64,000 bases of DNA from NCBI GenBank assembly GCA_964436855.1, contig CAYTED010000004.1, positions 67,627 through 131,626 of the forward strand, read 5' to 3'. A program made the translations under genes and the position numbers. This document shows positions 1-64,000 of this stretch, piece after piece. The notes beneath the pieces were generated by a model. It was not told where the DNA came from, did no database searches, and saw nothing but the letters and a program-made list of their open reading frames with translations. The number at the start of each line of letters is the position of its first letter. Positions within the stretch are counted from its first letter, which is position 1. Origin of the DNA: an uncultured Bdellovibrionales bacterium. GTDB taxonomy: Bacteria > Patescibacteriota > Minisyncoccia > Moranbacterales > UBA1568.

Positions 1-22
1 AAATTTGTGAAAACATACCCAT

Positions 23-1099
23 TCAACACTCTCGCTTCGCCATATATTCGGCCACTCCGGAAAAAAATTCATAGGACTCCCGAGGAATTTCTTTCTCGAG
101 AATACGGAGCGCCTTCATTCCGGTTTCAATAGAGTCATTCGCGATCGATCGAACCTCTTCAAGCGCGCCGGTTTCGAGAAGTTTCCGTCGAAACCACTCG
201 GCATCCGCGTCGGTCAACGCGGCTCCTTTTCGCAAAAGTTCCGATGCGTATTTTGCATCGGATCGAGAAAGTCTCTCAATCAGTGTCGCCACAAGAAGCG
301 TCATTTTCCCTTCCCGTAAATCCGACGCCGAAGACTTTCCCGTTCGTTCCGGTGATCCGAAAACGCCCAAGATATCATCCTGAATCTGAAACGCGATCCC
401 GATCGGAAGAGCGTATCGTTCAAACTTTTTCAACAAAGCGGGTTTTCCTCCGGCAAGAAGAAAACCGAGTGCGATCGGCCCCTCGAGAGTGTACTTCGCC
501 GTCTTGTATTCATACATTTTCAGAATATCGTCTCGAGACGCTTTTTTCCGATATTCGAAATAAACATCCTTCGCCTGACCGATCACCGTGTACGACACGA
601 TTTCTTGCAGTTTCGAAAGCGCCCGAAACACGCGCTCGTTCGGAAAACCGGATCGGAAAATAATATCGTTTCCAAACGCTCCCAACATATCGCCGATAAT
701 AATCGCGATAGAGTTTCCAAAATGTTCGGCATCCGTCTCGGGAAAATATCTCTTCGCAATCGCACGGTACCGCTCGTGAATGGTTGGAACACCGTGTCGA
801 ACCGTGTCGCGATCCATAATATCATCGTGGATGAGCAAAAAAAGATGGATCAATTCCACGCTCATCGACGTTTTGAGGATACGTTTCCGATCCGTACCGC
901 CCGCCGCAAGATACGCATAGTAAAGAAACGCCGCGCGCAGACGTTTTCCGCCGGAGAGCGCGATCTCTTCGACCGCCCGAAGCGCATCGGCCACGAATCG
1001 GTCGTGTTTTCCCGCCTCTTGTATGGCCGAGTCAAGATAGGCTTCAATTTTTGGATCAAGAGTCTTTTTGAATTCTTCGAGTGTCTTCCGAATATCCAT
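23..1099 (-). CDS. Polyprenyl diphosphate synthase (geranylgeranyl/farnesyl diphosphate synthase family)
   Basis: ORF track 23..1120. Two Asp-rich motifs (LIHDDIMD and FQIQDDILG) typical of trans-isoprenyl diphosphate synthases. Start set at the MDIRK ATG (1097-1099). Confidence 0.8.
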   Translation of the reverse strand: MDIRKTLEEFKKTLDPKIEAYLDSAIQEAGKHDRFVADALRAVEEIALSGGKRLRAAFLYYAYLAAGGTDRKRILKTSMSVELIHLFLLIHDDIMDRDTVRHGVPTIHERYRAIAKRYFPETDAEHFGNSIAIIIGDMLGAFGNDIIFRSGFPNERVFRALSKLQEIVSYTVIGQAKDVYFEYRKKASRDDILKMYEYKTAKYTLEGPIALGFLLAGGKPALLKKFERYALPIGIAFQIQDDILGVFGSPERTGKSSASDLREGKMTLLVATLIERLSRSDAKYASELLRKGAALTDADAEWFRRKLLETGALEEVRSIANDSIETGMKALRILEKEIPRESYEFFSGVAEYMAKREC

Positions 1100-1180
1100 A
1101 CGCAAACCAAAAAACAACAATGCACGAATTGTAGCAGAAATAAAACAAAAAACAACAAACGTCTCCGATCGAAAACAAGA

Positions 1181-1906
1181 TCAGTTGCGCTCGTCCGGAA
1201 ACACAAAAAACTCTTGATACCGGCGATAGAGCTCAAGCGTTGCCCGCAAATCCCGCGCGTTGTATTTGGCAATTTCTTTATACCGTCCCTCCTGAAACAG
1301 CCGACGCACATCGTCCCCCGTTACACCCTGCGCCTTCGGACTCTCAGTTCCGAACGCCCGTGTCCAGAGATGCAAACTTCCCTTCCGTCGCACCGCTCCA
1401 TAAAAAGACAGCTGATCCAAAAGATCAACATGCTTCGCGTTCCACGGCATATAATTCAAATACCGATTCGCAAGAAGATTCTTCGTCGGCTTGATACCGT
1501 GCACCGCCGAGCGTGTCCAGAGGAACGGCACATCGAATCCGCGCCCATTGAACGTAACAAACGTATCGTACTTAAGAGCAATCTGCCAAAATTTCTCAAG
1601 CATCTCCTTCTCGGAAAGCGCCTCGTATTTGCAATTCTCTTCCTCGAAATCCGTATCCTCCGTATTTGCCGGCTGATAATACACCGCCGCTTTCTCGCGT
1701 TCCGCATCAAGGACACCAATCGCGACAATCTGTCCCGTCAGCGGCGAAAACCCGAGTCCGTCCTCCAAGTCCTTAAGCGCCATCTCGTACTCGTCCTCGC
1801 TGTATGATTCACGCTTCATCCAATGGGTGAGATTTTCTTTCGTCGTCTCATCCATCGCCGAAAAATCCTCCCCGACTGTCTCGATATCGAAAATAAGAGT
1901 GGCCAT
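1181..1906 (-). CDS. Predicted 3'-5' exonuclease, RNase H-like, PolB-exonuclease-related (DEDDy type)
   Basis: FDIET(V) N-terminal motif and a YNARD motif near the C-terminus. Resembles the PolB-exo-like family. Confidence 0.6.
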   Translation of the reverse strand: MATLIFDIETVGEDFSAMDETTKENLTHWMKRESYSEDEYEMALKDLEDGLGFSPLTGQIVAIGVLDAEREKAAVYYQPANTEDTDFEEENCKYEALSEKEMLEKFWQIALKYDTFVTFNGRGFDVPFLWTRSAVHGIKPTKNLLANRYLNYMPWNAKHVDLLDQLSFYGAVRRKGSLHLWTRAFGTESPKAQGVTGDDVRRLFQEGRYKEIAKYNARDLRATLELYRRYQEFFVFPDERN

Positions 1907-2197
1907 AGGTCAATGAAAATTACTGTGTAGCCCGTATCGGAGCACACCTCGAACTCCGAATGGTAAAACCCGGGGAGAGACTCCGGCAGAAATTCGGAAT
2001 CTTGGAAGCATCATCTCCCGCCTCCTCTACGAGGAAGCGCGCGAGGAGACAATTTGAAAAAGAGGTGAGAAGGATATATGTCGTTTACTCCTCTCTTTCG
2101 AAACGTCGACGAGTCCGAAACAAGGCACAGGGAGATGCTTCCAGAGTTTCGGGCGCCTGAACAATTGCTCCGTGTGATATTTCGAACAAGAAGATTC

Positions 2198-2539
2198 TCA
2201 AGCGCGAGCGGAAGAGAGGGGTTTCAATCCGAGATGCTTTTCGATGCGGACAACGCGCTTCTCGACGGCGGAAGTGTGTTGGTAATTTCCGTCGACTTGG
2301 TTTTGGGTGCGATCGTCAATGCGGGTCACCTTGCAATCGAGGTCTTTGACTTGAGTGTCGAGACTATCGACTTTTGTTTCCAGAACATCAAAACGGCTTT
2401 CGAGACTATCGACTTTTGTTTCAAGAGAATCAATCCGACCATTCACAGACCGGAAACCAACACCCATCTGTTCATGGACACGATCAAATTCTCCTTTGAT
2501 CATCGCGGCAAGTTCATCGACGGTGATTTCGTTTGACAT
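2198..2539 (-). CDS. Hypothetical coiled-coil protein with an internal tandem repeat
   Basis: 113-aa ORF with heptad-like repeats (IDSLETKVDSLESRFDVLETKVDSLDTQVKDLD). A DNA tandem repeat lies at 2358-2424. An antisense ORF (2078..2536 +) carries a strong SD, so strand assignment is uncertain. Confidence 0.35.
   Translation of the reverse strand: MSNEITVDELAAMIKGEFDRVHEQMGVGFRSVNGRIDSLETKVDSLESRFDVLETKVDSLDTQVKDLDCKVTRIDDRTQNQVDGNYQHTSAVEKRVVRIEKHLGLKPLSSARA
2358..2424. repeat. Direct repeat of a 22-nt unit (cgagactatcgacttttgtttc) two copies 41 nt apart inside the coiled-coil ORF
   Basis: Read directly in the sequence at 2360-2381 and 2401-2422. Confidence 0.7.
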
Positions 2540-2728
2540 AGCTTCAGGTGAATATTGTTTCGTTCCTTTTCAGCTTACTCGTTTTGATTATCTTGTCAAA
2601 GAGAGGGTATGCGTGAGAAATGCGGGTGATAGGAGGTGAAAAGGTGCTGCCCGAGCAACACGGGGAAACCGCTTGTGGGAGGAGTAAGTCAGATACCGTG
2701 GTGAAAACGTGCCAATCTGGCAACAAAG

Positions 2729-2800
2729 TAGCCCTAAGGGGAATCGAACCCCTCTTTTCAGGATGAGAACCTGATGTCCTAGCCGATAGACGATAGGGCC
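2729..2800 (-). tRNA. tRNA-Glu (anticodon CTC)
   Basis: Manual cloverleaf: acceptor GGCCCTA/TAGGGCT with G1-U72, anticodon stem TCAGG/CCTGA, loop TTCTCAT, T-loop GGTTCGATTCC. No encoded CCA. Confidence 0.8.
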
Positions 2801-2818
2801 ATGCTTCAATTTTCAAAT

Positions 2819-2890
2819 GCAGGGGAGGAAGGAATCGGACCCTCGCTAGCGGATTTGGAGTCCGCTGTTCTACCACTAAACTACTCCCCC
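2819..2890 (-). tRNA. tRNA-Trp (anticodon CCA)
   Basis: Manual cloverleaf: acceptor GGGGGAG, anticodon stem GCGGA/TCCGC, loop CTCCAAA, T-loop TCCGATT. Confidence 0.8.
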
Positions 2891-2896
2891 GTTATT

Positions 2897-3553
2897 TTAT
2901 AATATCTCAGTCAGCTTCTTTATAATAAACATTAATTCCTTATAAATCCTAATATCTGAATACGTAACACTTACACAGCCCTGATAATTTTCTTTTTTAT
3001 TTTTTCCAGAGTTTTTCTTTTGGTATGACTTATGAAATTGCTCAACAGGAATACTTGTTACAGCTGACCAAAATCTAACCTGCTCTTCAATATTATGATA
3101 CTCATGCACATGAACAAGCGCTCTAAATTTTTTCTCGTCAAGATCAAAAGAGTCTCTAAACACTCGAAGGAAATATTTTATCATTACTGGATCCGCATTG
3201 ATAAAAGATACCGAAGCATTGCCATTATACTTTGACCCCTCACCCCAATAGAGCAACGCGCACGCAATACGAGAATCAATTCTCTGAGATCGAGAAGTAA
3301 AATATTCTTCTACTTTTCTTGCTATTTCCACATCCTCTGCTACTCTCTTTGCTTTATTTGTTTCAACCGCCTTCTTTCGTCCATTGACACCCAAATCACG
3401 TATCCTCTTCTGAGCTTTTCTTGATAACTTTACATCTCTCAACCACAAGCTTGTCGTGCTTTTTGCAATGCCCAACTGATCGCTTATCTCTCGAAAAGAA
3501 TATCCCTGTTTGCGAAGGGCGATCGCTTTCTTCTTTTCACTTCTTTCAAACAT
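2897..3553 (-). CDS. HTH-domain protein with a LAGLIDADG-like motif (putative homing-endonuclease-type nuclease); AT-rich insertion
   Basis: N-terminal helix-turn-helix (GYSFREISDQLGIAKSTTSLWLRD). Central LLYWGEGSKYNG resembles a LAGLIDADG endonuclease block. The gene is clearly more AT-rich than the flanks and lies between tRNA-Trp and rpmG. Confidence 0.4.
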   Translation of the reverse strand: MFERSEKKKAIALRKQGYSFREISDQLGIAKSTTSLWLRDVKLSRKAQKRIRDLGVNGRKKAVETNKAKRVAEDVEIARKVEEYFTSRSQRIDSRIACALLYWGEGSKYNGNASVSFINADPVMIKYFLRVFRDSFDLDEKKFRALVHVHEYHNIEEQVRFWSAVTSIPVEQFHKSYQKKNSGKNKKENYQGCVSVTYSDIRIYKELMFIIKKLTEIL

Positions 3554-3609
3554 AGACCATGAATACTAGTTATTCAACTAGTATTCATTATATCACAAAA
3601 ACAAAGAAT

Positions 3610-3750
3610 TTATTTCCCCTCCGTATGAGTCGTGTGCTTCTTGCAAAATTTGCAATGCTTTTTCAGTTCGAGCTTTTCCTTCACCTTTTTCTTGTTGCGC
3701 TGGGTATAGTAAGTAATCCGACCACATTCGGAACACTTCATCTTCGCCAT
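3610..3750 (-). CDS. rpmG: 50S ribosomal protein L33
   Basis: MAKMKCSECGRITYYTQRNKKKVKEKLELKKHCKFCKKHTTHTEGK matches the L33 zinc-ribbon pattern (C-x2-C ... C-x2-C, KLELKKxC). The ORF track extends to 3891, but that N-terminal extension is implausible. Confidence 0.85.
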   Translation of the reverse strand: MAKMKCSECGRITYYTQRNKKKVKEKLELKKHCKFCKKHTTHTEGK

Positions 3751-3868
3751 ATTGTCTTTAATCTGTCCCATAGTATTCTCTCTCGATAAATTCAATAACT
3801 CCGGCATTGTACGGAAAAAAATCTTTTTCGTCAACCGCCCATCGATCTTTCCAAAAAATACACCAACT

Positions 3869-3887
3869 TGAGCCGTTGACCGGGATT
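3869..3887. repeat. 19-nt direct repeat of the 3' end of tRNA-Thr(GGT) (tgagccgttgaccgggatt); second copy at 4048-4066 inside the tRNA
   Basis: Exact 19/19 match seen in the sequence. The upstream copy lacks the rest of the tRNA. Confidence 0.85.
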
Positions 3888-3893
3888 TCACAT

Positions 3894-3909
3894 CTCCGCC
3901 AACTGGCGG
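3894..3909. promoter_or_regulatory. Perfect palindrome TCCGCCA-AC-TGGCGGA upstream of rpmG; near-identical copy at 19662-19677
   Basis: 7-bp inverted half-sites with a 2-nt spacer. The second copy has one mismatch (TGGCAGA) and lies about 70 nt upstream of the VirD4-like gene. Confidence 0.4.
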
Positions 3910-4049
3910 ATCTTCATAGGGCTTCCGCCCTCTGACGCTTCGCTGTCACCCCAAACGGGAAACTTCCGTTTCCCGACCCCTTCCCCGTTCAATCCCATCC
4001 ATCCCCTTTGCTTGGTATTGCCACATTCACTATCCATTTCATTCTTCTG

Positions 4050-4122
4050 AGCCGTTGACCGGGATTGAACCGGTGACCTCGTCATTACCAATGACGTGCT
4101 CTACCAACTGAGCTACAACGGC
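4050..4122 (-). tRNA. tRNA-Thr (anticodon GGT)
   Basis: Manual cloverleaf: acceptor GCCGTTG/CAACGGC, anticodon stem CGTCA/TGACG, loop TTGGTAA, T-arm ACCGG-TTCAATC-CCGGT. Confidence 0.8.
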
Positions 4123-4149
4123 GTATTCAAATAATTCTTCAGTTGATTC

Positions 4150-4374
4150 TTAATAAATCGTCGCTGAACCAGATTTCAAAAATTTCTCTCTCCCAAGGGC
4201 ATCAAATGTATTTCGGTACATTTCACAATAAATAATTCGCCAACTACCCTCTATCTTTTTTGTATAAGCAGACTTCTTGTGATTGTGTTTATGCAACCTT
4301 CTATTGATATCAGTAGTAAATCCACTATACCAACTTTGATTCAATAAATTTTCCAAAATGTAAACGTAATACAT
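4150..4374 (-). CDS. GIY-YIG nuclease superfamily protein (YhbQ/UPF0213-like)
   Basis: YYVYILE...WYSGFTTDINRRLHKHN matches the GIY-YIG core. Small AT-rich gene inserted between tRNA-Tyr and tRNA-Thr. Confidence 0.65.
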   Translation of the reverse strand: MYYVYILENLLNQSWYSGFTTDINRRLHKHNHKKSAYTKKIEGSWRIIYCEMYRNTFDALGREKFLKSGSATIY

Positions 4375-4497
4375 ATCGACTGCGCCGCGTGATCGACGAG
4401 CTTGACTGTTTTTCTTCCCGTAAAATCATCTACGAAAAACGGAGATGATCACGAGACGCTTCAACACCACTCACTAGAAGCTCGTGATTTTACGCGG

Positions 4498-4580
4498 TGG
4501 GTAGGGAGGGATTCGAACCCCCGTAGCCCGAAGGCGAGAGATTTACAGTCTCTTGTATTTGACCGCTCTACCACCTACCC
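4498..4580 (-). tRNA. tRNA-Tyr (anticodon GTA), type II with long variable arm
   Basis: Acceptor GGGTAGG/CCTACCC, anticodon stem AGAGA/TCTCT, loop CTGTAAA, long variable arm CGCCTTCGGGCTACG, T-loop TTCGAAT, 3-bp D-stem. Confidence 0.8.
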
Positions 4581-4669
4581 ATTTACTCTCAACTCATTAA
4601 TGAACAAGTTGCGAATAAAAGAATTTTCATTCGTTCATTCGCAATCTGTTAAAATATAATTTCCAATTG

Positions 4670-4741
4670 AGCCACCTCTCGGATTTGAACCGAGGACCAA
4701 CGGTTTACAAAACCGCTGCTCTACCACTGAGCTAAGGTGGC
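4670..4741 (-). tRNA. tRNA-Thr (anticodon TGT)
   Basis: Acceptor GCCACCT/AGGTGGC, anticodon loop TTTGTAA, T-arm CTCGG-TTCAAAT-CCGAG. Confidence 0.75.
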
Positions 4742-4798
4742 TTTCTGACAAGACATAAGAACACCGTATCATATCAACCACCGAACTGAAAAGAGTTC

Positions 4799-5653
4799 CT
4801 ACCCGCGCTCCTCGATCATCCGTTCAAGTCGACGAATCTTCATTTTCACGGAACGATGCACCGGGGAGAGCTTGAGCACCTGTTTATAACAAGACTTCGC
4901 GTCATTTACATTTCCCATCTCGAGATAGAAGTCTCCAAGCGCTTCATACGCCGACACGCTTTTCGGATTGGCGGCAATTTTTTTGATCAACGCGTTTTCT
5001 CGAAGCGCATTTTCGCGATCACGCTCACGCTTCTGTTCAAGTTCCTCGGGAACCGCCGCCGCCTCCGTTACCATCGGGCGCGAAGAAGTCGCCTCCGTGT
5101 CCGTTTGCGTTTCTTTTGGTACCGTATCCGGCAAAGCGGTAGAACGATCAACCGGCGATGCAGCCGAAGTCTCCGGATGCGTATTTTCGCTTTGAAGATA
5201 CGACTCGAGACTTTTTGAATCCACCTCCTCGAGTTTTTCCTCCGTTAATTTCCTTCGGCGCGCAAAAAACGGAAAAGCTGTTTGTTCTTTTTGAGGAAGT
5301 TTTTTTTCTGCAGGCACATCGCTTGACCCCGCCTGTTCCCTCGTAGGCTCTGTCGTTTCGATCTTTCGCTCAAGGAGACTCTTCCGTTTTCGTTTGATCC
5401 CCTGACTCGCGGAATGAAACGCATTATGCGCCCGGAGCGAAAGCACTTTGAGCACGTGTGTCGCCCGATCCAAAAACTGAAGTCCGTACTGACGAATCAC
5501 CCGAAGAATCGCCGATCCGGATTCGTCGGAACGACGCGAAAGTGATTCCATACGCTCAAGAACGGACGGTTCCGAGGCTCTCTTTGCGAGAAACCAAACA
5601 AGAAACGCCATCAAGAGAACGACAATAAAAGGAGGCGCGATAAGATACCACAT
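4799..5653 (-). CDS. Membrane-anchored protein with C-terminal TPR-like repeat
   Basis: ORF track 4799..5776. Start moved to the MWYL ATG after the tsf stop. One TM helix (LIAPPFIVVLLMAFLVWFL), and a C-terminal TPR-like AYEALGDFYLEMGNVNDAKSCYKQVLKLSP. Confidence 0.5.
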   Translation of the reverse strand: MWYLIAPPFIVVLLMAFLVWFLAKRASEPSVLERMESLSRRSDESGSAILRVIRQYGLQFLDRATHVLKVLSLRAHNAFHSASQGIKRKRKSLLERKIETTEPTREQAGSSDVPAEKKLPQKEQTAFPFFARRRKLTEEKLEEVDSKSLESYLQSENTHPETSAASPVDRSTALPDTVPKETQTDTEATSSRPMVTEAAAVPEELEQKRERDRENALRENALIKKIAANPKSVSAYEALGDFYLEMGNVNDAKSCYKQVLKLSPVHRSVKMKIRRLERMIEERG

Positions 5654-5696
5654 AGATTCCCCCGAATCCGGGAAACAAACATTTCCTTCGACTGAA

Positions 5697-6281
5697 TTAC
5701 AATTCGAACCGAACAAACCCTCCAACTTGAATATTCTCACCGATCTTCTGAATTTTTTCGGTAAGCAATTCTTCAACCGTTTTCGACGAGTCTTTCACGA
5801 ACGCCTGCGTAAGAAGCGCGTGCTCTTCCCGATACCGCTTTTCTTTCCCGATCAGAATTTTTTCCGCAATTTCCGCCGGTTTTCCTTCGCGGGCCGTTTC
5901 TTCTTGCCAGAAAACCTTTTCCCGCTCGATTTCTTCCGCCGGCACATCGTCCGGTTTGACATATTTTGGATTCATCGCCGCGATCTGCATCGCGAGGTCG
6001 CGTCCAAGCTCTACAAATTCTTCATTACGCGCGACAAAATCCGTCTCGCAAAGAAGTTTCACAAGCACGCCGACTTTCCCGTTTGAATGCACGTACGACG
6101 CGACGACTCCTTCTCCCGCTTCACGGTCGGATTTCTTTTCCGCTTTCGCCTTCCCCTTGAGACGAAGAATATCGATCGCCTTTGCCTCGTCGTCCCCCGC
6201 TTCCTCAAGCGCCTTCTTGACATCGACAATGCCCGCGCCGGTCTTCTCGCGAAGCGCCTTTACTTGTTCGAGTGTTGCCAT
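5697..6281 (-). CDS. tsf: Elongation factor Ts (short form)
   Basis: MATLEQVKALREKTGAGIVDVKKALEE N-terminus and an EF-Ts core. Sits directly downstream of rpsB (rpsB-tsf operon). Confidence 0.9.
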   Translation of the reverse strand: MATLEQVKALREKTGAGIVDVKKALEEAGDDEAKAIDILRLKGKAKAEKKSDREAGEGVVASYVHSNGKVGVLVKLLCETDFVARNEEFVELGRDLAMQIAAMNPKYVKPDDVPAEEIEREKVFWQEETAREGKPAEIAEKILIGKEKRYREEHALLTQAFVKDSSKTVEELLTEKIQKIGENIQVGGFVRFEL

Positions 6282-6310
6282 ATTTTTTTCTTTTTTTGAA
6301 AGTTATCGTT

Positions 6311-7075
6311 TTACTTCCCCGAAACGGCGTCCCGAACTTTCTTCCCCAGAAAGGAAAAGACGGCGTGAAGCGAAGAAATCGCGTCATCATTTGCGGGAAT
6401 CGGGTACTCAACAAGCGACGGATCGGCATTCGTATCGACAATCGCCGCAACCGGAACGCCCATCCGAGACGCTTCACGAAGCGCGAGTCCGGCCTCTTTC
6501 GCATCGGCAATCAGGATCGCTCCGGGCATTTCGCGCATTTCCTTTAATCCGCCCATTTTCTTTTCCAATCGTTCAAGCTCTTCGTTCTTTCTCGCGAGTT
6601 CGAATTTCGTCAAATGCTTGTATTCCCCGCGTTCAAGTTTGGCAAGTTCGTCTTTCAGGTATCGTGCGCGCTTTTCGATGCACGAAAAATTCGTAAGCGT
6701 CCCGCCAACCCATCGGTCGATCATAAACAAAAGACCGAGCTTCCCGGAAAACTCACGCACGATATCATGAGTCTGCTTTTTCATGCCGACCACAAGAAGC
6801 GGCTTTCCGCTTTTCGCCACCTGGGCAAGAAATTTCGCCGCGGATTCAAGCAGCGGAACGGTTTTCTCGAGATCGAGAATATCAATATTCTTCCGCGTCG
6901 TAAAAACATACGGCTTCATTTTCGGATGTCTCCGTGAAGAAAGGTGCCCAAAGTGAACACCGCTCTTCAAAAGCGCCTCGAGGTCAATCTTCGCCTCATC
7001 AAACTGAAACTCCGGAACAAACCGGTCATTCTTCATCGCTGTTTCGGCCGCGACCGCCGTTTGCGTCGTTTCCAT
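6311..7075 (-). CDS. rpsB: 30S ribosomal protein S2
   Basis: LKSGVHFGHLSSRRHPKMKPYVF and the rest is typical S2. rpsB-tsf synteny. Confidence 0.9.
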   Translation of the reverse strand: METTQTAVAAETAMKNDRFVPEFQFDEAKIDLEALLKSGVHFGHLSSRRHPKMKPYVFTTRKNIDILDLEKTVPLLESAAKFLAQVAKSGKPLLVVGMKKQTHDIVREFSGKLGLLFMIDRWVGGTLTNFSCIEKRARYLKDELAKLERGEYKHLTKFELARKNEELERLEKKMGGLKEMREMPGAILIADAKEAGLALREASRMGVPVAAIVDTNADPSLVEYPIPANDDAISSLHAVFSFLGKKVRDAVSGK

Positions 7076-7128
7076 AGACTTTTTATCCTTAATAAATTAC
7101 ACCTACGTCCTTCTCAAAATCCCCAAAA

Positions 7129-7144
7129 TTCCGAACGTTCGGAA
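7129..7144. promoter_or_regulatory. Perfect 16-bp palindrome TTCCGAACGTTCGGAA in the divergent rpsB / rpmE intergenic region
   Basis: Seen directly. Lies about 55 nt upstream of the rpsB start. Confidence 0.35.
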
Positions 7145-7286
7145 CAGGAAAGGGGGAGAAAAAACGTATGAATGATTGCCCTTCTTTTCGAAGGAAAAAC
7201 AACGGAGGGAGTATAGAAGAGAATCGCCCTCTTGTCAATTTTCTTTTTTCATGCTAACCTGTGAGGCATCCTCATATTTTACGTTT

Positions 7287-7568
7287 ATGAAAAAAGATAT
7301 TCACCCGGAATACCACGAAAAAACGACTATCACCTGCGCCTGCGGAGCCGTCTTTGAGACCGGCTCAACCGTAAAAGACGCAAAAATCGAAATCTGCTCG
7401 CAGTGCCATCCGTTCTATACCGGAAAGAAAAAATTCATAGATACGACCGGACGTGTCGATCGTTTCAAAAAACTCACCGAGCGTGCCAAAACTGCCCGCG
7501 AAGAACATCACTCAATCCGAACCAAAAAAGCCTCTCGAAAAGCGGCTGCCGAAAAAACCGAAAAATAG
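7287..7568 (+). CDS. rpmE: 50S ribosomal protein L31
   Basis: [47 protein letters not shown] is the L31 zinc-ribbon signature. The ORF track starts at 7176. The ATG at 7287 was chosen. Confidence 0.9.
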
Positions 7569-7690
7569 ATTTCATCTCGCTGATGCGCCGTCCCGCCCCT
7601 TTTCGGGCGGGATTTGTGTTATAAATGAAAGGGGCAATATATACCGAATTAACGTCCCCTTCTCTGTCATTCATTATTCGCTCTCTGCAT

Positions 7691-8779
7691 ATGGACCAAG
7701 AAATACTCACCTCTATCGAACAGGAACTTCGAGAAATCGAGAGGATATTGTCGCTCCCGGAAACTCTGGGGGATCAAAAAAAACTCGCGACTCTCGGACG
7801 AAGAAAATCCGAACTGGATACGCTCCTCGCGCTTGTACGCGAGCTCAAATCGGCCGAAGAAACTATGCGGGATAATGCTCTTCTCACACAAGAAGATGAT
7901 CCCGACATCAAAGCGCTCGCTCTCGAAGAAAATATCACACTCGCCGAACGGATTCCCGTACTGGAAAAAGCCATCGAATCAGCGCTTCTTCCAAAAGATC
8001 CCCGAGATGAAAAAGATATTATTCTCGAAATTCGAGCCGGCGCGGGCGGCGATGAATCCTCTTTGTTTGCGTCAGAACTGTTTCGAATGTACGTTCACTA
8101 TGCCGAAAAGCAGGGTTGGAAAACAAGCATTCTTCACACCAATGAAACCGGCCTCGGCGGTATCAAAGAAATTATCGCCGAAATCTCGCAAGGATTTTCC
8201 GACACGCCGGTGTATCGAAAACTGAAATTTGAATCCGGCGTACACCGCGTGCAGCGCATACCCGAAACCGAAAAAGCCGGGCGCGTCCACACCTCGACCG
8301 TAACCGTCGCCGTTCTTCCTACCGCGGAAGAAATCGATATTCACATCAATCAGAACGATCTTCGTATCGACACCTTTTGCTCTTCCGGTCCGGGCGGGCA
8401 ATCGGTCAATACGACATACAGCGCCGTCCGTATCACACACCTTCCGACCGGACTCGTTGTTTCTTGTCAGGATGAAAAATCGCAAATAAAAAATCGCGAA
8501 AAAGCGATGAAAGTTCTCCGCTCTCGACTCCTCCAAGCCGAAGAAGAACGACGTGCGAAAGAACTCGGTGACCTTCGAAAAAACCAAATCGGCTCGGGAG
8601 ATCGAAGCGAAAAAATCCGAACCTACAACTTCCCGCAAGATCGTATTACCGATCACCGTATAAAGGAATCGTGGAGCAATCTCCCCGGAATACTTGACGG
8701 AGGCATCGGTCCCGTAGTCGATCGTCTCGAAGAAGAAGATATGCGACTCCGAATGGAAGAAAAAAAGTCTTCGTTATGA
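7691..8779 (+). CDS. prfA: Peptide chain release factor 1
   Basis: GGQ motif ([12 protein letters not shown]). The class-I RF domain 2 carries PET where RF1 normally has PAT/PVT. Start chosen at MDQEIL (ORF track 7625). The TGA stop overlaps the prmC ATG (ATGA). Confidence 0.85.
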
Positions 8780-9666
8780 CCCTTCAATCCGTTCTTCGTC
8801 GTTTTCGGACTTCCGTTTCTCCGGAAGACATCACTCTCCTTGCCGCGCACGCGATCAGACGCGACCGAGTATTTGTCTACGCGCATCCGGAACATACTCT
8901 CTCTCCGATTGAAAAAAATCGGCTCATTCGACTGCTCGAACGGAGAAAACGAAAAGAACCGATCGCGTATCTTCTCGGAAAAAAAGAATTTTTCGGACAT
9001 TCATTTCTCGTACATCGATCTGTTTTGATTCCGCGACCGGAAACGGAAACACTCGTCGAACACACGCTCGAGAAAATCAAAAACCAAACAAAAAAACAAT
9101 ATTCCATCCTCGATATCGGAACCGGAAGTGGAAATATCATTCTCTCGATCGCATCCGAATGGGAAAAATCACATTCGATATTCGACATTCAACATTCGAC
9201 ATTCGATTTCTTGGCGACTGACATTTCTTCTTCCGCGCTCGCCGTGGCAAGAAAAAATGCAAAACGACTCCTGAAAAAAAATCCCGTCGTCTTCCGGAAC
9301 AGCGATCTCTTGAACAATGTCCCGAAAAAATATTTTAAAAACAAGCACTGGATTATCACGGCCAATCTCCCCTACCTCTCCGGAACACTCTATCGAAATA
9401 CGGAAAAGGATGTTCGAGCATACGAACCGAAATCCGCGTTGTTTGCAAAAAATCGAGGAGCGGCCGTTATTCTGTCCCTCCTCCGGGAAATACGAGAAAA
9501 GGTTGCCGAATTCCATCCGGAATCGTTCTTTCTTATTTTGGAAATAAGCCCGGAACAAAGCTCTTTTCTCTTAAAAGAAGCCGGCAACATTCTTCAATCG
9601 AACAAGACGATTCTTCCCGACCTTTCGGGAAAAAATCGATTCATCGTTATCACATCGTCCGTGTAA
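8776..9666 (+). CDS. prmC: Release factor glutamine N5-methyltransferase PrmC/HemK
   Basis: SAM-binding DIGTGSGNI and an NPPY-like catalytic motif (ITANLPYL). prfA-prmC operon arrangement. Confidence 0.85.
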
Positions 9667-9730
9667 CGGCACGCAAATGAAAACAGGCCCCGTGAAGAGG
9701 TCTGTTTTCATTTGAGAGAAAACGAGAAGC

Positions 9731-9820
9731 TTATTTGCGCTTCTTCGTAGCTTTTCTCTTGGTGGCCTTTTTCTTCGTCACCTTCTTGGTCGACTTCTTG
9801 GCCTTTTTCTTTGCTGCCAT
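9731..9820 (-). CDS. Small lysine-rich basic protein (29 aa, MAAKKKAKKSTKKVTKKKATKRKATKKRK)
   Basis: Not in the ORF track because it is under 60 aa. ATG at 9818-9820 preceded by a strong SD (GGAGGTGA, 6-nt spacer). TAA stop at 9731-9733. Confidence 0.5.
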   Translation of the reverse strand: MAAKKKAKKSTKKVTKKKATKRKATKKRK

Positions 9821-10180
9821 GTCAATCACCTCCTTCCGTTTTATTTTTTGTTCTGCACAGATCGAAATATGTTCGTCGTGCACGCGAGAAAAATTTCTGA
9901 AACGTTCTTCAAAAATTTTTGCGTACTTTCATTATATACCATTTAAAAAAAATGCAAAGCGTTTTTCATATCATGTCAAGAGAAATTTCCTCCGTGTGTC
10001 GAAAAAGAAAAAATTCAAAAAATATTCTTCTCTTTTGTAATGTGAAAAAAAATTCTTTAAAAGAAAAAACTCCTTTAAAAAAATATTTTCATCGCGTGCA
10101 AAAAAAAGAAAGCGATTTCATTTCAAAAAAACAAAAACGAAGAATCATATAACAATGAAAAAATGGCTTATTGTCGATAT

Positions 10181-10215
10181 TGACACTCCTTCCGTCCGTT
10201 TCTACAGTAGGGGGA
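10181..10215 (+). promoter_or_regulatory. Sigma-70-like promoter TTGACA-17-TACAGT for the 10307 gene
   Basis: ttgacactccttccgtccgtttctacagt read in the sequence. An approximately 85-nt leader follows before the SD AAGGAAGGTGA. Confidence 0.45.
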
Positions 10216-10306
10216 AGGGGGTCGACCCGGCAAAAGACAACCGGGAAATGCTTCAACGAAAGCCGTACCTATACAATCAGTAATTCTAGAAAGGAAGGTG
10301 ATTGCA

Positions 10307-10900
10307 ATGAATGAAGATGAAAAACTCGACTTTCAGGAAGGATCGTCCGAAAAGGCGAAAGTATGGATGCAAGATAATCTCCGAGTCATCGTGAGCGTTT
10401 TCATTGTCGCGGCGATCGCGCTCGGTATCTATTCGTATTCCGGACGAAACAACGATGTCGCAGAAGAGATAGGGATGGATGGAGCGAGTTCCAGCGCGAC
10501 AACAGAAGGCGGATCGGCCGATGCATCCGCTCAAACAAAAGAATCCGACAAAGAAATGATGAAGAAGCCGGTTGTCCCGGCCGAACTCTCCAAGGAAACC
10601 GAAACGGCATTTATCGAATCGGCGGCAAGAGGAGAAGGATCGACGCATCTCGCGCGACGAGCGCTCGCAAATTATCTCGAGAAAAATCCAGACTCGTCAC
10701 TCTCGAAAGAGCAGAAGGTATATATCGAAGACTTCCTGCGCAAGAACACTCGTTACGCAAAGGGTGGTGTCCATCCGGGAACTTCTGTAGAATTCTCAAA
10801 ATCGCTCATCGAACAAGGTATCGCGAAATCGAAAACCTTAAACGAGCGACAACTTGAAAATCTCAAGAAGTATTCCGCTCGGGCTCCGTCTCTCACGTAA
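10307..10900 (+). CDS. Hypothetical single-pass membrane protein
   Basis: ORF track 10298..10900. The ATG at 10307 has SD aggaaggtga upstream. One TM helix (VIVSVFIVAAIALGIY). Confidence 0.5.
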   Translation: MNEDEKLDFQEGSSEKAKVWMQDNLRVIVSVFIVAAIALGIYSYSGRNNDVAEEIGMDGASSSATTEGGSADASAQTKESDKEMMKKPVVPAELSKETETAFIESAARGEGSTHLARRALANYLEKNPDSSLSKEQKVYIEDFLRKNTRYAKGGVHPGTSVEFSKSLIEQGIAKSKTLNERQLENLKKYSARAPSLT

Positions 10901-10948
10901 TATCTATCTTTCATTTACCCCGTTCTTTTTCTTATCTCCAATACCAAA

Positions 10949-10970
10949 GCCCCGCAACGGCGGGGTTTTT
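10949..10970 (+). terminator. Rho-independent terminator (GC hairpin CCCCG-caacgg-CGGGG followed by TTTTT)
   Basis: Seen in the sequence right after the 10900 stop. Confidence 0.6.
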
Positions 10971-10976
10971 GGTTTG

Positions 10977-12404
10977 TCAAAACTCTACCGAATCACCAAG
11001 GTGAATATCGGCGGCCTCCCCGCCGTTTACCTCAAGCACCGAATCCGCGTTGATCGAAGGACCAAACGAGTCGGTTCGTTCCGGGGAAATATTTCGTTCG
11101 ATATATATAACCGTTCCGTTTCGAATCCACACAATATCAAGCGGAAACTCCATTCCCTTCATCCAAAATTGATACGGGAAAGCTTCCGAAAACAAAAAGA
11201 GCATTCCTGTGCCGGGAGCAAGTGTCGCGCGATATCCAAGCCCTCGTTCCGGTTCGGATGGATCATCGGCAACCTCAACACTCCACACGTGCTCCCGAAT
11301 ACGAATTTCTTTTTCAGTATTTCGAACTCCAAAGAAAAAGAAAAAAGAAAGTAACACTATGCCAACTATGAGGAAAAACAGGCTTCGACTTTTTGATCGC
11401 TTACGACGTTCTTGAAAAAGAAAAAGGAGAAAAAACAACACCGCCACCGATAAAAAGGCCACCACCTTATACCGAGTCGAAAACGATACGGCAAACAAAG
11501 CGACAAGAAGCGTGATCCCGGTCAGAGCGATAAAAATACGCCGCATCGTCCACCCGGCTTCCAAAAGTGAAAAATGAAAATGTCGCCGATCGGCCTGAAA
11601 AAGAGAATCCCCCGAAAAAAGCCTCTTCAGAAGCACGATCGCCGCATCCAGTACCGGAAAGGATAAGATAAGAAGGGTGGTCGCTATTTTTGAACCGGCA
11701 AAAATAGAAATCGTGGCGAGTGAAAAACCAACGAACATCGATCCGGTTGTTCCGGCAAGTATGCGAGCAGGAGGGGCATTCAAGAGAAGAAATCCAAAAA
11801 CGGAACCGGCAAGCGCGGCGGCGAGAATGGCAACCGGCGGCTGATTGACTTCCGGCCGAAGACTGACAAAGAAAACAGCACCCGCAGCGATCACTCCAAC
11901 ACTTCCAAGCAGTCCATCGGCGCCATCAAGCCAATTGACCGAATTCATAATAACGAGAAACCAGAAAAGCGTTACCGAAAAAGAAAGGAGAAAGTACTCC
12001 GAACTCGGAAATGAAATCGTCCCTCCTCCGAAAGGATTGGTGATATATTCGATACGAACGAGAAAGAGATAGGAAAGAATGGCGATTCCAAACTGAAAAA
12101 GCATCTGTGTTTTCCAATCAAGCTCGGAAAAATCATCAAACAAACCAAATACGAGAATAAGCCCGCCGGCAAGAAACATCCCCATAATCGGCTTTGTCAA
12201 AACAAGAGCGGGATGAAACGCAATGACGAGAAAAAAAGCGGCGATTATCGCCACTCCCCCCAACCGCGAAAGAGTTCCATTTCCAATATGTCGCTTCCCG
12301 ACACGCCCTCGAAAATATTTTCCCGGTAACAACGAAAAAAAGAGGGAGAGGGAGAGGGAAATGCCGAGAGCGGCAAAGAAGGGAATGAGATAGAGGTAAA
12401 CCAT
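10977..12404 (-). CDS. WecA/MraY-family polyprenyl-phosphate N-acetylhexosamine-1-phosphate transferase fused to a C-terminal DUF192 domain
   Basis: About 10 TM helices, NSVNWLDGADGL (MraY/WecA signature) and FDDFSELD. The C-terminal 110 aa (GYRATLAPGTGMLFLFSEAFPYQFWMKGMEFPLDIVWI) matches DUF192 (COG1430). Confidence 0.7.
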   Translation of the reverse strand: MVYLYLIPFFAALGISLSLSLFFSLLPGKYFRGRVGKRHIGNGTLSRLGGVAIIAAFFLVIAFHPALVLTKPIMGMFLAGGLILVFGLFDDFSELDWKTQMLFQFGIAILSYLFLVRIEYITNPFGGGTISFPSSEYFLLSFSVTLFWFLVIMNSVNWLDGADGLLGSVGVIAAGAVFFVSLRPEVNQPPVAILAAALAGSVFGFLLLNAPPARILAGTTGSMFVGFSLATISIFAGSKIATTLLILSFPVLDAAIVLLKRLFSGDSLFQADRRHFHFSLLEAGWTMRRIFIALTGITLLVALFAVSFSTRYKVVAFLSVAVLFFLLFLFQERRKRSKSRSLFFLIVGIVLLSFFFFFGVRNTEKEIRIREHVWSVEVADDPSEPERGLGYRATLAPGTGMLFLFSEAFPYQFWMKGMEFPLDIVWIRNGTVIYIERNISPERTDSFGPSINADSVLEVNGGEAADIHLGDSVEF

Positions 12405-12407
12405 ATA

Positions 12408-12821
12408 CTAATAGTTCACAAGCGCCACCGCTCCGGCGGCAAGCGCCACCATCGCCTCAAGAAGAACGAGAGAAAGGAGTACACCGAATGAAAGCACCTT
12501 TTCCCGAAGAAAGACGAAAAGATAACGTGAGAGCATTGTATGCAATAAGAAAAACAACAATCCAACAAACGGGACAAAATACGCCTCCCACCATTCCCCG
12601 ATAACATCGACACCGAAATAAACATTGTAATGAAGCACAACCGGTGTCTCCCGTTTTCCAACAAAATACCATAATATTCCAAACGAAATGAGAAGCAAAA
12701 ACGCGCTGACCCCAAGCAAAGTTCTCACCATACCATTCTTCCAAAAACTCGGATCGGAAAGAAAAATATCTTCATTTTCCTTCAATTGATTGTGTATGGC
12801 GAGTTTCATAATCAAAATCAC
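12408..12821 (-). CDS. Hypothetical integral membrane protein (3-4 TM)
   Basis: Hydrophobic segments. Translationally coupled between rmuC and the WecA-like gene. Confidence 0.45.
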   Translation of the reverse strand: MILIMKLAIHNQLKENEDIFLSDPSFWKNGMVRTLLGVSAFLLLISFGILWYFVGKRETPVVLHYNVYFGVDVIGEWWEAYFVPFVGLLFFLLHTMLSRYLFVFLREKVLSFGVLLSLVLLEAMVALAAGAVALVNY

Positions 12822-13921
12822 ACGGAAGATTCTCGAGAGTCCGAAAGCATACCATCTTCTTTCCCCTCCTTCTCGGATCGTTCTTCTTCTCCAAGGAGAC
12901 GCGCCCGGTCAATTTGATGCGTAACACGATCAAGACGCTTATCAGTTTCTTCATACTTTTTCCACGCGCTGCCAATATGCTTCCCAAGCACCTCGAATTC
13001 ATTGGAAAATTTTTCATATTCCCGAGACAAGCGCTCAAGCTCTCCCATAATTTCTTTCGCCCGCTTTTCCACCTGCGTTCCCTGCAAGCCAAGTAAAATA
13101 GTGCGCATATATGCGTAAAACGAATTTGGTGACACCGGAACAACATGGCGGTTATAGAGATACTCAAGAAGATCCTGACTCGCCTCGTCCTTCACGATAA
13201 TTTCATAATAAACGTTCTCGGCGGGGATATACATCAGTGCAAAATCAAGTGTCCCCTCCTCCGGAACAATATACTTTTTTGCGATCGCATCTATATGCTT
13301 TTTAACATCAGAAAGAAATTGCCGGCGCGCATGCAAACGCTCCTCTTCATCATGCGCCGATACGACCCGCCGGAAATTTTCAAGCGGAAATTTCGAATCA
13401 ACACTCACACCACCTCCTGCGAGTCGGATAAACGCATCCACCACCTCTCCATTCCGAAACGAATGCTGTAACTCAAAATGCTCTTTCGGAAGCATCTGCG
13501 CAAGCAAATCTTTCAGCATCAGCTCGCCGAATCCGCCACGAATTTTCGGAGCTTTCAGAATTTCTTGAAGCGAAGCCACCTCTTTCCCTACTTCGAAAAT
13601 TCTTTGATTCGACTCTCGAACTTCCGCAAGCGCCGCGCGAACTTCCGAAAATGACCGCGTTGCTCCATCGAGGCGATCATCGAGACGTTTGGTATTGGCA
13701 TCAAGTTGCCGATCGAGCGTCGCTTGAAAACTGGATATTTGATTTAAAAGGTTTCCGGAAAATCGATGTAGATCATCACCGACCCGACGATTCATCATTT
13801 CGATCCGATTGGCGAATTCTTCTTTCTGTCGATCGGAATGCGACGACCGATACGCCAAAAAAACCGAAAGTCCGGCAAAAAAAACCGCTGTGGCGGCAAG
13901 AAGCAAAACGCCAGTATCCAT
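12818..13921 (-). CDS. rmuC: DNA recombination protein RmuC
   Basis: N-terminal TM, long coiled coil, and the conserved C-terminal RmuC core (GGFGELMLKDLL...DAFIRLAGGGVSVDSKFPLE...DFALMYIPAENVYYE). Confidence 0.75.
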   Translation of the reverse strand: MDTGVLLLAATAVFFAGLSVFLAYRSSHSDRQKEEFANRIEMMNRRVGDDLHRFSGNLLNQISSFQATLDRQLDANTKRLDDRLDGATRSFSEVRAALAEVRESNQRIFEVGKEVASLQEILKAPKIRGGFGELMLKDLLAQMLPKEHFELQHSFRNGEVVDAFIRLAGGGVSVDSKFPLENFRRVVSAHDEEERLHARRQFLSDVKKHIDAIAKKYIVPEEGTLDFALMYIPAENVYYEIIVKDEASQDLLEYLYNRHVVPVSPNSFYAYMRTILLGLQGTQVEKRAKEIMGELERLSREYEKFSNEFEVLGKHIGSAWKKYEETDKRLDRVTHQIDRARLLGEEERSEKEGKEDGMLSDSRESSV

Positions 13922-13929
13922 AAAGTACG

Positions 13930-14535
13930 CTATTTTTTAATGCCAGCGATAAAACGTTTCAATTCGGGAACACGATTCACGACCTCCTCGTATGGACCCT
14001 CGAGAAATTCGATAAAAAAACGATCGAGCATATTCAGTCGATACTGAAACTCCTCACTTGTCATAAGAACAAAACGAACTTCTTTTCCGATCTCCGCCTC
14101 AAGATGCGCAAGTGCCTGCTTTAATTTCGATCGATTCAAATGATTAACGACCAAGATAAGATCAGCCTTCGCCTTCGCATGATTGAGAAATACTCCGGAA
14201 ACAAGTGCGAGCTTGACCTCTCCAACTTGCTTTAATCGCCGAAAAACCTGCGACTGCGCACTAACATTCAGTTTCGCCACCAGGCCGAGCAGCTCGTGAA
14301 AAAACGGAAATTCACGATTCATCGAATAATACTTCTTTCCTCGTTTCGTTTTGCTTCCGACAAAGTGGAGTCGCTCCAGCCGTCCGACCTCAAGAGAAAT
14401 AGCAGGACGGCTCAACAAGGTTTTTTCCGAAATATCGGCGGTGGAAAATTCTCCATCCGGATTCAGAACAAAAAAACGAATGAGACGGGCGCGAGCTCTC
14501 GACCCAAACAAAGACTCAAAAATTTCGAGCGACAT
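13930..14535 (-). CDS. Hypothetical winged-helix (ArsR/MarR-like) DNA-binding protein
   Basis: ORF track 13930..14925. Start moved to MSLEIF because the ORF-track N-terminal extension (14536-14925) runs through the ext-10 promoter and start codon of the divergent 14660 gene. N-terminal wHTH-like (RLIRFFVLNPDGEFSTADISEKTLLSRPAISLEVGRLERLHFV). Confidence 0.4.
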   Translation of the reverse strand: MSLEIFESLFGSRARARLIRFFVLNPDGEFSTADISEKTLLSRPAISLEVGRLERLHFVGSKTKRGKKYYSMNREFPFFHELLGLVAKLNVSAQSQVFRRLKQVGEVKLALVSGVFLNHAKAKADLILVVNHLNRSKLKQALAHLEAEIGKEVRFVLMTSEEFQYRLNMLDRFFIEFLEGPYEEVVNRVPELKRFIAGIKK

Positions 14536-14640
14536 AATTCCTTTCAATTCATAATCAATCACCACCGTACCCTCCCAAGTATACGGGAACAGAAACAGGT
14601 CGTCAAAACACCGGTTTCTTTCCCGAAAAAGAAAGTTCTG

Positions 14641-14652
14641 TGGTATAATTTT
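14641..14652 (+). promoter_or_regulatory. Extended -10 promoter (TGgTATAAT) ending about 10 nt before the ATG of the 14660 gene (probable leaderless mRNA)
   Basis: tgtggtataattttatcgatt ATG read in the sequence. Confidence 0.45.
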
Positions 14653-14659
14653 ATCGATT

Positions 14660-16993
14660 ATGCGCGAAAAACGACATCGAATCACACCTCTTCCGGATAA
14701 AAAAATCGAGAGAAAAATCGAGGAGATATGTATCGCAAAAAATCGAACGGTCATGCCGTTTGTTTTGTCGTTTTCATACGAAGCCGAAAACATCGCTCTT
14801 TCGCCGCTCGGCAATTTATCCGGAGTTTTTTCTATTTCCGAACACGAAAGTGATTCGGCATATATCGGCAACTGCCTTGCCGCTGTCATCAAAAAAGAAT
14901 ACTTCGCCAATCCAAAAAAAAACACCGGGGACGCTTTTGAGGCCTCTCTTCATAAAACCAATCTGACTCTCGCAAAGCTCGTACAAGAGGGTCATGTCAG
15001 TTGGATCGGGAAGCTGCACGGCGCCATTATCGCCATACAAAAAGACGAGATTCATTTTTCCATATCCGGAAACGGTGCAGCACTCCTTTGCCGAAACGAC
15101 ATCTGTTCGGAAATCAGCGAGGGAATGAGCTCGGAAGAATCCAGTGAAAATCCCTTGAAAACATTCACCGACATCTCAAGTGGAACACTTCTTCCGGGAG
15201 ACAAAGTTCTTCTTTCCACTCCGGAATTGCTCGGACTCTTATCCCCCCTGGAAATTGGAAAACAGGCGAAAAAACTTGACCGGGAACGCTTCGCTCAATT
15301 TATAAAAACCGCGCTGATAAACACCTATTCACAAGCAGGTGTTATCATTATCGACATCGTCGAATCCTCCTCCGATTCGAAAGAATCACCACTTCGGTAT
15401 GCCGAAGAAACTAATCTTCCAGCCACATTATTGGACGAATCGGAATCGGCCTCCTATATCGAAAACATCTTCAGTGAACAAACCTTCCGAAAAAAAACGT
15501 CCCGTCGAAAACAAGCAAAAAATCCGCCAAAAGAACCCAAAGAAAAGCCGCTTTCAGTCCCCGGAGAGCGGGAACGAGACTCCGAACATATCGACACTCG
15601 AACAGGACACATCTATCTGCGAGGAGAAGATTTCCACCGCGACACCAACACTTCTCCAAGCGTGTTCTCGGAAACACTTTCCGATATATCCGACCGATTA
15701 TTCCGTTTCTTCGAAAGTTTCGGAAGGATAACCCTGCGCCTGTCTCGATCACTTGGAAAAACCAGTCTTGAATTCGGGAAAAAAATATACACGCAGGGAA
15801 AGTGCCTATTTCAATCAACCATCAGAGCTTTTCGAAAATCAATTTCTCACACACCCTCTTCTCAAATACAAAATCTACGATTTCGCGAAAATGTTTTTGA
15901 TGAAAAACCCCCCTCTTCAACTCCGGAATCCTCCGAAGCCACCCGCCTGAAAAGAATCGTTGTCACACTCCAAAAATCGCTTACGCGCCTGCCTACCTTT
16001 CGTACCCGATTCATACGAAAAGGCGCACTTCAATTGGTTCGTTTTTTCAGGAACACACAAAGAAGTCGCCTTGTAGTCGTAGCGAGTGCAATCACCACAC
16101 TCCTTCTCCTTATTTTCATTGTTTGGTTTTTCTTCAACAGAAAAAATACCGAAACAATTCCTCCTATTAAAACCACGCCAGAAAAGGTTGCTCCCGTATC
16201 ATCGTCGGTACTTCCGCCCGCCGACGAACCAAATGCACAACAAATTTCCGAATTGGAATTGTTCTCCGCGGACGATAGCACATCTTCTCCCACTCTCCCG
16301 ATTCTCCTCAATAACAAACTGTTCGCCATTACCGAAAACGTTCTCGTCAACACCGAAAATAAGCTTTCGCTTCAAATTCCGGAAAGCGCCGCGCCCATAC
16401 TTCGCGCAACCGCTATGAATGACCTCAATGCCATTTTCCTCTACGGATCAGATAAAAAAATGTACCTGTATTATCCGAATGCGAAATCTTTCATCGAAAA
16501 TACCTTTTCCCTCCCGGACAATTTTTCTCCCGACGATATGGGGACATATCTCACCTATCTCTATGTCTTCGATCGAAAACAAGGAAGAATTCTTCGATTC
16601 CCGCGAGCCGAAGGAGGGTTTGGCATACCAAATGAATGGCTCAAAGAAAAAATGTCCTTTTCGGAAAACGCTCAAATAAGTATCGGCGAGAATATCCTCA
16701 TCGGATCGGAAAACACGATTTTTTCTTTCTCGAAAGGAAGAGGCGCACCACTCTCTCTTTCGGAAATCAAAACTCCGATAGCTATTCAGGATATCGCCAT
16801 CGTCGAGGACAGCTCATTTGCCGCACTTGATGCCAAAAACAAAAGAATCGTCCGATTCGGAAAGGACGGACAACTTCTTGGGCAATACTACAGCGAACGT
16901 CTCGGGGAGGCGCGATCCATCGCCGTTTCCTCAAATGGAACCGCCGTCTATGCGGCCGTCGGAAGCAAGATTTTTCTTTTTGAGATACAGTAA
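14660..16993 (+). CDS. Large hypothetical membrane-anchored protein (777 aa) with a C-terminal beta-propeller-like repeat region
   Basis: Central TM helix (LVVVASAITTLLLLIFIVWFFF). A Lys/Arg-rich linker. The C-terminus has repeated hydrophobic/Gly blocks reminiscent of NHL/YVTN repeats. Confidence 0.4.
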   Translation: MREKRHRITPLPDKKIERKIEEICIAKNRTVMPFVLSFSYEAENIALSPLGNLSGVFSISEHESDSAYIGNCLAAVIKKEYFANPKKNTGDAFEASLHKTNLTLAKLVQEGHVSWIGKLHGAIIAIQKDEIHFSISGNGAALLCRNDICSEISEGMSSEESSENPLKTFTDISSGTLLPGDKVLLSTPELLGLLSPLEIGKQAKKLDRERFAQFIKTALINTYSQAGVIIIDIVESSSDSKESPLRYAEETNLPATLLDESESASYIENIFSEQTFRKKTSRRKQAKNPPKEPKEKPLSVPGERERDSEHIDTRTGHIYLRGEDFHRDTNTSPSVFSETLSDISDRLFRFFESFGRITLRLSRSLGKTSLEFGKKIYTQGKCLFQSTIRAFRKSISHTPSSQIQNLRFRENVFDEKPPSSTPESSEATRLKRIVVTLQKSLTRLPTFRTRFIRKGALQLVRFFRNTQRSRLVVVASAITTLLLLIFIVWFFFNRKNTETIPPIKTTPEKVAPVSSSVLPPADEPNAQQISELELFSADDSTSSPTLPILLNNKLFAITENVLVNTENKLSLQIPESAAPILRATAMNDLNAIFLYGSDKKMYLYYPNAKSFIENTFSLPDNFSPDDMGTYLTYLYVFDRKQGRILRFPRAEGGFGIPNEWLKEKMSFSENAQISIGENILIGSENTIFSFSKGRGAPLSLSEIKTPIAIQDIAIVEDSSFAALDAKNKRIVRFGKDGQLLGQYYSERLGEARSIAVSSNGTAVYAAVGSKIFLFEIQ

Positions 16994-17103
16994 TACCTTC
17001 AAATCTCGCGGTTTCTCTTTCTTTGCCAATCACCGTATTTTCTCTTGCCAACATTCCACAGTGAAACCGTCGAAAAACACAGATCACTTTTTACCTCTTC
17101 TTT

Positions 17104-19593
17104 CTACGCTTCCCTGGCAATCCCCGTCCGCTCCATAATTTCACGATTGACGATATCGGCATCGCGACCAAAACGGAGTCGCGAGAGTTCCTTTAGGGCA
17201 TTCGCGATTTCCTGATTGCCGTTTGTCGGCGCGTAGGTTTTCATATTGAACGGCTTTGTGAGCTCGTTATTCATCAGAAGTCGCGCAAAACAGTTTCGAT
17301 TATCCACATTCACCAAATCCTTCGCCGTAAAGACCGGCCCGAATTGCTTCTCCAAAAACTCGCCGTCTTCGGGACCAACACGAAATGCAATCATTGAACC
17401 GACGTTCCCGAACACCGCTTTCGAAATCTCTTCTTTGAGTTGGGCGATAAATTGATGCGCGATCACAAGCACCAAACGATACTTCCGCGCTTCGGAGAGA
17501 ATCTGCGCGATCGAATTCGTCGTCACATTTTGAAACTCATCCATATAGAGATAGAAATCCTTCCGATCCGCCTCGGGCGTATCGACACGGGAAAGCGCCG
17601 CCATAAGAATCTTCCCGACAATCACCATTCCGAGAAGTCGCGCATTAATCTCACCGATTTTTCCTTTCGAAAGATTCACGAGAATGATTTTCCCGTTATC
17701 CATCGCTTCACGGAAATTAATCGTGCTTTCCTGTTGCGCGATAATCGGCCGCATCAAGTCATTTGAAATAAAAGAAGTGAGTTTCGAGGTAATATACGGC
17801 ACCATATTGGCAAGCGCCGCCTCGCCCCCCGCCTTCTCCGCTTCTTTCGTCCAAAAATCATACACGACCGGATTTTTGCATTTTGACAATTTATACCGAC
17901 GAAAATCTTCGTCCGCGAGCACTTTCGAGATTTCCATCAGGGTCGATCCGCTCTCCGGATCCTCCATAATAAGAAGCATCGCATTCCGCATATACTGCTC
18001 AAACATCGGGCCGCCGGTCGCCTTCAAATCATACAACTGATCAAAAATGCCGATCATTTCGTTAATAACGAATGTTTTTTGTTCCGGATGCGCCGCATCG
18101 AATTCCATCATATTCATTCCGATTGGCCGTTCAATATCCGACGGATCAAAGAGAACCACATCTTCGGCACGCTCTTTCGGAATCGCCGTCAAAATATCTT
18201 CAATCGCATCGCCATGCGGATCGATAAAACAAAATCCTTTGCCATTCCGCGCATCCTGCTTCGCCATTTCCTGCAAAAAAACGGACTTTCCGACACCGGT
18301 CTGACCGATCACATACATATGACGTCTTCGATCCGTATCGGTAATGCGAACAGCCGTCTCCGTACCGCGATAATCATTGTATCCGAGTTTGATTCCTTCT
18401 GTCGGAATATTGACCGGCGGCGGCGCGGCACCGGCCTTCAACCATTTGATTTTCGGCGTCTCCACCATCGATGTTGGCACATGAAACACGCTCGCCACTT
18501 CTTCAGTCGAGAGAATCATCGCATGTTCCTCATCGAAATTCCGGAAAATATAATCAAACGCCGATTGTTTCCGTTTCGCGCGCTTGCGAACCCGAAACGA
18601 ATTCACTTCCGGATTTTCAAATTGCGCGAATGCATTTTCGATATGTGCGAGAATCTCGTCGGCGCGCTCGATTGTTCCCGCCGATGTAACCAAACGAATA
18701 TTGACCTTAAACGCCTGTTTCGAAACCTTCGCATCAATCTGTTTCACAAGCTCCTGTTCTTCCGGTGTAAGCGATACCGGCGTTTCGTCTTTCTTGGCGG
18801 ATCCGATTTCTTTCCCCGGAATCATGATTTCGGCAAGCCCCTGACCAACACCCTTCCCAACCGATTGAAGTACCGAACTCCCTTGAGCGTCTTTGAGACG
18901 TTTTCCTCCCTGCATTTTTTGAGCGATATCGCGACCTTTTGAACGCCATCCGCTCCCCGCGGGCGCAAGAACAATCTGAATCGCCGCGCCTTCGTCGGTT
19001 GAATTCAATTTTGAAAGCGCATTCGTCACTTCCGACAGCGGATCGACATTGAGCGTTCGGTAAGTCTTAATGGGAAGCGCATACGATTTTGACAGCTCGA
19101 GAACCGAAAAGGCGGTCGCGCTTCCCGGCGTAAAAATCGTATAGTCCGTTACCTTTTCAACAACCGCGTCGGGGAAAAATCCGTGCAATTGCTTCTCGAT
19201 CGACTCGCGAAATTTCTTAGGAACGGCAAGATAGAAAAAAATTTCCTCTTTGCCGGACGGATTTGCGATCTCGAAAATAATATTCGGCGTCTCATAAAAC
19301 CACGACCGCCACCCGAGCTTTCGTTTCATCGTGGCAAGCGTTCCGAGAAATTGTTCCATAGCCGCCACTTCTTCTTTCCATTTTTCCGCACCCGGCTGCG
19401 TATTCGTATCATCCCGCTTATCGCTTTTCGCGACACGGATCACCTCAAGATCCATCGCGATCGACCGACTCACCTGAATTCGAAATCGAAAAAAACTCCG
19501 GACTATGAGAAAAATCCCGGAACAAAACGTCAACACTCCGAAGAGGAGCGTTATCGGAACGAGAATAATGTTTGGATCGAATCCTCCTGACAT
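17104..19593 (-). CDS. TraG/TraD/VirD4-family type IV secretion coupling protein-like ATPase (FtsK/HerA superfamily)
   Basis: N-terminal TM helix. Walker A YVIGQTGVGKS, IDPHGD, Walker B FYLYMDEFQNV, and RKYRLVLVIAHQFIAQL (T4CP family Q-x-x-Q-L motif). Strong SD (GGAGGA) before the ATG at 19591-19593. Confidence 0.6.
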   Translation of the reverse strand: MSGGFDPNIILVPITLLFGVLTFCSGIFLIVRSFFRFRIQVSRSIAMDLEVIRVAKSDKRDDTNTQPGAEKWKEEVAAMEQFLGTLATMKRKLGWRSWFYETPNIIFEIANPSGKEEIFFYLAVPKKFRESIEKQLHGFFPDAVVEKVTDYTIFTPGSATAFSVLELSKSYALPIKTYRTLNVDPLSEVTNALSKLNSTDEGAAIQIVLAPAGSGWRSKGRDIAQKMQGGKRLKDAQGSSVLQSVGKGVGQGLAEIMIPGKEIGSAKKDETPVSLTPEEQELVKQIDAKVSKQAFKVNIRLVTSAGTIERADEILAHIENAFAQFENPEVNSFRVRKRAKRKQSAFDYIFRNFDEEHAMILSTEEVASVFHVPTSMVETPKIKWLKAGAAPPPVNIPTEGIKLGYNDYRGTETAVRITDTDRRRHMYVIGQTGVGKSVFLQEMAKQDARNGKGFCFIDPHGDAIEDILTAIPKERAEDVVLFDPSDIERPIGMNMMEFDAAHPEQKTFVINEMIGIFDQLYDLKATGGPMFEQYMRNAMLLIMEDPESGSTLMEISKVLADEDFRRYKLSKCKNPVVYDFWTKEAEKAGGEAALANMVPYITSKLTSFISNDLMRPIIAQQESTINFREAMDNGKIILVNLSKGKIGEINARLLGMVIVGKILMAALSRVDTPEADRKDFYLYMDEFQNVTTNSIAQILSEARKYRLVLVIAHQFIAQLKEEISKAVFGNVGSMIAFRVGPEDGEFLEKQFGPVFTAKDLVNVDNRNCFARLLMNNELTKPFNMKTYAPTNGNQEIANALKELSRLRFGRDADIVNREIMERTGIAREA

Positions 19594-19726
19594 TGTGTTT
19601 TGTTTTCTCTTTAAAACATTTCCCCGAAAAATCCTTTTCGGAAAGTTTTTTCGCTGTCCGGTCCGCCAACTGGCAGATTAACCGGCAAGAAAAAGATTTT
19701 CGCAAAGGATTTTTCGCAAAATAACA

Positions 19727-20164
19727 CTACTCTTCCTGAATCATTCCCTTCGCCTTCAGCGCCTCATAAAATTTCTCCGCGAGCTCATCGTGCATTCGAT
19801 CCAAAACATAAAAATCATTTAATTTCCGTGCGACATTCACGGCATGCGCGATACCTTTTACCGTCGCAATCTGCACGAGCTCATTCACCTGACTTTCCGC
19901 ATCCGTCATCCCGGCAACGCTCTGCGCGTCACTCGCAATCGCCGCCGTATCGTCTGACTGCTGCGACCCGGCGCCACCGACGCGAGAGAGAATGTTCGAG
20001 AAGTGGAGCTCCGCCTTCTCGGATTTCTTTTCCTGTTCGGGAGAAGTTTCGGTCGGCATCGCACCGTCCATATCCTGTTTTTCTTTAGATACTTCAGCCG
20101 ACACTTCACCCGACTGCGCTCCCTCCGGATTCTTCTCATCAAAAAAAATAATCTCTTCAGCCAT
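19727..20164 (-). CDS. Hypothetical acidic protein
   Basis: ORF track 19727..20191. No recognisable domain. Co-directional with the VirD4-like gene. Confidence 0.35.
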   Translation of the reverse strand: MAEEIIFFDEKNPEGAQSGEVSAEVSKEKQDMDGAMPTETSPEQEKKSEKAELHFSNILSRVGGAGSQQSDDTAAIASDAQSVAGMTDAESQVNELVQIATVKGIAHAVNVARKLNDFYVLDRMHDELAEKFYEALKAKGMIQEE

Positions 20165-20221
20165 ACTCGATAAACAGTCAACAATTAACAAGAAAATCTC
20201 TCCTCTTCATTCCACGAGACT

Positions 20222-20536
20222 CTAGATCGCCACATCCTTCTTCATCTCCTCCTTAAAATCCGCTACGATCTTCTCAATCATCGCCTCATAATCCGGAATT
20301 TTCGACTCAAAATACCGCTTCACCTCGTCTTCGCTCGCCCCATTGTCGACCATTTTCTCATATTCCACAACTCCGTCCTCTCCAAGTCGATCAAAGGTAT
20401 CAACCATAATCCTCTTAATGAGTACCTCCCCCATTTTCCCGATAAGCTCAAGCTGCTTTTCTTCCGGAAGCGATGCGAGTCCCATTTCTTCCACAAGATT
20501 TTTAAACATTGCCTGATAATCCGCTGGTGTTGTCAT
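20222..20536 (-). CDS. Hypothetical small acidic protein (104 aa)
   Basis: Clean ORF in the same operon-like run. No recognisable domain. Confidence 0.4.
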   Translation of the reverse strand: MTTPADYQAMFKNLVEEMGLASLPEEKQLELIGKMGEVLIKRIMVDTFDRLGEDGVVEYEKMVDNGASEDEVKRYFESKIPDYEAMIEKIVADFKEEMKKDVAI

Positions 20537-20562
20537 ATGTTTTTATTTATCGAATATATAAA

Positions 20563-23500
20563 TTATCGTGTCGTGGTAAAGAGTCCCGAGATACCAATCC
20601 GTTGACCCTGCTGAACGCTTGGGGCGATATGCTTGAGGTAATCCCCGACCGTCGCATTTCTGTGTCCGTTATAAAATTCAACCAAGCTCGGAATTTTCTT
20701 GTCACTGGAAAAGTCCACAAAATTCTTCAATTGATCGGCATTGAGTCCGGTAATATAACCCGAAATATTGCCAGCCTGAAGCAATTTCACGTCTCGCGCA
20801 ATATTGGAGAGGCTTTGATCTAAAAGTTTTTTCTGAATTTCAGAATTCGTAAGAGATACAATATTCTCATTTTCCGGCGTACGAAGAAGATCCCTTGACC
20901 AATCCTCGACGCGCGGCCGATATTTCACCACGTCAAGATTAGACTGCAATTCCGAGATCTGCGCGGACGCGGTATCAAGCTCTCCGCGAAGCGCTTCCTC
21001 CGCTGAATGATCAATACTCGGAGATGGTTCCGGAATCGCAATAGGGATTGAGTCGGGAGGAACTTCAGTCGATGACGGTACCCCCGAGATCCCGCGTCCA
21101 TGCACGGCTTGCCCCGTCACCCCCGAACCTTGCCCGAGAATTTCTTCGTCGATAACCTTGTCGGTCAAACGCTCACCCGGATGCGCTTTTATCCACTCGG
21201 CGATTTTCGCATTATTCTCGGCAATACTTTTCGTCGTCGCGTCCGAAATCTTTTCCGCACCGGAAACCGCTTTTTCGATATCCGCCGCCGAAAATGCCTT
21301 ATCGAGATTGATTGTTTCTCCCACACGAAGAGCATCAATATCCTTACTCCCAAATCCAAGGTCTTTTAATTTTTCCGGCGAAAATGTTTTCAGCTGATTC
21401 TTAAGCGTATTGATCGCATGCGTCTGTCGTTCCGGATCAAGATTGGCAAACCTCTCGTTCTGAATGGCAAGATGTTTCTCGAGAATTTTCCAGGTATTGT
21501 CTCCTTTTGAAACTTCAAAAGACCCAAAATTCCCGCCAGAAGAAACGGATGGGACGGCTTCTCCTGAAGAAGATGTGGCTCCCGCATCAGCGAAAACATT
21601 CTTCGTATCAGCTGTTGGTGCTTTCATCGACGCACCCGGATCAGCACCACCCCCTCCAGGCGTATTCACTCTTCCGACAGACGGAGTTTTAGCACCAGCA
21701 CCCGTGTCTCCGGGCTGTGGTCCGGCGGGATAAGCTGGAGCGGTATCGCCCGAAAAAAACATCGAATCAAGTTTGTGAATCAATGCGCCACTCGCAAATC
21801 CTAATACACCACCAATGGTCAATGCTGCGATTTTTCGAGCGCGAAATCCAAACTTTCTCCGAGAAAGGTTTGTATCCGCTTCTCGAGTGGTTGCCCGCAA
21901 AAGCTCATCAAGTTTTGCAAGCTGCTCTTTGATATCCCCAGACCCTCTTACTATTTCTCCGGATTCCAGCACATCATTTTCAAGTCCCCTCTCTTGGAAA
22001 GACGTTGCGATTTTTTCAAACGCCGAATCTGCAGTTACAAAAGCCCCGGCCGTTAATGCGGCTCGCCGAACAAGTATCAATCCGGCGACCGCCGCAACAC
22101 CGCCGGTTGCAATGCTCGCTCCCGCAAGTGCAAGACCGATTGCTGCTTTTGTTTTCCAGTTCAGCTTGTTGTATGCCTTCCCGACATCTTCAAATAGTCC
22201 CAATGCCTTGGCAGGAATTCCCTCTCGTTTTGTTCTCGCATCGGTCCATGCCTTGTACAATTCAATCTTTGACTCGGCTCCAAAATATCGAAATTCGATT
22301 GCCATTTTCTCCCGTAACTCCTCTTCGGAATGATGTTCCGATTTCAAACGCTCAAGACGGGCATCGATCAGTTTATTTAATGTTTGCTGGTAATGTCCTT
22401 TATGAAACTGAATATCCTTGTCGGCATCTTTATTCTGGCTCCCGATATGGAGAATGGACTTGATCCGCGCCCACGCACTTGATTTTCGATACTCCGTTTC
22501 CGCGTACGCCTTGCGCGCTTCGGCAAGCTCGGCGGTCAGTCGAGTAATTTCGCCGTCAAGTTCGGAAACACCAGCCATATCCTTCGCACGCGCATCCATC
22601 TCCTCGACGCGTTCTTTGAAATCTTTCTTGTGCTTGTTTTCAAGCTCATCTTCCATTTCCTCTCGAGCCGCTTTCCTTTGATCTTCCGTAGGATTCAGAA
22701 CATAATTTCCGTTATTATCCTTAAAATACACCGCGCCATTCTTCACGAGTTCGGCATCCGAAAGTTTTCGCGAGGCCATAAGCGTCGCCATCTCTTCATC
22801 GGAATATTCTCGCCCCTTCACTTTCTTTTTCTTCTTGTCAAATTCCGCATTTTCTTTTTCAGCGGATTTTCGTAATTGTGCATTTTGTTCATCCGTAAGT
22901 TGTAGACGCAATCGATCATCTCCTTTCTTATCCTGCCTTGCTTCATCGGGAACATATTTCGCCCCACGGCGAATCAAATCCGCTTCTCCAAGTATCCTCT
23001 CTCCTCTTATCCGTGTCTCTTCATCTTCCACTGCATTCACTGGTTCGGGGGTTGCTGGACTCGGAGGAGTCGCGACTGGCGTGGATGGGATGGGTGGGAT
23101 CGGAGTCGGTTGGGAAGAAACTGGTGGCACAGGAGGCATTTGAGACGGTGTTGTTGGCTGCACGGAAGGCGTAGCCGAGGCCTGATTCGGAGCCTGTACG
23201 GCTGCCGGGCTTGAAGAAGGTGTGGCTTCTTTAAGAATCCATGCGCCCTGCATTTTTTTCACAAGTTCCTCAATATTAATAGGTTTTCCGCTTCCTTTTT
23301 TCCCACGAAAAAATACATCTCCTTCACGATAAAGATTCATTTTCGCACCCCCACTACTCACCAGAACAAAAACTTCTCCGTCAGCAACCTGTAAAAGACG
23401 CTCCCTGTGTTCAAGAGTTGCGTCCGGAGGAACCGCAGCAAAGTTCTCCATATCATTCTGCATGGCTACAAGATGTGCGGCAATACTTGTCAATCCAGAT

Positions 23501-23664
23501 GCATCGACATCCGGAATATTTTGTGGCGCGCCAGGATCAGGATTCGGGGGCATGGAGGCAGTAGCTGCAGGATTTTTACCAAGATCCAAATCCGGAAGAT
23601 TCGCCCGGGCAGCATCAGCAGCCGCACTGCTTGCTGCAAGCGCTTGCTGTAAAAGATCGTCCAT
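20563..23664 (-). CDS. Very large hypothetical protein (1034 aa) with Pro/Thr/Ser-rich linker, coiled coil, two TM helices and Gly-rich segments
   Basis: ORF track 20563..23727. ATG at 23664 (MDDLL) preceded by GGAGG. PTS-rich stretch TPSSSPAAVQAPNQASATPSVQPTTPSQMPPVPPVSSQPTPIPPIPSTPVATPPSPATPEP. TM helices AAIGLALAGASIATGGVAAVAGLILV and IAALTIGGVLGFASGALI. Confidence 0.5.
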   Translation of the reverse strand: MDDLLQQALAASSAAADAARANLPDLDLGKNPAATASMPPNPDPGAPQNIPDVDASGLTSIAAHLVAMQNDMENFAAVPPDATLEHRERLLQVADGEVFVLVSSGGAKMNLYREGDVFFRGKKGSGKPINIEELVKKMQGAWILKEATPSSSPAAVQAPNQASATPSVQPTTPSQMPPVPPVSSQPTPIPPIPSTPVATPPSPATPEPVNAVEDEETRIRGERILGEADLIRRGAKYVPDEARQDKKGDDRLRLQLTDEQNAQLRKSAEKENAEFDKKKKKVKGREYSDEEMATLMASRKLSDAELVKNGAVYFKDNNGNYVLNPTEDQRKAAREEMEDELENKHKKDFKERVEEMDARAKDMAGVSELDGEITRLTAELAEARKAYAETEYRKSSAWARIKSILHIGSQNKDADKDIQFHKGHYQQTLNKLIDARLERLKSEHHSEEELREKMAIEFRYFGAESKIELYKAWTDARTKREGIPAKALGLFEDVGKAYNKLNWKTKAAIGLALAGASIATGGVAAVAGLILVRRAALTAGAFVTADSAFEKIATSFQERGLENDVLESGEIVRGSGDIKEQLAKLDELLRATTREADTNLSRRKFGFRARKIAALTIGGVLGFASGALIHKLDSMFFSGDTAPAYPAGPQPGDTGAGAKTPSVGRVNTPGGGGADPGASMKAPTADTKNVFADAGATSSSGEAVPSVSSGGNFGSFEVSKGDNTWKILEKHLAIQNERFANLDPERQTHAINTLKNQLKTFSPEKLKDLGFGSKDIDALRVGETINLDKAFSAADIEKAVSGAEKISDATTKSIAENNAKIAEWIKAHPGERLTDKVIDEEILGQGSGVTGQAVHGRGISGVPSSTEVPPDSIPIAIPEPSPSIDHSAEEALRGELDTASAQISELQSNLDVVKYRPRVEDWSRDLLRTPENENIVSLTNSEIQKKLLDQSLSNIARDVKLLQAGNISGYITGLNADQLKNFVDFSSDKKIPSLVEFYNGHRNATVGDYLKHIAPSVQQGQRIGISGLFTTTR

Positions 23665-23701
23665 GCCTCCTCTTTTTCTTGGCATAAGCAATACAAAAAA
23701 T

Positions 23702-25360
23702 TTATTTTGGTTCCTCATTATCAACAATGATCCCCTCTCCCTCTATCACCACCCCAGCCTCTTCATCACCAATACCCCCTTCAGTATCAGAAGCTGTATC
23801 ATTTTCTTGCATATATTTTTTGATCATCTCCCTCACCAGCTGGTGAATTTTCGGGAGCACCGTGTGAGCATCAACATACCCTGCCCACATTGAAACTGTC
23901 TTTTCCGCCTGCTCACCAATATGTTGTGAGATATTCTTTGCAGCATAAGGGGTATTGTTGAGCACACTCACAACCTCAAGTCCACTTGATTCGAGAGACT
24001 TACAAAGTGCTTCCCATGCTTTTTCGAGAACGACCATCGTATTCTCTACTACTTGTTTTCGAATTTGCTCCATTGAAACCAGACCGCGAGAACCCTCTGG
24101 TTGACCTTGTTCGATATTTGCTTGTACGGATCCTTCCCCGGCGCTTGCTACCGATGAAGCTACTGGCGTTGCCTCGCCATCACCACGAGCATCTTCATTC
24201 GCTGCCTTCTTAAAAATCTCCCCCAGCTCCGCTTGAAATTCAGCCGTAACAAGTTTTCCTCTCCCAAATTGAGGCGCCCGACTCTTCGATCGATCCTGCT
24301 TGAATCTTTTGCGAACTCCCTCTAAAATCGGTCGGAATTCCCTACGAAGATCACGGTTGCATTGATCAATCATCCTCTGAATTCCGGATTTTTTATAAAA
24401 GTCAAAGAAATATCTCTCAAATTTTTCCTTCTGTATTTTTTGTTCCTCTGCGCTCCCCTGATTTTTTGTTGTAGTAAACGACTCCTGTATCGGTTTTAAA
24501 ATAATCATCATCTTCTTTGCTTGCTCGGAAAGTCTCTCGCGATCGGAGTCTTTCACAGAAGAAAATTCTCCTTTCGATGCTGCGACAATATCCTCAAATT
24601 TCCTCGGGAGAAACATCCGGAGTTTCATTTTCTTCTCTATAAATTCCTCTCTCTTGTCGCGATTCCCTTGAGCTGGCACCCGAAGGGTTACTTCCTCTAC
24701 CCAACCAATATCATACAGTTTCGGCTTTTCTTTCCCTGCTTCTTCCCGAAGACTCTTCGAGAGATCCCCCTTCATATTTTCGAGAGCAAAACTAAGAATT
24801 CGAACAAGGTATGCTCGCTCGATATCTCTTTCGGCTATAAAATATGATTTTCCGGCGAGCCTTTTCTCGTCTTGTGCAAGATTTCGAAACGCTTGTGCGA
24901 GGCTATTTTCTCCTCGAAGAGAAGGGAGATACAATACTTCATCGGTGGTCGAATGGGGAAAAACTTGGATGAGAGGCACGGAAGCATCAGAGAGGCCCCG
25001 TACATCTTGTTTGACTCTGTCGACTGCTTGTTTGAGTTGTGCCCCGAATGCTCGGAGCTTTTCGGATTCATGCTCTTCGAAGTATATATCAAACCTCGGT
25101 CTTGGCTTTTTTGCTTGATCCTTTTTCGCTGGATTTTCCGGTTCCTTTTGTGGAGATTGCAAGGCAGCATTTTCCGTAGATGGAGAATCTTGCAAAGAAA
25201 AATCTGCAGCCGCCGAAAGAAGCTCTTCGGCATTCGGTTCGTGTGCGTCACCACCTTCAACCGTTTTCGGAGATTTCGGAGCTCGCCGCGATCTTGGTTT
25301 TTTTTCTTGTTCTGGATTTGCCGGTGCTGGTATTGGCATCCCCGGTTCTCTTTTTGGCAT
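23702..25360 (-). CDS. Hypothetical Lys/Glu-rich coiled-coil protein (about 550 aa)
   Basis: ORF track 23702..25399, start uncertain. No recognisable domain. Co-directional with neighbours. Confidence 0.45.
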   Translation of the reverse strand: MPKREPGMPIPAPANPEQEKKPRSRRAPKSPKTVEGGDAHEPNAEELLSAAADFSLQDSPSTENAALQSPQKEPENPAKKDQAKKPRPRFDIYFEEHESEKLRAFGAQLKQAVDRVKQDVRGLSDASVPLIQVFPHSTTDEVLYLPSLRGENSLAQAFRNLAQDEKRLAGKSYFIAERDIERAYLVRILSFALENMKGDLSKSLREEAGKEKPKLYDIGWVEEVTLRVPAQGNRDKREEFIEKKMKLRMFLPRKFEDIVAASKGEFSSVKDSDRERLSEQAKKMMIILKPIQESFTTTKNQGSAEEQKIQKEKFERYFFDFYKKSGIQRMIDQCNRDLRREFRPILEGVRKRFKQDRSKSRAPQFGRGKLVTAEFQAELGEIFKKAANEDARGDGEATPVASSVASAGEGSVQANIEQGQPEGSRGLVSMEQIRKQVVENTMVVLEKAWEALCKSLESSGLEVVSVLNNTPYAAKNISQHIGEQAEKTVSMWAGYVDAHTVLPKIHQLVREMIKKYMQENDTASDTEGGIGDEEAGVVIEGEGIIVDNEEPK

Positions 25361-25413
25361 ATGTTTTCTTAATGATATCAAAAAGGAAGCGACTCGCAAA
25401 ACATTTTTTTAGG

Positions 25414-26742
25414 CTACTTCTTCGAATCCCGTTTTTCGGAAAGCCATTGCAACGAAAGTACCTTCATCTTTTCCAAAGAAATTCCTTCTTTGCTCCCAAG
25501 AAGTTCAAATATCTTCCGTGAAAACGTTTCCGCGGTTTTCGAAAGTGACTCTTCCGAGAGCAAAACCTTCGCAAGTTTTAATTCGTCGCCTTGAACTCTA
25601 AGGAGAAAAAACTTCCAGAATTGCTCAAAAGCATCCTGAATAGCCTGGGGAATCTTTTTTTCTTCCTCTTCAATCTTCGGGATAACTTCCGCAGCAGGAA
25701 AAACTTCTTCTTTCTTGCTGGTGAGAGGTTTCGTCGAACCCTCTCCGGATATTACCGATTGAATCCTTTCATAATCAGCAATACTTAATCCATTCCGCTC
25801 TGAAACAAAACCCCCTTCCGGAAAATGACTCGCATCCGCAACAACTGTTCTCTGTCGCATGTTGAGTTGCTTTTTTCCTGAATTCCCATTCATTCTCTCG
25901 TTTCGTTCCGCATCCCTCTTCGCCTTTCGCTCGAGACGTTCGCGGCGCTCTTTTTCTTCTCGCCCACGGAGAGAATCGCGGTGCACATACGTTCGTCCTT
26001 CGTATACCGCTATTTCGGCGAGTTTCTTGTAGGAAACAAATTCTTCCGGAAGATGTTGGAAAAAATCCCTCATCGCTTGAAGATCAGAAGAAGTGTCTTT
26101 TCCTGCGGAAATTTTTCGCTCATACGCTTCGACAAGTTCCCGTAACACCTGTTTTTCCATATGAAAATGGAGTTGCAGTGCCCAATTGTCTTCTTCGGAA
26201 TTCCCCTCTCTTCCAAGGGAAGAAACTTCCACCCGCTCCATATCGAGAAGTAAGCCTCGTCCGTACACCTCAAACTCCCGTTCCGCTTTGGAACGATTCC
26301 GTTCTTTTTTACCGCTTATCTTGGCACTCAAGCCCGATCGCTCAAGAATTTCCCCGACCTTTTCCGCTGGTCGGACCGTAATATTCTTCTTTCCTTTTTC
26401 AAAAAATCCGACTTCCCGTTCGCCGTTTACTCCATCGGAAACATACTTAACCTCGATATCCGGCTCATCTCCGCGCTGAAGGACATTAGGATCAGACGCA
26501 TATGTGTCGCCCGGATAAATGTCAGGTTGTTTTTTTCTTTCTTTTGAACCGTTATTTGAGGCAACGCTCAAAGAAACATTCGAAGAAGATTCGACGCCAT
26601 CTTGCTTCTTTTTTGGTTGTCTCGGAATTTTTATTCCTGGTGGAATGTTCTCCCACTCTCCTGAAGATACTTTCTTTTTGACAGCGCCCGAAAGATCTTT
26701 CACTTCGAATTGTTTGAAAATACCCGCTTCATTCATTGCCAT
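25414..26742 (-). CDS. Hypothetical charged coiled-coil protein (442 aa)
   Basis: First gene of the minus-strand run. No recognisable domain. Confidence 0.45.
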   Translation of the reverse strand: MAMNEAGIFKQFEVKDLSGAVKKKVSSGEWENIPPGIKIPRQPKKKQDGVESSSNVSLSVASNNGSKERKKQPDIYPGDTYASDPNVLQRGDEPDIEVKYVSDGVNGEREVGFFEKGKKNITVRPAEKVGEILERSGLSAKISGKKERNRSKAEREFEVYGRGLLLDMERVEVSSLGREGNSEEDNWALQLHFHMEKQVLRELVEAYERKISAGKDTSSDLQAMRDFFQHLPEEFVSYKKLAEIAVYEGRTYVHRDSLRGREEKERRERLERKAKRDAERNERMNGNSGKKQLNMRQRTVVADASHFPEGGFVSERNGLSIADYERIQSVISGEGSTKPLTSKKEEVFPAAEVIPKIEEEEKKIPQAIQDAFEQFWKFFLLRVQGDELKLAKVLLSEESLSKTAETFSRKIFELLGSKEGISLEKMKVLSLQWLSEKRDSKK

Positions 26743-26813
26743 ACGAAAAAATCTTTCAATTATTTCTTCTCTTTATGATATAATTATACCATATAAAAAG
26801 AAAAACAAACGGT

Positions 26814-28406
26814 ATGCAAAAATTCTGGTACGATCTTCTCTCTCCAAAGCGATTCGTTTTCTTTCTTGCGCTCATTCTCGTTCTCGCATTTTTCCTCCGC
26901 ACCTGGAATATCGACGACATTCCGGGCGGACTCTACCCCGACGAGGCGATGAACGGTACGAACGCAATCGAAGCAAACGAAACAGGGCACTACAAACTTT
27001 TTTACGAAGACAATTTCGGTCGCGAGGGACTCTTTATTAATCTGCAGGCGCTCGCGATCAAATATCTCGGTGTAAACATTCCCGCGCTCAAACTCTGGTC
27101 GGCGATTTTCGGTACACTTGCCGCGCTCGGCATCGGACTTCTCGCGCTCGAACTCTTCGGCCGACGTTCTGCCGCGCTCGCCGCCGCCTTTATCACCACC
27201 ACCTCATACTGGGCGATCAATTTTTCCCGAATGGGATTCCGCGCGATCATGGTAACCGCACTCCTTTCATTTTCCTTTTATTTTTTCTTCCGCGGACTCC
27301 GTACGGAACGCAAGTGTTCTTTTTTCTTCGCCGGAGCACTTCTTGGTCTCGGTCTTCATACCTATATCGCCTTCCGACTCGCGCCGGGCATACTCATCCT
27401 CCTTCTTCCCTTTCTCCTCCTCTCTTACGAAAATTTTCTCAAACGATTTTGGAAACACGCGTTCGTATTCGTCTTTGGCGCCTTTCTCACCGCCGCGCCG
27501 ATGTTTTATGATTTCTCTCAAAATCCACATCACTTCGCTTCTCGCTCCGACGATGTCTCGATTTTCTCCGAAAAGGTGAACAAGGGCGACCTTTGGGGAA
27601 CATTCGGAAAAACCTTCGGCCTCTCGCTCATCAAATACAATTTTGTGGGCGATCAAAACTTCCGACACAACTATCCGCCCTATCCGATCCTCGACCCGAT
27701 CATCGGCACGTTTTTCCTCGCCGGCTTTCTCTGGATTCTTGTCGACACCATCAAACTCTTCGGTCTCCGACTCCGAAACAAAGAACGCCACCCGAAACTT
27801 GCCATCAATGCCTTTCTTTTCATCTCTTTCTTTGTCATGCTTGCGCCGGAGTACCTTACCAATGAAGGACTTCCGCACGCTCTCCGCGCGATCGGCACGC
27901 AAGTCTCGGTGTTTCTCTTTGCTTCTTTTCCGATCGCATTTCTCTTCAATCGCGCGCTGCACGCGCAAGCGGTCGGGCGATCCCTTTTTCTCTCGCTTTT
28001 CTTCCTGACCCTCATAACAAGCGGCCTCTGGAATGGTGTAAAATATTTTTATTTCTTCGCAAATCATCCGAAACAATACGAATCATTCGCCGCGAGATTC
28101 CGCAGTATGTCGCTCTATCTGAATTCCCTTCCGGAAAATACGCATAAATATTTGTACGCGAATACCGGATACATCGACCTCCAGGCCATCCTCTTTCAAA
28201 CTTCCGGTCGCGTAAAAAACTTTCAAGTCCTGCAGCCCGACACGAAAATCGAACGCCCGGCCGTTATCCTACAAATGCGCTATGATGACCGCGTCTTCGA
28301 AAACATCAAACAGCGCACTCCGAATGCAATTGTACGACAAGCCGACCCGCTGCAAAAACCCGGAACAAACTTTCTCGTCATCGAAATTCCGGACGAGAAA
28401 AAATAG
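26814..28406 (+). CDS. GT-C fold glycosyltransferase, PMT/ArnT (GT39/GT83) family
   Basis: About 12 TM helices, a first-loop GLYPDEAMNGTNA (DE motif), and overall PMT_2 / ArnT-like architecture. An extended -10 promoter (TGaTATAAT) lies upstream at about 26778-26790. Confidence 0.65.
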   Translation: MQKFWYDLLSPKRFVFFLALILVLAFFLRTWNIDDIPGGLYPDEAMNGTNAIEANETGHYKLFYEDNFGREGLFINLQALAIKYLGVNIPALKLWSAIFGTLAALGIGLLALELFGRRSAALAAAFITTTSYWAINFSRMGFRAIMVTALLSFSFYFFFRGLRTERKCSFFFAGALLGLGLHTYIAFRLAPGILILLLPFLLLSYENFLKRFWKHAFVFVFGAFLTAAPMFYDFSQNPHHFASRSDDVSIFSEKVNKGDLWGTFGKTFGLSLIKYNFVGDQNFRHNYPPYPILDPIIGTFFLAGFLWILVDTIKLFGLRLRNKERHPKLAINAFLFISFFVMLAPEYLTNEGLPHALRAIGTQVSVFLFASFPIAFLFNRALHAQAVGRSLFLSLFFLTLITSGLWNGVKYFYFFANHPKQYESFAARFRSMSLYLNSLPENTHKYLYANTGYIDLQAILFQTSGRVKNFQVLQPDTKIERPAVILQMRYDDRVFENIKQRTPNAIVRQADPLQKPGTNFLVIEIPDEKK

Positions 28407-28550
28407 AAATCGCTGCAGTTTCTTTTGTAAATATTCAAAACGGATTGGACAGAATTTTTTCTCGACAACGAGTCGGGGAATGACCAAAGGAAATGCGATC
28501 AAAACAAAGAGATTGGAAAATCACTAAAATTTATAATAAGAAAACACTCT

Positions 28551-30536
28551 ATGCGCCACTTCCTCGACCCGATTAAGAAAAATGCCGCGCTTGCGGTGTT
28601 CGCGCTCCTCGCCGTTTTTGTTCTCCTTTCGCTTACTGGCGCACGAAACGATTCCGCCACATTCGATGAGCGTGCTCATATTCCCGCTGCCTATAGCTAT
28701 GTCCGCTACAGCGATATGCGACTCAATCCGGAGCATCCGCCACTTTTAAAAGACTTAGCCGGTCTTCCGCTTCTTCTCCTTGATTTGAAATTCCCCATTG
28801 AAAGCGAACTTTGGACGAAAGGCGTGAACGAACAATGGAATCTCGGAACACTCTTTCTCTATCGAATCGGGAACAATCCAAACGACATTCTCTTTTTCTC
28901 CCGACTCCCCATTATTCTCATCGGTCTTCTTCTCGGATACTTTCTGTATCGGTGGGGTAAAGAACTCTCCGGAACGCTCACTGGTATTTTTGCGGTCGCG
29001 CTCTTTGCGCTTGATCCGAATATGATCGCGCACGGTCATTATGTAACAACCGATCTCGGCATCGCCGCGGCGATTTTCATCGCCACGTATTTTTTCGTCC
29101 GATTCCTTAAAAATCCCTCACCGAAAAATATCATCGTCGCCGGTATCGCGCTCTCGCTCGCCCAACTCACCAAATTTTCCGCCGTTCTCCTCTTTCCGCT
29201 TTTCGGACTCATTCTCTTTGTGTACGCAATCGTCAGATACGAACACGACGACAAAACGCCGACCTTGAAAGAAAAATTGATATGCGTACGACAATGGATC
29301 GCCCGATATATCCAAATTGTTATCATCGCTTTCATCGGCATTTATATCGTCTACGCGGCGAATACCTGGAATATGCCGGCTGAAAAAACGATTGAAAACG
29401 CCGCCATTGTGTTCTCCGGTCCCGCGCCCGCAAAAGTCTTCGCCAGAGAAACAATCGGAGCGATGTCTTCCGTTCCGGTCCTGAAGCCACTCTCGCATTA
29501 CTTTCTCGGCGTCTTTATGGTTTTCTCTCGCGTCGCTGGCGGGAACACGTTTTACTTCGACAACCCATTCTTTCATGACACCTCGCGCCCGCTTGTCGCA
29601 AATATCGCCTCTCCGTGGTATTTTCCGGCGGTTTTCCTGATGAAAGAGGCCCTCCCGTTTCTTTTTCTCTTGTTTCTTTCCGGTTGTTACGCGTTCTACC
29701 GAATCATCCGAGCCTTCGCGGAGAAAAAAACACTCGCCGCGCGCGCTCACCTCATCGCCGAAAGTTTCCGCACACGCATCGCCCAGTGGACCATACTCGC
29801 ATTCGTCGCACTCTATACCTACCTCTCCATTACCGGAAACTTAAATATCGGTCTCCGGCACCTTTTCCCCATTCTCCCTCTCCTCTATCTTCTTGTCGCG
29901 AAAACCGTTGCCGACTTCATCACGCGACGCATCGAACACGAAAATCGTCTCACTGGCTATCGTTCCAACCTTCACCGCATCCTCTTCACTACGCTCGGGT
30001 TTGGCTTTTTCTCGTGGATGGTGTTTATCCCAGTTGCAGCATCGCCAAACTTCCTCTCGTATTTCAATGAAACCGTTGGATCGAAAAATGGGTATTGGTA
30101 CGTGACAGATTCCAATTACGACTGGGGACAAGATCTCAAGCGAGTGAAAGAATTCGTCGAACGGTACAACGCCTGCGTATCACAGGCACGATCAATGTCA
30201 GACTGTCTTGGTCGCAGATTTTCCGCAACCCCCGCGCTTAATTCAATCGGACGATCTCCTATCGATACAATCCGTGTCGATTATTTCGGCGGCTCCGAAT
30301 CCGATATCGCGGTCGGCGCATATCTGAAGCCTTGGAATGCCGGTCTTGATCCGGAAGTTGGATGGTATGCTATATCGGCCACTTTCTATCAGGAAAGTAT
30401 TTACAAAAACATCCTCCCGACCGAAAAAACCTATCGCGACTGGATCCTCCCATTCAAACCGGTCGCTCGCGCCGGAGAGTCCATTCTCATCTTCCATATT
30501 TCAGAAGACGATCTTCAGATGATACGAGAGCGATAG
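28551..30536 (+). CDS. GT-C fold glycosyltransferase, PMT/ArnT family (paralog)
   Basis: Multi-TM protein, DERAHIPAAYSY first-loop motif, and a large C-terminal extracytoplasmic domain. Tandem with the previous gene. Confidence 0.65.
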   Translation: MRHFLDPIKKNAALAVFALLAVFVLLSLTGARNDSATFDERAHIPAAYSYVRYSDMRLNPEHPPLLKDLAGLPLLLLDLKFPIESELWTKGVNEQWNLGTLFLYRIGNNPNDILFFSRLPIILIGLLLGYFLYRWGKELSGTLTGIFAVALFALDPNMIAHGHYVTTDLGIAAAIFIATYFFVRFLKNPSPKNIIVAGIALSLAQLTKFSAVLLFPLFGLILFVYAIVRYEHDDKTPTLKEKLICVRQWIARYIQIVIIAFIGIYIVYAANTWNMPAEKTIENAAIVFSGPAPAKVFARETIGAMSSVPVLKPLSHYFLGVFMVFSRVAGGNTFYFDNPFFHDTSRPLVANIASPWYFPAVFLMKEALPFLFLLFLSGCYAFYRIIRAFAEKKTLAARAHLIAESFRTRIAQWTILAFVALYTYLSITGNLNIGLRHLFPILPLLYLLVAKTVADFITRRIEHENRLTGYRSNLHRILFTTLGFGFFSWMVFIPVAASPNFLSYFNETVGSKNGYWYVTDSNYDWGQDLKRVKEFVERYNACVSQARSMSDCLGRRFSATPALNSIGRSPIDTIRVDYFGGSESDIAVGAYLKPWNAGLDPEVGWYAISATFYQESIYKNILPTEKTYRDWILPFKPVARAGESILIFHISEDDLQMIRER

Positions 30537-30604
30537 AATTTGATCGCAAGAAGCAAGAAAAAACGCCGCAAAAAGCGACGTTTTTTTCTTTCAAGAATCG
30601 GCAC

Positions 30605-31315
30605 TTATTGTTTTTCAAATCCTCCCGATTGAAAATATTTCGCGAGAAGAAAAAATGCCGGCGGAAAGGTTATACCCCATACGGGGGCAAAAAGAAACCA
30701 GAGCTGCGGAAAGAGCGGCGAGAGAGCAATCACGAGAAAAAGCGGCGCCTGTGCAAAAAACAATCGGCGCATCCATATCGAAATTATATTTTTTTTCTGA
30801 ATCGCAAAACCCAAGAAAAACGCCGAGAGGGAAAGGAAGCTGCTCCCCAAAAATTCAATCGCGTACAAATATTTCCCCGGTCGGAAGAGAAAACACTCCA
30901 GTCCCGCCTGTGGAGCCTGCAAGCCGAGCTGTTGCGGCAAAACATTGATTAGCTGCCCAAAAAACACGAATGACTCCAGCGTTACGGAAACAAGCGCGAT
31001 GGAAAATGCGAGCATACTCGCAAACCGCGCTTTCCCGGTCGTCGCGAGTACCACGCAAAGTATGGCCGCAAGAAGAAAATACGGTACGAAAAAATTCAAG
31101 AGAAACGGTATAAATAAACTCTTCGTATCGGGAAAACTCTGAAGAGAAAAATCTCCGGAAATATACATAAGCGATCCGAGAGACACGGAAAGGCCGATCG
31201 AAAGAACGACCACGGAAAGAGCCGCGACATTTCCGTACATTCGCAAAAAATTTTTTTCACCCCTGATAGAAACGACTGTGTTTGTGTTCATATTTGTGTT
31301 CATATAGGAAATCAT
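30605..31315 (-). CDS. Hypothetical polytopic membrane protein
   Basis: ORF track to 31354. The ATG at 31315 has SD GGGAAAGG. N-terminal MNTNMNTNT is encoded by a short DNA tandem repeat. At least 6 TM helices. Confidence 0.45.
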   Translation of the reverse strand: MISYMNTNMNTNTVVSIRGEKNFLRMYGNVAALSVVVLSIGLSVSLGSLMYISGDFSLQSFPDTKSLFIPFLLNFFVPYFLLAAILCVVLATTGKARFASMLAFSIALVSVTLESFVFFGQLINVLPQQLGLQAPQAGLECFLFRPGKYLYAIEFLGSSFLSLSAFFLGFAIQKKNIISIWMRRLFFAQAPLFLVIALSPLFPQLWFLFAPVWGITFPPAFFLLAKYFQSGGFEKQ

Positions 31316-31360
31316 ATCCTTTCCCGAACAGAAAAACAACCGACAAAAAAACAAAAGGAC

Positions 31361-32293
31361 TCATTTTTTTTCCGATTCGTCGGTGTTTGCGTCTTTTTCT
31401 CGCAAAGAATAGTACGCCTTTCCATTTATGCGCAGATCGATACGGGATAATTCTTTTCTCTCATCCGAAGACATCCCCTTCTCAAGCGAAAGCGCGAGCG
31501 TTTCAATCACTGATTCCGGCCGAAATGACGTATCGAGAAGAATATCCCATCCCTCGCTCGTTCGAAGCCGAACTTCGTGAGACGATTCATACGAAACCGC
31601 GATAGTTCTCTCAAGCGAAATATCGAATCGGTCCCGAAATTCGGATAAAAATTGCAACAAAAACCGCACCGATTCCGGGTTCATAACCACTTGGTCGATT
31701 GCCTGTTCTTGTCCGGTTTCGCTCGAAAGGACAAACATATTCCGGTCATTCCATACCGCGCCGATATTCGGATGCGAACGCGTCATTCCATTTGGAAGAA
31801 GCACCCTCTCCAATTCTCCCGTCTTCCAGAGAAGCAACGTGTCAAATTCCGAAACAACAACCGTAACACGCGAGGGAAACACTTTTTTCACTTCCGCCGA
31901 CTGAATCCATGGGGACAGATTTTCGATCTCGCCCGCAAGCGCCGAGGCATCGAGCGTAAAGTAATCGTCATTCCGAAAGAAAAACATCCGACGACCGGAG
32001 GCAAATTGTTCCCATATCGGTACGAATCGCTCTTCCGGTATCAGGTTCATTCCCGTAAAGGAAATGGTTTCTATTTTCGTAAACGATGAAAAGAAGACGA
32101 CATATCCCAGCAAGAAAAAAAATCCCATCCAAAGAAACCCGGCGAGATACTTTCCAAAAGAAAATTTTTTCTTCCTGCGATTTTCTTCGCGTTTCCGATC
32201 GGTCGATCGCGCCGCATCAAGCTTCGAAAACGGAGCGATAACCGGTTTTTCATTGTTTCGAACTCGGAAAAGAGCCATATATTTGTGTTTCAA
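31361..32293 (-). CDS. FtsQ/DivIB-like cell division protein (TM plus POTRA-like domain)
   Basis: N-terminal TM (AGFLWMGFFFLLGYVVFF) followed by IETISFTGMNLIPEERF (POTRA-like). Overlaps the holB stop. Confidence 0.45.
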   Translation of the reverse strand: MKHKYMALFRVRNNEKPVIAPFSKLDAARSTDRKREENRRKKKFSFGKYLAGFLWMGFFFLLGYVVFFSSFTKIETISFTGMNLIPEERFVPIWEQFASGRRMFFFRNDDYFTLDASALAGEIENLSPWIQSAEVKKVFPSRVTVVVSEFDTLLLWKTGELERVLLPNGMTRSHPNIGAVWNDRNMFVLSSETGQEQAIDQVVMNPESVRFLLQFLSEFRDRFDISLERTIAVSYESSHEVRLRTSEGWDILLDTSFRPESVIETLALSLEKGMSSDERKELSRIDLRINGKAYYSLREKDANTDESEKK

Positions 32294-33243
32294 ATTGCCT
32301 CGGACAGAAAAAGACTGTCGAGAAGAAGCCGCGCGCCGGCATTGGTTTCCTGAAGCGTCTTCTTCACGCGAGAAACTTGTTCGAGAAGTAAATATCTCTT
32401 CCGAAGAACCGCTTCATCGGAAGATGCCTTCATATGTTCGCGCATACCGATAATCCACCAATCAAAAAGTTCGATCGCTTCGGGAACATTCCGTGAAAAT
32501 CGCTCCGAAAGATCGATCCTCTCTCGGATGGAAAGCGAGGCAATTCGAAAAAGAGAACGCAGCGTTTCTTTCCGTTCCGAAAAACGATCCGGGTTTTGAA
32601 GTGCTTCGATCACAAGACCCGGGCGGCCGAGTGAAGAAAAAAACGCTTCAACAGAAGGAGCGGAGGGAAAAAGCTGTCGTATCCCCGCTTCCACTTCTTT
32701 CGTGGCGACCGGGCCAAAAACAATGCGCTCCATACGCGAACGAACCGTCGGGAGAAGCTTGTCCGGCTCGCTTGTGACAAAAAGAATGACTCCGGTATCG
32801 GACGGTTCTTCCAGTGTTTTCAAAATGGCGTTCTGCGCCGGCTCAAGAAGTTTCTCCGCATCTCGGACAATCGCCACCCGAAACCTCCCTCGCGCTGGAT
32901 ACTGGGAGAGAAAGAGTCGAAGATCCCGAACGGACTCGACCGGTATTGATTTTTCCCTTATCACGCCTTTTTTTTCTTCACGTTCCGGTTCTAGCAAAAA
33001 AATATCCGAAACATCTTCCGTTTCGCCGTCGTCACGACCGCACAGAAGCCTCGCAAATTCCTGCGCAACAAGAAATTTCCCGATTCGATCCGGCCCGGAA
33101 AAAATATACGCGTGATTCGGCGCGCCACTTTTTGCTCTGGTTGCAAGGAAATTTCGTTGTTGTGCGTGACCGATAATGTACATACGAGAATCAAGAATAT
33201 TCGTACTCGGATACTTCAAAAAGAATGATTCAAAATTCATCAT
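32290..33243 (-). CDS. holB: DNA polymerase III delta-prime subunit
   Basis: Walker-A-like HAYIFSGPDRIGK, TLEEPS and TVRSRMERI motifs of the clamp-loader delta-prime. Confidence 0.75.
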   Translation of the reverse strand: MMNFESFFLKYPSTNILDSRMYIIGHAQQRNFLATRAKSGAPNHAYIFSGPDRIGKFLVAQEFARLLCGRDDGETEDVSDIFLLEPEREEKKGVIREKSIPVESVRDLRLFLSQYPARGRFRVAIVRDAEKLLEPAQNAILKTLEEPSDTGVILFVTSEPDKLLPTVRSRMERIVFGPVATKEVEAGIRQLFPSAPSVEAFFSSLGRPGLVIEALQNPDRFSERKETLRSLFRIASLSIRERIDLSERFSRNVPEAIELFDWWIIGMREHMKASSDEAVLRKRYLLLEQVSRVKKTLQETNAGARLLLDSLFLSEAI

Positions 33244-34355
33244 TCCTGATTTACGAGCATGTGTATTTCTCTTCGAAATCGCTCTTCCGAAAATTGCGCC
33301 GCGGCCCGCTTCATCTCCGCTTCATTATATTCCCCCTCATTCGCGAGAAACCGACGCACGCCATCCGAAAGAATTTCCGTCGTCTGCGCAAAAAAGAACT
33401 CTCCTGTTTTCCCCGGTTCAACGATTTCCTTTGCGCCGCCTTCACTATAGGCAATAACCGGCGTTCCGAATGAAAGCGCCTCTGTGATCGCAAGGCCGAA
33501 ATCCTCCTCCGCCGGATGAATCAATGCCCGCGCCTCGCGGTATCGTTTGGCCAACATTTCCTCTGACTGCCAACCGATACATCGAACGGTTTTCCCCGCT
33601 TTTTTCTCGAGTCGTTTTCGATCCGGACCAATACCAACAATGACAAGCGGGAGTTCAAGTTTATTCATCGCTTCAATCGCAATATCGATTCGTTTCGCTT
33701 CGGTCAATCGCGATACGATAAGAAAATATTGTTTTCTCTCTTTTTTTTCTTCATCATCTCCCCTTCCTATTTGTTTTACGGCCGGGTATACCACCTTCGC
33801 TTCGCCCCGATAGTATTTCCGAATCCGTTCCGCCGTGTACCGCGAATTTGCCACCAACACATCCGGTCGGTCCGCCGCTTGTTTGTCCCACACGCGAAGA
33901 TACGAAAGAAACAGACGGCCAACGGTTCGCAGTCCGAACGGCAATCGAAGCGCCGCGAAGTACCGCTCATTTTCATCCCATACATATCGCATCGGCGAAT
34001 GAAGATACGCGATATGTTTCGTATGAAGTCGCGTGACCACTCCTTTCGACCACGCGCCCGATGACGAAATCACCGTATCAAATTCCCGCAGATCAAGCGA
34101 TTCGATTGCCGAGGGATAAAACGGGAGAAGCAGTCGATACCGCTTCCGGAGCCATTTCGGAAATTTCTGAACATATGACGTGCGAATATCGCAATTCGGA
34201 AAATGCCGCTTCACGACATTCGAATCGGAAAGCAAGGTATACACCGGCGCCTCGGGATACATTCGTATAAAATCCTGAAGCACTCGCTCGGCACCACCAT
34301 ACGAGACAAGAAAGTCGTGAACGATTGCAATATTTTGTTTATTTCCCTCTTTCAT
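33240..34355 (-). CDS. Glycosyltransferase family 4 (GT-B)
   Basis: C-terminal EDFGLAITEALSFGTPVIAYSEGGAKEIV (E-x7-E region). ORF track to 34400. Start set at the ATGA overlap with the upstream stop. Confidence 0.7.
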   Translation of the reverse strand: MKEGNKQNIAIVHDFLVSYGGAERVLQDFIRMYPEAPVYTLLSDSNVVKRHFPNCDIRTSYVQKFPKWLRKRYRLLLPFYPSAIESLDLREFDTVISSSGAWSKGVVTRLHTKHIAYLHSPMRYVWDENERYFAALRLPFGLRTVGRLFLSYLRVWDKQAADRPDVLVANSRYTAERIRKYYRGEAKVVYPAVKQIGRGDDEEKKERKQYFLIVSRLTEAKRIDIAIEAMNKLELPLVIVGIGPDRKRLEKKAGKTVRCIGWQSEEMLAKRYREARALIHPAEEDFGLAITEALSFGTPVIAYSEGGAKEIVEPGKTGEFFFAQTTEILSDGVRRFLANEGEYNEAEMKRAAAQFSEERFRREIHMLVNQE

Positions 34356-35527
34356 CGCTCTTTCAAAAGAAATGTAATTTCCCGCGCGCACTTCCCCCAC
34401 GAAAACCGACCCCTATTCTTCAGCCCTTTCTGCAGTATATCATCCCGAAAATCCTTTTCCTGCAGTACTCTTCGGATTCCTTCCGCAATCGAACGTGCAT
34501 CAAACGGATCCGCATACACCGCACCATCCCCACCCACCTCCGGAAGCGACGAAGTTTTTGACGTTACGATCGGCACTGCAACCGACTGCGCCTCAAGCAC
34601 CGGAATACCGAATCCCTCATAGAGCGATGGAAACAGAAACACCTCGGCATTTTTTAGAAGCTCCCACTTTTCTTCTTCCGTCACATAACCAAGTTCAATG
34701 ATATCGTTTTGATTCCTGATTCTTGATTCCTGATTCTTGATTCTTTCGTATCCATACCCCGGCTTTCCCGCAAGCACCAACCGGTGCGGAATGTGGTGTT
34801 TTTCTTTCAATATTTCAAACGCCTCAATAATTCGCCCGACATTTTTCCGTTCCTCAATCCGCCCGATAAAGAGCAGGAATTTTGAATTTTGAATTTTGAA
34901 TTTCGATTGAATGTTTAATTCTGAAATTTCTGAATTCTGATTTGATTCGAAATTCGAAATTCGAAATTCGAAATTATTATTATACCCTTCATACACCACC
35001 CGTATCTTCTCCTCCGCTACACCATACAACCGCATCAAATCCGATTTTGTATTCTCCGACACCGCGATAATCCTTTCCGCCCATCGGCATGAAAACCAAA
35101 TCGAGAGTCGCATATACCACCGCTCCCACAGGGAATATGCCTCCGGACAAAACTCATACTCAAGTCCGTGAACCGTGACTATCGTCCGGCGCGGATGAAC
35201 AAGCGGCACCGTATGCGCCGGCACAAACAAAACATCGGGTCTGTGAACAAGCATTTCAAGCGACAATCGAAACTGCGTCCAAAATCGCGGCGCCCACAAC
35301 CCTCTCACTTGCCAATGCTCCGGCAATTCAAAATCAATCTCCGGAAGGATTGTTTTAGGTTGCACGTTTTGTATGATAAATTTTTTCCTCACATACAAAA
35401 CCACCTGTTCATCTTTCAGTTCCTTGCGCAGATGTTTGATGACTTGATAACTATATTCCTCAATTCCTGTTCGTTTTTTCAAAAACGCACGCGACGCATC
35501 GATGCCAATGATCATATCAAAATGCAA
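34352..35527 (-). CDS. Glycosyltransferase family 4 (GT-B) with in-frame low-complexity tandem-repeat insertions
   Basis: LFPSLYEGFGIPVLEAQSVAVPIVTS GT4 motif. Inter-domain insertions NNNFEFRISNFESNQNSEISELNIQSKFKIQNSKF and IKNQESRIRNQN are encoded by DNA microsatellites. Confidence 0.7.
   Translation of the reverse strand: MHFDMIIGIDASRAFLKKRTGIEEYSYQVIKHLRKELKDEQVVLYVRKKFIIQNVQPKTILPEIDFELPEHWQVRGLWAPRFWTQFRLSLEMLVHRPDVLFVPAHTVPLVHPRRTIVTVHGLEYEFCPEAYSLWERWYMRLSIWFSCRWAERIIAVSENTKSDLMRLYGVAEEKIRVVYEGYNNNFEFRISNFESNQNSEISELNIQSKFKIQNSKFLLFIGRIEERKNVGRIIEAFEILKEKHHIPHRLVLAGKPGYGYERIKNQESRIRNQNDIIELGYVTEEEKWELLKNAEVFLFPSLYEGFGIPVLEAQSVAVPIVTSKTSSLPEVGGDGAVYADPFDARSIAEGIRRVLQEKDFRDDILQKGLKNRGRFSWGKCAREITFLLKER
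34690..34980. repeat. Cluster of short tandem repeats inside the GT4 gene
   Basis: Units tgattc(c/t)x5 (34711-34743), aattttgx3 (34878-34899) and ttcgaaax4 (34946-34975). AT-rich relative to the flanks. Confidence 0.8.
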
Positions 35528-35529
35528 AT

Positions 35530-35567
35530 ATCAAATATAAAAATTATGGAGTCTCGTTTCACGAGAC
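35530..35567 (-). terminator. Putative rho-independent terminator downstream of mreB (stem GTCTCG/CGAGAC; T-rich tail on the minus strand)
   Basis: Hairpin at 35551-35567. The minus-strand tail is tccataatttttatattt. Confidence 0.4.
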
Positions 35568-35616
35568 ACAACAATTTTTCATTTTGATTTTTTATTTTTT
35601 ATCTTGCTTGGCGAAT

Positions 35617-36630
35617 TTATTTGCCAAGCATAATACTTCGCTTGTAAATCTCGAGATTATCAAGCACAATCCCTGTTCCCTTCGCCACACAAAACGCCGG
35701 ATCGTCGGCAAGATAACACGGCACGCCGATCGTCTTCGCAATGAGCTGATCAAGGTATCGGAGTTGCGCCGTCCCGCCGGAGAGCACCATCCCTTTATCC
35801 ATCACATCGGCCGCAAGTTCGGGCGGCGTCTCTTGCAAAACCTGCTTAATGACATTGATAATTTCCCGCAGTTCATCTTGAATCGCTTCCGTCACTTCAT
35901 TCGAGGAAATGGTAACGGTTCGCGGAAGTCCACCCATAAGATCGCGCCCGCGAATATCCATATGATCTTCTTTGACCTGCACGATCGCAGAACCGATCTG
36001 CATCTTCACTTCTTCCGCCGTCCGATCACCGATCGCAAGCGAGTACTTCCGTTTGATATAATCCGAAATCGCCTGATCTATCCGATTCCCGCCGACGCGC
36101 GCCGATGCCGATGCGACCACGCCACCAAGAGAAATAATGGCGATTTCCGATGTTCCACCGCCGATATTGATAATCATATTGCCCTGCGCCGCATGAATCG
36201 GAATCCCCGCGCCGATCGCCGCAAGAATCGGTTCTTTCACCACATACGCCGCCTTCGCCCCGGCTTTCAGTGCCGCATCGATTACGGCGCGCCGCTCGGT
36301 CGATGTCACACCTGCCGGAATCGAGAGCACCACCTCCGGACGAATGAGCGAAAACCGTCCGCTCACCTTCCCGATAAAATACCGGAGCATCGCTTCCGTC
36401 ACCCGATAATCCGCAATCGCGCCATCCCGAAGCGGCTGACTCGCTGAAATTGTGTCCGGCGTTCGCCCAAGCATTTCTTTCGCCTCATTCCCCACGGCAA
36501 GCACCTTATTCTCAAAGAGAGAAATCGCCACGACCGACGGCTCGTTAATCACCACACCTTTTCCCGGCACAAAAACAAGCGTATTCGCCGTCCCCAGATC
36601 GATCCCGATTTTTTTGACGATCCAACTCAT
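35617..36630 (-). CDS. mreB: Rod shape-determining protein MreB
   Basis: IGIDLGTANTLVF... actin-like ATPase with full-length MreB similarity. Start set at MSWIVKKIGIDLGT (ORF track 36693). Confidence 0.85.
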   Translation of the reverse strand: MSWIVKKIGIDLGTANTLVFVPGKGVVINEPSVVAISLFENKVLAVGNEAKEMLGRTPDTISASQPLRDGAIADYRVTEAMLRYFIGKVSGRFSLIRPEVVLSIPAGVTSTERRAVIDAALKAGAKAAYVVKEPILAAIGAGIPIHAAQGNMIINIGGGTSEIAIISLGGVVASASARVGGNRIDQAISDYIKRKYSLAIGDRTAEEVKMQIGSAIVQVKEDHMDIRGRDLMGGLPRTVTISSNEVTEAIQDELREIINVIKQVLQETPPELAADVMDKGMVLSGGTAQLRYLDQLIAKTIGVPCYLADDPAFCVAKGTGIVLDNLEIYKRSIMLGK

Positions 36631-36636
36631 AACTTC

Positions 36637-36755
36637 GTAAAACACAATTCTCAAAACACAGAAACCAAACAAAGCGCAAATTTCAAAACACAAATCTCAA
36701 TTCCGTGCTTTGTGTGTTGTTTGGCATTTTGTGTTTTTTGTTCTGTGTTTTTATT
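36637..36755. repeat. MITE-like inverted-repeat element, family A, copy 1 (caaaacacagaaaccaaacaaag ... tgtttggcattttgtgtttt)
   Basis: Shares the terminal motif caaaacacagaaaccaaaca with the element at 50345-50485. Intergenic between mreB and murA. Confidence 0.6.
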
Positions 36756-38019
36756 TACTCACTCTCCGTATTTCCGCTCCAAGTTTCTGCAATCGTTCTT
36801 CAATACGTTCATACCCGCGATCAACCTGATAAATATCTTCGATCACTGTTTTCCCCTGCGCCGCAAGCGCCGCAATGATAAGCGCCGCGCCAGCCCGAAG
36901 ATCGAAGCTCTTGATCGTTGTTCCGTGAAGAGCCGACGGTCCAAACACCTCCGCCTGATGCGGATTCAGAATTCGGGCTTTCGCACCCATTTTTTCCAAT
37001 TCCTGAATATAATTAAACCGCCCTTCGTAGAAATGATCATGAACAAGCGTCTCTCCATCCGAGACGGCAGCAAGCACCCCGAAAAGCGACTGCGTGTCCG
37101 TCGGAATCCCTGGATATATTTCCGGTTTTACCTTTCCCGGCGATACGAGCGCTCCCTTTGAAAACACTCGAATCCGATTCAAATCAATGACCTCTATTCC
37201 AGCACCGAATTCAGAAAGCTTTTCCAACACCGCTTCAAGATACTCCTCATGCGCACCGTTAACCGTAATATCGCTCCCCGTCGCCGCCCCGAGAACCAGA
37301 AATGTCGCCGCTTCATTCGCATCGGAGAGAATTGTATGCTCCGCACCATAGAGCGTAGCGCTCCCCTCAATTTCGATTGTGTGCGTACCAAGCCCCGATA
37401 CCGTCGCGCCCATTTTTTCAAGAAATCGACCAAGGTCCTGTACATGCGGTTCCGCTGCCGCCATTTTGATCATTGTTTTTCCCGGAAGTATCGCCGCAAG
37501 CATCATCGCATTTTCCGTCGCCGTCACCGAAAATTCTTTCAAAACGACTTTCCCGTTTTGTCGCCGCGACGCATCGATTCGATAGGATTTTTCCCCGACA
37601 GGCCGAATAGAAACACCCATTTTGAGAAACGCGTCAAAATGCGTATCGACCGGCCGCGCTCCGATCGAACATCCTCCCGGATGAAAAAAATTAAATTCCG
37701 GGAATCGCGCCGAAAGCGGTCCCAAAAGAAGAATCGAGGAACGAAGTTGTTTTACGAGATGCGTATCGAGTTTTTTCGGATCGACATCACGGGCCGTTAC
37801 GGTAACGGTTCGATCATCATGCCACTCCACCCGCGCGCCCATACTCTCAAGAATCTCAAGCATACGAAACACATCCTCAATCCGGGGAATATTATGAATC
37901 ACGCAGGGATCCTTCGTAAGAAGCGTTGCCGCAAGAATCGGCGTCGCCGCATTTTTCGATCCGGATACATCGATTGTTCCGGACAGTTTTTTCCCGCCGA
38001 TAATTTCAAAAACTTCCAT
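36751..38019 (-). CDS. murA: UDP-N-acetylglucosamine 1-carboxyvinyltransferase
   Basis: GGKKLSGTIDVSGSKNAATPILAATLLT N-terminus and full-length MurA/EPSP-synthase fold. Confidence 0.85.
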   Translation of the reverse strand: MEVFEIIGGKKLSGTIDVSGSKNAATPILAATLLTKDPCVIHNIPRIEDVFRMLEILESMGARVEWHDDRTVTVTARDVDPKKLDTHLVKQLRSSILLLGPLSARFPEFNFFHPGGCSIGARPVDTHFDAFLKMGVSIRPVGEKSYRIDASRRQNGKVVLKEFSVTATENAMMLAAILPGKTMIKMAAAEPHVQDLGRFLEKMGATVSGLGTHTIEIEGSATLYGAEHTILSDANEAATFLVLGAATGSDITVNGAHEEYLEAVLEKLSEFGAGIEVIDLNRIRVFSKGALVSPGKVKPEIYPGIPTDTQSLFGVLAAVSDGETLVHDHFYEGRFNYIQELEKMGAKARILNPHQAEVFGPSALHGTTIKSFDLRAGAALIIAALAAQGKTVIEDIYQVDRGYERIEERLQKLGAEIRRVSK

Positions 38020-38071
38020 AAAAAATTGAAAATGATTCTTCGCTAGTGTACCCTATTTCCCGCCTTTTTTC

Positions 38072-38100
38072 AATACAAAAACCCTCCCGAAGGAGGGCTT
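38072..38100 (-). terminator. Rho-independent terminator downstream of the SIMPL gene (CCCTCC-ttcg-GGAGGG plus TTTTTGT on the minus strand)
   Basis: Seen in the sequence immediately after the 38114 stop. Confidence 0.6.
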
Positions 38101-38113
38101 GTTTCAGAGGAAA

Positions 38114-38923
38114 TTACCTTACCTCAAAATCAACACTCATATCAATAATGACTTCTCCATCTCCGGATGGCACCTCTGGTGTTACGCGTACTTTTTCATC
38201 CGAAGCGCCTCCCCCAAAACCCATAGTTGTTGCGGGTACTGGCGGATTTCCAGAACCATCCGGGGATGAAATAATTGTTTCATACCAACCAACCACCTTT
38301 CCTAAGCGAACACCGGCGGCTCTTGCTATGTCCTGCGACTTTTTTCGAGCATCTGAAAGCGCTTCTTCGCGCGCGCGTTCTTTCAATTTTTCCGCATTGG
38401 CTACCGTAAAGCTCACACCACGAATATCATTTGCGCCTGCGTGACTCGCTTCCTCAAGAACCTTAGACACAAGCATTTCATTGTCCTTATCGATATTTTC
38501 GATTTTTATAACTATCTGTTGGGATGCGCCGTAACCAGACACCGATGAGGTGCCCGTATTGGAATACGCATACTGCGGAAACAATACATATTGTTCTGTT
38601 TGAATTTTATCTTGAGGAATATCAAGTCCTTTGATTGCCGTAACAATTTTTGAAGCCTTTTCGTTCAATTGCTGAAGTGCCGCCTCCGCTGTAGGCACCG
38701 AATCTATTCGAACACCAAGAGTAATTGTCGCAAGATCAGGATGATACTTTACTGTTCCACGACCAATAACCGATACTCGATTTGTATTCGAAGCCTTTTC
38801 ATAAATCGTATCGCTCAACACCGCCGCGAGCAGCACCACCGCAAGCGAGACGATACCGACAATTTTTACCGTCGCATTCTGCTTCCGCGAGGATTCCTCT
38901 CGCATCATTCCCTCTCCTTCCAT
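38114..38923 (-). CDS. SIMPL/DUF541 domain protein (BP26/YggE-like periplasmic protein)
   Basis: N-terminal TM anchor, VSVIGRGTVKYHPDLATITLGV and C-terminal SIMPL-like segments. Confidence 0.55.
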   Translation of the reverse strand: MEGEGMMREESSRKQNATVKIVGIVSLAVVLLAAVLSDTIYEKASNTNRVSVIGRGTVKYHPDLATITLGVRIDSVPTAEAALQQLNEKASKIVTAIKGLDIPQDKIQTEQYVLFPQYAYSNTGTSSVSGYGASQQIVIKIENIDKDNEMLVSKVLEEASHAGANDIRGVSFTVANAEKLKERAREEALSDARKKSQDIARAAGVRLGKVVGWYETIISSPDGSGNPPVPATTMGFGGGASDEKVRVTPEVPSGDGEVIIDMSVDFEVR

Positions 38924-39104
38924 AAAAAAGAGTTAGTGTTTAGACAAATATATTGTACTCTCGGCGAACAAAAACGCAAAAAGCCTCTTCATTATGGGAG
39001 GCTTTGCTGTTTGTCCCGCAGAAATTTTGTGTGCGGAAGAAAACGAAGGAAACTTCGCTTTGGAAGGTGTTTTTGTGTTTGTATTTATTTTATAAGGAAC
39101 ATCC

Positions 39105-39149
39105 CCGGATGACATTCGGATTTTTTTGTTTTTGCCGAATGTCATCCGG
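39105..39149. repeat. Perfect 15-bp inverted repeat ccggatgacattcgg / ccgaatgtcatccgg with a 15-nt T-rich spacer
   Basis: Seen directly. Lies in the 3' region of the CAP-domain gene and upstream of the SIMPL gene. Confidence 0.7.
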
Positions 39150-39337
39150 AAATTCCTTCTCATCAATCACTCAAACGATTGGAATCCAAGTTGGGAAGTT
39201 TTTTCGCTATCTCCCGATTCGGATTCCACTTTACTCGCTTTTTTCCTTGTTTTTTTTATTTTGAATCACCCTCGCAGCACAGTCGAACAAATGTGAGACG
39301 AGCAGGGTACGTGATGAAAAATCAAAAAACAAAGAAA

Positions 39338-40060
39338 TTACCACTTCTTCGACCACCGAGACCGGAACGCGATCAGGATCACCAGTATTACCCCCATCGC
39401 CTGCGCCGCGCCAAAAAAGAGCAGTGCGAAAAACGTTCCGGATTCGATATGAAAGCGTTCCGTTACCGACCGAAGCAATCCGCCGACAAGACCATCGGAA
39501 GACTCACTTCCCCCGCCGGCGGTAAAGCTCGACAACACCTTTGGACAAAGTGATTCGGTATCGGTCGAAATCGAAAGTTTTCCTTCATCTCCTATTTTCG
39601 TCCCGAACATTTGTACCGCGATAATTGTCGGTTTTCCATTCCACTCCGATTCACGAACCGCAACTCCGATCTCCGCGTATTTCGACGAAAGAATATTTTC
39701 ACAATGTTTTTTACTTTCCATCCACGCGATATGTTGCGTGTCCGCATTCTTGAAATGAATGGCAAGATTTTCTCCCGCATACCGGTAGTCATACCGCTCC
39801 TCATGAAACCAGTGCCATGGTGTCACACCGGAAGGAGACGTGTGTGAAAAATACTGCTCCCGAACCATATCATCGGCCTTTCCTCCCGCTACGCGATCAA
39901 GCGTCTCGCTTCGCGCAAGTGTTGGGAGTCCGGCTCTTGTTCGCTCGCGATTCACAAGGTCAACCACATCGCCCGATGAAATCGCGGCAAAAACCGGCGT
40001 CGCGGTCGCAGCCGTAAGCAAGAGAGCAAACATCCAGATTTTCGAGTGATGACGATGCAT
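39338..40060 (-). CDS. CAP/SCP/PR-1-like (YkwD-type) secreted protein with C-terminal membrane anchor
   Basis: Signal-peptide-like MHRHHSKIWMFALLLTAATATPVFAA. CAP core LVNRERTRAGLPTLARSETLDRVAGGKADDMVREQYFSHTSPSG. C-terminal TM helix. ORF track to 40186. Confidence 0.6.
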   Translation of the reverse strand: MHRHHSKIWMFALLLTAATATPVFAAISSGDVVDLVNRERTRAGLPTLARSETLDRVAGGKADDMVREQYFSHTSPSGVTPWHWFHEERYDYRYAGENLAIHFKNADTQHIAWMESKKHCENILSSKYAEIGVAVRESEWNGKPTIIAVQMFGTKIGDEGKLSISTDTESLCPKVLSSFTAGGGSESSDGLVGGLLRSVTERFHIESGTFFALLFFGAAQAMGVILVILIAFRSRWSKKW

Positions 40061-40305
40061 AGAATGAGAGATAAGAGGTGAGAGTGTAGAGACGAGGGGT
40101 TTTGTGGCTTGAAAAAAAGAAAACGGGAGTCTTGCGACACCCGCTTTTTTCCTCATTTCAATACCATTGTAGCACAAGAAACACATCTTGTAAAGTAAAA
40201 TTAACGTTTCCGCAGATAATCATACGCGGAGAGAGCAATAACGACACAAAATAAGAAGTCCCCCGCGAAAACCGCAGGGGACAAAAGACGCTTAGGCAGG
40301 TAAAC

Positions 40306-41432
40306 TCACGCTCCTTTGCAGGACATCCCTACGGGAACTGAATTCACCCCATTACCATCATCGTCCATACTGCCTCCTTCAAAAGGAGACATGTCCGGAA
40401 CCTCACTCGCCGGCTGGCCGTTCCACTTGACGATCCTCCTTGTGCGACGACCGCTGTTGAGATGCTGGATCAGCCGGCCGTACAAGAGCGGGTTGATTTT
40501 GCTACCGCTGTTACTGATGAGCGCGATGATGCCCGGATCATTGATCGGGAAAGTGCGAAGCTTCTCGACATCATGGCGTGCCACCTCAAGTCGTTCCCCC
40601 TCCCAGAACGTCTGGTGGTCAGCGAAGATCTTCGCTAGCGCGAACATGAAGCTGCCCTTGATGTGCGGGCTCAAGTCACGATAGGCGATGCTCCGGACAC
40701 CGAATGCCTGGTCGAGCACACCGTAGAACGCGCGGACGTTCGCGCGCCAGATATTGGAGCCGACGACGTTGAAGGTCTTGTCCATGGACTTGACCAACTC
40801 CTCCATCTTATTCGAGAGACCCGGACCGAAGTGGCTGTGCAGCACCCCGATGACCTTCATCGTCAGGAATGCCGCGAGTAGCTCGCCGCGAGCCATGCGC
40901 TGGTTCCAGCAAATCTTGCCGCGCAGGACGAACTCGCGGTCGTTCTGAGACATGGAAGTAAGCGCCTTGACGACATGAGAATCCACCTCGTTGCACAGAA
41001 GCACGTTCGGGAAGACCCGGGCGCGATCCATGTTGAGGACCTTGAAACGTTCCCGTTCCCAGTCATCAGTAGTACCGAAATGCAGAAGCGCGCCAAGATG
41101 GACCTTGCGACCGGAGTCCTCGGCAAGATACTTCCTCGCCGCCAAAAGACGTGCAGCCCGTCGATGACGTAGCAGTCATGATGGATATAGAACGCACCTT
41201 CACGGTCCCGGAAATCGCCACCCCGGATACCGATCTCGATATCCGGAAAACGAGCGCCATCCTTGAGCGCTTCCACCATCCTATTGATGGTCGACGTACG
41301 CGCTTCCTCCCGCTGGTAGTCGCCGACCTTGACGTCATTGAAACACCCTTGCTCGATGACACCACGCAGAACGATGTTGCCGTTGAGCTCGTCGAGAGCC
41401 CCGTTTATTACCTTGAGCTGGTAGCTGCTCAT
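40306..41432 (-). pseudogene. ParB-like nuclease domain gene (DGQHR/DndB-like) disrupted by a frameshift at a TTTT run near 41140; lies on a 1.2-kb high-GC foreign segment
   Basis: Two overlapping ORFs (40863..41507 and 40306..41145) join into one about 375-aa protein if one T is added: ...CYVIDGLHVF|LAARKYLAEDSGRKV... (ParB motif VIDGxHRxxAAR-like). GC is clearly higher than the flanks. Good SD (GGGAGAAAG) before the ATG at 41432. Confidence 0.6.
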
Positions 41433-41511
41433 TATGCTTTCTCCCAAAAAGGCCACCGTACGGCTTGAGCCGATCACAGGCCAGTAAAGGTACAAACATG
41501 CTTTCACATGT

Positions 41512-41530
41512 CTCTCGGACCCTCCGAGAG
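41512..41530. promoter_or_regulatory. Inverted repeat CTCTCGGA-ccc-TCCGAGAG just upstream of the ParB-like gene
   Basis: Seen directly. Adjacent to the TTGACA-like hexamer (complement at 41560-41565). Confidence 0.35.
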
Positions 41531-41615
41531 ATAAAAAGATAGCATATATATATTGTCAATGGTCAAAGAAGCTTAAAATAAGCCTCGTTTTTGTTCTTCT
41601 TTGCTTCTCAAACCC

Positions 41616-42536
41616 CTATTTCCCCTTGCGGATGTAGTCATACGCCGAGAGGGCGGCGGTAACGCCGTCGCCCGCGGAGATATTATTCTGTTTGTACGGC
41701 GCATCCGTCACATCCCCCGTCGCGAAAATTCCGGGTTTCGATGTCGCCTTCGTCCGGTGATCGATTTTTATTTGTCCGCGTTCATCAAGATCGAGAAATC
41801 CTTTCACAAAATCCGAATTCGGAACCATACCGATCTCCACAAACACGCCGTCGCAGTCGATCGTCTTCTCCTCTCCGGTATTTGCATCCTTATAACGAAG
41901 TCCTGTTACTTTGTCTTCACCGAGCACTTCCTGCGTGAGTCCGAAGAAAACGACACTTACTTTTTTATCGGCAAGTATTTTTTCGCGCGTGATCTGATCC
42001 CCCTTTAATTCGCCGGAACGAACGAGGAGTACGATCTCGCTCGCATACGGCAAAAGATCCTCCACCGCCTCGAGCCCGGAATTTCCACCGCCGACGACGA
42101 CAACTTTTTTCCCGCGAAAAAATGGCGCGTCGCAGGTCGAGCAATAAACAACTCCCTTTCCCTTAAATTTCTCTTCCCCCGGCACATCAAGATGACGGTG
42201 TCGTCCGCCGGATGCAATAATAACCGTTTTTGTCTCATACGAAGATCCGTTCGAACTTCTCACCAGATACTGCCCGTCCTTCTCTTCAATACCTGCCGCA
42301 AGTTCGCCTGTTTTGATTTCGATATTTTCTTGTGCGCGGAGATGCTTTTCAAGCGACTGCGCAAATTCCCAACCGGGAATCGTAATCGTTCCGATCCAAT
42401 TCTCTATCGAAGCGGACACGGTCGACTGTCCGCCGAAACTTTCCGTCAGAAGAAGCGTCTTCAATTGCTTTCGGCTCGCATACACTCCCGCCGCGACTCC
42501 TCCCGGCCCCGCCCCGATAATTACTACATCGTACAT
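41616..42536 (-). CDS. trxB: Thioredoxin-disulfide reductase
   Basis: FAD site VIIGAGPGG, redox-active CSTCD (variant of CATCD), and NADPH site VVVVGGGNSGLE. Confidence 0.8.
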   Translation of the reverse strand: MYDVVIIGAGPGGVAAGVYASRKQLKTLLLTESFGGQSTVSASIENWIGTITIPGWEFAQSLEKHLRAQENIEIKTGELAAGIEEKDGQYLVRSSNGSSYETKTVIIASGGRHRHLDVPGEEKFKGKGVVYCSTCDAPFFRGKKVVVVGGGNSGLEAVEDLLPYASEIVLLVRSGELKGDQITREKILADKKVSVVFFGLTQEVLGEDKVTGLRYKDANTGEEKTIDCDGVFVEIGMVPNSDFVKGFLDLDERGQIKIDHRTKATSKPGIFATGDVTDAPYKQNNISAGDGVTAALSAYDYIRKGK

Positions 42537-42537
42537 A

Positions 42538-42585
42538 TTTGTATCAAAATTAAAAAATCAAAATAAAAATTGAAATTAATTCCTG
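42538..42585. repeat. Partial copy of the MITE-like family B element (atcaaaattaaaaaatcaaaat...)
   Basis: Similar to the left arms of the elements at 43815-43925 and 48513-48640. Confidence 0.4.
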
Positions 42586-43817
42586 CCTCTATCCTGCATC
42601 GCTTGCGCGACCCGCTTCACCGCAAGCGCATACGCCCCCAATCGTACACTCGTATTATACCGCTCTTTTTCTTCCCAGACATGAGCAAAGGCGCGTTCCA
42701 TTTTCTCCTTAAGTTTCGCGCGCACCTCTTCTTCGGTCCACACGTAATTCATCGCATTCTGCACCTGCTCGAAATACGAGACCGTTACGCCGCCCGCATT
42801 TGCGAGAATATCCGGAACAACCGTCACGCCTTTCTCGAAAAGAATCACATCCGCCTCGGGTGTTACCGGGCCATTTGCGATTTCGACGATCAGTTTCGCC
42901 TGTACGTCCTTTGCGTTTTCCTCGTGAATCGCGTTCTCGAGCGCCGCCGGCACGAGAATATCCGCGGGCACCGTCAGCACAGCCGAGCTTGGAAGTTTCT
43001 CGCAATCCGTACACGTTTCGAGACTTCCGGTAATACGCTTGTGCTCATCGATCGATTTCACATCGAGCCCTCCGCTCCGATAGACAGTCGACTTCGAATC
43101 CGCAATGGCGACCACCCGATACCCCGATCGTTCAAGAATTCGCGCCAAGTGACACCCACCGTTCCCGAATCCCTGAATCGCAACCGTCGCGTTTTTCGAG
43201 AGGTGTAGTGTTTCGACCGCTTTCTCGAGTACGAAGAACGCCCCCTGCGCCGTCGCTGAATCGCGTCCGAGCGACCCGCCGATCGAAAGCGGTTTCCCCG
43301 TGATCACCCCCGGCGCGTATTCGCCGTGCATCACTTCATATTCATCAAGCATCCATCCCATAATGCGCGGGTCAGTCGATACATCCGGCGCCGGAATATC
43401 AAGATCTTTTCCAATAATCGGAAAAATAGCCCGCATATAGCCGCGCGAGAGTGATTCCAATTCGCGATCAGAAAGTGTTTTCGGATCGACGATCACGCCA
43501 CCTTTCCCTCCGCCGAGCGGAATATCCACGACCGCCGTTTTCCACGTCATCCATGCCGAAAGCGCCTTCACCTCATCAAGCGTTACTCCCGGATGAAACC
43601 GAATACCGCCCTTGAATGGCCCGCGTGCACGGTTGTACTGCGACCGATACCCGGTAAATATTCTTGTCGTCCCGTCATCCATCTTGACCGGCACCGACAC
43701 CTCGAGCACCCGCTCCGGAGAAAGGAGTCGCTCAAAAATATTCAAATCGATTTTCGCGATATCCTGTACCGCCCGCAACTGCTTCCGCGCGTTTTCAAAA
43801 GGATTGTTCATAGTCAT
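42576..43817 (-). CDS. gdhA: Glutamate dehydrogenase (Glu/Leu/Phe/Val dehydrogenase family)
   Basis: KGGIRFHPGVTLDEVKALSAWMTWKTAVVDIPLGGGKGG and GFGNGG NAD(P) motifs. Confidence 0.85.
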   Translation of the reverse strand: MTMNNPFENARKQLRAVQDIAKIDLNIFERLLSPERVLEVSVPVKMDDGTTRIFTGYRSQYNRARGPFKGGIRFHPGVTLDEVKALSAWMTWKTAVVDIPLGGGKGGVIVDPKTLSDRELESLSRGYMRAIFPIIGKDLDIPAPDVSTDPRIMGWMLDEYEVMHGEYAPGVITGKPLSIGGSLGRDSATAQGAFFVLEKAVETLHLSKNATVAIQGFGNGGCHLARILERSGYRVVAIADSKSTVYRSGGLDVKSIDEHKRITGSLETCTDCEKLPSSAVLTVPADILVPAALENAIHEENAKDVQAKLIVEIANGPVTPEADVILFEKGVTVVPDILANAGGVTVSYFEQVQNAMNYVWTEEEVRAKLKEKMERAFAHVWEEKERYNTSVRLGAYALAVKRVAQAMQDRGRN

Positions 43818-43925
43818 ATCAAAATTTAAAAATCAAAATGGAAAATGACAGATCAAAATTCAAAATGTTGGATGTATGAAAAAATTTTGTATTTTACATT
43901 GTCATTTTGATTTTTGATATTTGCA
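43815..43925. repeat. MITE-like inverted-repeat element, family B, copy 2
   Basis: aaaaatcaaaatggaaaatgacag ... ctgtcattttgatttttgat read in the sequence. Homologous to 48513-48640. Confidence 0.6.
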
Positions 43926-43944
43926 TTGTTCACTTCAAAAAAGT

Positions 43945-44199
43945 TTATTTCATCTTAAATAAACTTTTGAGGTACGCCTCATCCACTTTCTTTTTCCCGT
44001 CCCACTTGCACGCGAAGTCGTTCTTCAAAAGTTCAACTCCAAGCATCGCGACTGCTTCACGCACGGCGGAAATTTGCGTGATGATATCGAGACATTCCCC
44101 GCTTCCCTCCACCATTCGTCGAATGCCGCGCAGCTGCCCCTCGACCCGACTGATGCGAGAGAGTATTTTTTTCTTTGCCTGATCTTCCGTATGTGTCAT
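43945..44199 (-). CDS. CsoR/RcnR/FrmR-family metal-sensing transcriptional repressor
   Basis: RISRVEGQLRGIRRMVEGSGECLDIITQISAVREA matches the CsoR family core. Confidence 0.7.
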   Translation of the reverse strand: MTHTEDQAKKKILSRISRVEGQLRGIRRMVEGSGECLDIITQISAVREAVAMLGVELLKNDFACKWDGKKKVDEAYLKSLFKMK

Positions 44200-44272
44200 A
44201 CCCTGTTCAATAAAAATATACCCGTGGAGGGTATATTATATTTTTTCAAAAAAACCGTCAAGTGACTATTAA

Positions 44273-45706
44273 CTATTCGGGAAGCTTTTTCACATATTCC
44301 CGAAACTGATCCCCCCGATCGAATTCGTTTCGAAAGAGACCGAAACTCGCCGCGCCGGGAGAAAGGAGCACGAGATCGCCCGGCGCCGTTTTTTGAAGAG
44401 CTTTCTCAATCGCTTCCGGCATCGAAGAAACGGTGTCGATATGCCGGTCCGGCGCCCTCTCCTTGAGAGTCGAAAGAAGTTTTTCTGTGCCCTCTCCTGA
44501 AAACAGGATAACGTCTTTCGTTTTGGAAAGTATCGTATCGGCAAGTGACGAAAAGTCAAGATTCTTGTCACTCCCGCCGGCGATGAGAACAACCGGGTCT
44601 TTTAACGCGCTGATTGAAGCGATCGCCGCCTCGGGAATCGTCGCGGCGGAATCATTGTACCATCGAACTCCTCGCTTCTTTCCGACAAATTCGAGCCGAT
44701 GTGAAACACCCCGAAATGTTTTTAAGCCGAATGCGATCTGCTCGCGCGAAAGACCGAATGCGTGCGCGGCGGCGGCGGCGGCAAGTGCGTTCATTTCATT
44801 ATGCGTCCCCGGCACCGGCAACTCCGAACAATCAAACCATTCCGTTTCCAATCCCGTATCATCGCGAAGAATCGCCTTTCCTGATCGAAGAAAAAATCCT
44901 TGTTCAAGCGGTGAGGCCGAAAAAAGAATTTTCTTCCCCAAGGCGCGCTTCGTCATATCGGATGTCCATTCATTGTCCGCATTTGCGACAAGCACTCCCG
45001 TATCCGTTTGAAAACGAAAAATGTTTTCCTTGTCCGCGGCATACACTTCCATCGACGGATAATAGTTCAAATGATCGGGATAGATATTGGTGAGCACGGC
45101 GATATCCGGACTTTTTTTCGCATACGAAAGTCCCGAGAGTCGCCAACTCGAGAGTTCGAATACCACAACATCGTCTTTTTGTAATCGAAGGAGTGTATCG
45201 AGCACGGAAATATCGCCGATCCCCGCGCGAACCGTCGACACGCCGGACGCCTCAAGAATATGCGCGAGCATCGAAGCGGTCGTCGTCTTCCCCTTCGTCC
45301 CCGTCACACCGAGAATTTTATTTTCACAAAACCGAAAAAAAAGACTCGAGTCCGTTTCAACCGGAATCCCCTTTTCGATTGCCGCTTGCGCGAATTCATT
45401 CGTCCACGGAATCGCCGGATTTTTCACGACGATATCGGTTTCGGTAAAATCCCGTACCCGATGTTCGCCAAGAACGTATTGAATATTCGGAAGAGTCGAA
45501 AGTTCGCGCATCGAAACCGAAAGTTCCGATTCACTCTTCTTATCGGTCACGACAATTTCGGACACTCCGAGACTCGAGAGATATTTCACCGTCCCTACGC
45601 CGCCGGAATTCACCCCCAGTCCGAACACCGTCACCTTTTTTCCGGCAAGCCATTCTTTCGTAATCATATGTTCGGTTCCGTTAATCGCTACGTTCTTTTC
45701 TTTCAT
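44273..45706 (-). CDS. murD: UDP-N-acetylmuramoylalanine--D-glutamate ligase
   Basis: GVTGTKGKTTT P-loop and Mur ligase central and C-terminal domains. ORF track to 45808, start uncertain (45706 or 45667). Confidence 0.8.
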   Translation of the reverse strand: MKEKNVAINGTEHMITKEWLAGKKVTVFGLGVNSGGVGTVKYLSSLGVSEIVVTDKKSESELSVSMRELSTLPNIQYVLGEHRVRDFTETDIVVKNPAIPWTNEFAQAAIEKGIPVETDSSLFFRFCENKILGVTGTKGKTTTASMLAHILEASGVSTVRAGIGDISVLDTLLRLQKDDVVVFELSSWRLSGLSYAKKSPDIAVLTNIYPDHLNYYPSMEVYAADKENIFRFQTDTGVLVANADNEWTSDMTKRALGKKILFSASPLEQGFFLRSGKAILRDDTGLETEWFDCSELPVPGTHNEMNALAAAAAAHAFGLSREQIAFGLKTFRGVSHRLEFVGKKRGVRWYNDSAATIPEAAIASISALKDPVVLIAGGSDKNLDFSSLADTILSKTKDVILFSGEGTEKLLSTLKERAPDRHIDTVSSMPEAIEKALQKTAPGDLVLLSPGAASFGLFRNEFDRGDQFREYVKKLPE

Positions 45707-45872
45707 TGTTTTTCTTTCTGCGTTCTTTTCACCGCAAAAGAAAGTATGCGAAGAAGACGCTCCTCCGTGCTTCGCCTTCAAAATATCTTCCAAGAGAAGC
45801 TTCCGCATGACTACAGCGTTGTAAGCGGGTTTCTCTCTTCTTTATACGCACAAAGAAAGAAGAAATTCCATT

Positions 45873-47465
45873 CTACCACGAAAAAAGCTTTGATTCTTTC
45901 CGAATCACCTTCCCGGAACGAGCGCCGGAAAACACCCCCTCGGTAATCGTCGGGACACCATTCACAAGCACCCAATCGACCCCGATCGGATACTGGTACG
46001 GACTTTCTTCGGTTGCGGTATCGGCAATGCGACTTGGATCGAGCACCACTACATCCGCAGCATATCCTTCACGCAAGAATCCGCGATTTTTAATATGGAA
46101 TCTTTCCGCTGGAAATCCGGTCATTTTTCGAATTGCCTCTTCCCAAGACAAAATCTTTTCATCGCGAACATATCGTCCAAGAACGCGCGGAAATGTTCCG
46201 AAGCTTCGAGGATGCACCATTTCCCCGGAAGATTGAGATTGGAGAGAATATCCGGAACCATTTGATGATACAATAGCGAACGGATGCTGTAATCCGTGAC
46301 GAATATTATGCTCGGAAAGAGACTCGATCGATACAATAGCTCGACCGTCACTTGCAAGCAAAAGATCGATAATCACATCTTCCGGGTACTTCTCCTGCGA
46401 TTGCGCGATATCGAGAATGCGTCGACGAGACAGCATTTTGGAAAGCGAAGAGGAAAGAACCGACATCGAAGCGTAATCAATACCGCTCTTTCGCATTTCA
46501 CGCACCACATTGTTTCGCGTGAGTGTATTCTTCAAATGGTTGAGCATTATTTTCCGACCTCCTTCGGTTACCCATTCCGGAAGAAAAGTATAAAGCACCG
46601 ATCCGGTTGTCGTGTACGGATAGATATCAAAACTGATGCGAAGCCCGTCAAGATCCGCGGCCTCGATCATCGAAAGCGCCTCCTCGAATAAATTCCAATG
46701 TTTTCGCCCGACTGCTTTCAAATGCGATATATGAAGCGGCGCTTTCGCTTCTTTCGCGGTTGTTATCGCTTCAACGATTGACGAGAGTAAATCCTCCGAC
46801 TCATTCCGCAGATAGGTAACATAAAGCCCCTCGTATTTTCCAGACACTTCTGCAAGATCAAGAATTTCGCTCGGGGTCGCACTTTTTGCATGGGTATAGC
46901 AAAGCCCGGTCGAAAGCCCGATCGCCCCTTCTTTCATTGATCGTTTTAAAAGATGCTCCATCACCGAAATATCATCCTCTTTTACCATGCGCATCACATC
47001 ATGGAGAACTCCGCGACGAATTGTTCCGTGTCCCACGAGCGTCGCGAAGTTCGTCGAGAGTTTTTTCTTTTCCACCTCCGCAAGAAAATCCTTCATCGAA
47101 AGCCAATTAAAGGTAATTTTTTCCACATCGGTCCACTTCTGAATCGAGCGGATCGCATCTTTGGAAACAAGCGGTGCAAGCGATGACCCGGCATTCCCGC
47201 CAATAAGAGTCGTTATGCCCTGACGAACCATACTTTCAAGATTTGGTTCGCGAAATATTTGCCAATACACGTCCGAATGATTATTCACATCAATAAATCC
47301 GGGAACGACATACTTTCCTTCGGCGTCAATCACTCGCTCCCCTCCTTCATTGCGAAGGTCACCGATTGCAACAATCGCTTCTTCTTTGACGCCAATATCA
47401 GCACGAAACATCGGTTTCCCCGAACCGTCGATTACCGTGCCGTTTTTAATCAGAGTGTCGAACAT
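45873..47465 (-). CDS. Amidohydrolase-family protein (N-acyl-D-amino-acid deacylase-like)
   Basis: LIKNGTVIDGSG N-terminus and metal-dependent amidohydrolase fold. ORF track to 47561. Confidence 0.6.
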   Translation of the reverse strand: MFDTLIKNGTVIDGSGKPMFRADIGVKEEAIVAIGDLRNEGGERVIDAEGKYVVPGFIDVNNHSDVYWQIFREPNLESMVRQGITTLIGGNAGSSLAPLVSKDAIRSIQKWTDVEKITFNWLSMKDFLAEVEKKKLSTNFATLVGHGTIRRGVLHDVMRMVKEDDISVMEHLLKRSMKEGAIGLSTGLCYTHAKSATPSEILDLAEVSGKYEGLYVTYLRNESEDLLSSIVEAITTAKEAKAPLHISHLKAVGRKHWNLFEEALSMIEAADLDGLRISFDIYPYTTTGSVLYTFLPEWVTEGGRKIMLNHLKNTLTRNNVVREMRKSGIDYASMSVLSSSLSKMLSRRRILDIAQSQEKYPEDVIIDLLLASDGRAIVSIESLSEHNIRHGLQHPFAIVSSNGSGYSLQSQSSGEMVHPRSFGTFPRVLGRYVRDEKILSWEEAIRKMTGFPAERFHIKNRGFLREGYAADVVVLDPSRIADTATEESPYQYPIGVDWVLVNGVPTITEGVFSGARSGKVIRKESKLFSW

Positions 47466-47509
47466 TGAGAAGAAGATAACAAATAATAGAAAATGCCAAT
47501 CAAAATCAT

Positions 47510-48511
47510 TTACTTTGTAACGAGAGCGGCCATCTCCACAAGACGATTCGAATACCCCCATTCATTATCGTACCACGCAATCACCTTCACAAAATCCCCA
47601 TCAATCACCTTTGTCAACGAAAGATCAACGATACTCGATCGCGGATCGCCAATAAAATCCGAGGAAACAAGCGGCTCTTTCGTTACTCCAAGTACGCCAT
47701 GGTAACTCGGATCTTTCGATGCCTCCGTCAACGCAGCATTCACTTCTTCAGCCGTTGTTTTTTTCTTCAAAAGAAAGGTGAAGTCCGTCACCGAAACAAC
47801 AATCGTGGGCACCCGAAGCGAAAGCCCATCAAACAACCCTTGAAGCGACGGCATCACTTCGGTAACAGCAATCGCTGCGCCGGTCGTCGTCGGAACAATA
47901 TTCTGCGCCGCCGCGCGGGCACGACGCATATCTTTATGTGGACCATCTTGCAGATTCTGATCCTGCGTATACGAATGTATTGTTGTCATCATCGCCTTTG
48001 CGATACCAAACTTCGACTCAAGCACTCGCGCCACCGGTGCAAGACAATTGGTCGTACACGATGCGTTAGAAACAACCACTTCATCCTCATACGCCCGATC
48101 ATTCACGCCAACAAGGTATGTCTTTACATCATCGCCCCCGCCTTTTGCAGGAGCCGAAAGCACAACTTTCTTTGCACCGGATTGCAAATGCTTCGCAGCG
48201 GAATCTTTTTCTACGAATCGGCCCGTGCATTCAAGCACCACATCAACATCAAGCACGGCCCATGGAAGCTTGGTTGGATCCGGTTCCGAAAACACCGGGA
48301 TACGCTTCTCGTCGACAACAAGGGCGTCGTTTTCGACAGAAACACTCCGGCGATACGCTCCATACGCGGTATCGTGAAGAAGAAGATGCGCAAGCGTTTT
48401 CGCATCCGTCAGATCATTTATTCCAACAATTTCCATATCATCTCGCTCAAGCGCGATTTTTAATGCTGCACGACCGATGCGACCAAATCCATTTATAGCT
48501 ACTCGAATCAT
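47510..48511 (-). CDS. gap: Glyceraldehyde-3-phosphate dehydrogenase
   Basis: INGFGRIGR NAD-binding motif and catalytic SCTTNCLAP. Confidence 0.9.
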   Translation of the reverse strand: MIRVAINGFGRIGRAALKIALERDDMEIVGINDLTDAKTLAHLLLHDTAYGAYRRSVSVENDALVVDEKRIPVFSEPDPTKLPWAVLDVDVVLECTGRFVEKDSAAKHLQSGAKKVVLSAPAKGGGDDVKTYLVGVNDRAYEDEVVVSNASCTTNCLAPVARVLESKFGIAKAMMTTIHSYTQDQNLQDGPHKDMRRARAAAQNIVPTTTGAAIAVTEVMPSLQGLFDGLSLRVPTIVVSVTDFTFLLKKKTTAEEVNAALTEASKDPSYHGVLGVTKEPLVSSDFIGDPRSSIVDLSLTKVIDGDFVKVIAWYDNEWGYSNRLVEMAALVTK

Positions 48512-48512
48512 A

Positions 48513-48640
48513 GTTTCAAAATCAAAATTTAAAAATCAAAGTGAAAAATGACAATCAAAAGTTCAGGATGGACAAGCGAGAAAACCCGAAAAATTTTTCA
48601 TTTTGCATTGTCATTTTTATTTTTGATATTTTCATTTTAC
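48513..48640. repeat. MITE-like inverted-repeat element, family B, copy 3
   Basis: caaaatttaaaaatcaaagtgaaaaatgacaatcaaaag ... cattgtcatttttatttttgatatttt read in the sequence. Confidence 0.6.
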
Positions 48641-48645
48641 ATTTT

Positions 48646-49503
48646 CTACACCTTTCCCGCTCCTCCGTACATTTCAATCTTCTCCTTCACCACCGTTTTT
48701 ACTGCTTCCATTCCAACGCCGAGCAACTTCCGAATGTCCGTCTCATCATTTTCAGTAAATCGCTTTTTCGTCGCTCCGATAAAGGCAAGCCGAACCGAGG
48801 TATCAACATTAAAACAACTGATCCCCATACCAATCACCGTTCGTACCCGTTCTCGATTCCAATCCGACGATCCGTGCAAAACAAGCGGGATGGAAATTTG
48901 TTCCGCAATCGCCTTCAGTCTTTCATAGTCCGGTTCTTCTCGCTCCTGAAAAAATCCATGCGCATTACCGATCGCGACCGCGAGCGTATCGATTCCCGTC
49001 TCTTGGACAAATTCAACCGCCTGTATCGGATCGGTCATATATTTTTCCCAATCTACCGACTGCATATCGGTCTCTCCAAGGTACGGCACATTTCCAAGTT
49101 CGGCTTGCACAGAAATATTTCGCATATGTGCAAGATTGACGATTTTTTTTGTAACCATCAAATTGTCGACATACTCCTTCCGCGACCCGTCATACATGAC
49201 CGACGTGAAGCCGATTTCCATCGCCCGCTCCACCACCTCAAAACTCTTCCCATGATCAAGGTGGATACCGATCGGAATATTCGGCGCATAACACTCGGCC
49301 ATTGTTTTGATCGCGTTGAAAATCGCTCGTCCGCCAATATAGTCAAAAGTTTTTTCAGTTACCTGTACAATCACCGGCGATCCCATTTCTTTCGCAGCAA
49401 GAATAATTGCCCGAGTTGTTTCCAAGTTCACCGTATTAAAAGCACCGATAGCATATCCTTCCGATCGAGCCTTTTCGAGCATCTCGCGAACATTTGTTAT
49501 CAT
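48646..49503 (-). CDS. fba: Class II fructose-bisphosphate aldolase
   Basis: Class II FBA/tagatose-bisphosphate aldolase core (IGIHLDHG, LHGSS). Confidence 0.85.
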   Translation of the reverse strand: MITNVREMLEKARSEGYAIGAFNTVNLETTRAIILAAKEMGSPVIVQVTEKTFDYIGGRAIFNAIKTMAECYAPNIPIGIHLDHGKSFEVVERAMEIGFTSVMYDGSRKEYVDNLMVTKKIVNLAHMRNISVQAELGNVPYLGETDMQSVDWEKYMTDPIQAVEFVQETGIDTLAVAIGNAHGFFQEREEPDYERLKAIAEQISIPLVLHGSSDWNRERVRTVIGMGISCFNVDTSVRLAFIGATKKRFTENDETDIRKLLGVGMEAVKTVVKEKIEMYGGAGKV

Positions 49504-49514
49504 AATATTTTTTC

Positions 49515-50306
49515 TTATTCTTTTTCTTCCTCTTTTTGTTTTTGTTCAAACACTTCAAACATCTCTCCCATTTTTACCATTTCGTGCGGAGAAAGACTTT
49601 CCCTCCCCACAAGCGCCCCATCCATTCCCGCCGCAAGACACACGTCATTCAGTATCGTTGACTTCACCGATCCGCCATAGAGTACCGGTATTCGATCGGC
49701 CGTCTTCGGGTCAAACAATTCCGAAAGAATTTTCCGTATCAAAATTCTCATTTCAAAGATTTCATCGGTTGTTGGTGTTGTGTCGTTTCCGATCGCCCAA
49801 CGCGGTTCATATGCAATAATAATTTTTTCCGCTTGTAATTTTGAAAGTCCTTCAAACCCAGACCGAATCATTCGCTCAATCACCACCGCCGTCTCATCTG
49901 CCTCGCGCTCCTCCTTTGTCTCTCCCACACAAAAAATCGACCGGAGAAGACTCTTCCCCGCAGCATCAATTTTCTTTCGAATCATTTCGTCCGTTTCTCC
50001 AAAGTACGATCGTCGCTCGCTGTGCCCAAGAATGACGTATTCTGCACCAAACCGCTTCAGCATCTCTGGAGAAGTCTCTCCCGTATACGACCCCTCCTTT
50101 TCAAAAAAAGCGTTTTGCCCACCAAGGTAGATTCCTTGTGGCAGCATTTCCGAAGCGATACCGAACGATATCAAGGGCGGACAGACGATACACTCCACAT
50201 TCCGGAAACTTTTCCCCTCCATCTCCCGTGCAAAAACAGAAAGGTACTGCCGCACATCATCCGGAAAAAGCAAGTTCATTTTCAGATTACCAACGAGATA
50301 TTTCAT
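49515..50306 (-). CDS. tpiA: Triosephosphate isomerase
   Basis: NLKMN, GHSERR and AYEPRWAIG motifs. ORF track to 50366. ATG at 50304-50306. Confidence 0.9.
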   Translation of the reverse strand: MKYLVGNLKMNLLFPDDVRQYLSVFAREMEGKSFRNVECIVCPPLISFGIASEMLPQGIYLGGQNAFFEKEGSYTGETSPEMLKRFGAEYVILGHSERRSYFGETDEMIRKKIDAAGKSLLRSIFCVGETKEEREADETAVVIERMIRSGFEGLSKLQAEKIIIAYEPRWAIGNDTTPTTDEIFEMRILIRKILSELFDPKTADRIPVLYGGSVKSTILNDVCLAAGMDGALVGRESLSPHEMVKMGEMFEVFEQKQKEEEKE

Positions 50307-50344
50307 AGAGCGTGTAGCGAAACGCAAACGTACAAGAAATTCAA

Positions 50345-50485
50345 CAAAAAAACACAAACCTCGCAAAACACAGAAACCAAACAGGGCATGGAAACAAAAA
50401 ACTTCAAAACACGAAATGCTATGTCCTTATTTTCTGTTTTGGAATTTTTGCTTTGTTTGGTTTTTGTGTTTTGAGTACTGTGCTT
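50345..50485. repeat. MITE-like inverted-repeat element, family A, copy 2, with about 22-bp terminal inverted repeats
   Basis: Left gcaaaacacagaaaccaaacagg (50364-50388) and right ctttgtttggtttttgtgttttg (50450-50473) are reverse complements. Confidence 0.65.
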
Positions 50486-50516
50486 TTCCTCAAAGCAATC
50501 GTTTTTCAAAATACCC

Positions 50517-51539
50517 TTACAATTGCCCCCGCAAAAACTCCGCTGCTTTCTCCGGCTCGATCATCGATATTTCGATACCCGTTGAAAGCTCAAATCCCGC
50601 CCACGTCGCTGTTTTTGGAAGAATTTCGATATGCCACTGATAGTGTGGGTAATCCCTTCCGTTGCACGGTGCCGTGTGGATATAAAAATTATACGCCGGG
50701 TCTCCAAGTCCCTTCCAAATCGAAAACATCGCTTTTTGCATCGCCTCGCCGAGAGAAAATTTCTCTTCATTGGTTACTCGTTCAAAGTATGGATTTGGTC
50801 GTTTCCCAACAATCCATGTTTCAAACGCGGCGCGTGATGCAAACGGGCAAAACACGAGAAAATCATCATTCTCGTATACCACGCGAACTTTTTCTGATCG
50901 CTCGTACTCCGTCATCACTTCATAGACTTTTTTCCGATTCGCACGATAATACACTTCTGCACCATCGAGCTCAAGCTCGATATAGGGCGAGATGACCGGG
51001 ATGGCCATCAGCTGCGAATGCGGATGAGCGATTGATGCCCCTACTTCTTTTCCATGATTGTGAAAAATTTGGATATAATTGACGCTCTTTTTATTCATAA
51101 GAGAGAGGTATCGATCCTGATACGCATCAAAAAGCTCCGCTACCTGCCATACCTCCAGTTCGGCAATCGACCTTTTTGGATCGCGCGTTACAATAACTTC
51201 ATGATACCCAACTCCCGACATCGAAAAATACGGGCCTTTCGAAAGATTTTTCACTGTGCGCCCGCGAATAAATGCCGGATACTTATTTGGAAACACCCGA
51301 AGACTCCAGTCCCCACCCGGACGATTGTATATCAAAACATCTTTTTCTTGTCCACTTGCTTCCGGATGCTCAAATGGGTCGCTCGGATTCATACCTTCCG
51401 CGCGTTTGGTTGTCGACGCGAACTCATCAGGACGCTTCGCGCGACCTGTCGCAATAACCACCCAGTCCCCGGTTACTATGTCCTGCCGAAGTTCCGACTC
51501 ATATCCGATCGATTGTTTTTTTTCTTTCTCCTCACTCAC
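50517..51539 (-). CDS. galT: Galactose-1-phosphate uridylyltransferase
   Basis: HIT-like HxHxQ (IAHPHSQL) and GalT N-terminal region. Confidence 0.75.
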   Translation of the reverse strand: MSEEKEKKQSIGYESELRQDIVTGDWVVIATGRAKRPDEFASTTKRAEGMNPSDPFEHPEASGQEKDVLIYNRPGGDWSLRVFPNKYPAFIRGRTVKNLSKGPYFSMSGVGYHEVIVTRDPKRSIAELEVWQVAELFDAYQDRYLSLMNKKSVNYIQIFHNHGKEVGASIAHPHSQLMAIPVISPYIELELDGAEVYYRANRKKVYEVMTEYERSEKVRVVYENDDFLVFCPFASRAAFETWIVGKRPNPYFERVTNEEKFSLGEAMQKAMFSIWKGLGDPAYNFYIHTAPCNGRDYPHYQWHIEILPKTATWAGFELSTGIEISMIEPEKAAEFLRGQL

Positions 51540-51580
51540 ACGCTTTTTCTTTTTGTTGATGTTGACTGTGTACCATCACG

Positions 51581-52357
51581 CTATGCCATCGCCGCCATAC
51601 GCTTCTTTCTTCCATCGCGAAGACGATAGAAGCCGAACCAAATCCGAAACCGAGTTTTAAAAAGATCGATAAACACTCGAATGTAACCATTCGGCCCGAA
51701 AAGCCTCACAGTCGATCCTTCGACATTCAGCCACCGGACTGGAAGCTGCTTTATCCTAAAACCAAGGCGCTCGGAAAGGGTAATGAGTTCAAAATCAAAT
51801 CCGAATCGATCCACTACCATCCGACTCGCTATAAGATCCGCCGCAACATCCGTCATCATCTTAAATCCGCACTGCGTATCGGGATACTTCCAAAGCCCAA
51901 GCACAATTCGAATTGCCCAATTTCCCATATCTCCGAAAAGCTCCCGCCATTTCGGTTGGTGCACGGCAACCTGCGAGTTTTTGTGATCACGCGATCCGAT
52001 CACAACATCAAACCCATTTCCAAACTCCGGGAAAAACGTATCGAGATGCGTAATTGATGTGGATCCGTCGGCATCGAGAAATACCCGATACTTTCCTTTT
52101 CCTTCGAGAAGCCCCTGCCGCACAACATACCCTTTTCCATGATTTTCCGAATTCTCGATTACGCGAAGATTCGCCACCTGATGCATATAATTCCGAGCAA
52201 TCTCGGCGGTATTGTCTGGAGATCCGTCTACAAATACGATAATTTCGTACGTATAATTTTTCCCCCTCAAATACTTGTCGATTTCAAGCAGATTTCTCCC
52301 GATACGATCCCCCTCTTTGTATGCGGGAATGAGAACACTTAAATATGGTTGCTCCAT
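51581..52357 (-). CDS. GT2-family glycosyltransferase (polyprenyl-phosphate sugar synthase, Dpm1/GtrB-like)
   Basis: LSVLIPAYKE, VDGSPDNT and FLDADGS (DxD) motifs of GT-A family 2. Confidence 0.75.
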   Translation of the reverse strand: MEQPYLSVLIPAYKEGDRIGRNLLEIDKYLRGKNYTYEIIVFVDGSPDNTAEIARNYMHQVANLRVIENSENHGKGYVVRQGLLEGKGKYRVFLDADGSTSITHLDTFFPEFGNGFDVVIGSRDHKNSQVAVHQPKWRELFGDMGNWAIRIVLGLWKYPDTQCGFKMMTDVAADLIASRMVVDRFGFDFELITLSERLGFRIKQLPVRWLNVEGSTVRLFGPNGYIRVFIDLFKTRFRIWFGFYRLRDGRKKRMAAMA

Positions 52358-52441
52358 AATAAAATAAGGTGATAAAGAATTTCTGAATCAATTATACCAC
52401 AACAATACACGCCCTCCCCGAAAGAACAACCGAAAAGCAGG

Positions 52442-53179
52442 TCAACCTCCAGGGCAACCATATGGTGTCGTGCTCCCAAGGTCAATCACAGGCGCACTGC
52501 TATTTGGAGCAGACTTCCCGTACCACGGAATAAAATCCGGGATTGCTGCAGTAACGCCGCACCGTGGGGTATACGAATATATTCCATCCACCGAAAGAAT
52601 AATCTTAACGGGAAACGAACCTCCGGTATTCAAAGCACAATAATCCAAGGCGCCACAACCAGGATACGTTTGCATTCCACCTCCACTCGGGGCATGAAGC
52701 GCTCCGTCACTGTCAACATAAATCATCACTGGCGATGCACCAAAAGCATCAAGTTTAAACTTCTGAGAATAATAACCGGAAAAGAGGCCCTTTCTATCAT
52801 TCTTAAGAACCGGGACGGTTCCAGTACCTCCACTATTCAACTCGCTCACCCACTTCCCAATCGATCCAACATAAAAATCGTTTGCATTCACAAAACCAGA
52901 CAGTCCTTTGGTATTATTTGGAAACGTCCCTATCCCAACATTTCCGTTGACAAGAGCATTCCCTCCAACACTAAAGCTCCCTAAAAGACCAAGTGACCCT
53001 TCCTTTGTTTGTATACCATTCGCTGTTGTTACTGATCCGAAAACGTTTCCCCCCGGAGGAGAAACTGTAGAGGGCGGATTCACCCACGCTCGAACTTCGC
53101 GGATACCAATCCCTACCAACAATCCAACCGCAAAAACGGACAGCCAGTACGTAAACCCACGAGAAAACACTCGGCTCAT
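52442..53179 (-). CDS. Hypothetical secreted or membrane-anchored Gly/Ser-rich protein
   Basis: N-terminal hydrophobic anchor (WLSVFAVGLLVGIGI). No recognisable domain. Confidence 0.4.
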   Translation of the reverse strand: MSRVFSRGFTYWLSVFAVGLLVGIGIREVRAWVNPPSTVSPPGGNVFGSVTTANGIQTKEGSLGLLGSFSVGGNALVNGNVGIGTFPNNTKGLSGFVNANDFYVGSIGKWVSELNSGGTGTVPVLKNDRKGLFSGYYSQKFKLDAFGASPVMIYVDSDGALHAPSGGGMQTYPGCGALDYCALNTGGSFPVKIILSVDGIYSYTPRCGVTAAIPDFIPWYGKSAPNSSAPVIDLGSTTPYGCPGG

Positions 53180-53280
53180 AATATTTCTTTAATGATTTCT
53201 GTTTTTCAAAACACGAAGATATTATACCATATCCAAAAAAAGAAAACACCCCGGGGTATCGGGGTGTATTCCGGAGTCGT

Positions 53281-53529
53281 TTACATTCGCTTCTTAATTT
53301 CACGGAGCGACTCTTCGTTAAATTTTCCAAACTTCTTCAATCGATCGATTTCCTTTCGGATTTTCACTTTATAGAGCGCTTCGTTCCGTCGCTTATCCTT
53401 ACTCTTTTCTTCCTGCTTAAAGCGGCCCTTGCGCGCCTTCTGCAGAACTCCTGACTGCTGCACGCGTCGCGAAAAACGACGAATGAGTCCTTCTGCGGTC
53501 TCTCGCTCCTTCCGTTTAATTTGAATCAT
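53281..53529 (-). CDS. rpsU: 30S ribosomal protein S21 (with C-terminal extension)
   Basis: IRRFSRRVQQSGVLQKARKGRFKQEEKSKDKRR resembles S21. ORF track to 53559. ATG at 53527-53529. Confidence 0.65.
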   Translation of the reverse strand: MIQIKRKERETAEGLIRRFSRRVQQSGVLQKARKGRFKQEEKSKDKRRNEALYKVKIRKEIDRLKKFGKFNEESLREIKKRM

Positions 53530-53679
53530 AAGAAAATACCTCCTTTCCGATTTCACCATTCAAAATTTTCACTTTTCAGCAAGGAAAGTGCCGCCATCCG
53601 CTCTGGAGCGCAGCCCCGACATTATATCGGAACGAACAGAAACAGGATGAAGAAATTCTCCTTGTTGAAAAAATACCTC

Positions 53680-54027
53680 TTATACCGGATGTATATTTTC
53701 CGATAACCGAGCACCCCCGAGCAGATGCAAGTGGATATGCCGTACCTCCTGTCCGCCATCCCGACCGGTACGGAAAAGCAGTTTATACCCTTTTTCGGAA
53801 ATATTCAAGTCCCGAGCGATATTCCTCGCCACGAGGATCATTCGCCCGACAAAAAGTGCATCAGAATCGGAAAGATCGTTGATCGTCTCAATCTCTTTCT
53901 TTGGAATAATAAGGATATGCACCGGCGCGATCGGATGAATATCCTTGAACGCAAGAATGTCATCATCCTCATAGACGATATCTGCCGGTATCTCTTTCCG
54001 AATGATTTTGCTAAACACGGTTTCCAT
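53680..54027 (-). CDS. HIT-family (Hint-like) nucleotide hydrolase
   Basis: Histidine triad HIHLHLLGG. Confidence 0.8.
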   Translation of the reverse strand: METVFSKIIRKEIPADIVYEDDDILAFKDIHPIAPVHILIIPKKEIETINDLSDSDALFVGRMILVARNIARDLNISEKGYKLLFRTGRDGGQEVRHIHLHLLGGARLSENIHPV

Positions 54028-54056
54028 AATACCTCCTCTGAACGATCCAATATCTG

Positions 54057-55550
54057 TTACCTGTTTGCTGTTTGCTTCTTCCCTTCCTCTTCCTCCTCAT
54101 CATCCTCATCCTCGCGAATCGGAACCTGCACGGAAAGTTCGGAGTTCGCCTTGAGAATTTTTTTCACCGCGAGAACAAGTTTTTCAAGCGACACGGTTTC
54201 CTGCGTTCCCGACACCATATCCTTTACGATCGCCGCGCCATCAAGCGCTTCTTTCTGACCGATAATCACCGTAATCTCCACGCCGAGCCGATTCGCCACA
54301 CGGAGTTGCGATTTGAGACTTCCCCGACCAAAGCTCTCCGCAAGGAGAATGCCATTCTTTTCGAGTTCGGAAAAAATTTTCAAGCTCTTTTTCTTCGCCA
54401 AATCGCCGAGTTGCGCAAGAAAAACACGCGGGCGCGGTTCTTCGTATGGTTTCACGGCCGTCCGTTTCATTTCAAGCACAATCCGATCAAGCCCGAGTCC
54501 GAAACCGATCGCCGGCGTCGATTCACCGCCGAGCGATTCGAGTAATCGATCATACCGTCCGCCACCGCCAAGTGAATAGTTTTTTCCATTCGCATCGGTC
54601 GAGCGGATTTCAAATACCGTCCGCGTATAATAATCAAGCCCGCGAACGAGACGCGTATTGATGGAATACGGAAGTTCGAGTTCATCGAGATACTCGAGAA
54701 GATGCTTAAAGTGGAGTCTCGATTCATCGTCAAGAAAGTCAATCATCTGCGGAGCGGTCGCTGTTAATTGGACGCATTTGTCTTCCTTGCAATCAAGAAT
54801 GCGAAGCGGATTCGAAATCAGGCGTTCCCGACAATTCTGACAAAGCTTGTGACGCTGCGACTCGAGAAATTTGATCAACGTTTTTTCATATACTTTTCGA
54901 GTTTCTTTGGTGCCGATGCTATTCAGTTGAAATTCGATATTCTTCAGACCGAGATCTCGCACCACGCGATACGCGAGTTGAATCGTTTGCGCGTCAAGAA
55001 TCGGATCGCTTTCGCCAAACATATCGAAATTCGCCTGCCAGTGTTCGCGGTAACGCCCTTCCTGCGGTCGATCATACCGAAACACCGGACCCATCGTAAA
55101 AAGCTTGATCGGTTTTGGAAGAATTCCCATTCCATGCTGAATATACGCACGACAAAGTCCCGCGGTCATTTCCGGGCGAAGCGCAACACGATCTCCTCCG
55201 CGCGTATTGAAAAGATAGATTTCCTTATCGATGATATCCGTTCCCTCGCCAATCGAACGGAGGTAGAGGTGCGCGTATTCAACCGTCGGCAAATCAATGC
55301 GTCGAAAGCCATACTCTTCTGATGCTTTGGAGAGAATTCTTCGCACGCGCTCCCAATACGGTTGCTCTGCCGGCAAAATATCCCGCATACCGCGAAGCGC
55401 CTGCAAAAGCATTTCCGTCTCCATCGGAACCGGAGGAGACGCCTTTTTGGGGAGCGCTTCTTTTTTCTTGTACGAAGTCACCGAAGCGGGTTTCTTTTTC
55501 GGAGAAACCGCCTTTTTCAAAACAACGGATTTTTTCTTCTGTGTCGACAT
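54057..55550 (-). CDS. hisS: Histidyl-tRNA synthetase with a Lys-rich N-terminal extension
   Basis: LRGMRDILPAEQ, class II motifs and a C-terminal anticodon-binding domain. ORF track to 55568. Start uncertain (55550 or 55424). Confidence 0.85.
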   Translation of the reverse strand: MSTQKKKSVVLKKAVSPKKKPASVTSYKKKEALPKKASPPVPMETEMLLQALRGMRDILPAEQPYWERVRRILSKASEEYGFRRIDLPTVEYAHLYLRSIGEGTDIIDKEIYLFNTRGGDRVALRPEMTAGLCRAYIQHGMGILPKPIKLFTMGPVFRYDRPQEGRYREHWQANFDMFGESDPILDAQTIQLAYRVVRDLGLKNIEFQLNSIGTKETRKVYEKTLIKFLESQRHKLCQNCRERLISNPLRILDCKEDKCVQLTATAPQMIDFLDDESRLHFKHLLEYLDELELPYSINTRLVRGLDYYTRTVFEIRSTDANGKNYSLGGGGRYDRLLESLGGESTPAIGFGLGLDRIVLEMKRTAVKPYEEPRPRVFLAQLGDLAKKKSLKIFSELEKNGILLAESFGRGSLKSQLRVANRLGVEITVIIGQKEALDGAAIVKDMVSGTQETVSLEKLVLAVKKILKANSELSVQVPIREDEDDEEEEEGKKQTANR

Positions 55551-55605
55551 ACGCAAGAAACCAATCAATGATTATTCGGTGAACATCCCTCCAAAAAATC
55601 CTCTC

Positions 55606-56262
55606 TTAATGAAACCCTTGGACCGAAAACGGCCATACCCGAACACCGACTCGTCCGATAATTTTTTTCTCATCAATCGGACCAATCGCGCGCGAATCAT
55701 AGCTCGCCTGCCGATTGTCTCCAAGAACAAAAAACTCCCCCTTGCCAAGCGTAACCTTGAGAGTTTCCGACATCGTTACTCCTTTGGGAAGAAATCCGCT
55801 CTCATCGATTTGAAATCCGGATGGATGCTCTTCATTGAAAATAAAAACTTTTGAGTTTTTTATCTCGACGGTTTCTCCGGGAAGTCCGATGACCCGTTTA
55901 ATAAAAAAAGTGCTTGGATCCTTCGGGTATCGGAATACAATCACATCCAGCCGCTTCGGATCGCGGAACGCTTCAACGGAAAAATGGAGATTGTCTCCGA
56001 GTCTGACCTCGGTTGTCTTATACCCGAATTCACTCACAATCAGATAATCTCCGTCCGAGAAATTCGGCTCCATACTGGAACCCTGCACGAAGAATGGTTG
56101 GAAGAGAAAAACTTTGACAGGTATAATAATAAGAGCGGCAAAGAGAAACACTTTGACAAGCTCAAAAAACGACCCGAGAACGGTTTCTTCTTTTTCCGGA
56201 AGTTCTCCCGTTAAACGCTCGGGATCTTGCTCGCGAAATGAATCTGACATACAAGATAACAA
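55606..56262 (-). CDS. lepB: Signal peptidase I
   Basis: GSSMEP (catalytic Ser box) and GDNRQASYDSR (box E). Confidence 0.85.
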   Translation of the reverse strand: MLSCMSDSFREQDPERLTGELPEKEETVLGSFFELVKVFLFAALIIIPVKVFLFQPFFVQGSSMEPNFSDGDYLIVSEFGYKTTEVRLGDNLHFSVEAFRDPKRLDVIVFRYPKDPSTFFIKRVIGLPGETVEIKNSKVFIFNEEHPSGFQIDESGFLPKGVTMSETLKVTLGKGEFFVLGDNRQASYDSRAIGPIDEKKIIGRVGVRVWPFSVQGFH

Positions 56263-56396
56263 AGAAAGAGTGAGATGAAAGAGAAAATGTCTTCAAACGA
56301 ATACGCAAGAAAACGAAACGTCCTCATCGTATCACGTTTGTAGACTCCTTTCAAGCCTCGAATTTTGCTTTATAAAAAGCATTTTTTCAAAAAAGT

Positions 56397-57869
56397 ATGC
56401 ACCTCCCCCGAAGAACGCCGCGAATATTTCTCTTTCTTATTGTATCGCTTCTTCTTATTGGAGCGCTTGTTCTTTTTGGAAAAGCCGCCTTCTTTTCCTC
56501 GAAAATCAGCATCGAAAAAAACAAAAATCCGTTTGAAAACGCAAAAAAAATCGCCATGGAAACTCTCCGAAAAAAACCGTTACCGCTCAAAGAAACGGAC
56601 GGACGCATCAATATTCTTCTTCTCGGACGCGCCGGAACGGCCTACCCCGGAAGAAACCTCACGGATACGATTATGCTCCTTTCCATCGATACCGAGCGAA
56701 AAGAAACCGGTATCCTCTCCCTTCCGCGCGATCTCTACGCACCGATTCCCGAAACCAATCTCTACACGAAAATAAACTCTCTGTACCAATACGGCTTACA
56801 TACGAACAAGAAAAATCCCTTCGAGCCGATTTCAAAATCCGTTTCGATCATAACCGGTGAACCGATCCACTATGTCTTTTCTCTCGATTTCGACGGATTT
56901 GAAAAAGCGATCGATACGGTTGGCGGCGTTTCTCTCTACAATGACCGCTCTCTCTACGATACGCGCTATCCCGGAAAAAATTATTCCTACGAGACCTTCG
57001 AACTCTCCGAAGGTTGGCATACTCTCGACGGAAAAACGGCGCTCAAATACGTTCGCGAACGACACGGCGATCCGCGCGGCGACTTCGGCCGAGCCAAACG
57101 ACAGCAAGACGTGCTTCTTTCGCTCCGGGAAAAACTCTTCTCCCCCGCGCTTTTTGCCAATGTTTTCGCGATCGGAAATCTGATTGACGCGCTCGGCGAC
57201 AGCGTACAAACCGATATCGCACCGGAAGAATATCGGTCTTTTATCGAACTCGCAAAAACAATCGATACAAAAAATCTATCTACTCTCGTCATCGATGCGT
57301 GGAGAAAAGAAAGCCTGCTTCGCGCCTCACATATCCCGACCCCTTCCGGCAACGCCTTTATTCTCGTACCGCGCACCGGCAACTGGAATGAAATTCGCGA
57401 CACGGCAAAGCACCTCTTCGACGCAGATGACCTTCAGATGCGGAAAGAAAAAATTCTCGAAGAAGATGCAAGCATCCTCGTCATCGGAACGAAAGAAACG
57501 AAAGAAGAGGCGCTTCGTTTTACGACCTTCCTGAAAAACGAATTCGCGTGGCCATCCGTGCAATTCCTTTCCCTAGGAAATATTTCCGCCGCAGAAGACA
57601 TAAGTACGGTCATCGACCTGACCGGACTCAAAAAACCCTATTCTCTCGACGAACTCTTGAAAAAATTTCCATTTGAAAAAAGAGATACCCTCCCATTCGA
57701 CTCCTCTCTCCTTCCGAAAAAATCCTCCCCAGATATTATTCTCATTCCCGGAGCATCGTTCCGCTCACCGCACCTCTACGACCTCCTGCCGGAAACCGAT
57801 GCTTCAGAAGAAGCGGGGAACGAAGAGACCCCTATCGATCCTCTGCCGTTTCCGGAAATCAACAATTGA
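56397..57869 (+). CDS. LytR-CpsA-Psr (LCP) family cell-envelope phosphotransferase
   Basis: N-terminal TM, INILLLGRAG, TDTIMLLSID and LSLDFDGFEKAIDTVGGV LCP motifs. Confidence 0.75.
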   Translation: MHLPRRTPRIFLFLIVSLLLIGALVLFGKAAFFSSKISIEKNKNPFENAKKIAMETLRKKPLPLKETDGRINILLLGRAGTAYPGRNLTDTIMLLSIDTERKETGILSLPRDLYAPIPETNLYTKINSLYQYGLHTNKKNPFEPISKSVSIITGEPIHYVFSLDFDGFEKAIDTVGGVSLYNDRSLYDTRYPGKNYSYETFELSEGWHTLDGKTALKYVRERHGDPRGDFGRAKRQQDVLLSLREKLFSPALFANVFAIGNLIDALGDSVQTDIAPEEYRSFIELAKTIDTKNLSTLVIDAWRKESLLRASHIPTPSGNAFILVPRTGNWNEIRDTAKHLFDADDLQMRKEKILEEDASILVIGTKETKEEALRFTTFLKNEFAWPSVQFLSLGNISAAEDISTVIDLTGLKKPYSLDELLKKFPFEKRDTLPFDSSLLPKKSSPDIILIPGASFRSPHLYDLLPETDASEEAGNEETPIDPLPFPEINN

Positions 57870-57913
57870 TTGTATGCTATTCGTAGCTCTCTCAAGATCA
57901 CTTTTCATTTTTC

Positions 57914-58468
57914 ATGACAAGTATGAAACTCATCGTCGGTCTCGGTAATCCCGGAGAAAAATACAAAGACACCCGACACAATGTGGGTTTTCTTTTTGTC
58001 GAGAGACTTCGAAAAAAATGGGATTTTCCTTCATTCGAAAGTTTGCCGCGCTTCGAAGCGCTCGTCGCCACGGGAACAATGAGTGACGAAAAAATACTCC
58101 TTGTCAAACCCGAAACCTATATGAATCGGTCCGGAAAAAGCGTCGTCTCACTCCTTTCATTTTATAAACTCTCCCCCTCCGACCTCATGGTAGTTCATGA
58201 CGACCTCGACATCGAGAAAGGCAAGTGTAAAGGGACACCCTCCGCTTCTTCCGCCGGACACAATGGTGTGTCGGACATTATCGAACGACTCGGAACACAA
58301 GAGTTTTTTCGCCTTCGTATCGGCATCGGCCGTTCGGAAGATAAAACGCCCCCACATGATTATGTCTTGCAATCTTTCCACGACGAAGAATTTTCACTCC
58401 TCGCCGAAAAGACATTTCCCGAAGCTGAAGCAAAACTCACCGAATGGCTGAAAGTCTCAAAAATTTAA
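57914..58468 (+). CDS. pth: Peptidyl-tRNA hydrolase
   Basis: MKLIVGLGNPGEKYKDTRHNVGF. Confidence 0.9.
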   Translation: MTSMKLIVGLGNPGEKYKDTRHNVGFLFVERLRKKWDFPSFESLPRFEALVATGTMSDEKILLVKPETYMNRSGKSVVSLLSFYKLSPSDLMVVHDDLDIEKGKCKGTPSASSAGHNGVSDIIERLGTQEFFRLRIGIGRSEDKTPPHDYVLQSFHDEEFSLLAEKTFPEAEAKLTEWLKVSKI

Positions 58469-58627
58469 AATAAAAATCCCCGGATCCCCGTCCGTAGCAA
58501 GATTCCGCAAAAGATCAGGAGGGAGATCCTTCGAAGAACCGCACGGACAGAGATCCAGGGACTCTTTGAATTGTGGCGACATCCTAGCGGGAAGCGCCGT
58601 TTTTGTCAATATTCCGTTCAATAAAGT

Positions 58628-60601
58628 ATGTCTTTTCGAAAAAAAATTCTCGTCAGCATTATCGTTCTTTCTGCACCAATCTCCGTCTCCGCATTCGAAA
58701 ATCCCATTCTTCTTTCCGAAATTCAAATCGCCGGAAAAAATGCCGATGATGAATTTATCGAGCTCTACAATCCGAGCGGCATCTCCCTTTCACTCGACGG
58801 ACTCGTTCTCTGTCGGAAAACAAGCAGCGGATCACTTTCTCAAATAAAATCTTTTTCATCCAAAGATACCATTCCCGAAAAAGGATTTTTTCTCTTCGCA
58901 CATAGCGAGAGCATCTTCGTTTCGATTCCGCCGGATGCGAGTACAAAATCTTCTCCGCTTTCGGCAAACAATAGCCTCGCCCTGACTGATAGCTGCTCGA
59001 CAAAGCAACCACCGTCGATAATTCTTGATAGCGTCGCGTGGGGATCGGGGAAAATATTCGGCGAAAATACCGCGATTGTGAGTGCTATTCCGGATTCGAA
59101 AAGTATTGTCCGAAATCGCGAAACCCTCATATGGTCAATAAGCGACGCCCCGACACCAACAAATAAAGATGGGGAAACTCTCATTCCACAAGAGCCGAAT
59201 CCGAAACCGGAACCAATCCTATTCCCCTCCACCGTCCGTATCAATGAGCTCTTCCCAAATCCGGAAGAAAAGGGTGAGGCAAATGAGTGGATTGAGCTTT
59301 TCAACACCGGGGAAGAGGCGGTTGATCTCTCACACTGGAAACTTTCCAAAAAATCCGCAAGCTACACCTTCCCCGAAGGAAAAAAGATTCTCGGCAGAAA
59401 CTTCATCATCATTCCTCGATCCGATTCAAAGCTCGCCCTGAAAAATAGCGGCGAAGAAACGCTCTCTCTTATCGATCCGTCAGGCCATACCGTTCACTCT
59501 GTCTCCTACATCTCCACCAAAGAAGAAGCATCGTACAATTTTTTTGAAAACAATGTCTTCCGGTGGAGTCATATGCTCACACCGGGAAGCGAAAATAGAT
59601 TCAATAACGCGCCCGAGAAAAAAGATTCAGACATTCCAAAAACAGGATTCAAAAATGTTCCTATTCATTTTTTTGCCAAGGGAAAGGATCGTGATCATGA
59701 GTCACTCAAGTACATTTGGAGCTTCGGCGATGGACACAAAAGTTATAAAAAAGAAACGACGCACACCTACGAGGAAACCGGGACCTTTAGCGGTACTCTG
59801 ACTATAACCGATGGAACAGAAGATTCCATTACACCGTTTTCTGTCAAAATAGAATCGTACGAGCCGCCGAAAATCCGAATTGTCTCATTTGAACCAAATC
59901 CCGAAGGCCGTGATACCGAAAACGAAACGATCGAGCTGGAAAACCGATCAAAAAAACAAGTGAATCTCATCGGATGGAGTGTCGCGACCGGATCAAAAAA
60001 ACTCGTGAATCACCCTATTCGAACGGATTTCCGGATCGAAGGAAAATCAACACGATTCCTCACTCGCACTGACGCCGCTTTTTCACTCAACAACAAGAAA
60101 GGAAAAATTGAACTCCGCGCGCCGAACGGCGAGACAATACAGAAAATAAAATACGCATTCGATGAATCGATCAAAGAGGGCGGCATAATGAAAAAAGAAA
60201 AAGGAAAAAAATGGACACTTGTTCAAGAAACAGAAAGCAAAGAATCGGAAACAACGGATACCGAAATTGAAAATGAGCAAAATATCGAGGAAAATTTTAT
60301 CGAAACAAAATCTCAACTCGAACAGGATACCGAAATCATTATCTCCAAACGAAAAGAAGGATCACCACTCTCTTCTTCTGAAACCAATCTCGACACAGAA
60401 ATGAGAAAGCTTCTCTCCCTCGGAACCGGCATCAATACGCCGGCATCATTTTTCATTTCCCCCACTGTCGCCGGCGCAACGGATGAAATCTTCCAAAACA
60501 AAAAAGACATCCCATCCAGAACATCCAATCCCTCACTCTTCGAAACGATAAACGAGACAATCAATCACGTTCTCAATAATAGAGACGAAAATACCCTGTG
60601 A
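58628..60601 (+). CDS. Secreted multidomain protein with three lamin-tail-domain (LTD) repeats and a PKD-like domain
   Basis: Signal peptide. LTD motifs LSEIQIAG...DEFIELYNPS, INELFPNPEEKGEANEWIELFNTG and VSFEPNPEGRDTENETIELEN. PKD-like WSFGDGHKSYKKETTHTYEETGTFSGTLTITDG. Confidence 0.65.
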   Translation: MSFRKKILVSIIVLSAPISVSAFENPILLSEIQIAGKNADDEFIELYNPSGISLSLDGLVLCRKTSSGSLSQIKSFSSKDTIPEKGFFLFAHSESIFVSIPPDASTKSSPLSANNSLALTDSCSTKQPPSIILDSVAWGSGKIFGENTAIVSAIPDSKSIVRNRETLIWSISDAPTPTNKDGETLIPQEPNPKPEPILFPSTVRINELFPNPEEKGEANEWIELFNTGEEAVDLSHWKLSKKSASYTFPEGKKILGRNFIIIPRSDSKLALKNSGEETLSLIDPSGHTVHSVSYISTKEEASYNFFENNVFRWSHMLTPGSENRFNNAPEKKDSDIPKTGFKNVPIHFFAKGKDRDHESLKYIWSFGDGHKSYKKETTHTYEETGTFSGTLTITDGTEDSITPFSVKIESYEPPKIRIVSFEPNPEGRDTENETIELENRSKKQVNLIGWSVATGSKKLVNHPIRTDFRIEGKSTRFLTRTDAAFSLNNKKGKIELRAPNGETIQKIKYAFDESIKEGGIMKKEKGKKWTLVQETESKESETTDTEIENEQNIEENFIETKSQLEQDTEIIISKRKEGSPLSSSETNLDTEMRKLLSLGTGINTPASFFISPTVAGATDEIFQNKKDIPSRTSNPSLFETINETINHVLNNRDENTL

Positions 60602-60671
60602 GCGGGATACGAGAATCGAACTCGCGTCCTTAGCTTGGGAAGCTAATGTACTACCATTGTACTAATCCCGC
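60601..60671 (-). tRNA. tRNA-Gly (anticodon CCC)
   Basis: Acceptor GCGGGAT/ATCCCGC, anticodon stem TTAGC/GCTAA, loop TTCCCAA, T-loop TTCGATT. Overlaps the LTD gene stop by 1 nt. Confidence 0.75.
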
Positions 60672-60743
60672 GTATGAAACCTTCATCATTTTCAAAACCG
60701 TCATTGCCTGATAGAATAGAATCATAATTTTTCTCGAAAATCA

Positions 60744-62189
60744 ATGTTTTCCTTTTTCCAAGCCCATCGGAAGCTCTTTTTGTTTGGTATTCTTTTCCTC
60801 GGCATCGGTATCGCACTCGCCTTTTTCGTCCCATCGTATACGAAAACCCACAAGACCGAAATCGCCCGAACCGGATCGACCATACTGAAAAATATCTCAA
60901 AACTTCTCCCGCTTGAGCCGGATACCAAAAAAGAAATTGAGGTAATCGATAGTATCGTCTCCAAACTCACCGAAAAAAATGGAAAGACTTGGGTGATTTT
61001 TATTCTCCTGCAAAATAACTACGAACTCCGTCCCGGTGGTGGCTTCCTCGGACAATACGCAGTCCTAAAGGTAAAAGACGGTGAAGTGGTTTCACTTACA
61101 GTCGAAGACGCAAACCTTCTCGATCAACGCATCAAAAACGCCGATATCAAAGTTACTCCCCCGTGGCCACTGACGCGGTATATGCAGATCAAGCGCTGGA
61201 TGCTTCGTGATTCAAATTTTTCACCGGATTTTCCATTCAATGCCGGAAAAGCGGAATACTTTTATCGCCTCGGTGGCGGTCGTGAGAAATTCGATGCGGT
61301 CGTCGCAGTCAATGCAACCGTCTTCGATCATATGCTCGGACTCACCGGACCGATTCAGGTTCCGGGATACACGGGAACCTACTCAAGTGATGGCGGCGCA
61401 CTCAAACTCGAAGAAGCGGTCGAAAAATCCTACCTCGGAGACGATGTCGCCGCCGAGCTCAAAGAAAACCGAAAGAATGTGATGAAAAGACTCGCGGGTA
61501 TTATGATCGACAAACTCGCAACAGTCGAAAATATTCCGAAAGTCGTTGAACTCGGCCTCTCGGAACTCCGAGAAAAAAACGTGATGCTTTTTTTCAAAGA
61601 CGAATCCCTGCAAAACGCTGTCAAAAACGTCTACTGGGATGGCTCGGTCACAACGGATTGGAAGAAAGACTACGTAATGGTTGTTGATGCAAACTTGGGC
61701 GCTCTCAAATCCGACTATTATGTAAAGCGATCTCTCGAATATGTCGCCGATTTCACCGGTGAAAAACCAAAAGCAACCGTTACCTATACCTACGATCACA
61801 CCGCCTCCTACGGCGACTGGCGCACAAGCGACTATCACACCTATACTCGCATCCTCGCACCAACTGGATCGAAATATATCGACCAATCTCGCCTTCACAC
61901 CGGAGGTGTCATTGCGCAAGACTCTACCGATCTCGGAAAGACTGTGTTTGGGTACAAGGTTGACGCTCTTATTGGACAGACCCTGCCAACGGCGATTAGT
62001 TACGAACTTCCTGAATCCATCACGTCAGAAAACTACGAACTTCTCATTCAAAAACAATCCGGGATCGGAAACATTCCCGTAAAAGTAACGCTCAAAACAA
62101 ATAAAGGCGAGTTCACGCACGAAGACACCCTGAAAAAAGACCTTCGCATCACCTTCGCAGAAAATCAGACCGAAGAGACAACAAATTAA
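60744..62189 (+). CDS. DUF4012 domain protein (membrane-anchored)
   Basis: N-terminal TM and ELRPGGGFLGQYA (the DUF4012 hallmark). Confidence 0.6.
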   Translation: MFSFFQAHRKLFLFGILFLGIGIALAFFVPSYTKTHKTEIARTGSTILKNISKLLPLEPDTKKEIEVIDSIVSKLTEKNGKTWVIFILLQNNYELRPGGGFLGQYAVLKVKDGEVVSLTVEDANLLDQRIKNADIKVTPPWPLTRYMQIKRWMLRDSNFSPDFPFNAGKAEYFYRLGGGREKFDAVVAVNATVFDHMLGLTGPIQVPGYTGTYSSDGGALKLEEAVEKSYLGDDVAAELKENRKNVMKRLAGIMIDKLATVENIPKVVELGLSELREKNVMLFFKDESLQNAVKNVYWDGSVTTDWKKDYVMVVDANLGALKSDYYVKRSLEYVADFTGEKPKATVTYTYDHTASYGDWRTSDYHTYTRILAPTGSKYIDQSRLHTGGVIAQDSTDLGKTVFGYKVDALIGQTLPTAISYELPESITSENYELLIQKQSGIGNIPVKVTLKTNKGEFTHEDTLKKDLRITFAENQTEETTN

Positions 62190-62265
62190 AACAAGTCTAA
62201 AAAAATCAAAGCCCCCGGGTCGTTACCGAGGGCCGTAAGGCGCTTGATGTTTTGGCAACAAGCGA

Positions 62266-62442
62266 TTAGTGGAACTCGCGACGTGTGCCGCATCGCCGAC
62301 AGGCGATAGAGTAGCAGTCGCAGCGATCCGTTCTTTTGTGTTCACAGGTTCGATGACCGCGAACACGACAGTAGCAAACAATCATGAAGTGTAGAGCGTC
62401 TTGTGTTTTTTGGGACAGTCCCAATCCCAATACTACAGCCAT
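62266..62442 (-). CDS. Cys-rich small protein or peptide (58 aa, 8 Cys) with a consensus SD
   Basis: ATG at 62440-62442 preceded by GAAGGAGGTGTGTG. Sequence MAVVLGLGLSQKTQDALHFMIVCYCRVRGHRTCEHKRTDRCDCYSIACRRCGTRREFH. ORF track 62266..62496. TTGCAT-18-TATATT promoter-like upstream. Hairpin plus T-tract downstream. Confidence 0.5.
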   Translation of the reverse strand: MAVVLGLGLSQKTQDALHFMIVCYCRVRGHRTCEHKRTDRCDCYSIACRRCGTRREFH

Positions 62443-62671
62443 CACACACCTCCTTCTTCTTTGTTGGTGACTGGTTGATAAGGAATATACACCCAAACAG
62501 GAAAAGGATGCAAAACAACTTATCCACCGATTTCAAATATTCGGCTTTTTTCATTTTTGACTATCAAAAAAACGTCTCGTCATCATTCACGAAGGACTCC
62601 TCGGCTCTCTTCCAAAAGTTATCACTCACGCTCCCAAGATAATACAAGCAAAAAAAAATAGCCCCGATTCA

Positions 62672-62700
62672 TTTGCAAAAAATTGGCAACTGTTGTATAA
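62672..62700 (+). promoter_or_regulatory. Sigma-70-like promoter TTGCAA-17-TATAAA for the 62798 gene
   Basis: tttgcaaaaaattggcaactgttgtataaa read in the sequence. Confidence 0.4.
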
Positions 62701-62797
62701 AAATGGAAACGAACAACAGAGTCTGTTTTTCGTTTGGGGAGGATTCGACAGCGATCGAATCCATGGAGAAAATTGTATCGCAAAAGGAGGTTGCACC

Positions 62798-63136
62798 ATG
62801 TCACTTGCTGTTGGAATAAGCGCTGGTGAAAAGCTTGGAATTAAGTTTCTTCCGAACTGCGTCTTGGGAGACGATGCTGACATTCCACCACCGCCAGACA
62901 CCGAAGCGGAGCAGCAAAGAACAATGAAAAAGCTCCAGCACGAGCATCAAACCAGAAGTCATGTAGCAGGCAAAGCGCTTCTCGCGGGAGTAAAAATCTC
63001 TCGAATGCCGAACAGTGAGACGCTCTCCCGAGCAGAAACTCGGGATTACAGTGTCCGGGGATGCAAACGAGGATTTGGTGGATGTTTTTCCGCGCGAGGA
63101 AGCAAAAATCCGCGCCACTTCCACACCGAAGAATAA
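62798..63136 (+). CDS. Hypothetical protein (112 aa)
   Basis: ATG at 62798 with SD AAGGAGG (8-nt spacer). The ORF-track extension to 62693 runs through the promoter. No recognisable domain. Confidence 0.45.
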   Translation: MSLAVGISAGEKLGIKFLPNCVLGDDADIPPPPDTEAEQQRTMKKLQHEHQTRSHVAGKALLAGVKISRMPNSETLSRAETRDYSVRGCKRGFGGCFSARGSKNPRHFHTEE

Positions 63137-63179
63137 CCACTCCTCCGCCCAAGGAAACCCGACCACTCGGCCGGGTTTT

Positions 63180-63503
63180 TCATTTTCCCAAAATAAAATC
63201 CTGCGACGAACGTTTCAAGAGAGAAAGAAACTCTTCAAAATTATCCTCCGAAGAAAGATCATTGATTTTCTCATATCCACACCGCACACATCGATGCGTC
63301 ACTCGTCGACGACGACGCTCTTCCTTCGCCAAGACAGGCTCCATCATTCCCCCGCACCGAGCCAAACGATCTCCCGGAAAAAGATCGACATGCTTGCTCC
63401 ACAGACACTTCGGGCAATGATTGGTATACCCATTCCCCTTCACCGAGCACCCACATCGCTCACAAGAAAAATCTTCAATTTTCTTTGAAAACATTTTTGC
63501 CAT
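63180..63503 (-). CDS. RNHCP-domain protein (Cys-rich zinc-ribbon-like)
   Basis: CERCGCSVKGNGYTNHCPKCLWSKHVD...CVRCGYEK matches the RNHCP domain pattern. Confidence 0.55.
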   Translation of the reverse strand: MAKMFSKKIEDFSCERCGCSVKGNGYTNHCPKCLWSKHVDLFPGDRLARCGGMMEPVLAKEERRRRRVTHRCVRCGYEKINDLSSEDNFEEFLSLLKRSSQDFILGK

Positions 63504-63575
63504 ATTCCCTTAGCATACGTCACCGGAAGAAAAAAGAAAGCTGCAGAAACACACATTGTCAATACGCACACCTCT

Positions 63576-63998
63576 ATGATATTCTACAGCCGCTACCATA
63601 TTTACCGAATAATCACCTGGGCATTTTTTATCCATTCGTGGGGAGAAAGGGTAACCTTGATGCACATGAATGGAGCCCTCGTGGTGAAAGTAAATGTGGT
63701 AGCCATCAGGTTACCTTTTTTCATTTCTCCAAAATATGCGTTTTTTAAGAAAAACTCTCGGCTTGGCATATCTTTTGTTTGCAATATTACTTGCTATCCC
63801 GATACTGAGCATCTCTTATCTTTACTCACTATGGCAAAAGATAAAGCAGGAGAAATAATTTCCTGGAGTTTTTTCGTACTCGGTTCGATAATTTTTATTA
63901 TCATCGATCTCAAACCCTCAAACGAAAAAAAAGATTTACAAAATTACTGGTTCAAAAAAGGATACAATCAGTGCAGACTGGACAACAAGCTCTATTAA
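63576..63998 (+). CDS. Hypothetical protein, possibly shorter (membrane segment near the C-terminus)
   Basis: ORF-track ORF only. AT-rich, no supporting motif. Confidence 0.2.
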   Translation: MIFYSRYHIYRIITWAFFIHSWGERVTLMHMNGALVVKVNVVAIRLPFFISPKYAFFKKNSRLGISFVCNITCYPDTEHLLSLLTMAKDKAGEIISWSFFVLGSIIFIIIDLKPSNEKKDLQNYWFKKGYNQCRLDNKLY

Positions 63999-64000
63999 AA

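Follow-up and report, generated by a model that had tools for sequence, protein, structure and literature searches.

A tRNA-linked structured element with target-matched arms in Patescibacteria, a putative protein-less insertion element

In the 64-kb stretch of DNA analysed here (the window), the 3' end of an intact tRNA-Thr(GGT) gene is repeated a short distance downstream of that gene, which raises the question of what placed the second copy there. The initial annotation interpreted the repeat as an att-like scar of an integrase-mediated insertion, i.e. as a decayed or excised element, and named a tiny non-autonomous element as an alternative. The best reading of the data presented below is that the second repeat copy was derived from the target and forms the 3' arm of a small structured element, rather than being a leftover phage attachment site. 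The element is described throughout on the minus strand of the window, which is the sense strand of the tRNA.

The insertion behind tRNA-Thr(GGT)

The 19-mer TGAGCCGTTGACCGGGATT occurs in exactly two copies in the 64-kb window, at positions 3869-3887 and 4048-4066. When up to 3 mismatches are allowed, the chance expectation for such a 19-mer is 0.02, and two or more matches were found in none of 100 shuffled sequences; the repeat on which the initial annotation was built is thus exact and non-random. The upstream copy (X1) spans tRNA positions ~57-73 and 2 trailer bases. The second copy resembles the tRNA for 4 nt beyond the 19-mer (GTGAAATCCC versus GTTCAATCCC), and the sole mismatch of this extended copy is a change of TC to GA at tRNA positions 55-56. 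A second tRNA or tRNA pseudogene at 3869-3887 was called neither by ARAGORN nor by Rfam, even at E ≤ 10, in agreement with the earlier statement that no tRNA sequence surrounds this copy. As the same arrangement was independently assembled from two other sequencing runs (SRR30303844 and SRR12229868), it is not an assembly artefact.

Both of the strong hairpins previously noticed between the repeat copies are present, namely GGGAAAC/GTTTCCC and CCGCCA/TGGCGG (P2 and P5 in Table 1). The ORF list and Pfam scans likewise agreed that these 160 nt are devoid of a real ORF and that an integrase is absent nearby. The neighbouring genes of the window encode L33, an HTH_23 protein, a GIY-YIG protein, a TPR protein, Tsf and S2; an exact-protein look-up of the GIY-YIG ORF gave no match.

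The nearest relatives of the window Tsf are found in Candidatus Moraniibacteriota MAGs (Patescibacteria/CPR), with 71% identity at best, and the gene order tsf, X, tRNA-Thr(TGT), tRNA-Tyr, tRNA-Thr(GGT), rpmG, tRNA-Trp, tRNA-Glu is kept in them. The comparison with related genomes suggested in the initial annotation revealed empty sites at three Moraniibacteriota loci (L016, L004 and L005), where the rpmG promoter directly abuts tRNA-Thr(GGT) and the rpmG ATG lies at +71, +71 and +92, respectively. At the filled sites of the window and of L006 the same ATG lies at +277 and +249; filled Moraniibacteriota sites also include L137. Beyond the second repeat copy, the DNA shows homology to the L005 trailer and promoter (p=0.0015). 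Together with the empty sites, this indicates that ~180 nt have been inserted, separating the tRNA body from the trailer that originally followed it. Therefore, one part of the att-like interpretation stands, i.e. there was a real insertion, and it is bounded by a duplicated tRNA 3' end; the duplication starts in the T-loop, like that of classical T-loop att sites. The integrase-scar part does not stand, as is discussed below.

When the insert was compared by blastn with the loci of the relatives, an 82% identical copy was found behind tRNA-Thr(GGT) in L006, ending in an exact 19-nt duplicate of the tRNA end. Related copies located behind tRNA-Glu in L006 and L016 terminate with a duplicate of the 3' end of that tRNA. 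The conservation between the window and its relatives begins only at GGGATTGAAC. The occupied tRNAs differ between genomes, and among close relatives the element has a patchy distribution. In 1.26 Mb of genome loci, mostly non-CPR, the covariance model of the core matched only loci of MAGs labelled as Moraniibacteriota/Patescibacteria (L006 twice, L016, and weak divergent variants in L017 and L004).

The window element extends from position 3996 down to 3869 (Table 1). It is separated from the tRNA by a spacer of 52 nt (58 nt in L006), and the spacers of the two loci are mutually unrelated. Most family members have a terminator hairpin at this position; the window spacer contains no hairpin, and no terminator-like site was found between the tRNA and the element. 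An origin of the window spacer as a copy of the trailer was considered, and the similarity was not significant (p = 0.75 and 0.13). The 5' arm (T') is antisense to the T-loop and T-stem of the tRNA, matching 12 of 13 positions of CCGGTTCAATCCC. It pairs with the 3' arm (X2) through GGGAUU with AAUCCC, then a tandem G.A/A.G, then an A-U and a C-G pair. Between the arms lies the core, in which GGGGUC is followed by the P2 hairpin, GGGGUGAC, the P3 hairpin and P4, the last with a GGAA loop. X2 repeats tRNA positions 53-73 and 2 further nt in sense orientation and carries the TC to GA change, so the window repeat ends 2 nt past the tRNA. The 13-nt acceptor-strand tail of X2 is unpaired; the X2 tail matches the tRNA at 19 of 19 positions both in the window and in L006, despite a core divergence of 18% (0.82^19 = 0.02). 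With filters off, the core covariance model found a single copy in the 64-kb window (78 bits, the next best match reaching 11 bits), and no further copy was detected there by blastn, nhmmer or the covariance model.

Table 1. Features of the element behind tRNA-Thr(GGT) and of the adjoining DNA (positions in the 64-kb window)
Feature	Positions	Strand	Basis or remark
tRNA-Thr(GGT), intact	4049-4122 (ARAGORN) or 4050-4122 (Rfam tRNA, 72.3 bits)	minus	
X1, upstream repeat copy in the 3' part of tRNA-Thr(GGT)	4048-4066	minus	exact repeat
Spacer between tRNA and element	3997-4047	minus	unconserved; unrelated sequence of 58 nt in L006
T' (5' arm), GGGATTGAACGGG (also written GGGAUUGAACGGG)	3984-3996	minus	inverted repeat; fold; family profile
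Conserved core	3910-3987	minus	covariance model 78 bits; 82% identity to L006; covariation statistics
P2 hairpin, GGGAAAC-GGAA-GUUUCCC	3957-3974	minus	covarying pairs
P3 variable hairpin, GACAGCGAAGCGUC, including a GCGAAGC mini-hairpin	3934-3947	minus	
P4 hairpin, UCAGA-GGGC-GGAA-GCCC-UAUGA	3914-3935	minus	best-conserved part of the family
P5 variable hairpin, CCGCC-AGUU-GGCGG	3896-3909	minus	same type in L006 copy 2, L016 and L114
X2 (3' arm), GUGAAAUCCCGGUCAACGGCUCA	3869-3891	minus	last 19 nt are the second repeat copy
rpmG promoter, TTGACG-17-TACAAT	3806-3834	minus	original tRNA trailer; flanking DNA, outside the element
rpmG	3610-3771		Pfam Ribosomal_L33

A family of structured elements

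Metagenome contigs were searched with a pattern of three conserved core blocks, which yielded at least 120 stretches and, after removal of chance GC-rich matches and duplicates, at least 88 distinct elements. The search and the filter demanded the blocks GGGGTCGGG, GGGGTGAC and AGAGGG(Y)GGAA, so that their invariance is imposed; neither the covariation nor the conservation of CCCUAU and of the P2 stem results from such demands. All of the taxonomically labelled instances belong to Patescibacteria (CPR).

The members share a general layout consisting of the end of the upstream gene (X1), a spacer, T', a short purine-rich linker, the core and X2. Within the core the order is GGGGUC, P2 hairpin, GGGGUGAC, a variable P3, P4 and a variable P5, and P4 takes the form C-N-A-G-A-GGGC-GGAA-GCCC-U-A-U-N'-G. 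The unit measures ~125 nt, including a core of ~100 nt, and its size is always about equal among the matches listed. Two loci present more complex arrangements: in L112 the element is found in tandem or nested with a second element type, and L123 contains additional decayed T-like copies downstream.

This family is real and has a covarying structure. In a covariance-model alignment of 93 distinct sequences, paired cells amounted to 98.1%, versus 90.9% in shuffles, and double changes were found in 12 of 18 pairs, a number that was reached by none of 500 shuffles, while slid controls gave 5 at most. The pairs of P2 covary over the 93 sequences (e.g. GC40/AU31/GU11 and AU50/CG24). In P4 all 8 pairs show double changes, its second pair being AU30/UA28/CG26/GC7 with one unpaired sequence. 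G-U pairs are common in the family alignment and A-C pairs are rare. The P3 segments fold better than their shuffled counterparts (mean z -2.1), and many P3 stems contain tandem G.A modules.

The sense strand outfolds the antisense strand in 81 of 84 elements (-64.4 versus -56.3 kcal/mol), which indicates that the structure belongs to the tRNA-sense strand, as RNA or as single-stranded DNA. Mini-hairpins of the GCGAAGC type, which are very stable in DNA, occur in 21 of 87 elements.

No linked protein emerged from the searches. Among 556 ORFs neighbouring the 88 elements, compared all-against-all, no protein family was enriched within 3 kb, and only syntenic housekeeping genes were recovered. 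Pfam revealed no integrase, transposase or reverse transcriptase (RT) in the flanking ORFs and ten other ORFs of the window (16 ORFs), and the YxDD motif of RTs is absent from 53 window ORFs.

The covariance-model check of the 160-nt insert proposed in the initial annotation gave no hit: nothing in Rfam 15 overlaps positions 3869-4048 at E ≤ 10, and nothing was found over the element in 18 other loci at E ≤ 1. Membership in a known RNA family (tRNA, tmRNA, self-cleaving ribozymes, HEARO, group I/II intron parts) was rejected, as no Rfam covariance model matched; of the HDV-like, twister, group I and group II folds, none fits by eye, and Rfam was negative. A phage or plasmid origin was considered as well, but viral contigs contained no attP-like exact match or core-pattern match, and BLAST gave no match in phage and plasmid collections. 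A full-text literature search found no published description, an earlier account elsewhere being possible. As far as can be judged from these data, the tRNA-linked structured element is of a new kind and is absent from Rfam.

Target genes and their matching arms

For 71 elements, 200 nt or more of upstream sequence are available; in 57 of them a tRNA or tmRNA gene on the same strand ends within 260 nt upstream, and none of the 71 has such a gene on the opposite strand only. The upstream genes cover at least 17 tRNA amino-acid types and tmRNA. Further copies lie directly after the 3' ends of rpsI (L017 and L128) and rpmG (L134). Among the matches listed, the upstream gene is always intact. The exact repeats are 15-27 nt long and start 14-21 nt before the tRNA end; overall the duplication measures 12-82 nt, with its left end in the T-loop and a varying right end.

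In a profile of 49 tRNA-linked elements, X2 agrees with the local tRNA at 0.79-1.0 (mostly ≥0.85) over positions 60-74, and this agreement falls to 0.3 at positions 55-56, at which GA typically stands in place of TC. The identity of X2 begins at position 59/60, the place at which an m1A58 methylation (TrmI) would halt a reverse transcriptase. Read as antisense, T' fits tRNA positions 53-62 at 0.8-0.98 and falls off sharply at position 52. It follows the local tRNA even at the variable T-loop positions 59 and 60 (0.96 and 0.90), reaches tRNA positions ~53-65, and its match decays into the acceptor strand.

The pairing of T' with X2, which closes the core as stem P1, has a mean of -21.4 kcal/mol, versus -16.0 kcal/mol for shuffled arms. 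At the place of the former T-loop, P1 contains a tandem G.A/A.G module (5'-CGAAC with 5'-GUGAG), which recurs in P3; some elements have GAGA/GAGA instead, with both arms changed. By computation, T' pairs more strongly with the 3' part of the real tRNA than with X2 (-28.2 versus -21.9 kcal/mol, in 46 loci versus 6), largely because of the GA substitution in X2.

The relation between core and arms is best seen in L123, where two elements lie 1 kb apart, behind tRNA-Tyr and tRNA-Glu. Their 103-nt cores are 99% identical, while their arms and spacers are unrelated, and each set of arms fits its own tRNA. A fixed attP cannot account for two copies of this kind on one contig. In three elements with non-tRNA targets (L100, L116 and L134), the arms likewise come from the local sequence of each. 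The repeats run into the genomic trailer and not into CCA, which excludes a copy of the mature tRNA and indicates copying from DNA or from a primary transcript.

Some copies have long and little-diverged repeats of 50-80 nt that run through the trailer, and these are taken to be young. In them, an extended palindrome reaches from X1 to T', with the terminator hairpin at its centre. The repeats of L163 and L135 end at the terminator T-run; such an end is also seen in L100, which contains the perfect palindrome ...ATGTTTT|AAAACAT..., and in L134, where an 18/18 fold-back starts with TTTTT opposite AAAAA. It is missing in L116 and L187. The long-repeat copies already carry the TC to GA change, and in L135 the T-loop part of T' does not match the tRNA of that locus. 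These two findings point to T-loop-like termini that move together with the core and, on either side, to a junction with target-derived sequence near position 58/59.

Possible origins and comparison with known systems

Based on these observations, we suggest that the sequence behind tRNA-Thr(GGT) is a non-autonomous, structure-dependent, protein-less insertion element that takes its arms from the target, and we give this reading a probability of about 0.55. Of the possibilities named in the initial annotation, the tiny non-autonomous element comes nearest to the data. The core would be the copied unit, and the arms would be rewritten from each new target at insertion. The arms are probably made by template switching, a route in which our confidence is considerably lower than in the insertion element as such. 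Synthesis would start at the T/A-tract that ends a highly expressed gene, or on its terminated transcript, and the gene end would be copied back to the T-loop. A switch to a donor element might then occur via T-loop microhomology, the antisense UCGAAC being the 5' terminus of the element; the core would be copied from the donor, and snap-back extension of the terminal stem would lead back to the target. The predicted product has the layout target - hairpin - T' - core - X2, with an inverted T' of variable length and a direct X2. The enzyme would act in trans and could be a reverse transcriptase or a replicative polymerase, for which the fold would be the recognised feature. Copy-choice of this type would explain the preference for abundant transcripts (tRNA, tmRNA, rpsI and rpmG), the palindromes at T-runs and the variable length of the repeats.

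Further, it is possible, and we propose it only tentatively, that the element is reprogrammable, i.e. that a ~100-nt structured RNA or single-stranded DNA, itself devoid of genes, gains target copies of both orientations with each hop and could pair with both strands at the 3' end of a highly expressed gene. With the same reserve, such an element may represent a new bacterial retro- or copy-choice class, or a guide-like RNA for a trans-acting recombinase.

Several observations speak against an insertion element. The identical cores of L123 could be due to gene conversion rather than to recent copying, the T-run end of the repeat is not seen in L116 and L187, and in the window the spacer is free of hairpins and the repeat stops 2 nt after the tRNA. 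In addition, the invariance of the core is in part imposed by the search. The conserved fold, the GA-rich internal loop of P1 and the unpaired tail kept at 19/19 would suit a host-useful RNA equally well. It is therefore worth considering a host-functional cis-acting RNA domain in the 3' trailers of tRNA, tmRNA and ribosomal-protein transcripts, with an ancient spread and only incidental mobility, an explanation that we regard as rather unlikely. Such a domain could be a three-part switch in which T' pairs with the T-arm of its own tRNA or with X2, or a mimic of the acceptor/T-stem minihelix that recruits tRNA-processing enzymes. The covarying fold is indeed located on the tRNA-sense, i.e. transcribed, strand, the elements are always co-oriented with highly expressed genes and 3' of them, and in the window no terminator lies between tRNA and element. 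A function in the transcript would also agree with the GA/AG module of P1 and P3, which looks selected, with the computed preference of T' for the real tRNA over X2, and with the maintenance of the X2 tail. However, a terminator hairpin precedes most copies, the occupied tRNAs vary from genome to genome and some close relatives lack the element. Near-identical cores at two tRNAs in L123, nested or tandem copies and decayed extra T-copies are also difficult to reconcile with a resident RNA domain, and there is no plausible ligand or regulatory logic common to tRNA, tmRNA, rpsI and rpmG.

It appears improbable that we are dealing with a folded single-stranded DNA recombination site, in which the T':X2 stem would mimic the duplex of the tRNA gene and a host tyrosine recombinase would perform a Campbell-type integration that supplies a replacement tRNA 3' end. 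The layout tRNA-spacer-T'-core-X2-original trailer is that of one strand exchange in the T-loop, a classical crossover site in which the junctions are in fact found. The mismatched stem positions 55-56 resemble the unpaired centre of the CTX attP, and the strand-specific structure and the mini-hairpins of the GCGAAGC type point in the same direction. Nevertheless, the arms and the spacer would have to travel along, and they are wholly different in the L123 copies with 99% identical cores. Moreover, the stem has no counterpart of the 5' arm of the T-stem, so a second recombinase-binding half-site is missing, T-loop-like sequence is absent from the non-tRNA targets, and neither a linked recombinase nor any viral, phage or plasmid match was found. 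Least probable of all, and contradicted by the data, is the attL/attR remnant of a larger integrase island or prophage that had entered tRNA-Thr and was mostly deleted. It would account for a tRNA 3'-end repeat that starts in the T-loop and for relatives with empty sites. On the other hand, the same covarying unit of ~125 nt, whose ~100-nt core carries compensatory changes, is also found after at least 17 further tRNA types, after tmRNA and after two ribosomal-protein genes. Among the matches listed, it is never accompanied by an integrase or cargo (no protein family being enriched within 3 kb of the 88 copies), its size is near-constant, and an antisense copy of a tRNA segment, which att scars do not possess, always flanks the core. 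Independent deletions could not converge on such uniform elements, and the integrase-derived origin advanced in the initial annotation is consequently not upheld.

The putative insertion element shares individual features with several known systems. With the attL/attR sites of tRNA and tmRNA genes it has in common a direct repeat from the T-loop to the 3' end, an intact gene and empty sites in relatives. It differs from them in its ~125-nt unit without integrase or cargo, in the covarying core and in the extra antisense copy of the target; moreover, attL/attR systems have one arm per element and target, whereas here one core is combined with many targets, including the ends of protein genes, and with differing arms. 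Like MITEs, REP sequences and REPINs, which are non-autonomous and moved in trans, the elements are small, protein-less, structured and intergenic, lie behind genes or terminators, and may be present in several copies per genome. In contrast to MITEs and REPINs, their terminal inverted repeats are not fixed and follow the local target, no autonomous partner was found among the 88 loci listed, the duplication (12-82 nt, with its left end in the T-loop) has no fixed length, and the orientation to the upstream gene is strict.

Variable duplications, chimeras with abundant RNAs, end inversions and homopolymer priming are reminiscent of the target-primed reverse transcription of SINEs/LINEs with template switching and 'twin priming'. 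Unlike these, the elements are bacterial and lack poly(A), and no RT was found in the scanned ORFs; the likeness thus serves as a working model. Imperfect inverted repeats, a stem that mimics the target, central mismatches and strand specificity are shared with integron attC sites (IntI) and the attP(+) of the CTX phage (XerCD), which differ in that the present elements have a conserved interior, no second half-site and no linked recombinase, and that their arms are re-specified for each target.

A further parallel is offered by the IS110 bridge RNA and tigRNAs, which also contain segments complementary and identical to the top strand of the target, and TIGR-Tas tigRNA systems are common in CPR bacteria too (PMC12045711). 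In our elements, unlike in these RNAs, both arms cover the same positions and pair mutually, no IS110 or Tas (Nop-domain) protein is encoded nearby and there is no 36-nt array. Membership in the TIGR-Tas or bridge-RNA systems was therefore rejected, given the lack of a linked protein and an architecture unlike that described in PMC12045711. A diversity-generating retroelement was rejected as well: there is no RT nearby, the repeat of the window is identical, and the differences in L134 are mixed transitions and not adenine-specific.

For the annotation of genomes these results have a practical side. It is routine to call genomic islands from repeated tRNA 3' ends. Many such repeats in Patescibacteria will be elements of this family, for whose annotation the core covariance model (R1) can be used. 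If the proposed reading is true, CPR bacteria, whose tiny genomes leave little room for junk, harbour an abundant gene-less element that leaves the tRNA, tmRNA and ribosomal-protein genes in front of it undamaged and rewrites its flanks for each host gene. This raises the question of what copies the 100-nt structured core and places sense and antisense target copies beside it. The answer may be a new template-switching route, a new RNA-guided recombination system or a new tRNA-linked regulatory RNA.

Type B elements and targets in protein and tmRNA genes

The elements found behind tRNA, tmRNA and ribosomal-protein genes include a second subtype, designated type B, which has the 5' half with the GGGGUCGGGAAAAC hairpin in common with type A, whereas its 3' half is distinct and reads GGUGGAAG - UGAAACCGCAAGGUUUCA - AGAG. 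We located three type B copies (see the table), of which the one in L112 is bordered by a 36-nt repeat.

Coordinates of element copies, neighbouring reading frames and associated sequences in the window and in other loci (L numbers)
Feature	Locus and position	Strand	Context
Type B copy	L017 (Moraniibacteriota/Patescibacteria-labelled MAG locus), 7393-7515		directly 3' of rpsI (S9) stop codon
Type B copy	L128, ~1440-1566		behind rpsI-like gene end, judged by C-terminal coding sequence alone
Type B copy	L112, ~1620-1760		nested or in tandem with type A copy
Element	L134, 2500-2765		within 3' end of rpmG
Divergent element variant	L004 (Moraniibacteriota), 11683-11815		3' of tRNA-Tyr; arms are copies of tRNA-Tyr end
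Inverted tRNA-Thr(GGT)-rpmG-tRNA-Trp-tRNA-Glu segment	L004, 11939-12455		directly after element variant
Degenerate copies of tRNA-Tyr 3' end, GACCGAATCCCTCTCTGC and CTGTTCAATCCCTCCCTTC	L123 (two-element contig), ~4980-5070	reverse	downstream of tRNA-Tyr element
AAUACCAA	window, 4008-4018	-	in spacer
UUGGUGUAUU	window, 3853-3866	-	just 3' of X2, the sense target copy
218-aa ORF	window, 2897-3553	-	between rpmG and tRNA-Trp
74-aa stand-alone GIY-YIG nuclease-domain ORF	window, 4150-4374	-	within tRNA cluster, between tRNA-Tyr and tRNA-Thr(GGT)

At the rpmG target, the duplication comprises the final ~50 coding nt; the upstream copy preserves the reading frame, and the downstream copy is ~15% diverged. 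The tmRNA gene (ssrA) is a recurrent target (L110, L175 and L084), where the direct repeat is a copy of the tRNA-like 3' end, 24 nt long in L084.

The window copy and its neighbouring reading frames

AAUACCAA and UUGGUGUAUU in the window are almost complementary. Their predicted pairing, seen in the single-sequence fold alone, could form an outer stem around the entire element, or it may be due to chance.

The 218-aa ORF has an HTH_23 domain (resolvase/transposase-type HTH) at its N-terminus, while its C-terminal part is without assignment. Two Logan contigs encode an identical protein. As the interval from tRNA-Thr(GGT) to tRNA-Trp holds just rpmG and short spacers in most relatives (~220-510 nt in total), this ORF looks like an insertion separate from the element, and it is possibly a homing-endonuclease-like gene. 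The gene-position collection contained no exact match to the GIY-YIG ORF.

Possible traces of lost elements and of rearrangement

The degenerate tRNA-Tyr ends in L123 may be footprints of previous insertions or losses. The 'empty' tRNA-Thr(GGT) site of L005 (11964-12000) is 21 nt longer than that of L016, both Moraniibacteriota loci, and the excess, which includes GGTTCAAT, matching the tRNA T-arm over 8 nt, may be the footprint of a lost element.

The order tRNA-Thr(GGT)-rpmG-tRNA-Trp-tRNA-Glu is flipped in L004 with respect to all other Moraniibacteriota loci, and we suggest that this inversion may have been mediated by the inverted target copies of the element.

Follow-up and report, generated by a model that had tools for sequence, protein, structure and literature searches.

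A chromosomal ATPase of the type IV coupling protein family and its small companion S135 in a likely operon of Candidatus Moranbacteria

The locus described here raises the question of whether an orphan VirD4-like ATPase of Patescibacteria serves as the receptor of a type IV secretion system (T4SS) or as an exapted core motor. A 64-kb stretch of DNA, referred to as the window, was analysed. The original prediction had placed six ORFs on the minus strand, and all six were confirmed from the sequence at the same coordinates. They form a likely operon on the Candidatus Moranbacteria chromosome, with the ATPase as the last gene. From the gene of the 442-aa protein to the ATPase gene, the intergenic gaps comprised 53, 37, 26, 57 and 133 nt.

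14660-16993, plus strand: 777-aa protein with one membrane helix and no Pfam match, convergent with the ATPase gene
17104-19593, minus strand: 829-aa type IV coupling protein (T4CP) of the DUF8128 type, based on Pfam and motifs
19594-19726, minus strand: spacer of 133 nt with a long imperfect hairpin and no Rfam match
19727-20164, minus strand: 145-aa S135 protein, ATG at 20164 as in P0275
20222-20536, minus strand: 104-aa DUF5663 protein, PF18908 match
20563-23664, minus strand: 1033-aa membrane protein, named BIG, ATG at 23664 as in the public record P0121
23702-25360, minus strand: 552-aa soluble, highly charged, lineage-specific protein without family match
25414-26742, minus strand: 442-aa soluble, highly charged, lineage-specific protein without family match
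26814-28406, plus strand: polytopic glycosyltransferase of the PMT_2 type (Pfam PMT_2), divergent from the operon

Longer gene calls were 19727-20191 (154 aa) for S135, 20563-23727 (1054 aa from TTG) for BIG and 23702-25399 (565 aa from TTG) for the 552-aa protein, whose ATG start at 25360 was backed by the orthologue in the closest relative, L083.

VirB4, VirB11 and relaxase were absent in a Pfam scan of the larger ORFs of the window, in agreement with the original prediction. Among the scanned ORFs, of which four had no match at all, neither an integrase nor other T4SS genes, including VirB3/VirB6/VirB8-like channel subunits, were found. Neighbouring genes included RmuC, HolB, an FtsQ-like gene and Mur/MreB genes, and the GC content was uniform along the window. 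The ATPase is not within a canonical T4SS or mobile element at this locus, as had been proposed, and a mobile-element origin was rejected based on the missing relaxase and integrase, the uniform GC content and the vertical synteny. A homologue of the 777-aa protein was located downstream of the ATPase gene on the opposite strand in nine other Moranbacteria loci (30-37% identity), in most of them directly adjacent. In 11 loci, the upstream gene in divergent orientation belonged to the PMT_2 family. Of these loci, six were outside Moranbacteria, and there the PMT_2 gene directly abutted S135 or was situated 170 nt upstream (L039).

The ATPase translation contained all four motifs that had been read from the DNA, GQTGVGKS, IDPHGD, YLYMDEFQN and VIAHQFIAQL, and their core residues were invariant in 16 diverse homologues. 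The parts of the protein were located as follows, all encoded on the minus strand.

19501-19569, minus strand: N-terminal transmembrane helix, approximately residues 9-31, from the hydropathy scan
18394-19464, minus strand: DUF8128 domain, residues 44-400, with a fold like the VirB4 N-terminal domain
18283-18306, minus strand: Walker A GQTGVGKS, residues 430-437, with G430, G433 and K436 invariant in the 16 homologues
17527-17550, minus strand: Walker B LYMDEFQN, residues 682-689, with D685, E686, F687 and N689 invariant

The assignment to the VirD4/TraG/TraD type was upheld, with the Pfam models TrwB_AAD_bind and TraG-D_C above their gathering cut-offs. T4CP models also outscored HerA/DUF87 and FtsK profiles, a result in the other direction having been named beforehand as refutation. 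Profile matches to HerA, FtsK, defence proteins or mad8 were confined to the generic P-loop core, and these identities were rejected. The best NCBIfam matches were TraD/VirD4 models, far under the equivalog cut-offs (42 vs 366 bits). In the PDB, the profile matched TrwB (1.4e-7) and DotL (5e-5). Judged by its sequence, the ATPase can be placed as a distant member of the T4CPs. PF26449, which carries the name DUF8128 on L001 and L002, was found in the precomputed annotation of the identical public protein P0001 and of all 120 homologues listed. The N-terminal domain showed the fold of VirB4-type N-terminal domains, and the DUF8128 sequence profile had no significant relative in the PDB. The C-terminal part is a TrwB/VirB4-like P-loop motor with intact motifs. 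Its predicted structure fits VirB4-like and VirD4-like proteins alike, with DotL and Cagbeta among the matches, and the model suggests a helical insert between Walker A and B.

The nearest kin were the long T4CPs of monoderm and archaeal (MPF-FATA) conjugative systems, for example WP_331738717 on the Embleya sp. plasmid NZ_CP108778 and WP_229504813 together with an upstream 395-aa gene on Natrinema pNVE500. Homology to a T4CP from a conjugative cluster was near full-length and comprised the N-domain and the ATPase domain, with 27% identity and a BLASTP E-value of 5e-75 over residues 95-809. The N-domains alone aligned with an hhalign probability of 99.4%. Pfam signatures and Walker A/B were common to both; a helical insert between the Walker motifs, as modelled, and an N-terminal membrane helix, as predicted from hydropathy, would be shared as well. 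On the Embleya plasmid, the gene order was PrgI, VirB4/TraC-like ATPase, the DUF8128-T4CP family member, replication-relaxation protein and NlpC/P60. In contrast, the Moranbacteria gene is chromosomal, vertically inherited and far from VirB4, relaxase and peptidoglycan hydrolase. It also differs in the number of predicted membrane helices, one where two are usual and none in S135 fusions, in its Patescibacteria-specific companion S135 and in its housekeeping-like conservation. VirB4 proteins such as TrwK of R388 and the Thermoanaerobacter VirB4 are also among the closest systems, but the ATPase differs from them in sequence. TIGR00929 (cut-off 643 bits) gave just 22.6 bits, confined to residues 674-760, a CagE_TrbE_VirB Pfam match was lacking, and the PDB profile matches were TrwB and DotL but never VirB4. 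Moreover, the DUF8128-T4CP family member of bona fide clusters has a distinct VirB4-like gene beside it.

Across Patescibacteria, the ATPase is vertically inherited and under housekeeping-level constraint. Its conservation was comparable to that of RF1, and it was the most conserved gene of its neighbourhood. No second ATPase of the same superfamily was present within about 10 kb in 82 related loci. In other lineages, the gene ends the SecY-Adk-Map operon or adjoins DnaX, NDK or CysRS. About one third of the homologous ATPases were without membrane helix and lay amid ribosomal and housekeeping genes, without large unknown neighbours. The gene is very probably from the same population as the orphan VirD4-like genes of Quinonero-Coronel et al. 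2025 (PMC12102498). That VirD4-like genes lie at a distance from virB4 in almost all Patescibacteria had already been reported there, with 148 of 5,713 copies near virB4, T4CPs in 96% of genomes and VirB4 in 80%. That study is confined to counts and describes neither the DUF8128/VirB4-like N-domain nor the Moranbacteria operon, nor S135 with its fusion, nor how strongly the gene is conserved.

Whether gene order is conserved in relatives had been left as a test by the original prediction, and the outcome was mixed. S135 was retained phylum-wide and BIG and DUF5663 within Moranbacteria, while the 442- and 552-aa proteins occurred in the nearest relative only. Judged from gene neighbourhoods, S135 is the only phylum-wide companion of the ATPase. 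It is acidic, has no membrane segment, which distinguishes it from VirB3, and is conserved at its C-terminus in a motif spanning some 55 residues (KGxxxAVxVA...LDxFHDxL). Its gene was located directly upstream of the ATPase gene in 26 loci and was fused to the ATPase N-terminus in 27 loci, where the fusion replaces the membrane helix of the ATPase: the helix was present in 50 of 55 unfused homologues and in none of the 27 fused ones. The search for S135 homologues gave at least 271 clusters with E <= 0.001, of which the best 120 were without Pfam domain and, where named, bore generic names or 'hypothetical protein'; one of them carried the JGI label 'ATP synthase subunit b'. S135 had no significant relative in the PDB, and a relationship to cluster 11, the other small upstream protein (11 loci), was rejected with an hhalign probability of 0.1%. 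Plasmid and phage loci carrying members of the ATPase family contained neither S135 nor DUF5663 nor BIG. T4CPs are known to work with small dedicated partners, namely DotL with DotM/N/Y/Z and IcmS/W, Cagbeta with CagZ/CagF and TraD with TraM (PMC12857230). The concept of a T4CP with a small partner is the same here, although S135 has no sequence similarity to any solved protein. Adjacency and fusion suggest an interaction, and S135 is proposed as a candidate cytoplasmic partner or adaptor of the ATPase.

Predicted membrane segments were detected by the hydropathy scan in just two of the six proteins, and Pfam and NCBIfam profiles identified no pilin, secretin, polytopic channel or peptidoglycan hydrolase in the run. 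The proteins beside the ATPase had been described as devoid of recognisable domains. This held for four of the five; the 104-aa protein belongs to DUF5663, matching PF18908 with 35.0 bits (cut-off 23.7, E 2e-8) through residues 14-97 on profile positions 1-83 of 84. It is acidic and without membrane segment. In the BIG-bearing Moranbacteria loci and in two other lineages, its gene preceded the ATPase gene and shared its strand. The position was kept in Moranbacteria and L068 and was looser in L012, and in L022, L063 and L077 the gene was elsewhere within the locus. The description of the large proteins as rich in Pro, Thr and Ser applied only to a stretch of some 80 residues in the 1033-aa protein, whereas K/R/E/D residues account for 33-36% of the highly charged 442- and 552-aa proteins. 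BIG has no signal peptide. Its N-terminal half comprises the Pro/Thr/Ser/Ala-rich stretch and charged, coiled-coil-like segments, followed by hydrophobic segments at about 508-541 and 612-630. In the C-terminal half, the alignment displayed a LysM-like motif, 'V.KGDS.WKI...G..I.L'; LysM PF01476 matched weakly in 2 of 10 members (best E 0.01) and did not match the protein of the window. BIG homologues were detectable only in Moranbacteria, in 9 of the 82 loci besides the window and in L083, always at the same position. Apart from L083, they were 16-23% identical, and the database held just three matches. In L083, BIG was 56% identical compared with 96% for the ATPase. The 442- and 552-aa proteins had no homologue in the 82 loci, and their sole orthologues, in L083, were 79% and 77% identical. 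The gene slot upstream in the locus is hypervariable, and neither BLAST nor phmmer revealed any homology when the variable upstream proteins were compared between different Moranbacteria.

The inverted repeat noted in the spacer before the ATPase gene is real. Its 28-nt arms, 19625-19652 and 19689-19716, are 86% complementary, and the spacer RNA folded with -48.1 kcal/mol (z = -5.15). Its interpretation as an operator fared poorly, as 35% of comparable co-directional spacers of the same genomes fold as strongly. Hairpins with z < -4 occurred in 7 of 11 S135-ATPase spacers, compared with the 35% of control spacers. A conserved operator or riboswitch was rejected: the hairpin is missing in L083, and neither an Rfam match nor a second copy in the window was found.

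Taken as a whole, the locus is best explained by a coupling complex of T4CP and S135 that likely serves a chromosomal T4SS encoded elsewhere, a reading we hold to be on balance probable. The ATPase would form a hexameric, NTP-driven ring at the inner membrane face, and S135 would act as its dedicated adaptor, giving a minimal coupling complex. This complex would recruit a macromolecular substrate, protein or DNA, and hand it to a membrane channel. The likeliest channel would be the patescibacterial T4SS, whose own chromosomal cluster is without coupling protein. In Moranbacteria, the motor may be co-expressed with DUF5663 and with BIG, a fast-evolving and probably membrane-spanning protein whose cytoplasmic coiled-coil half and outer half with the LysM-like motif would connect motor and cell envelope. 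Outside the core, the 442- and 552-aa proteins would be recent lineage-specific additions. Several observations argue against this T4SS-serving complex. T4SS genes were absent from the scanned ORFs of the 64 kb, the 82 loci lacked a second superfamily ATPase nearby, and T4CPs are more widespread than VirB4. In S. epibionticum, a t4cp homologue, which may not be of the DUF8128 type, was reported as non-essential and the T4SS as essential. Anchoring in the membrane is not universal, given that the S135-fused ATPases lack the helix; the modelled C-domain may equally be VirB4-like, and the LysM match in BIG is weak. A rival reading is an exapted housekeeping translocase: having left T4SS service, the pair would now perform a core task, for instance taking up or exporting DNA or handling the chromosome or nucleoid at the membrane, together with partners that differ between lineages, like BIG. 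The RF1-level conservation, the 96% against 80% of genomes, the few copies near virB4, the SecY-Adk-Map, DnaX, NDK and CysRS settings and the RmuC, HolB, FtsQ-like and Mur/MreB neighbours agree with it, and exaptation was raised by the authors of PMC12102498 themselves. Nothing, however, points directly to any particular alternative task. With FtsK present in Saccharibacteria, it is unlikely that the ATPase simply replaces it; competence that depends on ComEC is a separate matter (PMC12857230), and a location far from virB4 is also common among functional T4CPs. Exaptation is possible, though we rate it as rather unlikely.

The six proteins were originally seen as one self-contained, undescribed envelope-spanning machine for secretion, DNA uptake or appendage formation, powered by the ATPase. 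The co-directional, tightly spaced genes, the membrane segments and possible LysM-like outer part of BIG, and the non-Moranbacteria loci L012 and L068, in which co-directional large unknown proteins precede DUF5663, S135 and the ATPase, speak for such a machine. Conservation does not back it: S135 alone follows the ATPase phylum-wide, BIG is undetectable outside Moranbacteria, and the soluble 442- and 552-aa proteins are confined to the nearest relative. Together with the helix-less third of ATPases in housekeeping surroundings and the lack of pilin, secretin, channel or hydrolase in the run, this makes a six-protein machine quite improbable. Improbable to a slightly lesser degree is an undescribed envelope translocon in which the DUF8128-T4CP/S135 pair would be a T4SS-independent, phylum-wide core translocation motor with the ancestral VirB4-like two-domain layout, docking onto envelope proteins that evolve fast and are confined to single lineages, such as BIG, and with the hypervariable 442- and 552-aa proteins as cargo or host-interaction factors; together they would be central to the epibiotic lifestyle. 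Plasmid and phage homologues of the ATPase family, a PADLOC match to mad8 (2e-15), weak HerA matches and the hypervariable slot could indicate either what is left of a conjugative or mobile element after integration or an ATPase of anti-phage defence resembling HerA or mad8. Relaxase, integrase, repeats and defence partners were nevertheless absent from the window, and the uniform GC content, the vertical synteny, the top rank of the ATPase in neighbourhood conservation and the restriction of the mad8 and HerA matches to the P-loop core render this origin very unlikely indeed.

The motor of this locus is of a known kind, though its setting is unusual, and a new secretion machine is not demonstrated. 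A large part of bacterial diversity belongs to the Patescibacteria, which rely on host cells. In the sole genetically studied species, their T4SS is essential, yet its cluster is without coupling protein. An orphan gene of about 96% of genomes here gains an anatomy, consisting of a VirB4-like N-domain, an intact motor and a small partner that is fused to the ATPase in about one third of the lineages sampled, and the Moranbacteria locus also offers BIG as a candidate membrane partner. The choice between T4SS receptor and exapted core motor can thereby be put directly to the test. For the evolution of T4SSs the finding is relevant as well, since a coupling protein that retains a VirB4-type N-domain fits the descent of T4CPs from a VirB4-like ancestor.

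The six co-directional minus-strand genes of the original prediction (17104-26742) were recovered by ORF listing and translation. Their products comprise 442, 552, 1033, 104, 145 and 829 aa, with starts backed by orthologues and public records, and are separated by intergenic gaps of 53, 37, 26, 57 and 133 nt. The last four encode a membrane protein (1033 aa), a DUF5663 protein (104 aa), a small protein termed S135 (145 aa) and the ATPase (829 aa). The run and other features of the window are as follows.

17104-19593, minus strand, ATPase gene, last of the run
19727-20164, minus strand, S135 gene
20222-20536, minus strand, DUF5663 gene
20563-23664, minus strand, gene of the 1033-aa membrane protein
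14660-16993, plus strand, gene of a 777-aa protein, convergent, 110 nt downstream of the ATPase
26814-28406, plus strand, PMT_2-type glycosyltransferase gene, divergent, 71 nt upstream of the run
58628-60601, plus strand, 657-aa protein containing one PKD and three lamin-tail domains
60744-62189, plus strand, DUF4012 protein following the 657-aa protein
2728-4741, minus strand, tRNA cluster Glu-CTC, Trp-CCA, Thr-GGT, Tyr-GTA and Thr-TGT
60600-60671, minus strand, tRNA Gly-CCC, apart from the cluster

The window is part of a Patescibacteria (CPR) chromosome, since homologues of the ATPase carry the names Candidatus Moranbacteria or Moraniibacteriota. The remaining genes are housekeeping genes, namely EF-Ts, S2, RF1, PrmC, RmuC, HolB, FtsQ-like, MreB, a MurA-like gene, Mur ligase, GAPDH, TIM, HisRS and signal peptidase. 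GC content was uniform across the region, and neither a relaxase nor an integrase nor any other T4SS gene was found among the scanned ORFs of the 64-kb window. The 657-aa and DUF4012 proteins are probably located at the cell surface, with no link to the run.

All four motifs cited for the ATPase were found in its translation, and its best profile was neither HerA nor FtsK. It belongs to the T4CP family by sequence models, by full-length homology and by the cluster position of its relatives. T4CPs usually possess two anchoring helices, of which hydropathy showed one in the window ATPase, and no T4SS gene was linked to it among the scanned ORFs of the window. Its N-domain has the fold of the VirB4 N-domain, but VirB4 sequence models did not match it. 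Full-length relatives were detected by tblastn on 411 plasmids of Bacillus, Streptomyces, haloarchaea, Sulfolobus and others. The relative on an Embleya plasmid aligned to residues 95-809 with 27% identity (E 5e-75) and carries the Pfam domain T4SS-DNA_transf. Its gene is flanked by those for a VirB4/TraC-like ATPase and a replication-relaxation protein, and PrgI and NlpC/P60 genes are close by; this is the place of the coupling protein in a monoderm conjugative system. On Natrinema versiforme pNVE500 (L085 8761-12991), the DUF8128 part forms its own 395-aa gene (hhalign 99.4%, E 5e-21), which follows a large 'conjugal transfer protein' and overlaps the start of the next gene, a 'TraM recognition domain' T4CP. 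Haloarchaeal conjugative plasmids carry split DUF8128 and T4CP genes, whereas the bacterial form is one fused protein. Phages also encode full-length relatives, in 66 records chiefly of Bacillus Herelleviridae, with identities of 21.8-24.2% across 82-89% of the query. They include CP-51 gp91 (L086 4782-7517) and proteins of phages JL, Shanette, G (gp156), SP-10 and Goe26; nearly all of those listed are annotated as hypothetical. Because of the full-length plasmid homology and the coupling-protein slot in conjugative clusters, the window ATPase is assigned by sequence to the long-form T4CP lineage of MPF-FATA-type systems (the monoderm and archaeal conjugation type) as a bona fide member.

An exhaustive HMMER search with the ATPase matched 22,118 representatives, including 5,722 with E < 1e-30, and many matches were full-length with 33-53% identity. 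Species-representative genomes yielded more than 600 matches, from which 80 loci were kept. These covered Moran-, Uhr-, Falkow-, Komeili-, Taylor-, Nomura-, Wolfe-, Doudna-, Staskawicz-, Azam- and Niyogibacteria and Paceibacterota; titles naming other phyla in some locus records are probably automatic labels. Within Moranbacteria, the ATPase was 67-74% identical, the highest value of its neighbourhood genes, compared with 65-68% for RF1, 61-64% for RmuC, 46-47% for the MraY-like protein and 39% for HolB. In L083, the closest relative of the window, identity reached 96%. The sequence data show an intact, strongly constrained T4CP-family motor.

For the neighbour survey, ORFs were called in the window and 81 related loci, HMMs were built from Moranbacteria orthologues and all neighbours were clustered. 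S135 was the only neighbour of the ATPase conserved across lineages. It lies directly upstream in 26 loci, with gaps ranging from a 3-nt overlap to 184 nt. An HMM built from stand-alone copies only matched residues ~15-135 of longer ATPases (~910-970 aa) in 27 loci (E 4e-13 to 3e-5), which indicates gene fusion. The N-terminal hydrophobic helix was absent from all 27 S135-fused ATPases and present in 50 of 55 unfused ones. S135 itself has no membrane segment, which together with the helix-free fusions argues that it is cytoplasmic and would take the place of the membrane anchor in fused forms. Adjacency and fusion identify S135 as a probable dedicated small partner of the ATPase. Within S135, conservation lies in a C-terminal motif of ~55 residues. 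A profile search yielded at least 271 clusters; among the best 120, none held a Pfam domain and the few named were 'hypothetical protein' plus one generic JGI label. No PDB relative of S135 was found, and no copy was present in the plasmid or phage loci.

Eleven loci without S135 (L018, L019, L021, L024-L028, L041, L066 and L076) hold another conserved protein of ~165 aa directly upstream of the ATPase, with the motif WLKxIPGVNKFFLEQEAKIKTDKI; relationship to S135 was ruled out by hhalign. In 11 loci, a conserved ~230-aa protein follows the ATPase, in most of them as its immediate neighbour.

The inverted repeat described in the 133-nt spacer between S135 and the ATPase is real (z -5.15). It had no Rfam match and no second copy in the window. 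Strong hairpins were present in 7/11 S135-ATPase spacers from different lineages, with no sequence similarity among them. The proposed specific operator was rejected, as the 76-nt spacer of L083 lacks this hairpin and 35% of 140 control co-directional spacers from the same loci showed z < -4. We read the hairpin as a generic intergenic stem-loop, which may act as a terminator, attenuator or mRNA-stability element.

Conservation of the other run members was restricted. The DUF5663 (PF18908) gene precedes the ATPase co-directionally in the Moranbacteria loci and L068, and more loosely in L012; three other lineages have it at a different place in the locus. Homologues of the 1033-aa protein were confined to nine other Moranbacteria loci and L083, always in the same position and with 16-23% identity except in L083; a database search gave only three matches. 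At class level, the ATPase is syntenic with one membrane protein and with DUF5663. The 442-aa and 552-aa proteins are soluble with 33-36% charged residues. They had no homologue in the 82 loci except in L083 (79% and 77% identity, respectively), and the slot between PMT_2 and the 1033-aa gene held unrelated genes in each Moranbacteria genome. A PMT_2-like glycosyltransferase was the divergent upstream neighbour in 11 loci (window 26814-28406 and 28551-30536, both plus strand), six of them outside Moranbacteria (L032, L035, L037, L039, L044 and L058). In these six, it is the immediate neighbour of S135, apart from L039 with a distance of 170 nt; the Moranbacteria loci have the variable genes, the 1033-aa gene and DUF5663 between it and the S135-ATPase pair. 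The non-Moranbacteria loci L012 (3492-12466) and L068 (1155-9600) encode co-directional large proteins followed by DUF5663, S135 and ATPase, and these large proteins had no detectable relation to those of the window. Nine other Moranbacteria loci have a homologue of the 777-aa protein (30-37% identity) on the opposite strand, downstream of the ATPase and in most cases directly convergent with it. This protein has one membrane helix (~471-489) and no Pfam match; by eye, its N-terminal part appears PP2C/SpoIIE-like and its C-terminal part beta-propeller-like.

The 1033-aa protein lacks a signal peptide and shows a Pro/Thr/Ser/Ala-rich stretch of ~80 residues followed by charged segments. A block conserved across Moranbacteria comprises a coiled-coil-like motif and hydrophobic regions at ~508-541 and 612-630; next come low-complexity sequence, a LysM-like motif and a conserved block at the C-terminus. 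Because Pfam LysM was matched by only 2/10 orthologues, weakly (best E 0.01), an outward-facing, wall-binding C-terminal half is considered plausible rather than a result. Comparison with L083 (window 20563-23664, minus strand, versus L083 10001-13060) revealed a mosaic: residues 201-400 and 701-850 were 80-100% identical, residues 401-650 and 851-1033 only 16-46%. With 56% overall identity versus 96% for the ATPase, it evolves fastest among the genes of the locus. The pattern suggests recombination or diversifying selection, chiefly in the last ~180 residues.

Three readings of the locus were weighed. A self-contained six-protein machine is unlikely. A T4SS-independent core role, which ranks next after service to a T4SS, is possible but doubtful. 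In other loci than those of the run type, housekeeping genes surround the ATPase. In ~13 loci the gene order was S5-(L15)-SecY-Adk-Map-ATPase-NDK-RNase J-like, and DnaX or CysRS was near the ATPase in others. In Paceibacteria-type genomes (L036, L038, L057 and ~10 more; position ~4000-15000), the S135-fused ATPase directly follows S5-(L15)-SecY-Adk-Map. With NDK and an RNase J-like gene coming after it, it sits at the end of the spc ribosomal operon. Patescibacterial orphan VirD4-like genes have already been published, and exaptation was raised as a possibility for them (PMC12102498). In that study, VirD4-like genes occurred in 2,918/3,035 genomes and VirB4 in 2,417, and 148 of 5,713 VirD4-like copies were near virB4 (PMC12102498). 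An essential T4SS cluster of Saccharibacteria has no recognisable coupling protein (PMC10633639). The searched literature did not describe the VirB4-like DUF8128, the S135 partner with its fusion and anchor swap, the RF1-level constraint, the spc-operon placement or the Moranbacteria operon of the 1033-aa protein and DUF5663.

Service to a chromosomal patescibacterial T4SS in trans is tentatively regarded as the most likely use of the ATPase. It would form a hexameric ring at the membrane with its own helix as anchor; fused forms may be retained there through the binding target of S135. S135 may act as an adaptor, by analogy with the auxiliary proteins that serve as adaptors for DotL, Cagbeta and TraD (PMC12857230), and the ring would pass a macromolecular substrate to a channel.

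What the first reader, a model, noticed from the sequence alone, without database searches (positions are those of the whole stretch)
20563..23664. 1034-aa protein with a 60-residue Pro/Thr/Ser linker next to two PMT-family GT-C enzymes: candidate O-glycosylated surface protein
The protein has a globular N-terminal domain followed by TPSSSPAAVQAPNQASATPSVQPTTPSQMPPVPPVSSQPTPIPPIPSTPVATPPSPATPEP. Next come long Lys/Glu coiled coils, two predicted TM helices and Gly-rich tracts. Ser/Thr/Pro-rich linkers are the classical substrates of protein O-mannosyltransferases. Two PMT/ArnT-family GT-C genes lie about 3 kb away (26814-30536). A Dpm1-like GT2, a polyprenyl synthase and a WecA-like transferase are also in the window.
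Basis: inference. Interest (0 to 1): 0.55.

Follow-up and report, generated by a model that had tools for sequence, protein, structure and literature searches.

The report
Mosaic membrane protein beside orphan VirD4-like ATPase
The Pro/Thr/Ser-rich protein is real, but its linker is predicted to lie inside the cell, so it is an unlikely sugar-attachment site; the gene belongs to a large, undescribed, fast-evolving family of membrane proteins of Patescibacteria that always sits in one conserved gene cluster with an orphan secretion-type ATPase and two glycosyltransferases.

Summary
The ORF exists on the minus strand (20563-23664, 1033 aa). The quoted linker is aa 148-208, with 39 of 61 residues Pro, Thr or Ser. 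The two GT-C genes, the GT2, the polyprenyl synthase and the WecA-like gene are also there.

The glycoprotein reading fails on topology. There is no signal peptide, and the linker precedes both hydrophobic segments by about 300 residues. Family-wide charge bias places the N-terminal half in the cytoplasm. Strongly P/T/S-rich N-side spacers occur in only 2-10 of 101 relatives.

The protein belongs to an uncharacterised family with 650 representatives at 50% identity and no Pfam domain. The conserved core is a helical segment, a Gly-rich hydrophobic hairpin, a TM helix, a low-complexity stalk and a VxKGDxxWKI module. The N-terminal region and the C-terminal module are variable and exchanged by recombination.

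In 22 related loci (Moranbacteria and relatives) the gene heads the operon target-DUF5663-small acidic protein-VirD4-like ATPase. The GT-C pair lies divergently upstream in all 16 loci that reach that far.

Most likely it is an envelope-spanning partner of the orphan coupling-protein-like ATPase, with an exposed variable tip. If the GT-C enzymes act on it, the external stalk is the plausible target. The function is inferred, not shown.

The parts
20563..23664 (-). Target ORF, 1033 aa: a member of an uncharacterised, fast-evolving Patescibacteria membrane-protein family
   Evidence: ORF and translation. Identical public gene call. No Pfam, NCBIfam or PHROG hit. The family has 650 representatives at E<=1e-3.
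23221..23412 (-). Small beta-rich N-terminal domain (aa ~85-148), predicted cytoplasmic
   Evidence: AF2 pLDDT 66-81. The subdomain recurs in the N-terminal regions of P0067, P0107, P0048 and P0032. No Pfam hit at E<=1.
23041..23223 (-).
   Evidence: 39 of 61 residues are P, T or S. Disordered in AF2. It lies N-terminal of all hydrophobic segments, and there is no signal peptide. Not conserved in the family.
22150..23040 (-). Lys/Glu-rich helical region (aa 209-505). Its last ~140 residues (LRxAYAxxDY ... YNKL) are the start of the conserved family core.
   Evidence: Composition. Long helices in AF2. The conserved core begins near aa 365. aa 280-360 is 96-98% identical in DNA to L001, above the local background.
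22030..22149 (-). Hydrophobic region 1 (aa 506-545): a Gly/Ala-rich stretch with a central Gly-Gly and Lys/Arg on both flanks; a likely helical hairpin or re-entrant membrane anchor
   Evidence: family median 31 uncharged residues; flanks carry 4.4 and 1.8 K+R. AF2 breaks the helix at aa 520-523 (low confidence).
21832..22029 (-). Charged helical loop (aa 546-611) ending in an Arg/Lys cluster (RRKFGFRARK), predicted cytoplasmic
   Evidence: The N-flank of TM2 has a family mean of 5.6 K+R against 1.07 on the C-flank.
21769..21831 (-). TM helix 2 (aa 612-632), predicted to run from inside to outside
21523..21768 (-). Low-complexity Ala/Gly/Pro/Ser/Thr stalk (aa 633-714), predicted extracytoplasmic; the more plausible glycosylation target if there is one
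   Evidence: Composition: 21% S+T, 11% P, 35% A+G. Present across the family, median 82 aa. Disordered in AF2.
21139..21522 (-). Conserved alpha/beta module (aa 715-842) with the signature VxKGDxxWKI ... LxxGxxIxL; it resembles LysM in sequence motif only
   Evidence: pLDDT 92-97. Most conserved part of the family. No LysM Pfam hit. No structural relative in the PDB or BFVD.
21007..21138 (-). Second Pro/Ser-rich disordered linker (aa 843-886)
   Evidence: pLDDT <50. Composition: 22% P, 22% S+T.
20566..21006 (-). Swappable C-terminal helical module (aa 887-1033) ending in GLFTTTR, one of several module types in the family
   Evidence: pLDDT 71-96. It is closer to the modules of distant genomes (E 1e-23) than to that of the sister genome (E 7e-5). 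DNA identity to L001 is 35-51% against 82-87% for neighbouring genes. Module type does not track genome relatedness.
20222..20536 (-). DUF5663 protein (104 aa), immediately downstream; a constant operon partner
   Evidence: PF18908 at E 2e-8. Follows the family gene in every locus that extends past the gene's 3' end.
19727..20164 (-). Small acidic protein (145 aa; the ORF list gives 154 aa from an upstream TTG) with a conserved C-terminal helical domain; a constant operon partner
   Evidence: Gene call of 145 aa. No family or PDB hit.
17104..19593 (-). Orphan VirD4/TraD/TrwB-like ATPase (829 aa) with an N-terminal membrane anchor; the last gene of the operon and the best conserved
   Evidence: TrwB_AAD_bind and TraG-D_C above the Pfam cut-offs. 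TraD/VirD4-type NCBIfam hits below their cut-offs. TrwB Walker A stretch in the PDB. 71-79% identity across Moranbacteria loci. No VirB4 in the window.
23702..25399 (-). Lineage-specific charged soluble protein (565-aa ORF; 552 aa in the public gene call) in the variable slot upstream of the target
   Evidence: No TM segment or signal peptide. A homologue only in sister locus L001. Other loci carry 0-2 unrelated ORFs here.
25414..26742 (-). Lineage-specific charged soluble protein (442 aa) in the variable slot
26814..28406 (+). GT-C glycosyltransferase (530 aa, PMT_2), transcribed divergently from the operon; 71 bp separate its start from the start of the first minus-strand gene
   Evidence: PF13231 at 33.2 bits against a cut-off of 26.1. 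Nine or more TM segments. Conserved neighbour in 16 of 16 loci.
28551..30536 (+). GT-C glycosyltransferase (661 aa, PMT and PMT_2) with an FDE motif after TM1
   Evidence: PF02366 at 44.1 bits against a cut-off of 22.7, and PF13231 at 48.9 bits. N-terminal sequence. Conserved neighbour.
14660..16993 (+). g777: a conserved convergent neighbour. A bitopic membrane protein with a 470-aa cytoplasmic part, one TM helix, a P/T/S-rich juxtamembrane stretch outside, and a C-terminal domain with weak NHL-repeat similarity.
   Evidence: TM at aa 471-489 and sequence. Conserved after VirD4 in the Moranbacteria loci. NHL hit at E 0.003.

Best explanation
The ORF encodes a modular membrane protein of a large, undescribed family restricted, as far as sampled, to Moranbacteria and related Patescibacteria.

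Predicted topology. The N-terminal half is cytoplasmic: a small beta domain, the disordered Pro/Thr/Ser spacer and a Lys/Glu-rich helical region. A Gly-rich hydrophobic hairpin and one TM helix anchor the protein in the membrane. The C-terminal ~400 residues are outside: a low-complexity stalk, a conserved alpha/beta module, a second linker and an exchangeable helical tip module.

Genomic setting. It is the first conserved gene of the operon family gene-DUF5663-small acidic protein-orphan VirD4-like ATPase. This operon sits at one fixed chromosomal locus, between a divergent pair of PMT-type GT-C glycosyltransferases and a convergent bitopic membrane protein.

Proposed mechanism (inferred). 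The conserved juxtamembrane helical core docks the membrane-anchored VirD4-like hexameric ATPase and its two small partners on the inside. The external modules reach into or through the wall. The tip module, and also the cytoplasmic N-terminal region, are diversified by recombination, as expected for parts that meet a changing partner such as a host cell surface, a phage or variable cargo.

The P/T/S tract is then a flexible cytoplasmic spacer, not a glycosylation site. If the adjacent GT-C enzymes act on this protein, they would act on the external stalk.

Shown: the anatomy, the family, the operon and synteny, the mosaic evolution, and the absence of known domains or folds. Inferred: the topology, the interaction with the ATPase and the function.
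For: Family and core:
- The exhaustive profile search finds 650 representatives, with matches over profile positions ~365-1035.
- 113 of the 151 fetched family sequences (the query protein plus the 150 listed hits) carry the full core.
- No Pfam domain in 48 members, apart from one PP2C and one GemA hit.

Topology:
- No signal peptide, and a median of 475 residues before hydrophobic region 1.
- K+R in the flanks: 4.4 and 1.8 around region 1, and 5.6 (N) against 1.07 (C) around TM2. This gives 11.8 positive charges inside and 1.1 outside for the N-in / hairpin / C-out model, against 5.5 inside and 7.4 outside for the N-in / C-in model.
- The PP2C domain of P0100 lies on the N-side.

Operon and synteny:
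- The same order occurs in L001-L012 and L015-L022 wherever the contig allows, with gaps of 26-133 bp in the window.
- The block is retained in outgroups with VirD4 at ~37% identity and different outer flanks: aminoacyl-tRNA synthetases and Ddl instead of GT1 and HolB.

Mosaic evolution.

ATPase identity. Published context: Patescibacteria carry 5,713 VirD4-like homologues, only 148 of them near virB4, and their role is unknown (PMC12102498).

C-terminal modules fold confidently (mean pLDDT 81).
Against: - No experiment and no dedicated topology predictor was available. Hydrophobic region 1 (26 residues here) could be a single TM helix, which would put the C-terminal half in the cytoplasm.
- The VxKGDxxWKI module is not a detectable LysM domain, so there is no independent sign that it is extracellular or binds the wall.
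- No interaction with the ATPase was tested.
- Conserved adjacency may partly reflect general synteny in this lineage: FtsQ is equally constant, and HolB and GT1 are constant within Moranbacteria.
- No T4SS channel genes (VirB4, VirB6) are in the window.
Confidence: 0.4

Rival explanations
1. One reading: a surface protein whose N-terminal Pro/Thr/Ser linker (aa 148-208) is O-mannosylated by the neighbouring PMT-type GT-C enzymes, using a polyprenyl-phosphate sugar made by the GT2.
For: - The linker composition is classic for PMT acceptors.
- The GT-C pair is a conserved neighbour.
- A GT2 with weak similarity to polyprenyl-phosphate hexose synthases, a polyprenyl synthase and a WecA-like enzyme are in the window.
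Against: - No signal peptide.
- The linker precedes all hydrophobic segments, and the charge bias puts it in the cytoplasm.
- A 500-residue, highly charged N-terminal half would have to be exported without a signal.
- The linker is absent from most relatives although the GT-C pair is always present.
- A PP2C domain lies on the same side in a relative.
Confidence: 0.05
2. Revised glycoprotein model: the GT-C pair glycosylates the extracytoplasmic low-complexity stalk after TM2 (aa 633-714) and/or the second linker (aa 843-886), or the P/T/S-rich external juxtamembrane stretch of g777. This would stiffen or protect the stalk that carries the external modules. It is compatible with the best explanation.
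For: - A stalk is present across the family: median 82 aa, about 15% S+T, 9% P and 24% A+G.
- The GT-C pair is divergently adjacent in 16 of 16 loci. In five loci it is directly adjacent to the family gene, and the pairing is kept in outgroups with rearranged flanks.
- The 661-aa enzyme passes the Pfam PMT threshold.
- g777 has PPIKTTPEKVAPVSSSVLPP right after its TM helix.
Against: - Adjacency is not discriminating, because FtsQ is an equally constant neighbour.
- No locus lacks the GT-C pair, so co-variation cannot be tested.
- GT-C/PMT_2 enzymes also build lipid-linked or wall glycans.
- The stalk is only moderately S/T-rich.
- The external location of the stalk is itself a prediction.
Confidence: 0.25
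3. Cell-division or envelope-growth scaffold. The protein would be a bitopic or polytopic division-site protein, in architecture like MapZ, or like EzrA or DivIVA/GpsB partners. It would work with FtsQ and an FtsK/HerA-superfamily ATPase that moves DNA or remodels the septum.
For: - A POTRA-domain FtsQ gene flanks the GT-C pair in every locus that reaches that far. In outgroup L012 it is preceded by Ddl, as in a dcw cluster.
- MreB, MurA and a Mur ligase are nearby.
- The DUF5663 profile gives marginal hits to GpsB, E 0.025.
- The architecture of a cytoplasmic disordered or coiled part, a TM helix, an external linker and an external domain resembles MapZ (own knowledge).
Against: - Core division proteins are not usually mosaics with swapped domains.
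- The GpsB hit is not significant.
- The ATPase scores with T4CP models rather than FtsK models.
- Proximity to FtsQ may be plain synteny.
Confidence: 0.12
4. Translocated substrate. The protein is itself cargo of the VirD4-like ATPase, recognised through its conserved C-terminal tail, exported through a T4SS encoded elsewhere, and inserted by its glycine-zipper helices into the membrane of the host bacterium.
For: - It is encoded next to a coupling-protein-like ATPase and two small acidic, chaperone-like proteins.
- The extreme C-termini are conserved within subfamilies: GLYTTT, IKGFYKP, KAA, RFPQSI.
- Diversification at both ends is typical of effectors.
- The hydrophobic helices are Gly-rich.
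Against: - No T4SS channel genes are in the window.
- The published Tn-seq result is that the T4CP homologue is not essential for epibiotic growth in Ca. Southlakia (PMC12102498).
- Stable TM segments with a positive-inside bias fit a resident membrane protein.
- There is no direct evidence.
Confidence: 0.08
5. Relic of a mobile element or prophage, for example a tape-measure-like protein with coiled coils, central hydrophobic segments and a wall-binding domain, next to a phage-type ATPase.
For: - The architecture loosely recalls tape-measure proteins (own knowledge).
- The ATPase matches phrog_5156 over its full length and has relatives in large Bacillus phages.
Against: - The target has no PHROG, phage or viral-contig match.
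- The cluster sits at one fixed chromosomal position among housekeeping genes in all loci.
- There are no integrase, capsid or tail genes, and no composition shift.
Confidence: 0.03

Closest known systems
Protein O-mannosylation by PMT/GT39 enzymes (eukaryotic Pmt1/2; actinobacterial Pmt acting on Ala/Pro/Ser/Thr-rich secreted proteins such as Apa)
   Same: Two GT-C enzymes with PMT_2 and PMT Pfam matches are encoded next to the gene. The protein carries disordered Pro/Ser/Thr/Ala-rich tracts. A polyprenyl synthase and a GT2 are in the window.
   Different: - The flagged tract is predicted cytoplasmic, whereas PMT acceptors are modified on the outer face during or after Sec export (established knowledge).
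- The GT-C proteins have no sequence relative among solved structures.
- The GT2 is far below every curated cut-off.
- No glycan evidence exists, and I found no literature on this in CPR bacteria.
Type IV secretion coupling proteins (VirD4/TrwB/TraD) and the 'orphan' T4CP homologues of Patescibacteria (Quinonero-Coronel et al. 2025, PMC12102498)
   Same: - The last gene of the operon passes the Pfam cut-offs for TrwB_AAD_bind and TraG-D_C and has an N-terminal membrane anchor.
- Like most Patescibacteria T4CP homologues, it is not near virB4.
   Different: - The partners found here (the family protein, DUF5663, the small acidic protein, g777) have no counterpart in described T4SSs.
- There is no relaxase, VirB4 or VirB6 in the window.
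- About 370 residues of unknown nature lie between the anchor and the P-loop.
- Full-length relatives occur in Bacillus jumbo and SPO1-like phages.
LysM peptidoglycan-binding domain
   Same: A sequence motif resembles the LysM beta-alpha-alpha-beta signature: VxKGDxxWxI ... LxxGxxIxL, with a strand at each end.
   Different: - No LysM Pfam match even at E<=1.
- About 45 extra residues of helices are inserted between the two strands, and three more helices follow the second strand.
- A confident model finds no LysM structure in the PDB.
- It is not a demonstrable member.
MapZ/LocZ-type bitopic division-site proteins of streptococci (architecture only)
   Same: A cytoplasmic disordered and helical N-terminal part, a membrane anchor, a flexible external linker and a folded external C-terminal domain; the gene lies near division and wall genes (own knowledge).
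   Different: No sequence or fold similarity. There is a much longer cytoplasmic part, an extra hydrophobic hairpin, mosaic evolution, and operon linkage to an ATPase.
Phage tape-measure proteins (architecture only)
   Same: Long helical regions, central Gly-rich hydrophobic segments and C-terminal accessory modules.
   Different: No PHROG, phage or BFVD match. The position is fixed in the chromosome with no phage genes around it.

Membership tests
PMT/GT39 acceptor protein (O-mannosylated Ser/Thr-rich region) | The acceptor region is exposed on the extracytoplasmic face (signal peptide, or location after an in-to-out TM helix) | tested here: not met
   There is no signal peptide, and the linker at aa 148-208 precedes both hydrophobic segments. 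The family-wide positive-inside analysis places it inside. This is a prediction, not an experiment.
PMT/GT39 acceptor protein (O-mannosylated Ser/Thr-rich region) | A PMT-family GT-C enzyme is encoded in the genome | tested here: met
   PF02366 at 44.1 bits (cut-off 22.7), and PF13231 at 48.9 and 33.2 bits (cut-off 26.1). It is a conserved neighbour in 16 of 16 loci.
PMT/GT39 acceptor protein (O-mannosylated Ser/Thr-rich region) | A polyprenyl-phosphate-mannose synthase (Ppm1/Dpm1-type GT2) supplies the donor | tested here: inconclusive
   The GT2 at 51581-52357 hits dolichyl-phosphate hexose transferase, PpgS, ArnC-like and many other GT2 models at 27-50 bits. All are far below their curated cut-offs.
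PMT/GT39 acceptor protein (O-mannosylated Ser/Thr-rich region) | Glycan attached to Ser/Thr of the protein | not testable with these tools
   Needs glycoproteomics or a lectin blot.
PMT/GT39 acceptor protein (O-mannosylated Ser/Thr-rich region) | The acceptor tract is conserved wherever the enzyme-protein pair is conserved | tested here: not met
   An N-side tract with at least 60% P/T/S occurs in 2 of 101 members, and one with at least 50% in 10 of 101. The GT-C pair is present in all loci.
LysM domain (PF01476) | Match to the LysM profile | tested here: not met
   No hit for the whole protein, or for aa 700-860 at E<=1.
LysM domain (PF01476) | Compact beta-alpha-alpha-beta fold superposable on solved LysM domains | tested here: not met
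   The model has pLDDT 92-97 in this module. Foldseek against the PDB returns 7 matches, all with E>2 and none a LysM. Foldseek is weak on ~45-residue domains, so a distant relationship is not excluded.
Type IV coupling protein (VirD4/TrwB/TraD), for the operon's ATPase | Match to T4CP-specific profiles | tested here: met
   PF10412 TrwB_AAD_bind at 31.4 bits (cut-off 20.5) and PF12696 TraG-D_C at 25.3 bits (cut-off 22). The NCBIfam TraD and VirD4 models hit only below their cut-offs. TrwB Walker A stretch at E 1.3e-4.
Type IV coupling protein (VirD4/TrwB/TraD), for the operon's ATPase | N-terminal membrane anchor followed by a cytoplasmic P-loop domain | tested here: met
   A hydrophobic segment at aa ~8-31 followed by an Arg-rich flank, with the P-loop region at aa ~419-470. 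Only one TM helix is predicted, where two is usual.
Type IV coupling protein (VirD4/TrwB/TraD), for the operon's ATPase | Encoded with a T4SS channel (VirB4, VirB6) or a relaxase | tested here: not met
   No such gene among the ORFs of at least 150 aa scanned across the window, or in the fetched loci. The rest of the genome was not available.
Phage tape-measure protein | Match to tape-measure profiles or phage homologues, in a tail-gene context | tested here: not met
   No PHROG hit, no tblastn hit in 50,697 phage records, none in the viral contigs, and a housekeeping context.
DUF5663 (PF18908), for the downstream gene | Match to the profile above its gathering score | tested here: met
   35 bits against a cut-off of 23.7. 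The precomputed PF18908 assignment is on the homologues too.

The most novel reading that the evidence does not exclude
The family protein, DUF5663, the small acidic protein, the orphan VirD4-like ATPase and g777, with a dedicated GT-C pair, form a previously unrecognised envelope-spanning apparatus specific to Patescibacteria. The ATPase powers it. The recombining external tip and the variable cytoplasmic region adapt it to different host cells or cargo. In the boldest version the glycine-zipper protein is itself delivered into the host membrane. This would give a function to the thousands of 'orphan' coupling-protein genes in this phylum.
Probability: 0.12. Interest if true: 0.85.

Novelty: new variant of a known kind. 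Interest (0 to 1): 0.45.

Why it matters
Patescibacteria genomes carry about two VirD4-like genes each, almost never next to a T4SS, and nobody knows what they do (PMC12102498). This work shows that one of them sits in a fixed, deeply conserved operon. Its lead gene is a very large, domain-less family with C-terminal modules that have no fold relative in the PDB or BFVD, and with recombination-driven diversification. That gives a concrete set of candidate partners to test.

It also corrects an attractive but wrong inference: a Ser/Thr/Pro tract next to PMT genes does not make a glycoprotein. It redirects the glycosylation question to the predicted external stalks. If the GT-C link is real, it would be, as far as my searches show, the first indication of PMT-type protein O-glycosylation in CPR bacteria.

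Tried and rejected
- Word-indexed homologue searches with the full protein, with a core-only profile and with DUF5663 returned only 3-4 proteins each. For the two target queries the 8000-candidate limit was reached, probably filled by low-complexity candidates. This closed the route to contexts of truly distant members.
It worked only with A1 and with a subfamily alignment.
- The full-length AF2 model was too poor for a fold search: mean pLDDT 46 and meaningless hits.
- The J-domain-like 'YHPDKNGD' motif in P0007 was dropped as evidence, because the Pfam scan of that protein gave no DnaJ hit.
- The LysM assignment was rejected.
- A prophage or tape-measure origin was rejected.
- Promoter and terminator scans were at chance level and say nothing about operon boundaries.
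- Tandem-repeat expansion as the origin of the linker was rejected.
- PDB sequence searches for the target, both GT-C proteins and the small acidic protein gave nothing significant. DUF5663 (GpsB) and g777 (NHL) gave only marginal hits, which I treat as leads only.
- 'Hypervariable far beyond its neighbours' was toned down. At deep divergence FtsQ (25-28%) is as divergent as the target (24-30%). The distinctive feature is the mosaic of near-identical and saturated blocks, together with module swapping.

Full report
OBSERVATION

The coordinates hold a real ORF, but on the minus strand. From the ATG at 23664 it encodes 1033 residues. The same start is used in the public gene call and in the 56%-identical homologue P0002.

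It has 21 Pro, 10 Ser and 8 Thr in 61 residues, against 18% P/T/S for the whole protein, binomial P = 6e-15. It is not produced by a DNA tandem repeat.

The rest of the description also holds:
- a small folded N-terminal domain (aa ~85-148);
- a long Lys/Glu-rich helical region;
- two hydrophobic segments (aa 507-532 and 612-630);
- Gly/Ala-rich low-complexity sequence after them.

The two neighbouring genes at 26814-28406 and 28551-30536 are GT-C enzymes that pass the Pfam thresholds for PMT_2, and the second also passes PMT. The WecA-like GT4 (fused to DUF192), a GT2 and a trans-polyprenyl diphosphate synthase are in the window. The GT2 matches polyprenyl-phosphate hexose synthases only far below their curated cut-offs.

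WHAT THE PROTEIN IS

It has no hit in Pfam, NCBIfam, PHROGs or PDB sequences. The word-indexed search found only two relatives. The exhaustive profile search found 650 cluster representatives at E<=1e-3 and 89 at E<=1e-30.

The matches cover profile positions ~365-1035, not the N-terminal third. Alignments define the following parts:
- a conserved core, starting with a helical segment (LRxAYAxxDY ... YNKL);
- a Gly/Ala-rich hydrophobic region with a central Gly-Gly;
- a charged helical loop that ends in an Arg/Lys cluster;
- a second hydrophobic helix;
- a low-complexity Ala/Gly/Pro/Ser/Thr stalk (median 82 residues);
- a strongly conserved module with the signature VxKGDxxWKI ... LxxGxxIxL;
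- a second Pro/Ser-rich linker;
- a C-terminal module that comes in several unrelated types, recognisable by their tails: GLYTTT, IKGFYKP..KAA, RFPQSI and others.

Forty-eight members scanned against Pfam gave nothing except one PP2C and one GemA hit.

A domain-level AlphaFold model of the last 336 residues, built on a 26-sequence alignment, is confident (mean pLDDT 81, with most blocks of the two folded modules above 90). It has no significant structural match in the PDB or in BFVD. The resemblance of the VxKGD module to LysM is therefore a sequence-motif resemblance only. The LysM profile does not match even at E<=1.

The N-terminus (MDDLLQQALAASSAAADAARANLPDLD...) has neither a positively charged n-region nor a hydrophobic core. 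The first hydrophobic segment begins about 300 residues after the linker.

I measured 101 family members:
- The part before hydrophobic region 1 has a median of 475 residues and no signal peptide.
- Region 1 is a median of 31 uncharged residues, with Lys/Arg on both flanks (4.4 and 1.8 per 15 residues).
- The second helix has 5.6 Lys/Arg on its N-flank, against 1.07 on its C-flank, which has 2.1 Asp/Glu.

The model 'N-terminus in, region 1 a hairpin with both ends in, loop in, helix 2 in-to-out, C-terminal modules out' puts 11.8 positive charges inside and 1.1 outside. The alternative 'N-in, C-in' puts 5.5 inside and 7.4 outside. An N-out model needs export of a ~500-residue charged domain with no signal.

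The low-confidence full-length model also breaks the helix at the Gly-Gly. The single enzyme domain found in the family's N-terminal regions is a PP2C phosphatase in P0100, at aa ~262 and far upstream of its hydrophobic region.

In every plausible topology the P/T/S linker is cytoplasmic. It is also not a family trait. At least 60% P/T/S over 40 residues on the N-side is reached by 2 of 101 members (the window protein and its sister), and at least 50% by 10 of 101.

GENOMIC CONTEXT

The gene lies in a tight minus-strand run:
- two lineage-specific soluble proteins (442 and 565 aa);
- the target;
- DUF5663 (104 aa);
- a small acidic protein (145 aa);
- an 829-aa ATPase with an N-terminal anchor that passes the Pfam thresholds for TrwB_AAD_bind and TraG-D_C.

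The gaps between these genes are 14-133 bp. The GT-C pair is transcribed divergently, 71 bp from the start of the run. A 777-aa bitopic membrane protein (g777) converges on the ATPase. There is no VirB4, VirB6 or relaxase in the window.

I fetched 22 related loci. They are mostly Candidatus Moranbacteria, plus a Portnoybacteria genome and other Patescibacteria.

Wherever the contig allows, the order is FtsQ | GT-C 661, GT-C 530 | 0-2 unrelated ORFs | family gene | DUF5663 | small acidic protein | VirD4-like ATPase | g777. The GT-C pair is present in 16 of 16 loci that reach that far.

Within Moranbacteria the whole ~30 kb region is syntenic (MreB-GT1-GT1-HolB-FtsQ ... MarR-like-RmuC-WecA). Adjacency there proves little.

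In three deep outgroups (L012, L015, L017) the ATPase, seen in L015 and L017, is ~37% identical and the GT-C proteins are 31-35% identical. The outer flank, visible in L012 and L017, is different: aminoacyl-tRNA synthetases, plus Ddl in L012, then FtsQ. The block from FtsQ to the ATPase is kept.

The first refutation criterion, 'no conserved neighbourhood', is therefore not met. The neighbourhood is conserved, with the caveat that FtsQ is conserved alongside it.

EVOLUTIONARY BEHAVIOUR

Identities to the window proteins in typical Moranbacteria loci:

| Protein | Identity to the window protein |
|---|---|
| VirD4-like ATPase | 71-79% |
| MarR-like | 63-75% |
| RmuC | 60-67% |
| GT-C | 46-65% |
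| DUF5663 | 38-54% |
| g777 | 32-42% |
| FtsQ | 25-28% |
| Target | 24-30%, over part of its length only |

Even the subfamily with only ~24% core identity to the window protein (cluster 12), the only non-GLYTTT-type subfamily I sampled, sits at this same locus. Much of the family's diversity may therefore be divergence of one orthologous gene.

The comparison with the sister genome L001 is the most telling. The neighbouring genes are 82-87% identical in DNA, with 60-78% identity at third positions of conserved codons. Inside the target:
- aa 280-360 is 96-98% identical, with third positions at 90-95%;
- aa 389-660 and aa 861-1033 are 35-57% identical, which is saturated.

The window's C-terminal module is closer to those of distant genomes (E 1e-23 to 1e-20) than to the sister's (E 7e-5).

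Across loci, the module type does not follow genome relatedness. L004 and L010 have ATPases 86% identical but unrelated C-terminal modules. L016 and L018 have ATPases 77% identical and share a module. The N-terminal 300 residues are usually unalignable even between close genomes.

This is a recombining mosaic. The membrane-proximal core is kept, and both ends are exchanged.

MOST LIKELY FUNCTION

Shown:
- a large new family;
- a fixed operon with DUF5663, a small acidic protein and an orphan VirD4-like ATPase;
- conserved divergent GT-C genes;
- mosaic evolution;
- C-terminal modules with no recognisable fold relative in the PDB or BFVD.

Inferred:
- The protein is a resident membrane protein. 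Its cytoplasmic helical core works with the membrane-anchored ATPase and the two small proteins, and its external modules extend into the wall.
- The variable tip, and the variable cytoplasmic region, meet a changing partner.
- The P/T/S tract is a flexible cytoplasmic spacer.

I put 0.4 on this package.

It fits the published observation that Patescibacteria have thousands of VirD4-like genes, almost never beside virB4, with unknown roles (PMC12102498). The ATPase family also has full-length relatives in large Bacillus phages. In phage G the relative lies next to a gene annotated VirB-like. This fits a translocation ATPase but does not say what is translocated.

RIVALS

- The original glycoprotein model (0.05) fails on topology and on conservation.
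- A revised model (0.25, compatible with the main one) has the GT-C pair glycosylating the predicted external stalks of this protein or of g777. It cannot be tested here, because no locus lacks the GT-C pair.
- A division or envelope-scaffold reading (0.12) rests on the FtsQ/Ddl neighbourhood and a non-significant GpsB hit for DUF5663.
- A translocated-substrate reading (0.08) is suggested by the subfamily-specific conserved C-terminal tails and by diversification at both ends, but it has no direct support.
- A prophage relic (0.03) is contradicted by the fixed syntenic position and by the lack of any phage match for the target.

COMPARISON WITH KNOWN SYSTEMS, AND NOVELTY

The nearest known frame is the T4SS coupling-protein family, for the ATPase only. 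The target itself belongs to no described family.

It works 'like' a bitopic envelope-spanning adaptor, with MapZ-type architecture or tape-measure-like modularity, but it is a member of none of these. I found no paper that mentions DUF5663, or PMT/GT39 enzymes in CPR bacteria.

I rate it a new variant of a known kind: an orphan T4CP module with unknown partners. The interest is moderate, because the function remains inferred.

Noticed in passing
window 20563-23664 compared with L001 10001-13060: The target is a recombination mosaic. aa 280-360 is 96-98% identical in DNA to the sister genome, above the 82-87% of neighbouring genes. aa 389-660 and 861-1033 are only 35-57% identical. The C-terminal module is closer to those of distant genomes than to the sister's.
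   Followed up: yes
window 14660-16993 (+): g777 is a conserved 777-aa bitopic membrane protein that converges on the ATPase. It has a 470-aa cytoplasmic part with no known domain, one TM helix, a P/T/S-rich stretch just outside the membrane (PPIKTTPEKVAPVSSSVLPP), and a C-terminal region with weak NHL-repeat (beta-propeller) similarity (E 0.003). It is a better-placed candidate GT-C substrate than the flagged linker.
   Followed up: partly
window 17104-19593 (-); L024 (Bacillus phage G) 5863-8340: The VirD4-like ATPase matches phrog_5156 over its full length. It has relatives at 22-24% identity and 82-89% coverage in 49 phage records, 48 of them phages of Bacillus and related Bacillales (CP-51, SP-10, phage G gp156). 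In phage G the gene follows gp155, which is annotated as VirB-like.
   Followed up: partly
window 20222-20536 (-): The DUF5663 profile gives marginal hits to the cell-cycle protein GpsB (E 0.025, three PDB entries). It is not significant, but it is worth noting because FtsQ (and Ddl in an outgroup) flank the cluster.
   Followed up: partly
window 10977-12404 (-): The WecA-like GT4 (Glycos_transf_4) is fused to a C-terminal DUF192 domain. The fusion gene is conserved at the same position in the related Moranbacteria loci.
   Followed up: no
window 23702-26742 (-); equivalent slot in L006, L008, L010, L011, L016-L020: The slot between the GT-C pair and the family gene holds 0-2 ORFs that appear unrelated between loci (no cross-matches to the window's two; sizes 269-808 aa). 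The window's two (442 and 565 aa, highly charged, no TM helix) have homologues only in the sister genome. This is a variable-cargo-like slot.
   Followed up: partly
window 30605-31354 (-) compared with L001 2406-3133: The 249-aa polytopic membrane protein next to the GT-C pair is split into two called genes (127 and 114 aa) in the sister genome L001. That suggests a frameshift or pseudogene there, or a sequencing error.
   Followed up: no
window 19621-19644: A palindromic hairpin followed by a T-rich run on both strands lies in the 133-bp gap between the small acidic protein gene and the ATPase gene. It could be an internal attenuator or terminator. The scan overall was at chance level.
   Followed up: no
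window 13930-14925 (-) and 14660-16993 (+): The ORF list gives a 331-aa MarR-like ORF that overlaps the start of g777 by ~265 nt. Only ~200 residues are conserved in relatives, so the real start is probably further downstream.
   Followed up: no
window 56397-62189 (+): Further envelope genes lie in a row: a LytR_cpsA_psr protein (490 aa), a 657-aa protein with lamin-tail and PKD domains, and a DUF4012 protein. These could be other surface or wall-glycopolymer components, and other candidate GT-C clients.
   Followed up: no
whole window: GC skew is negative in every 2-kb bin (-0.04 to -0.26; cumulative -5.0), with no switch. The window therefore lies within one replichore and shows no sign of an inserted island.
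   Followed up: no
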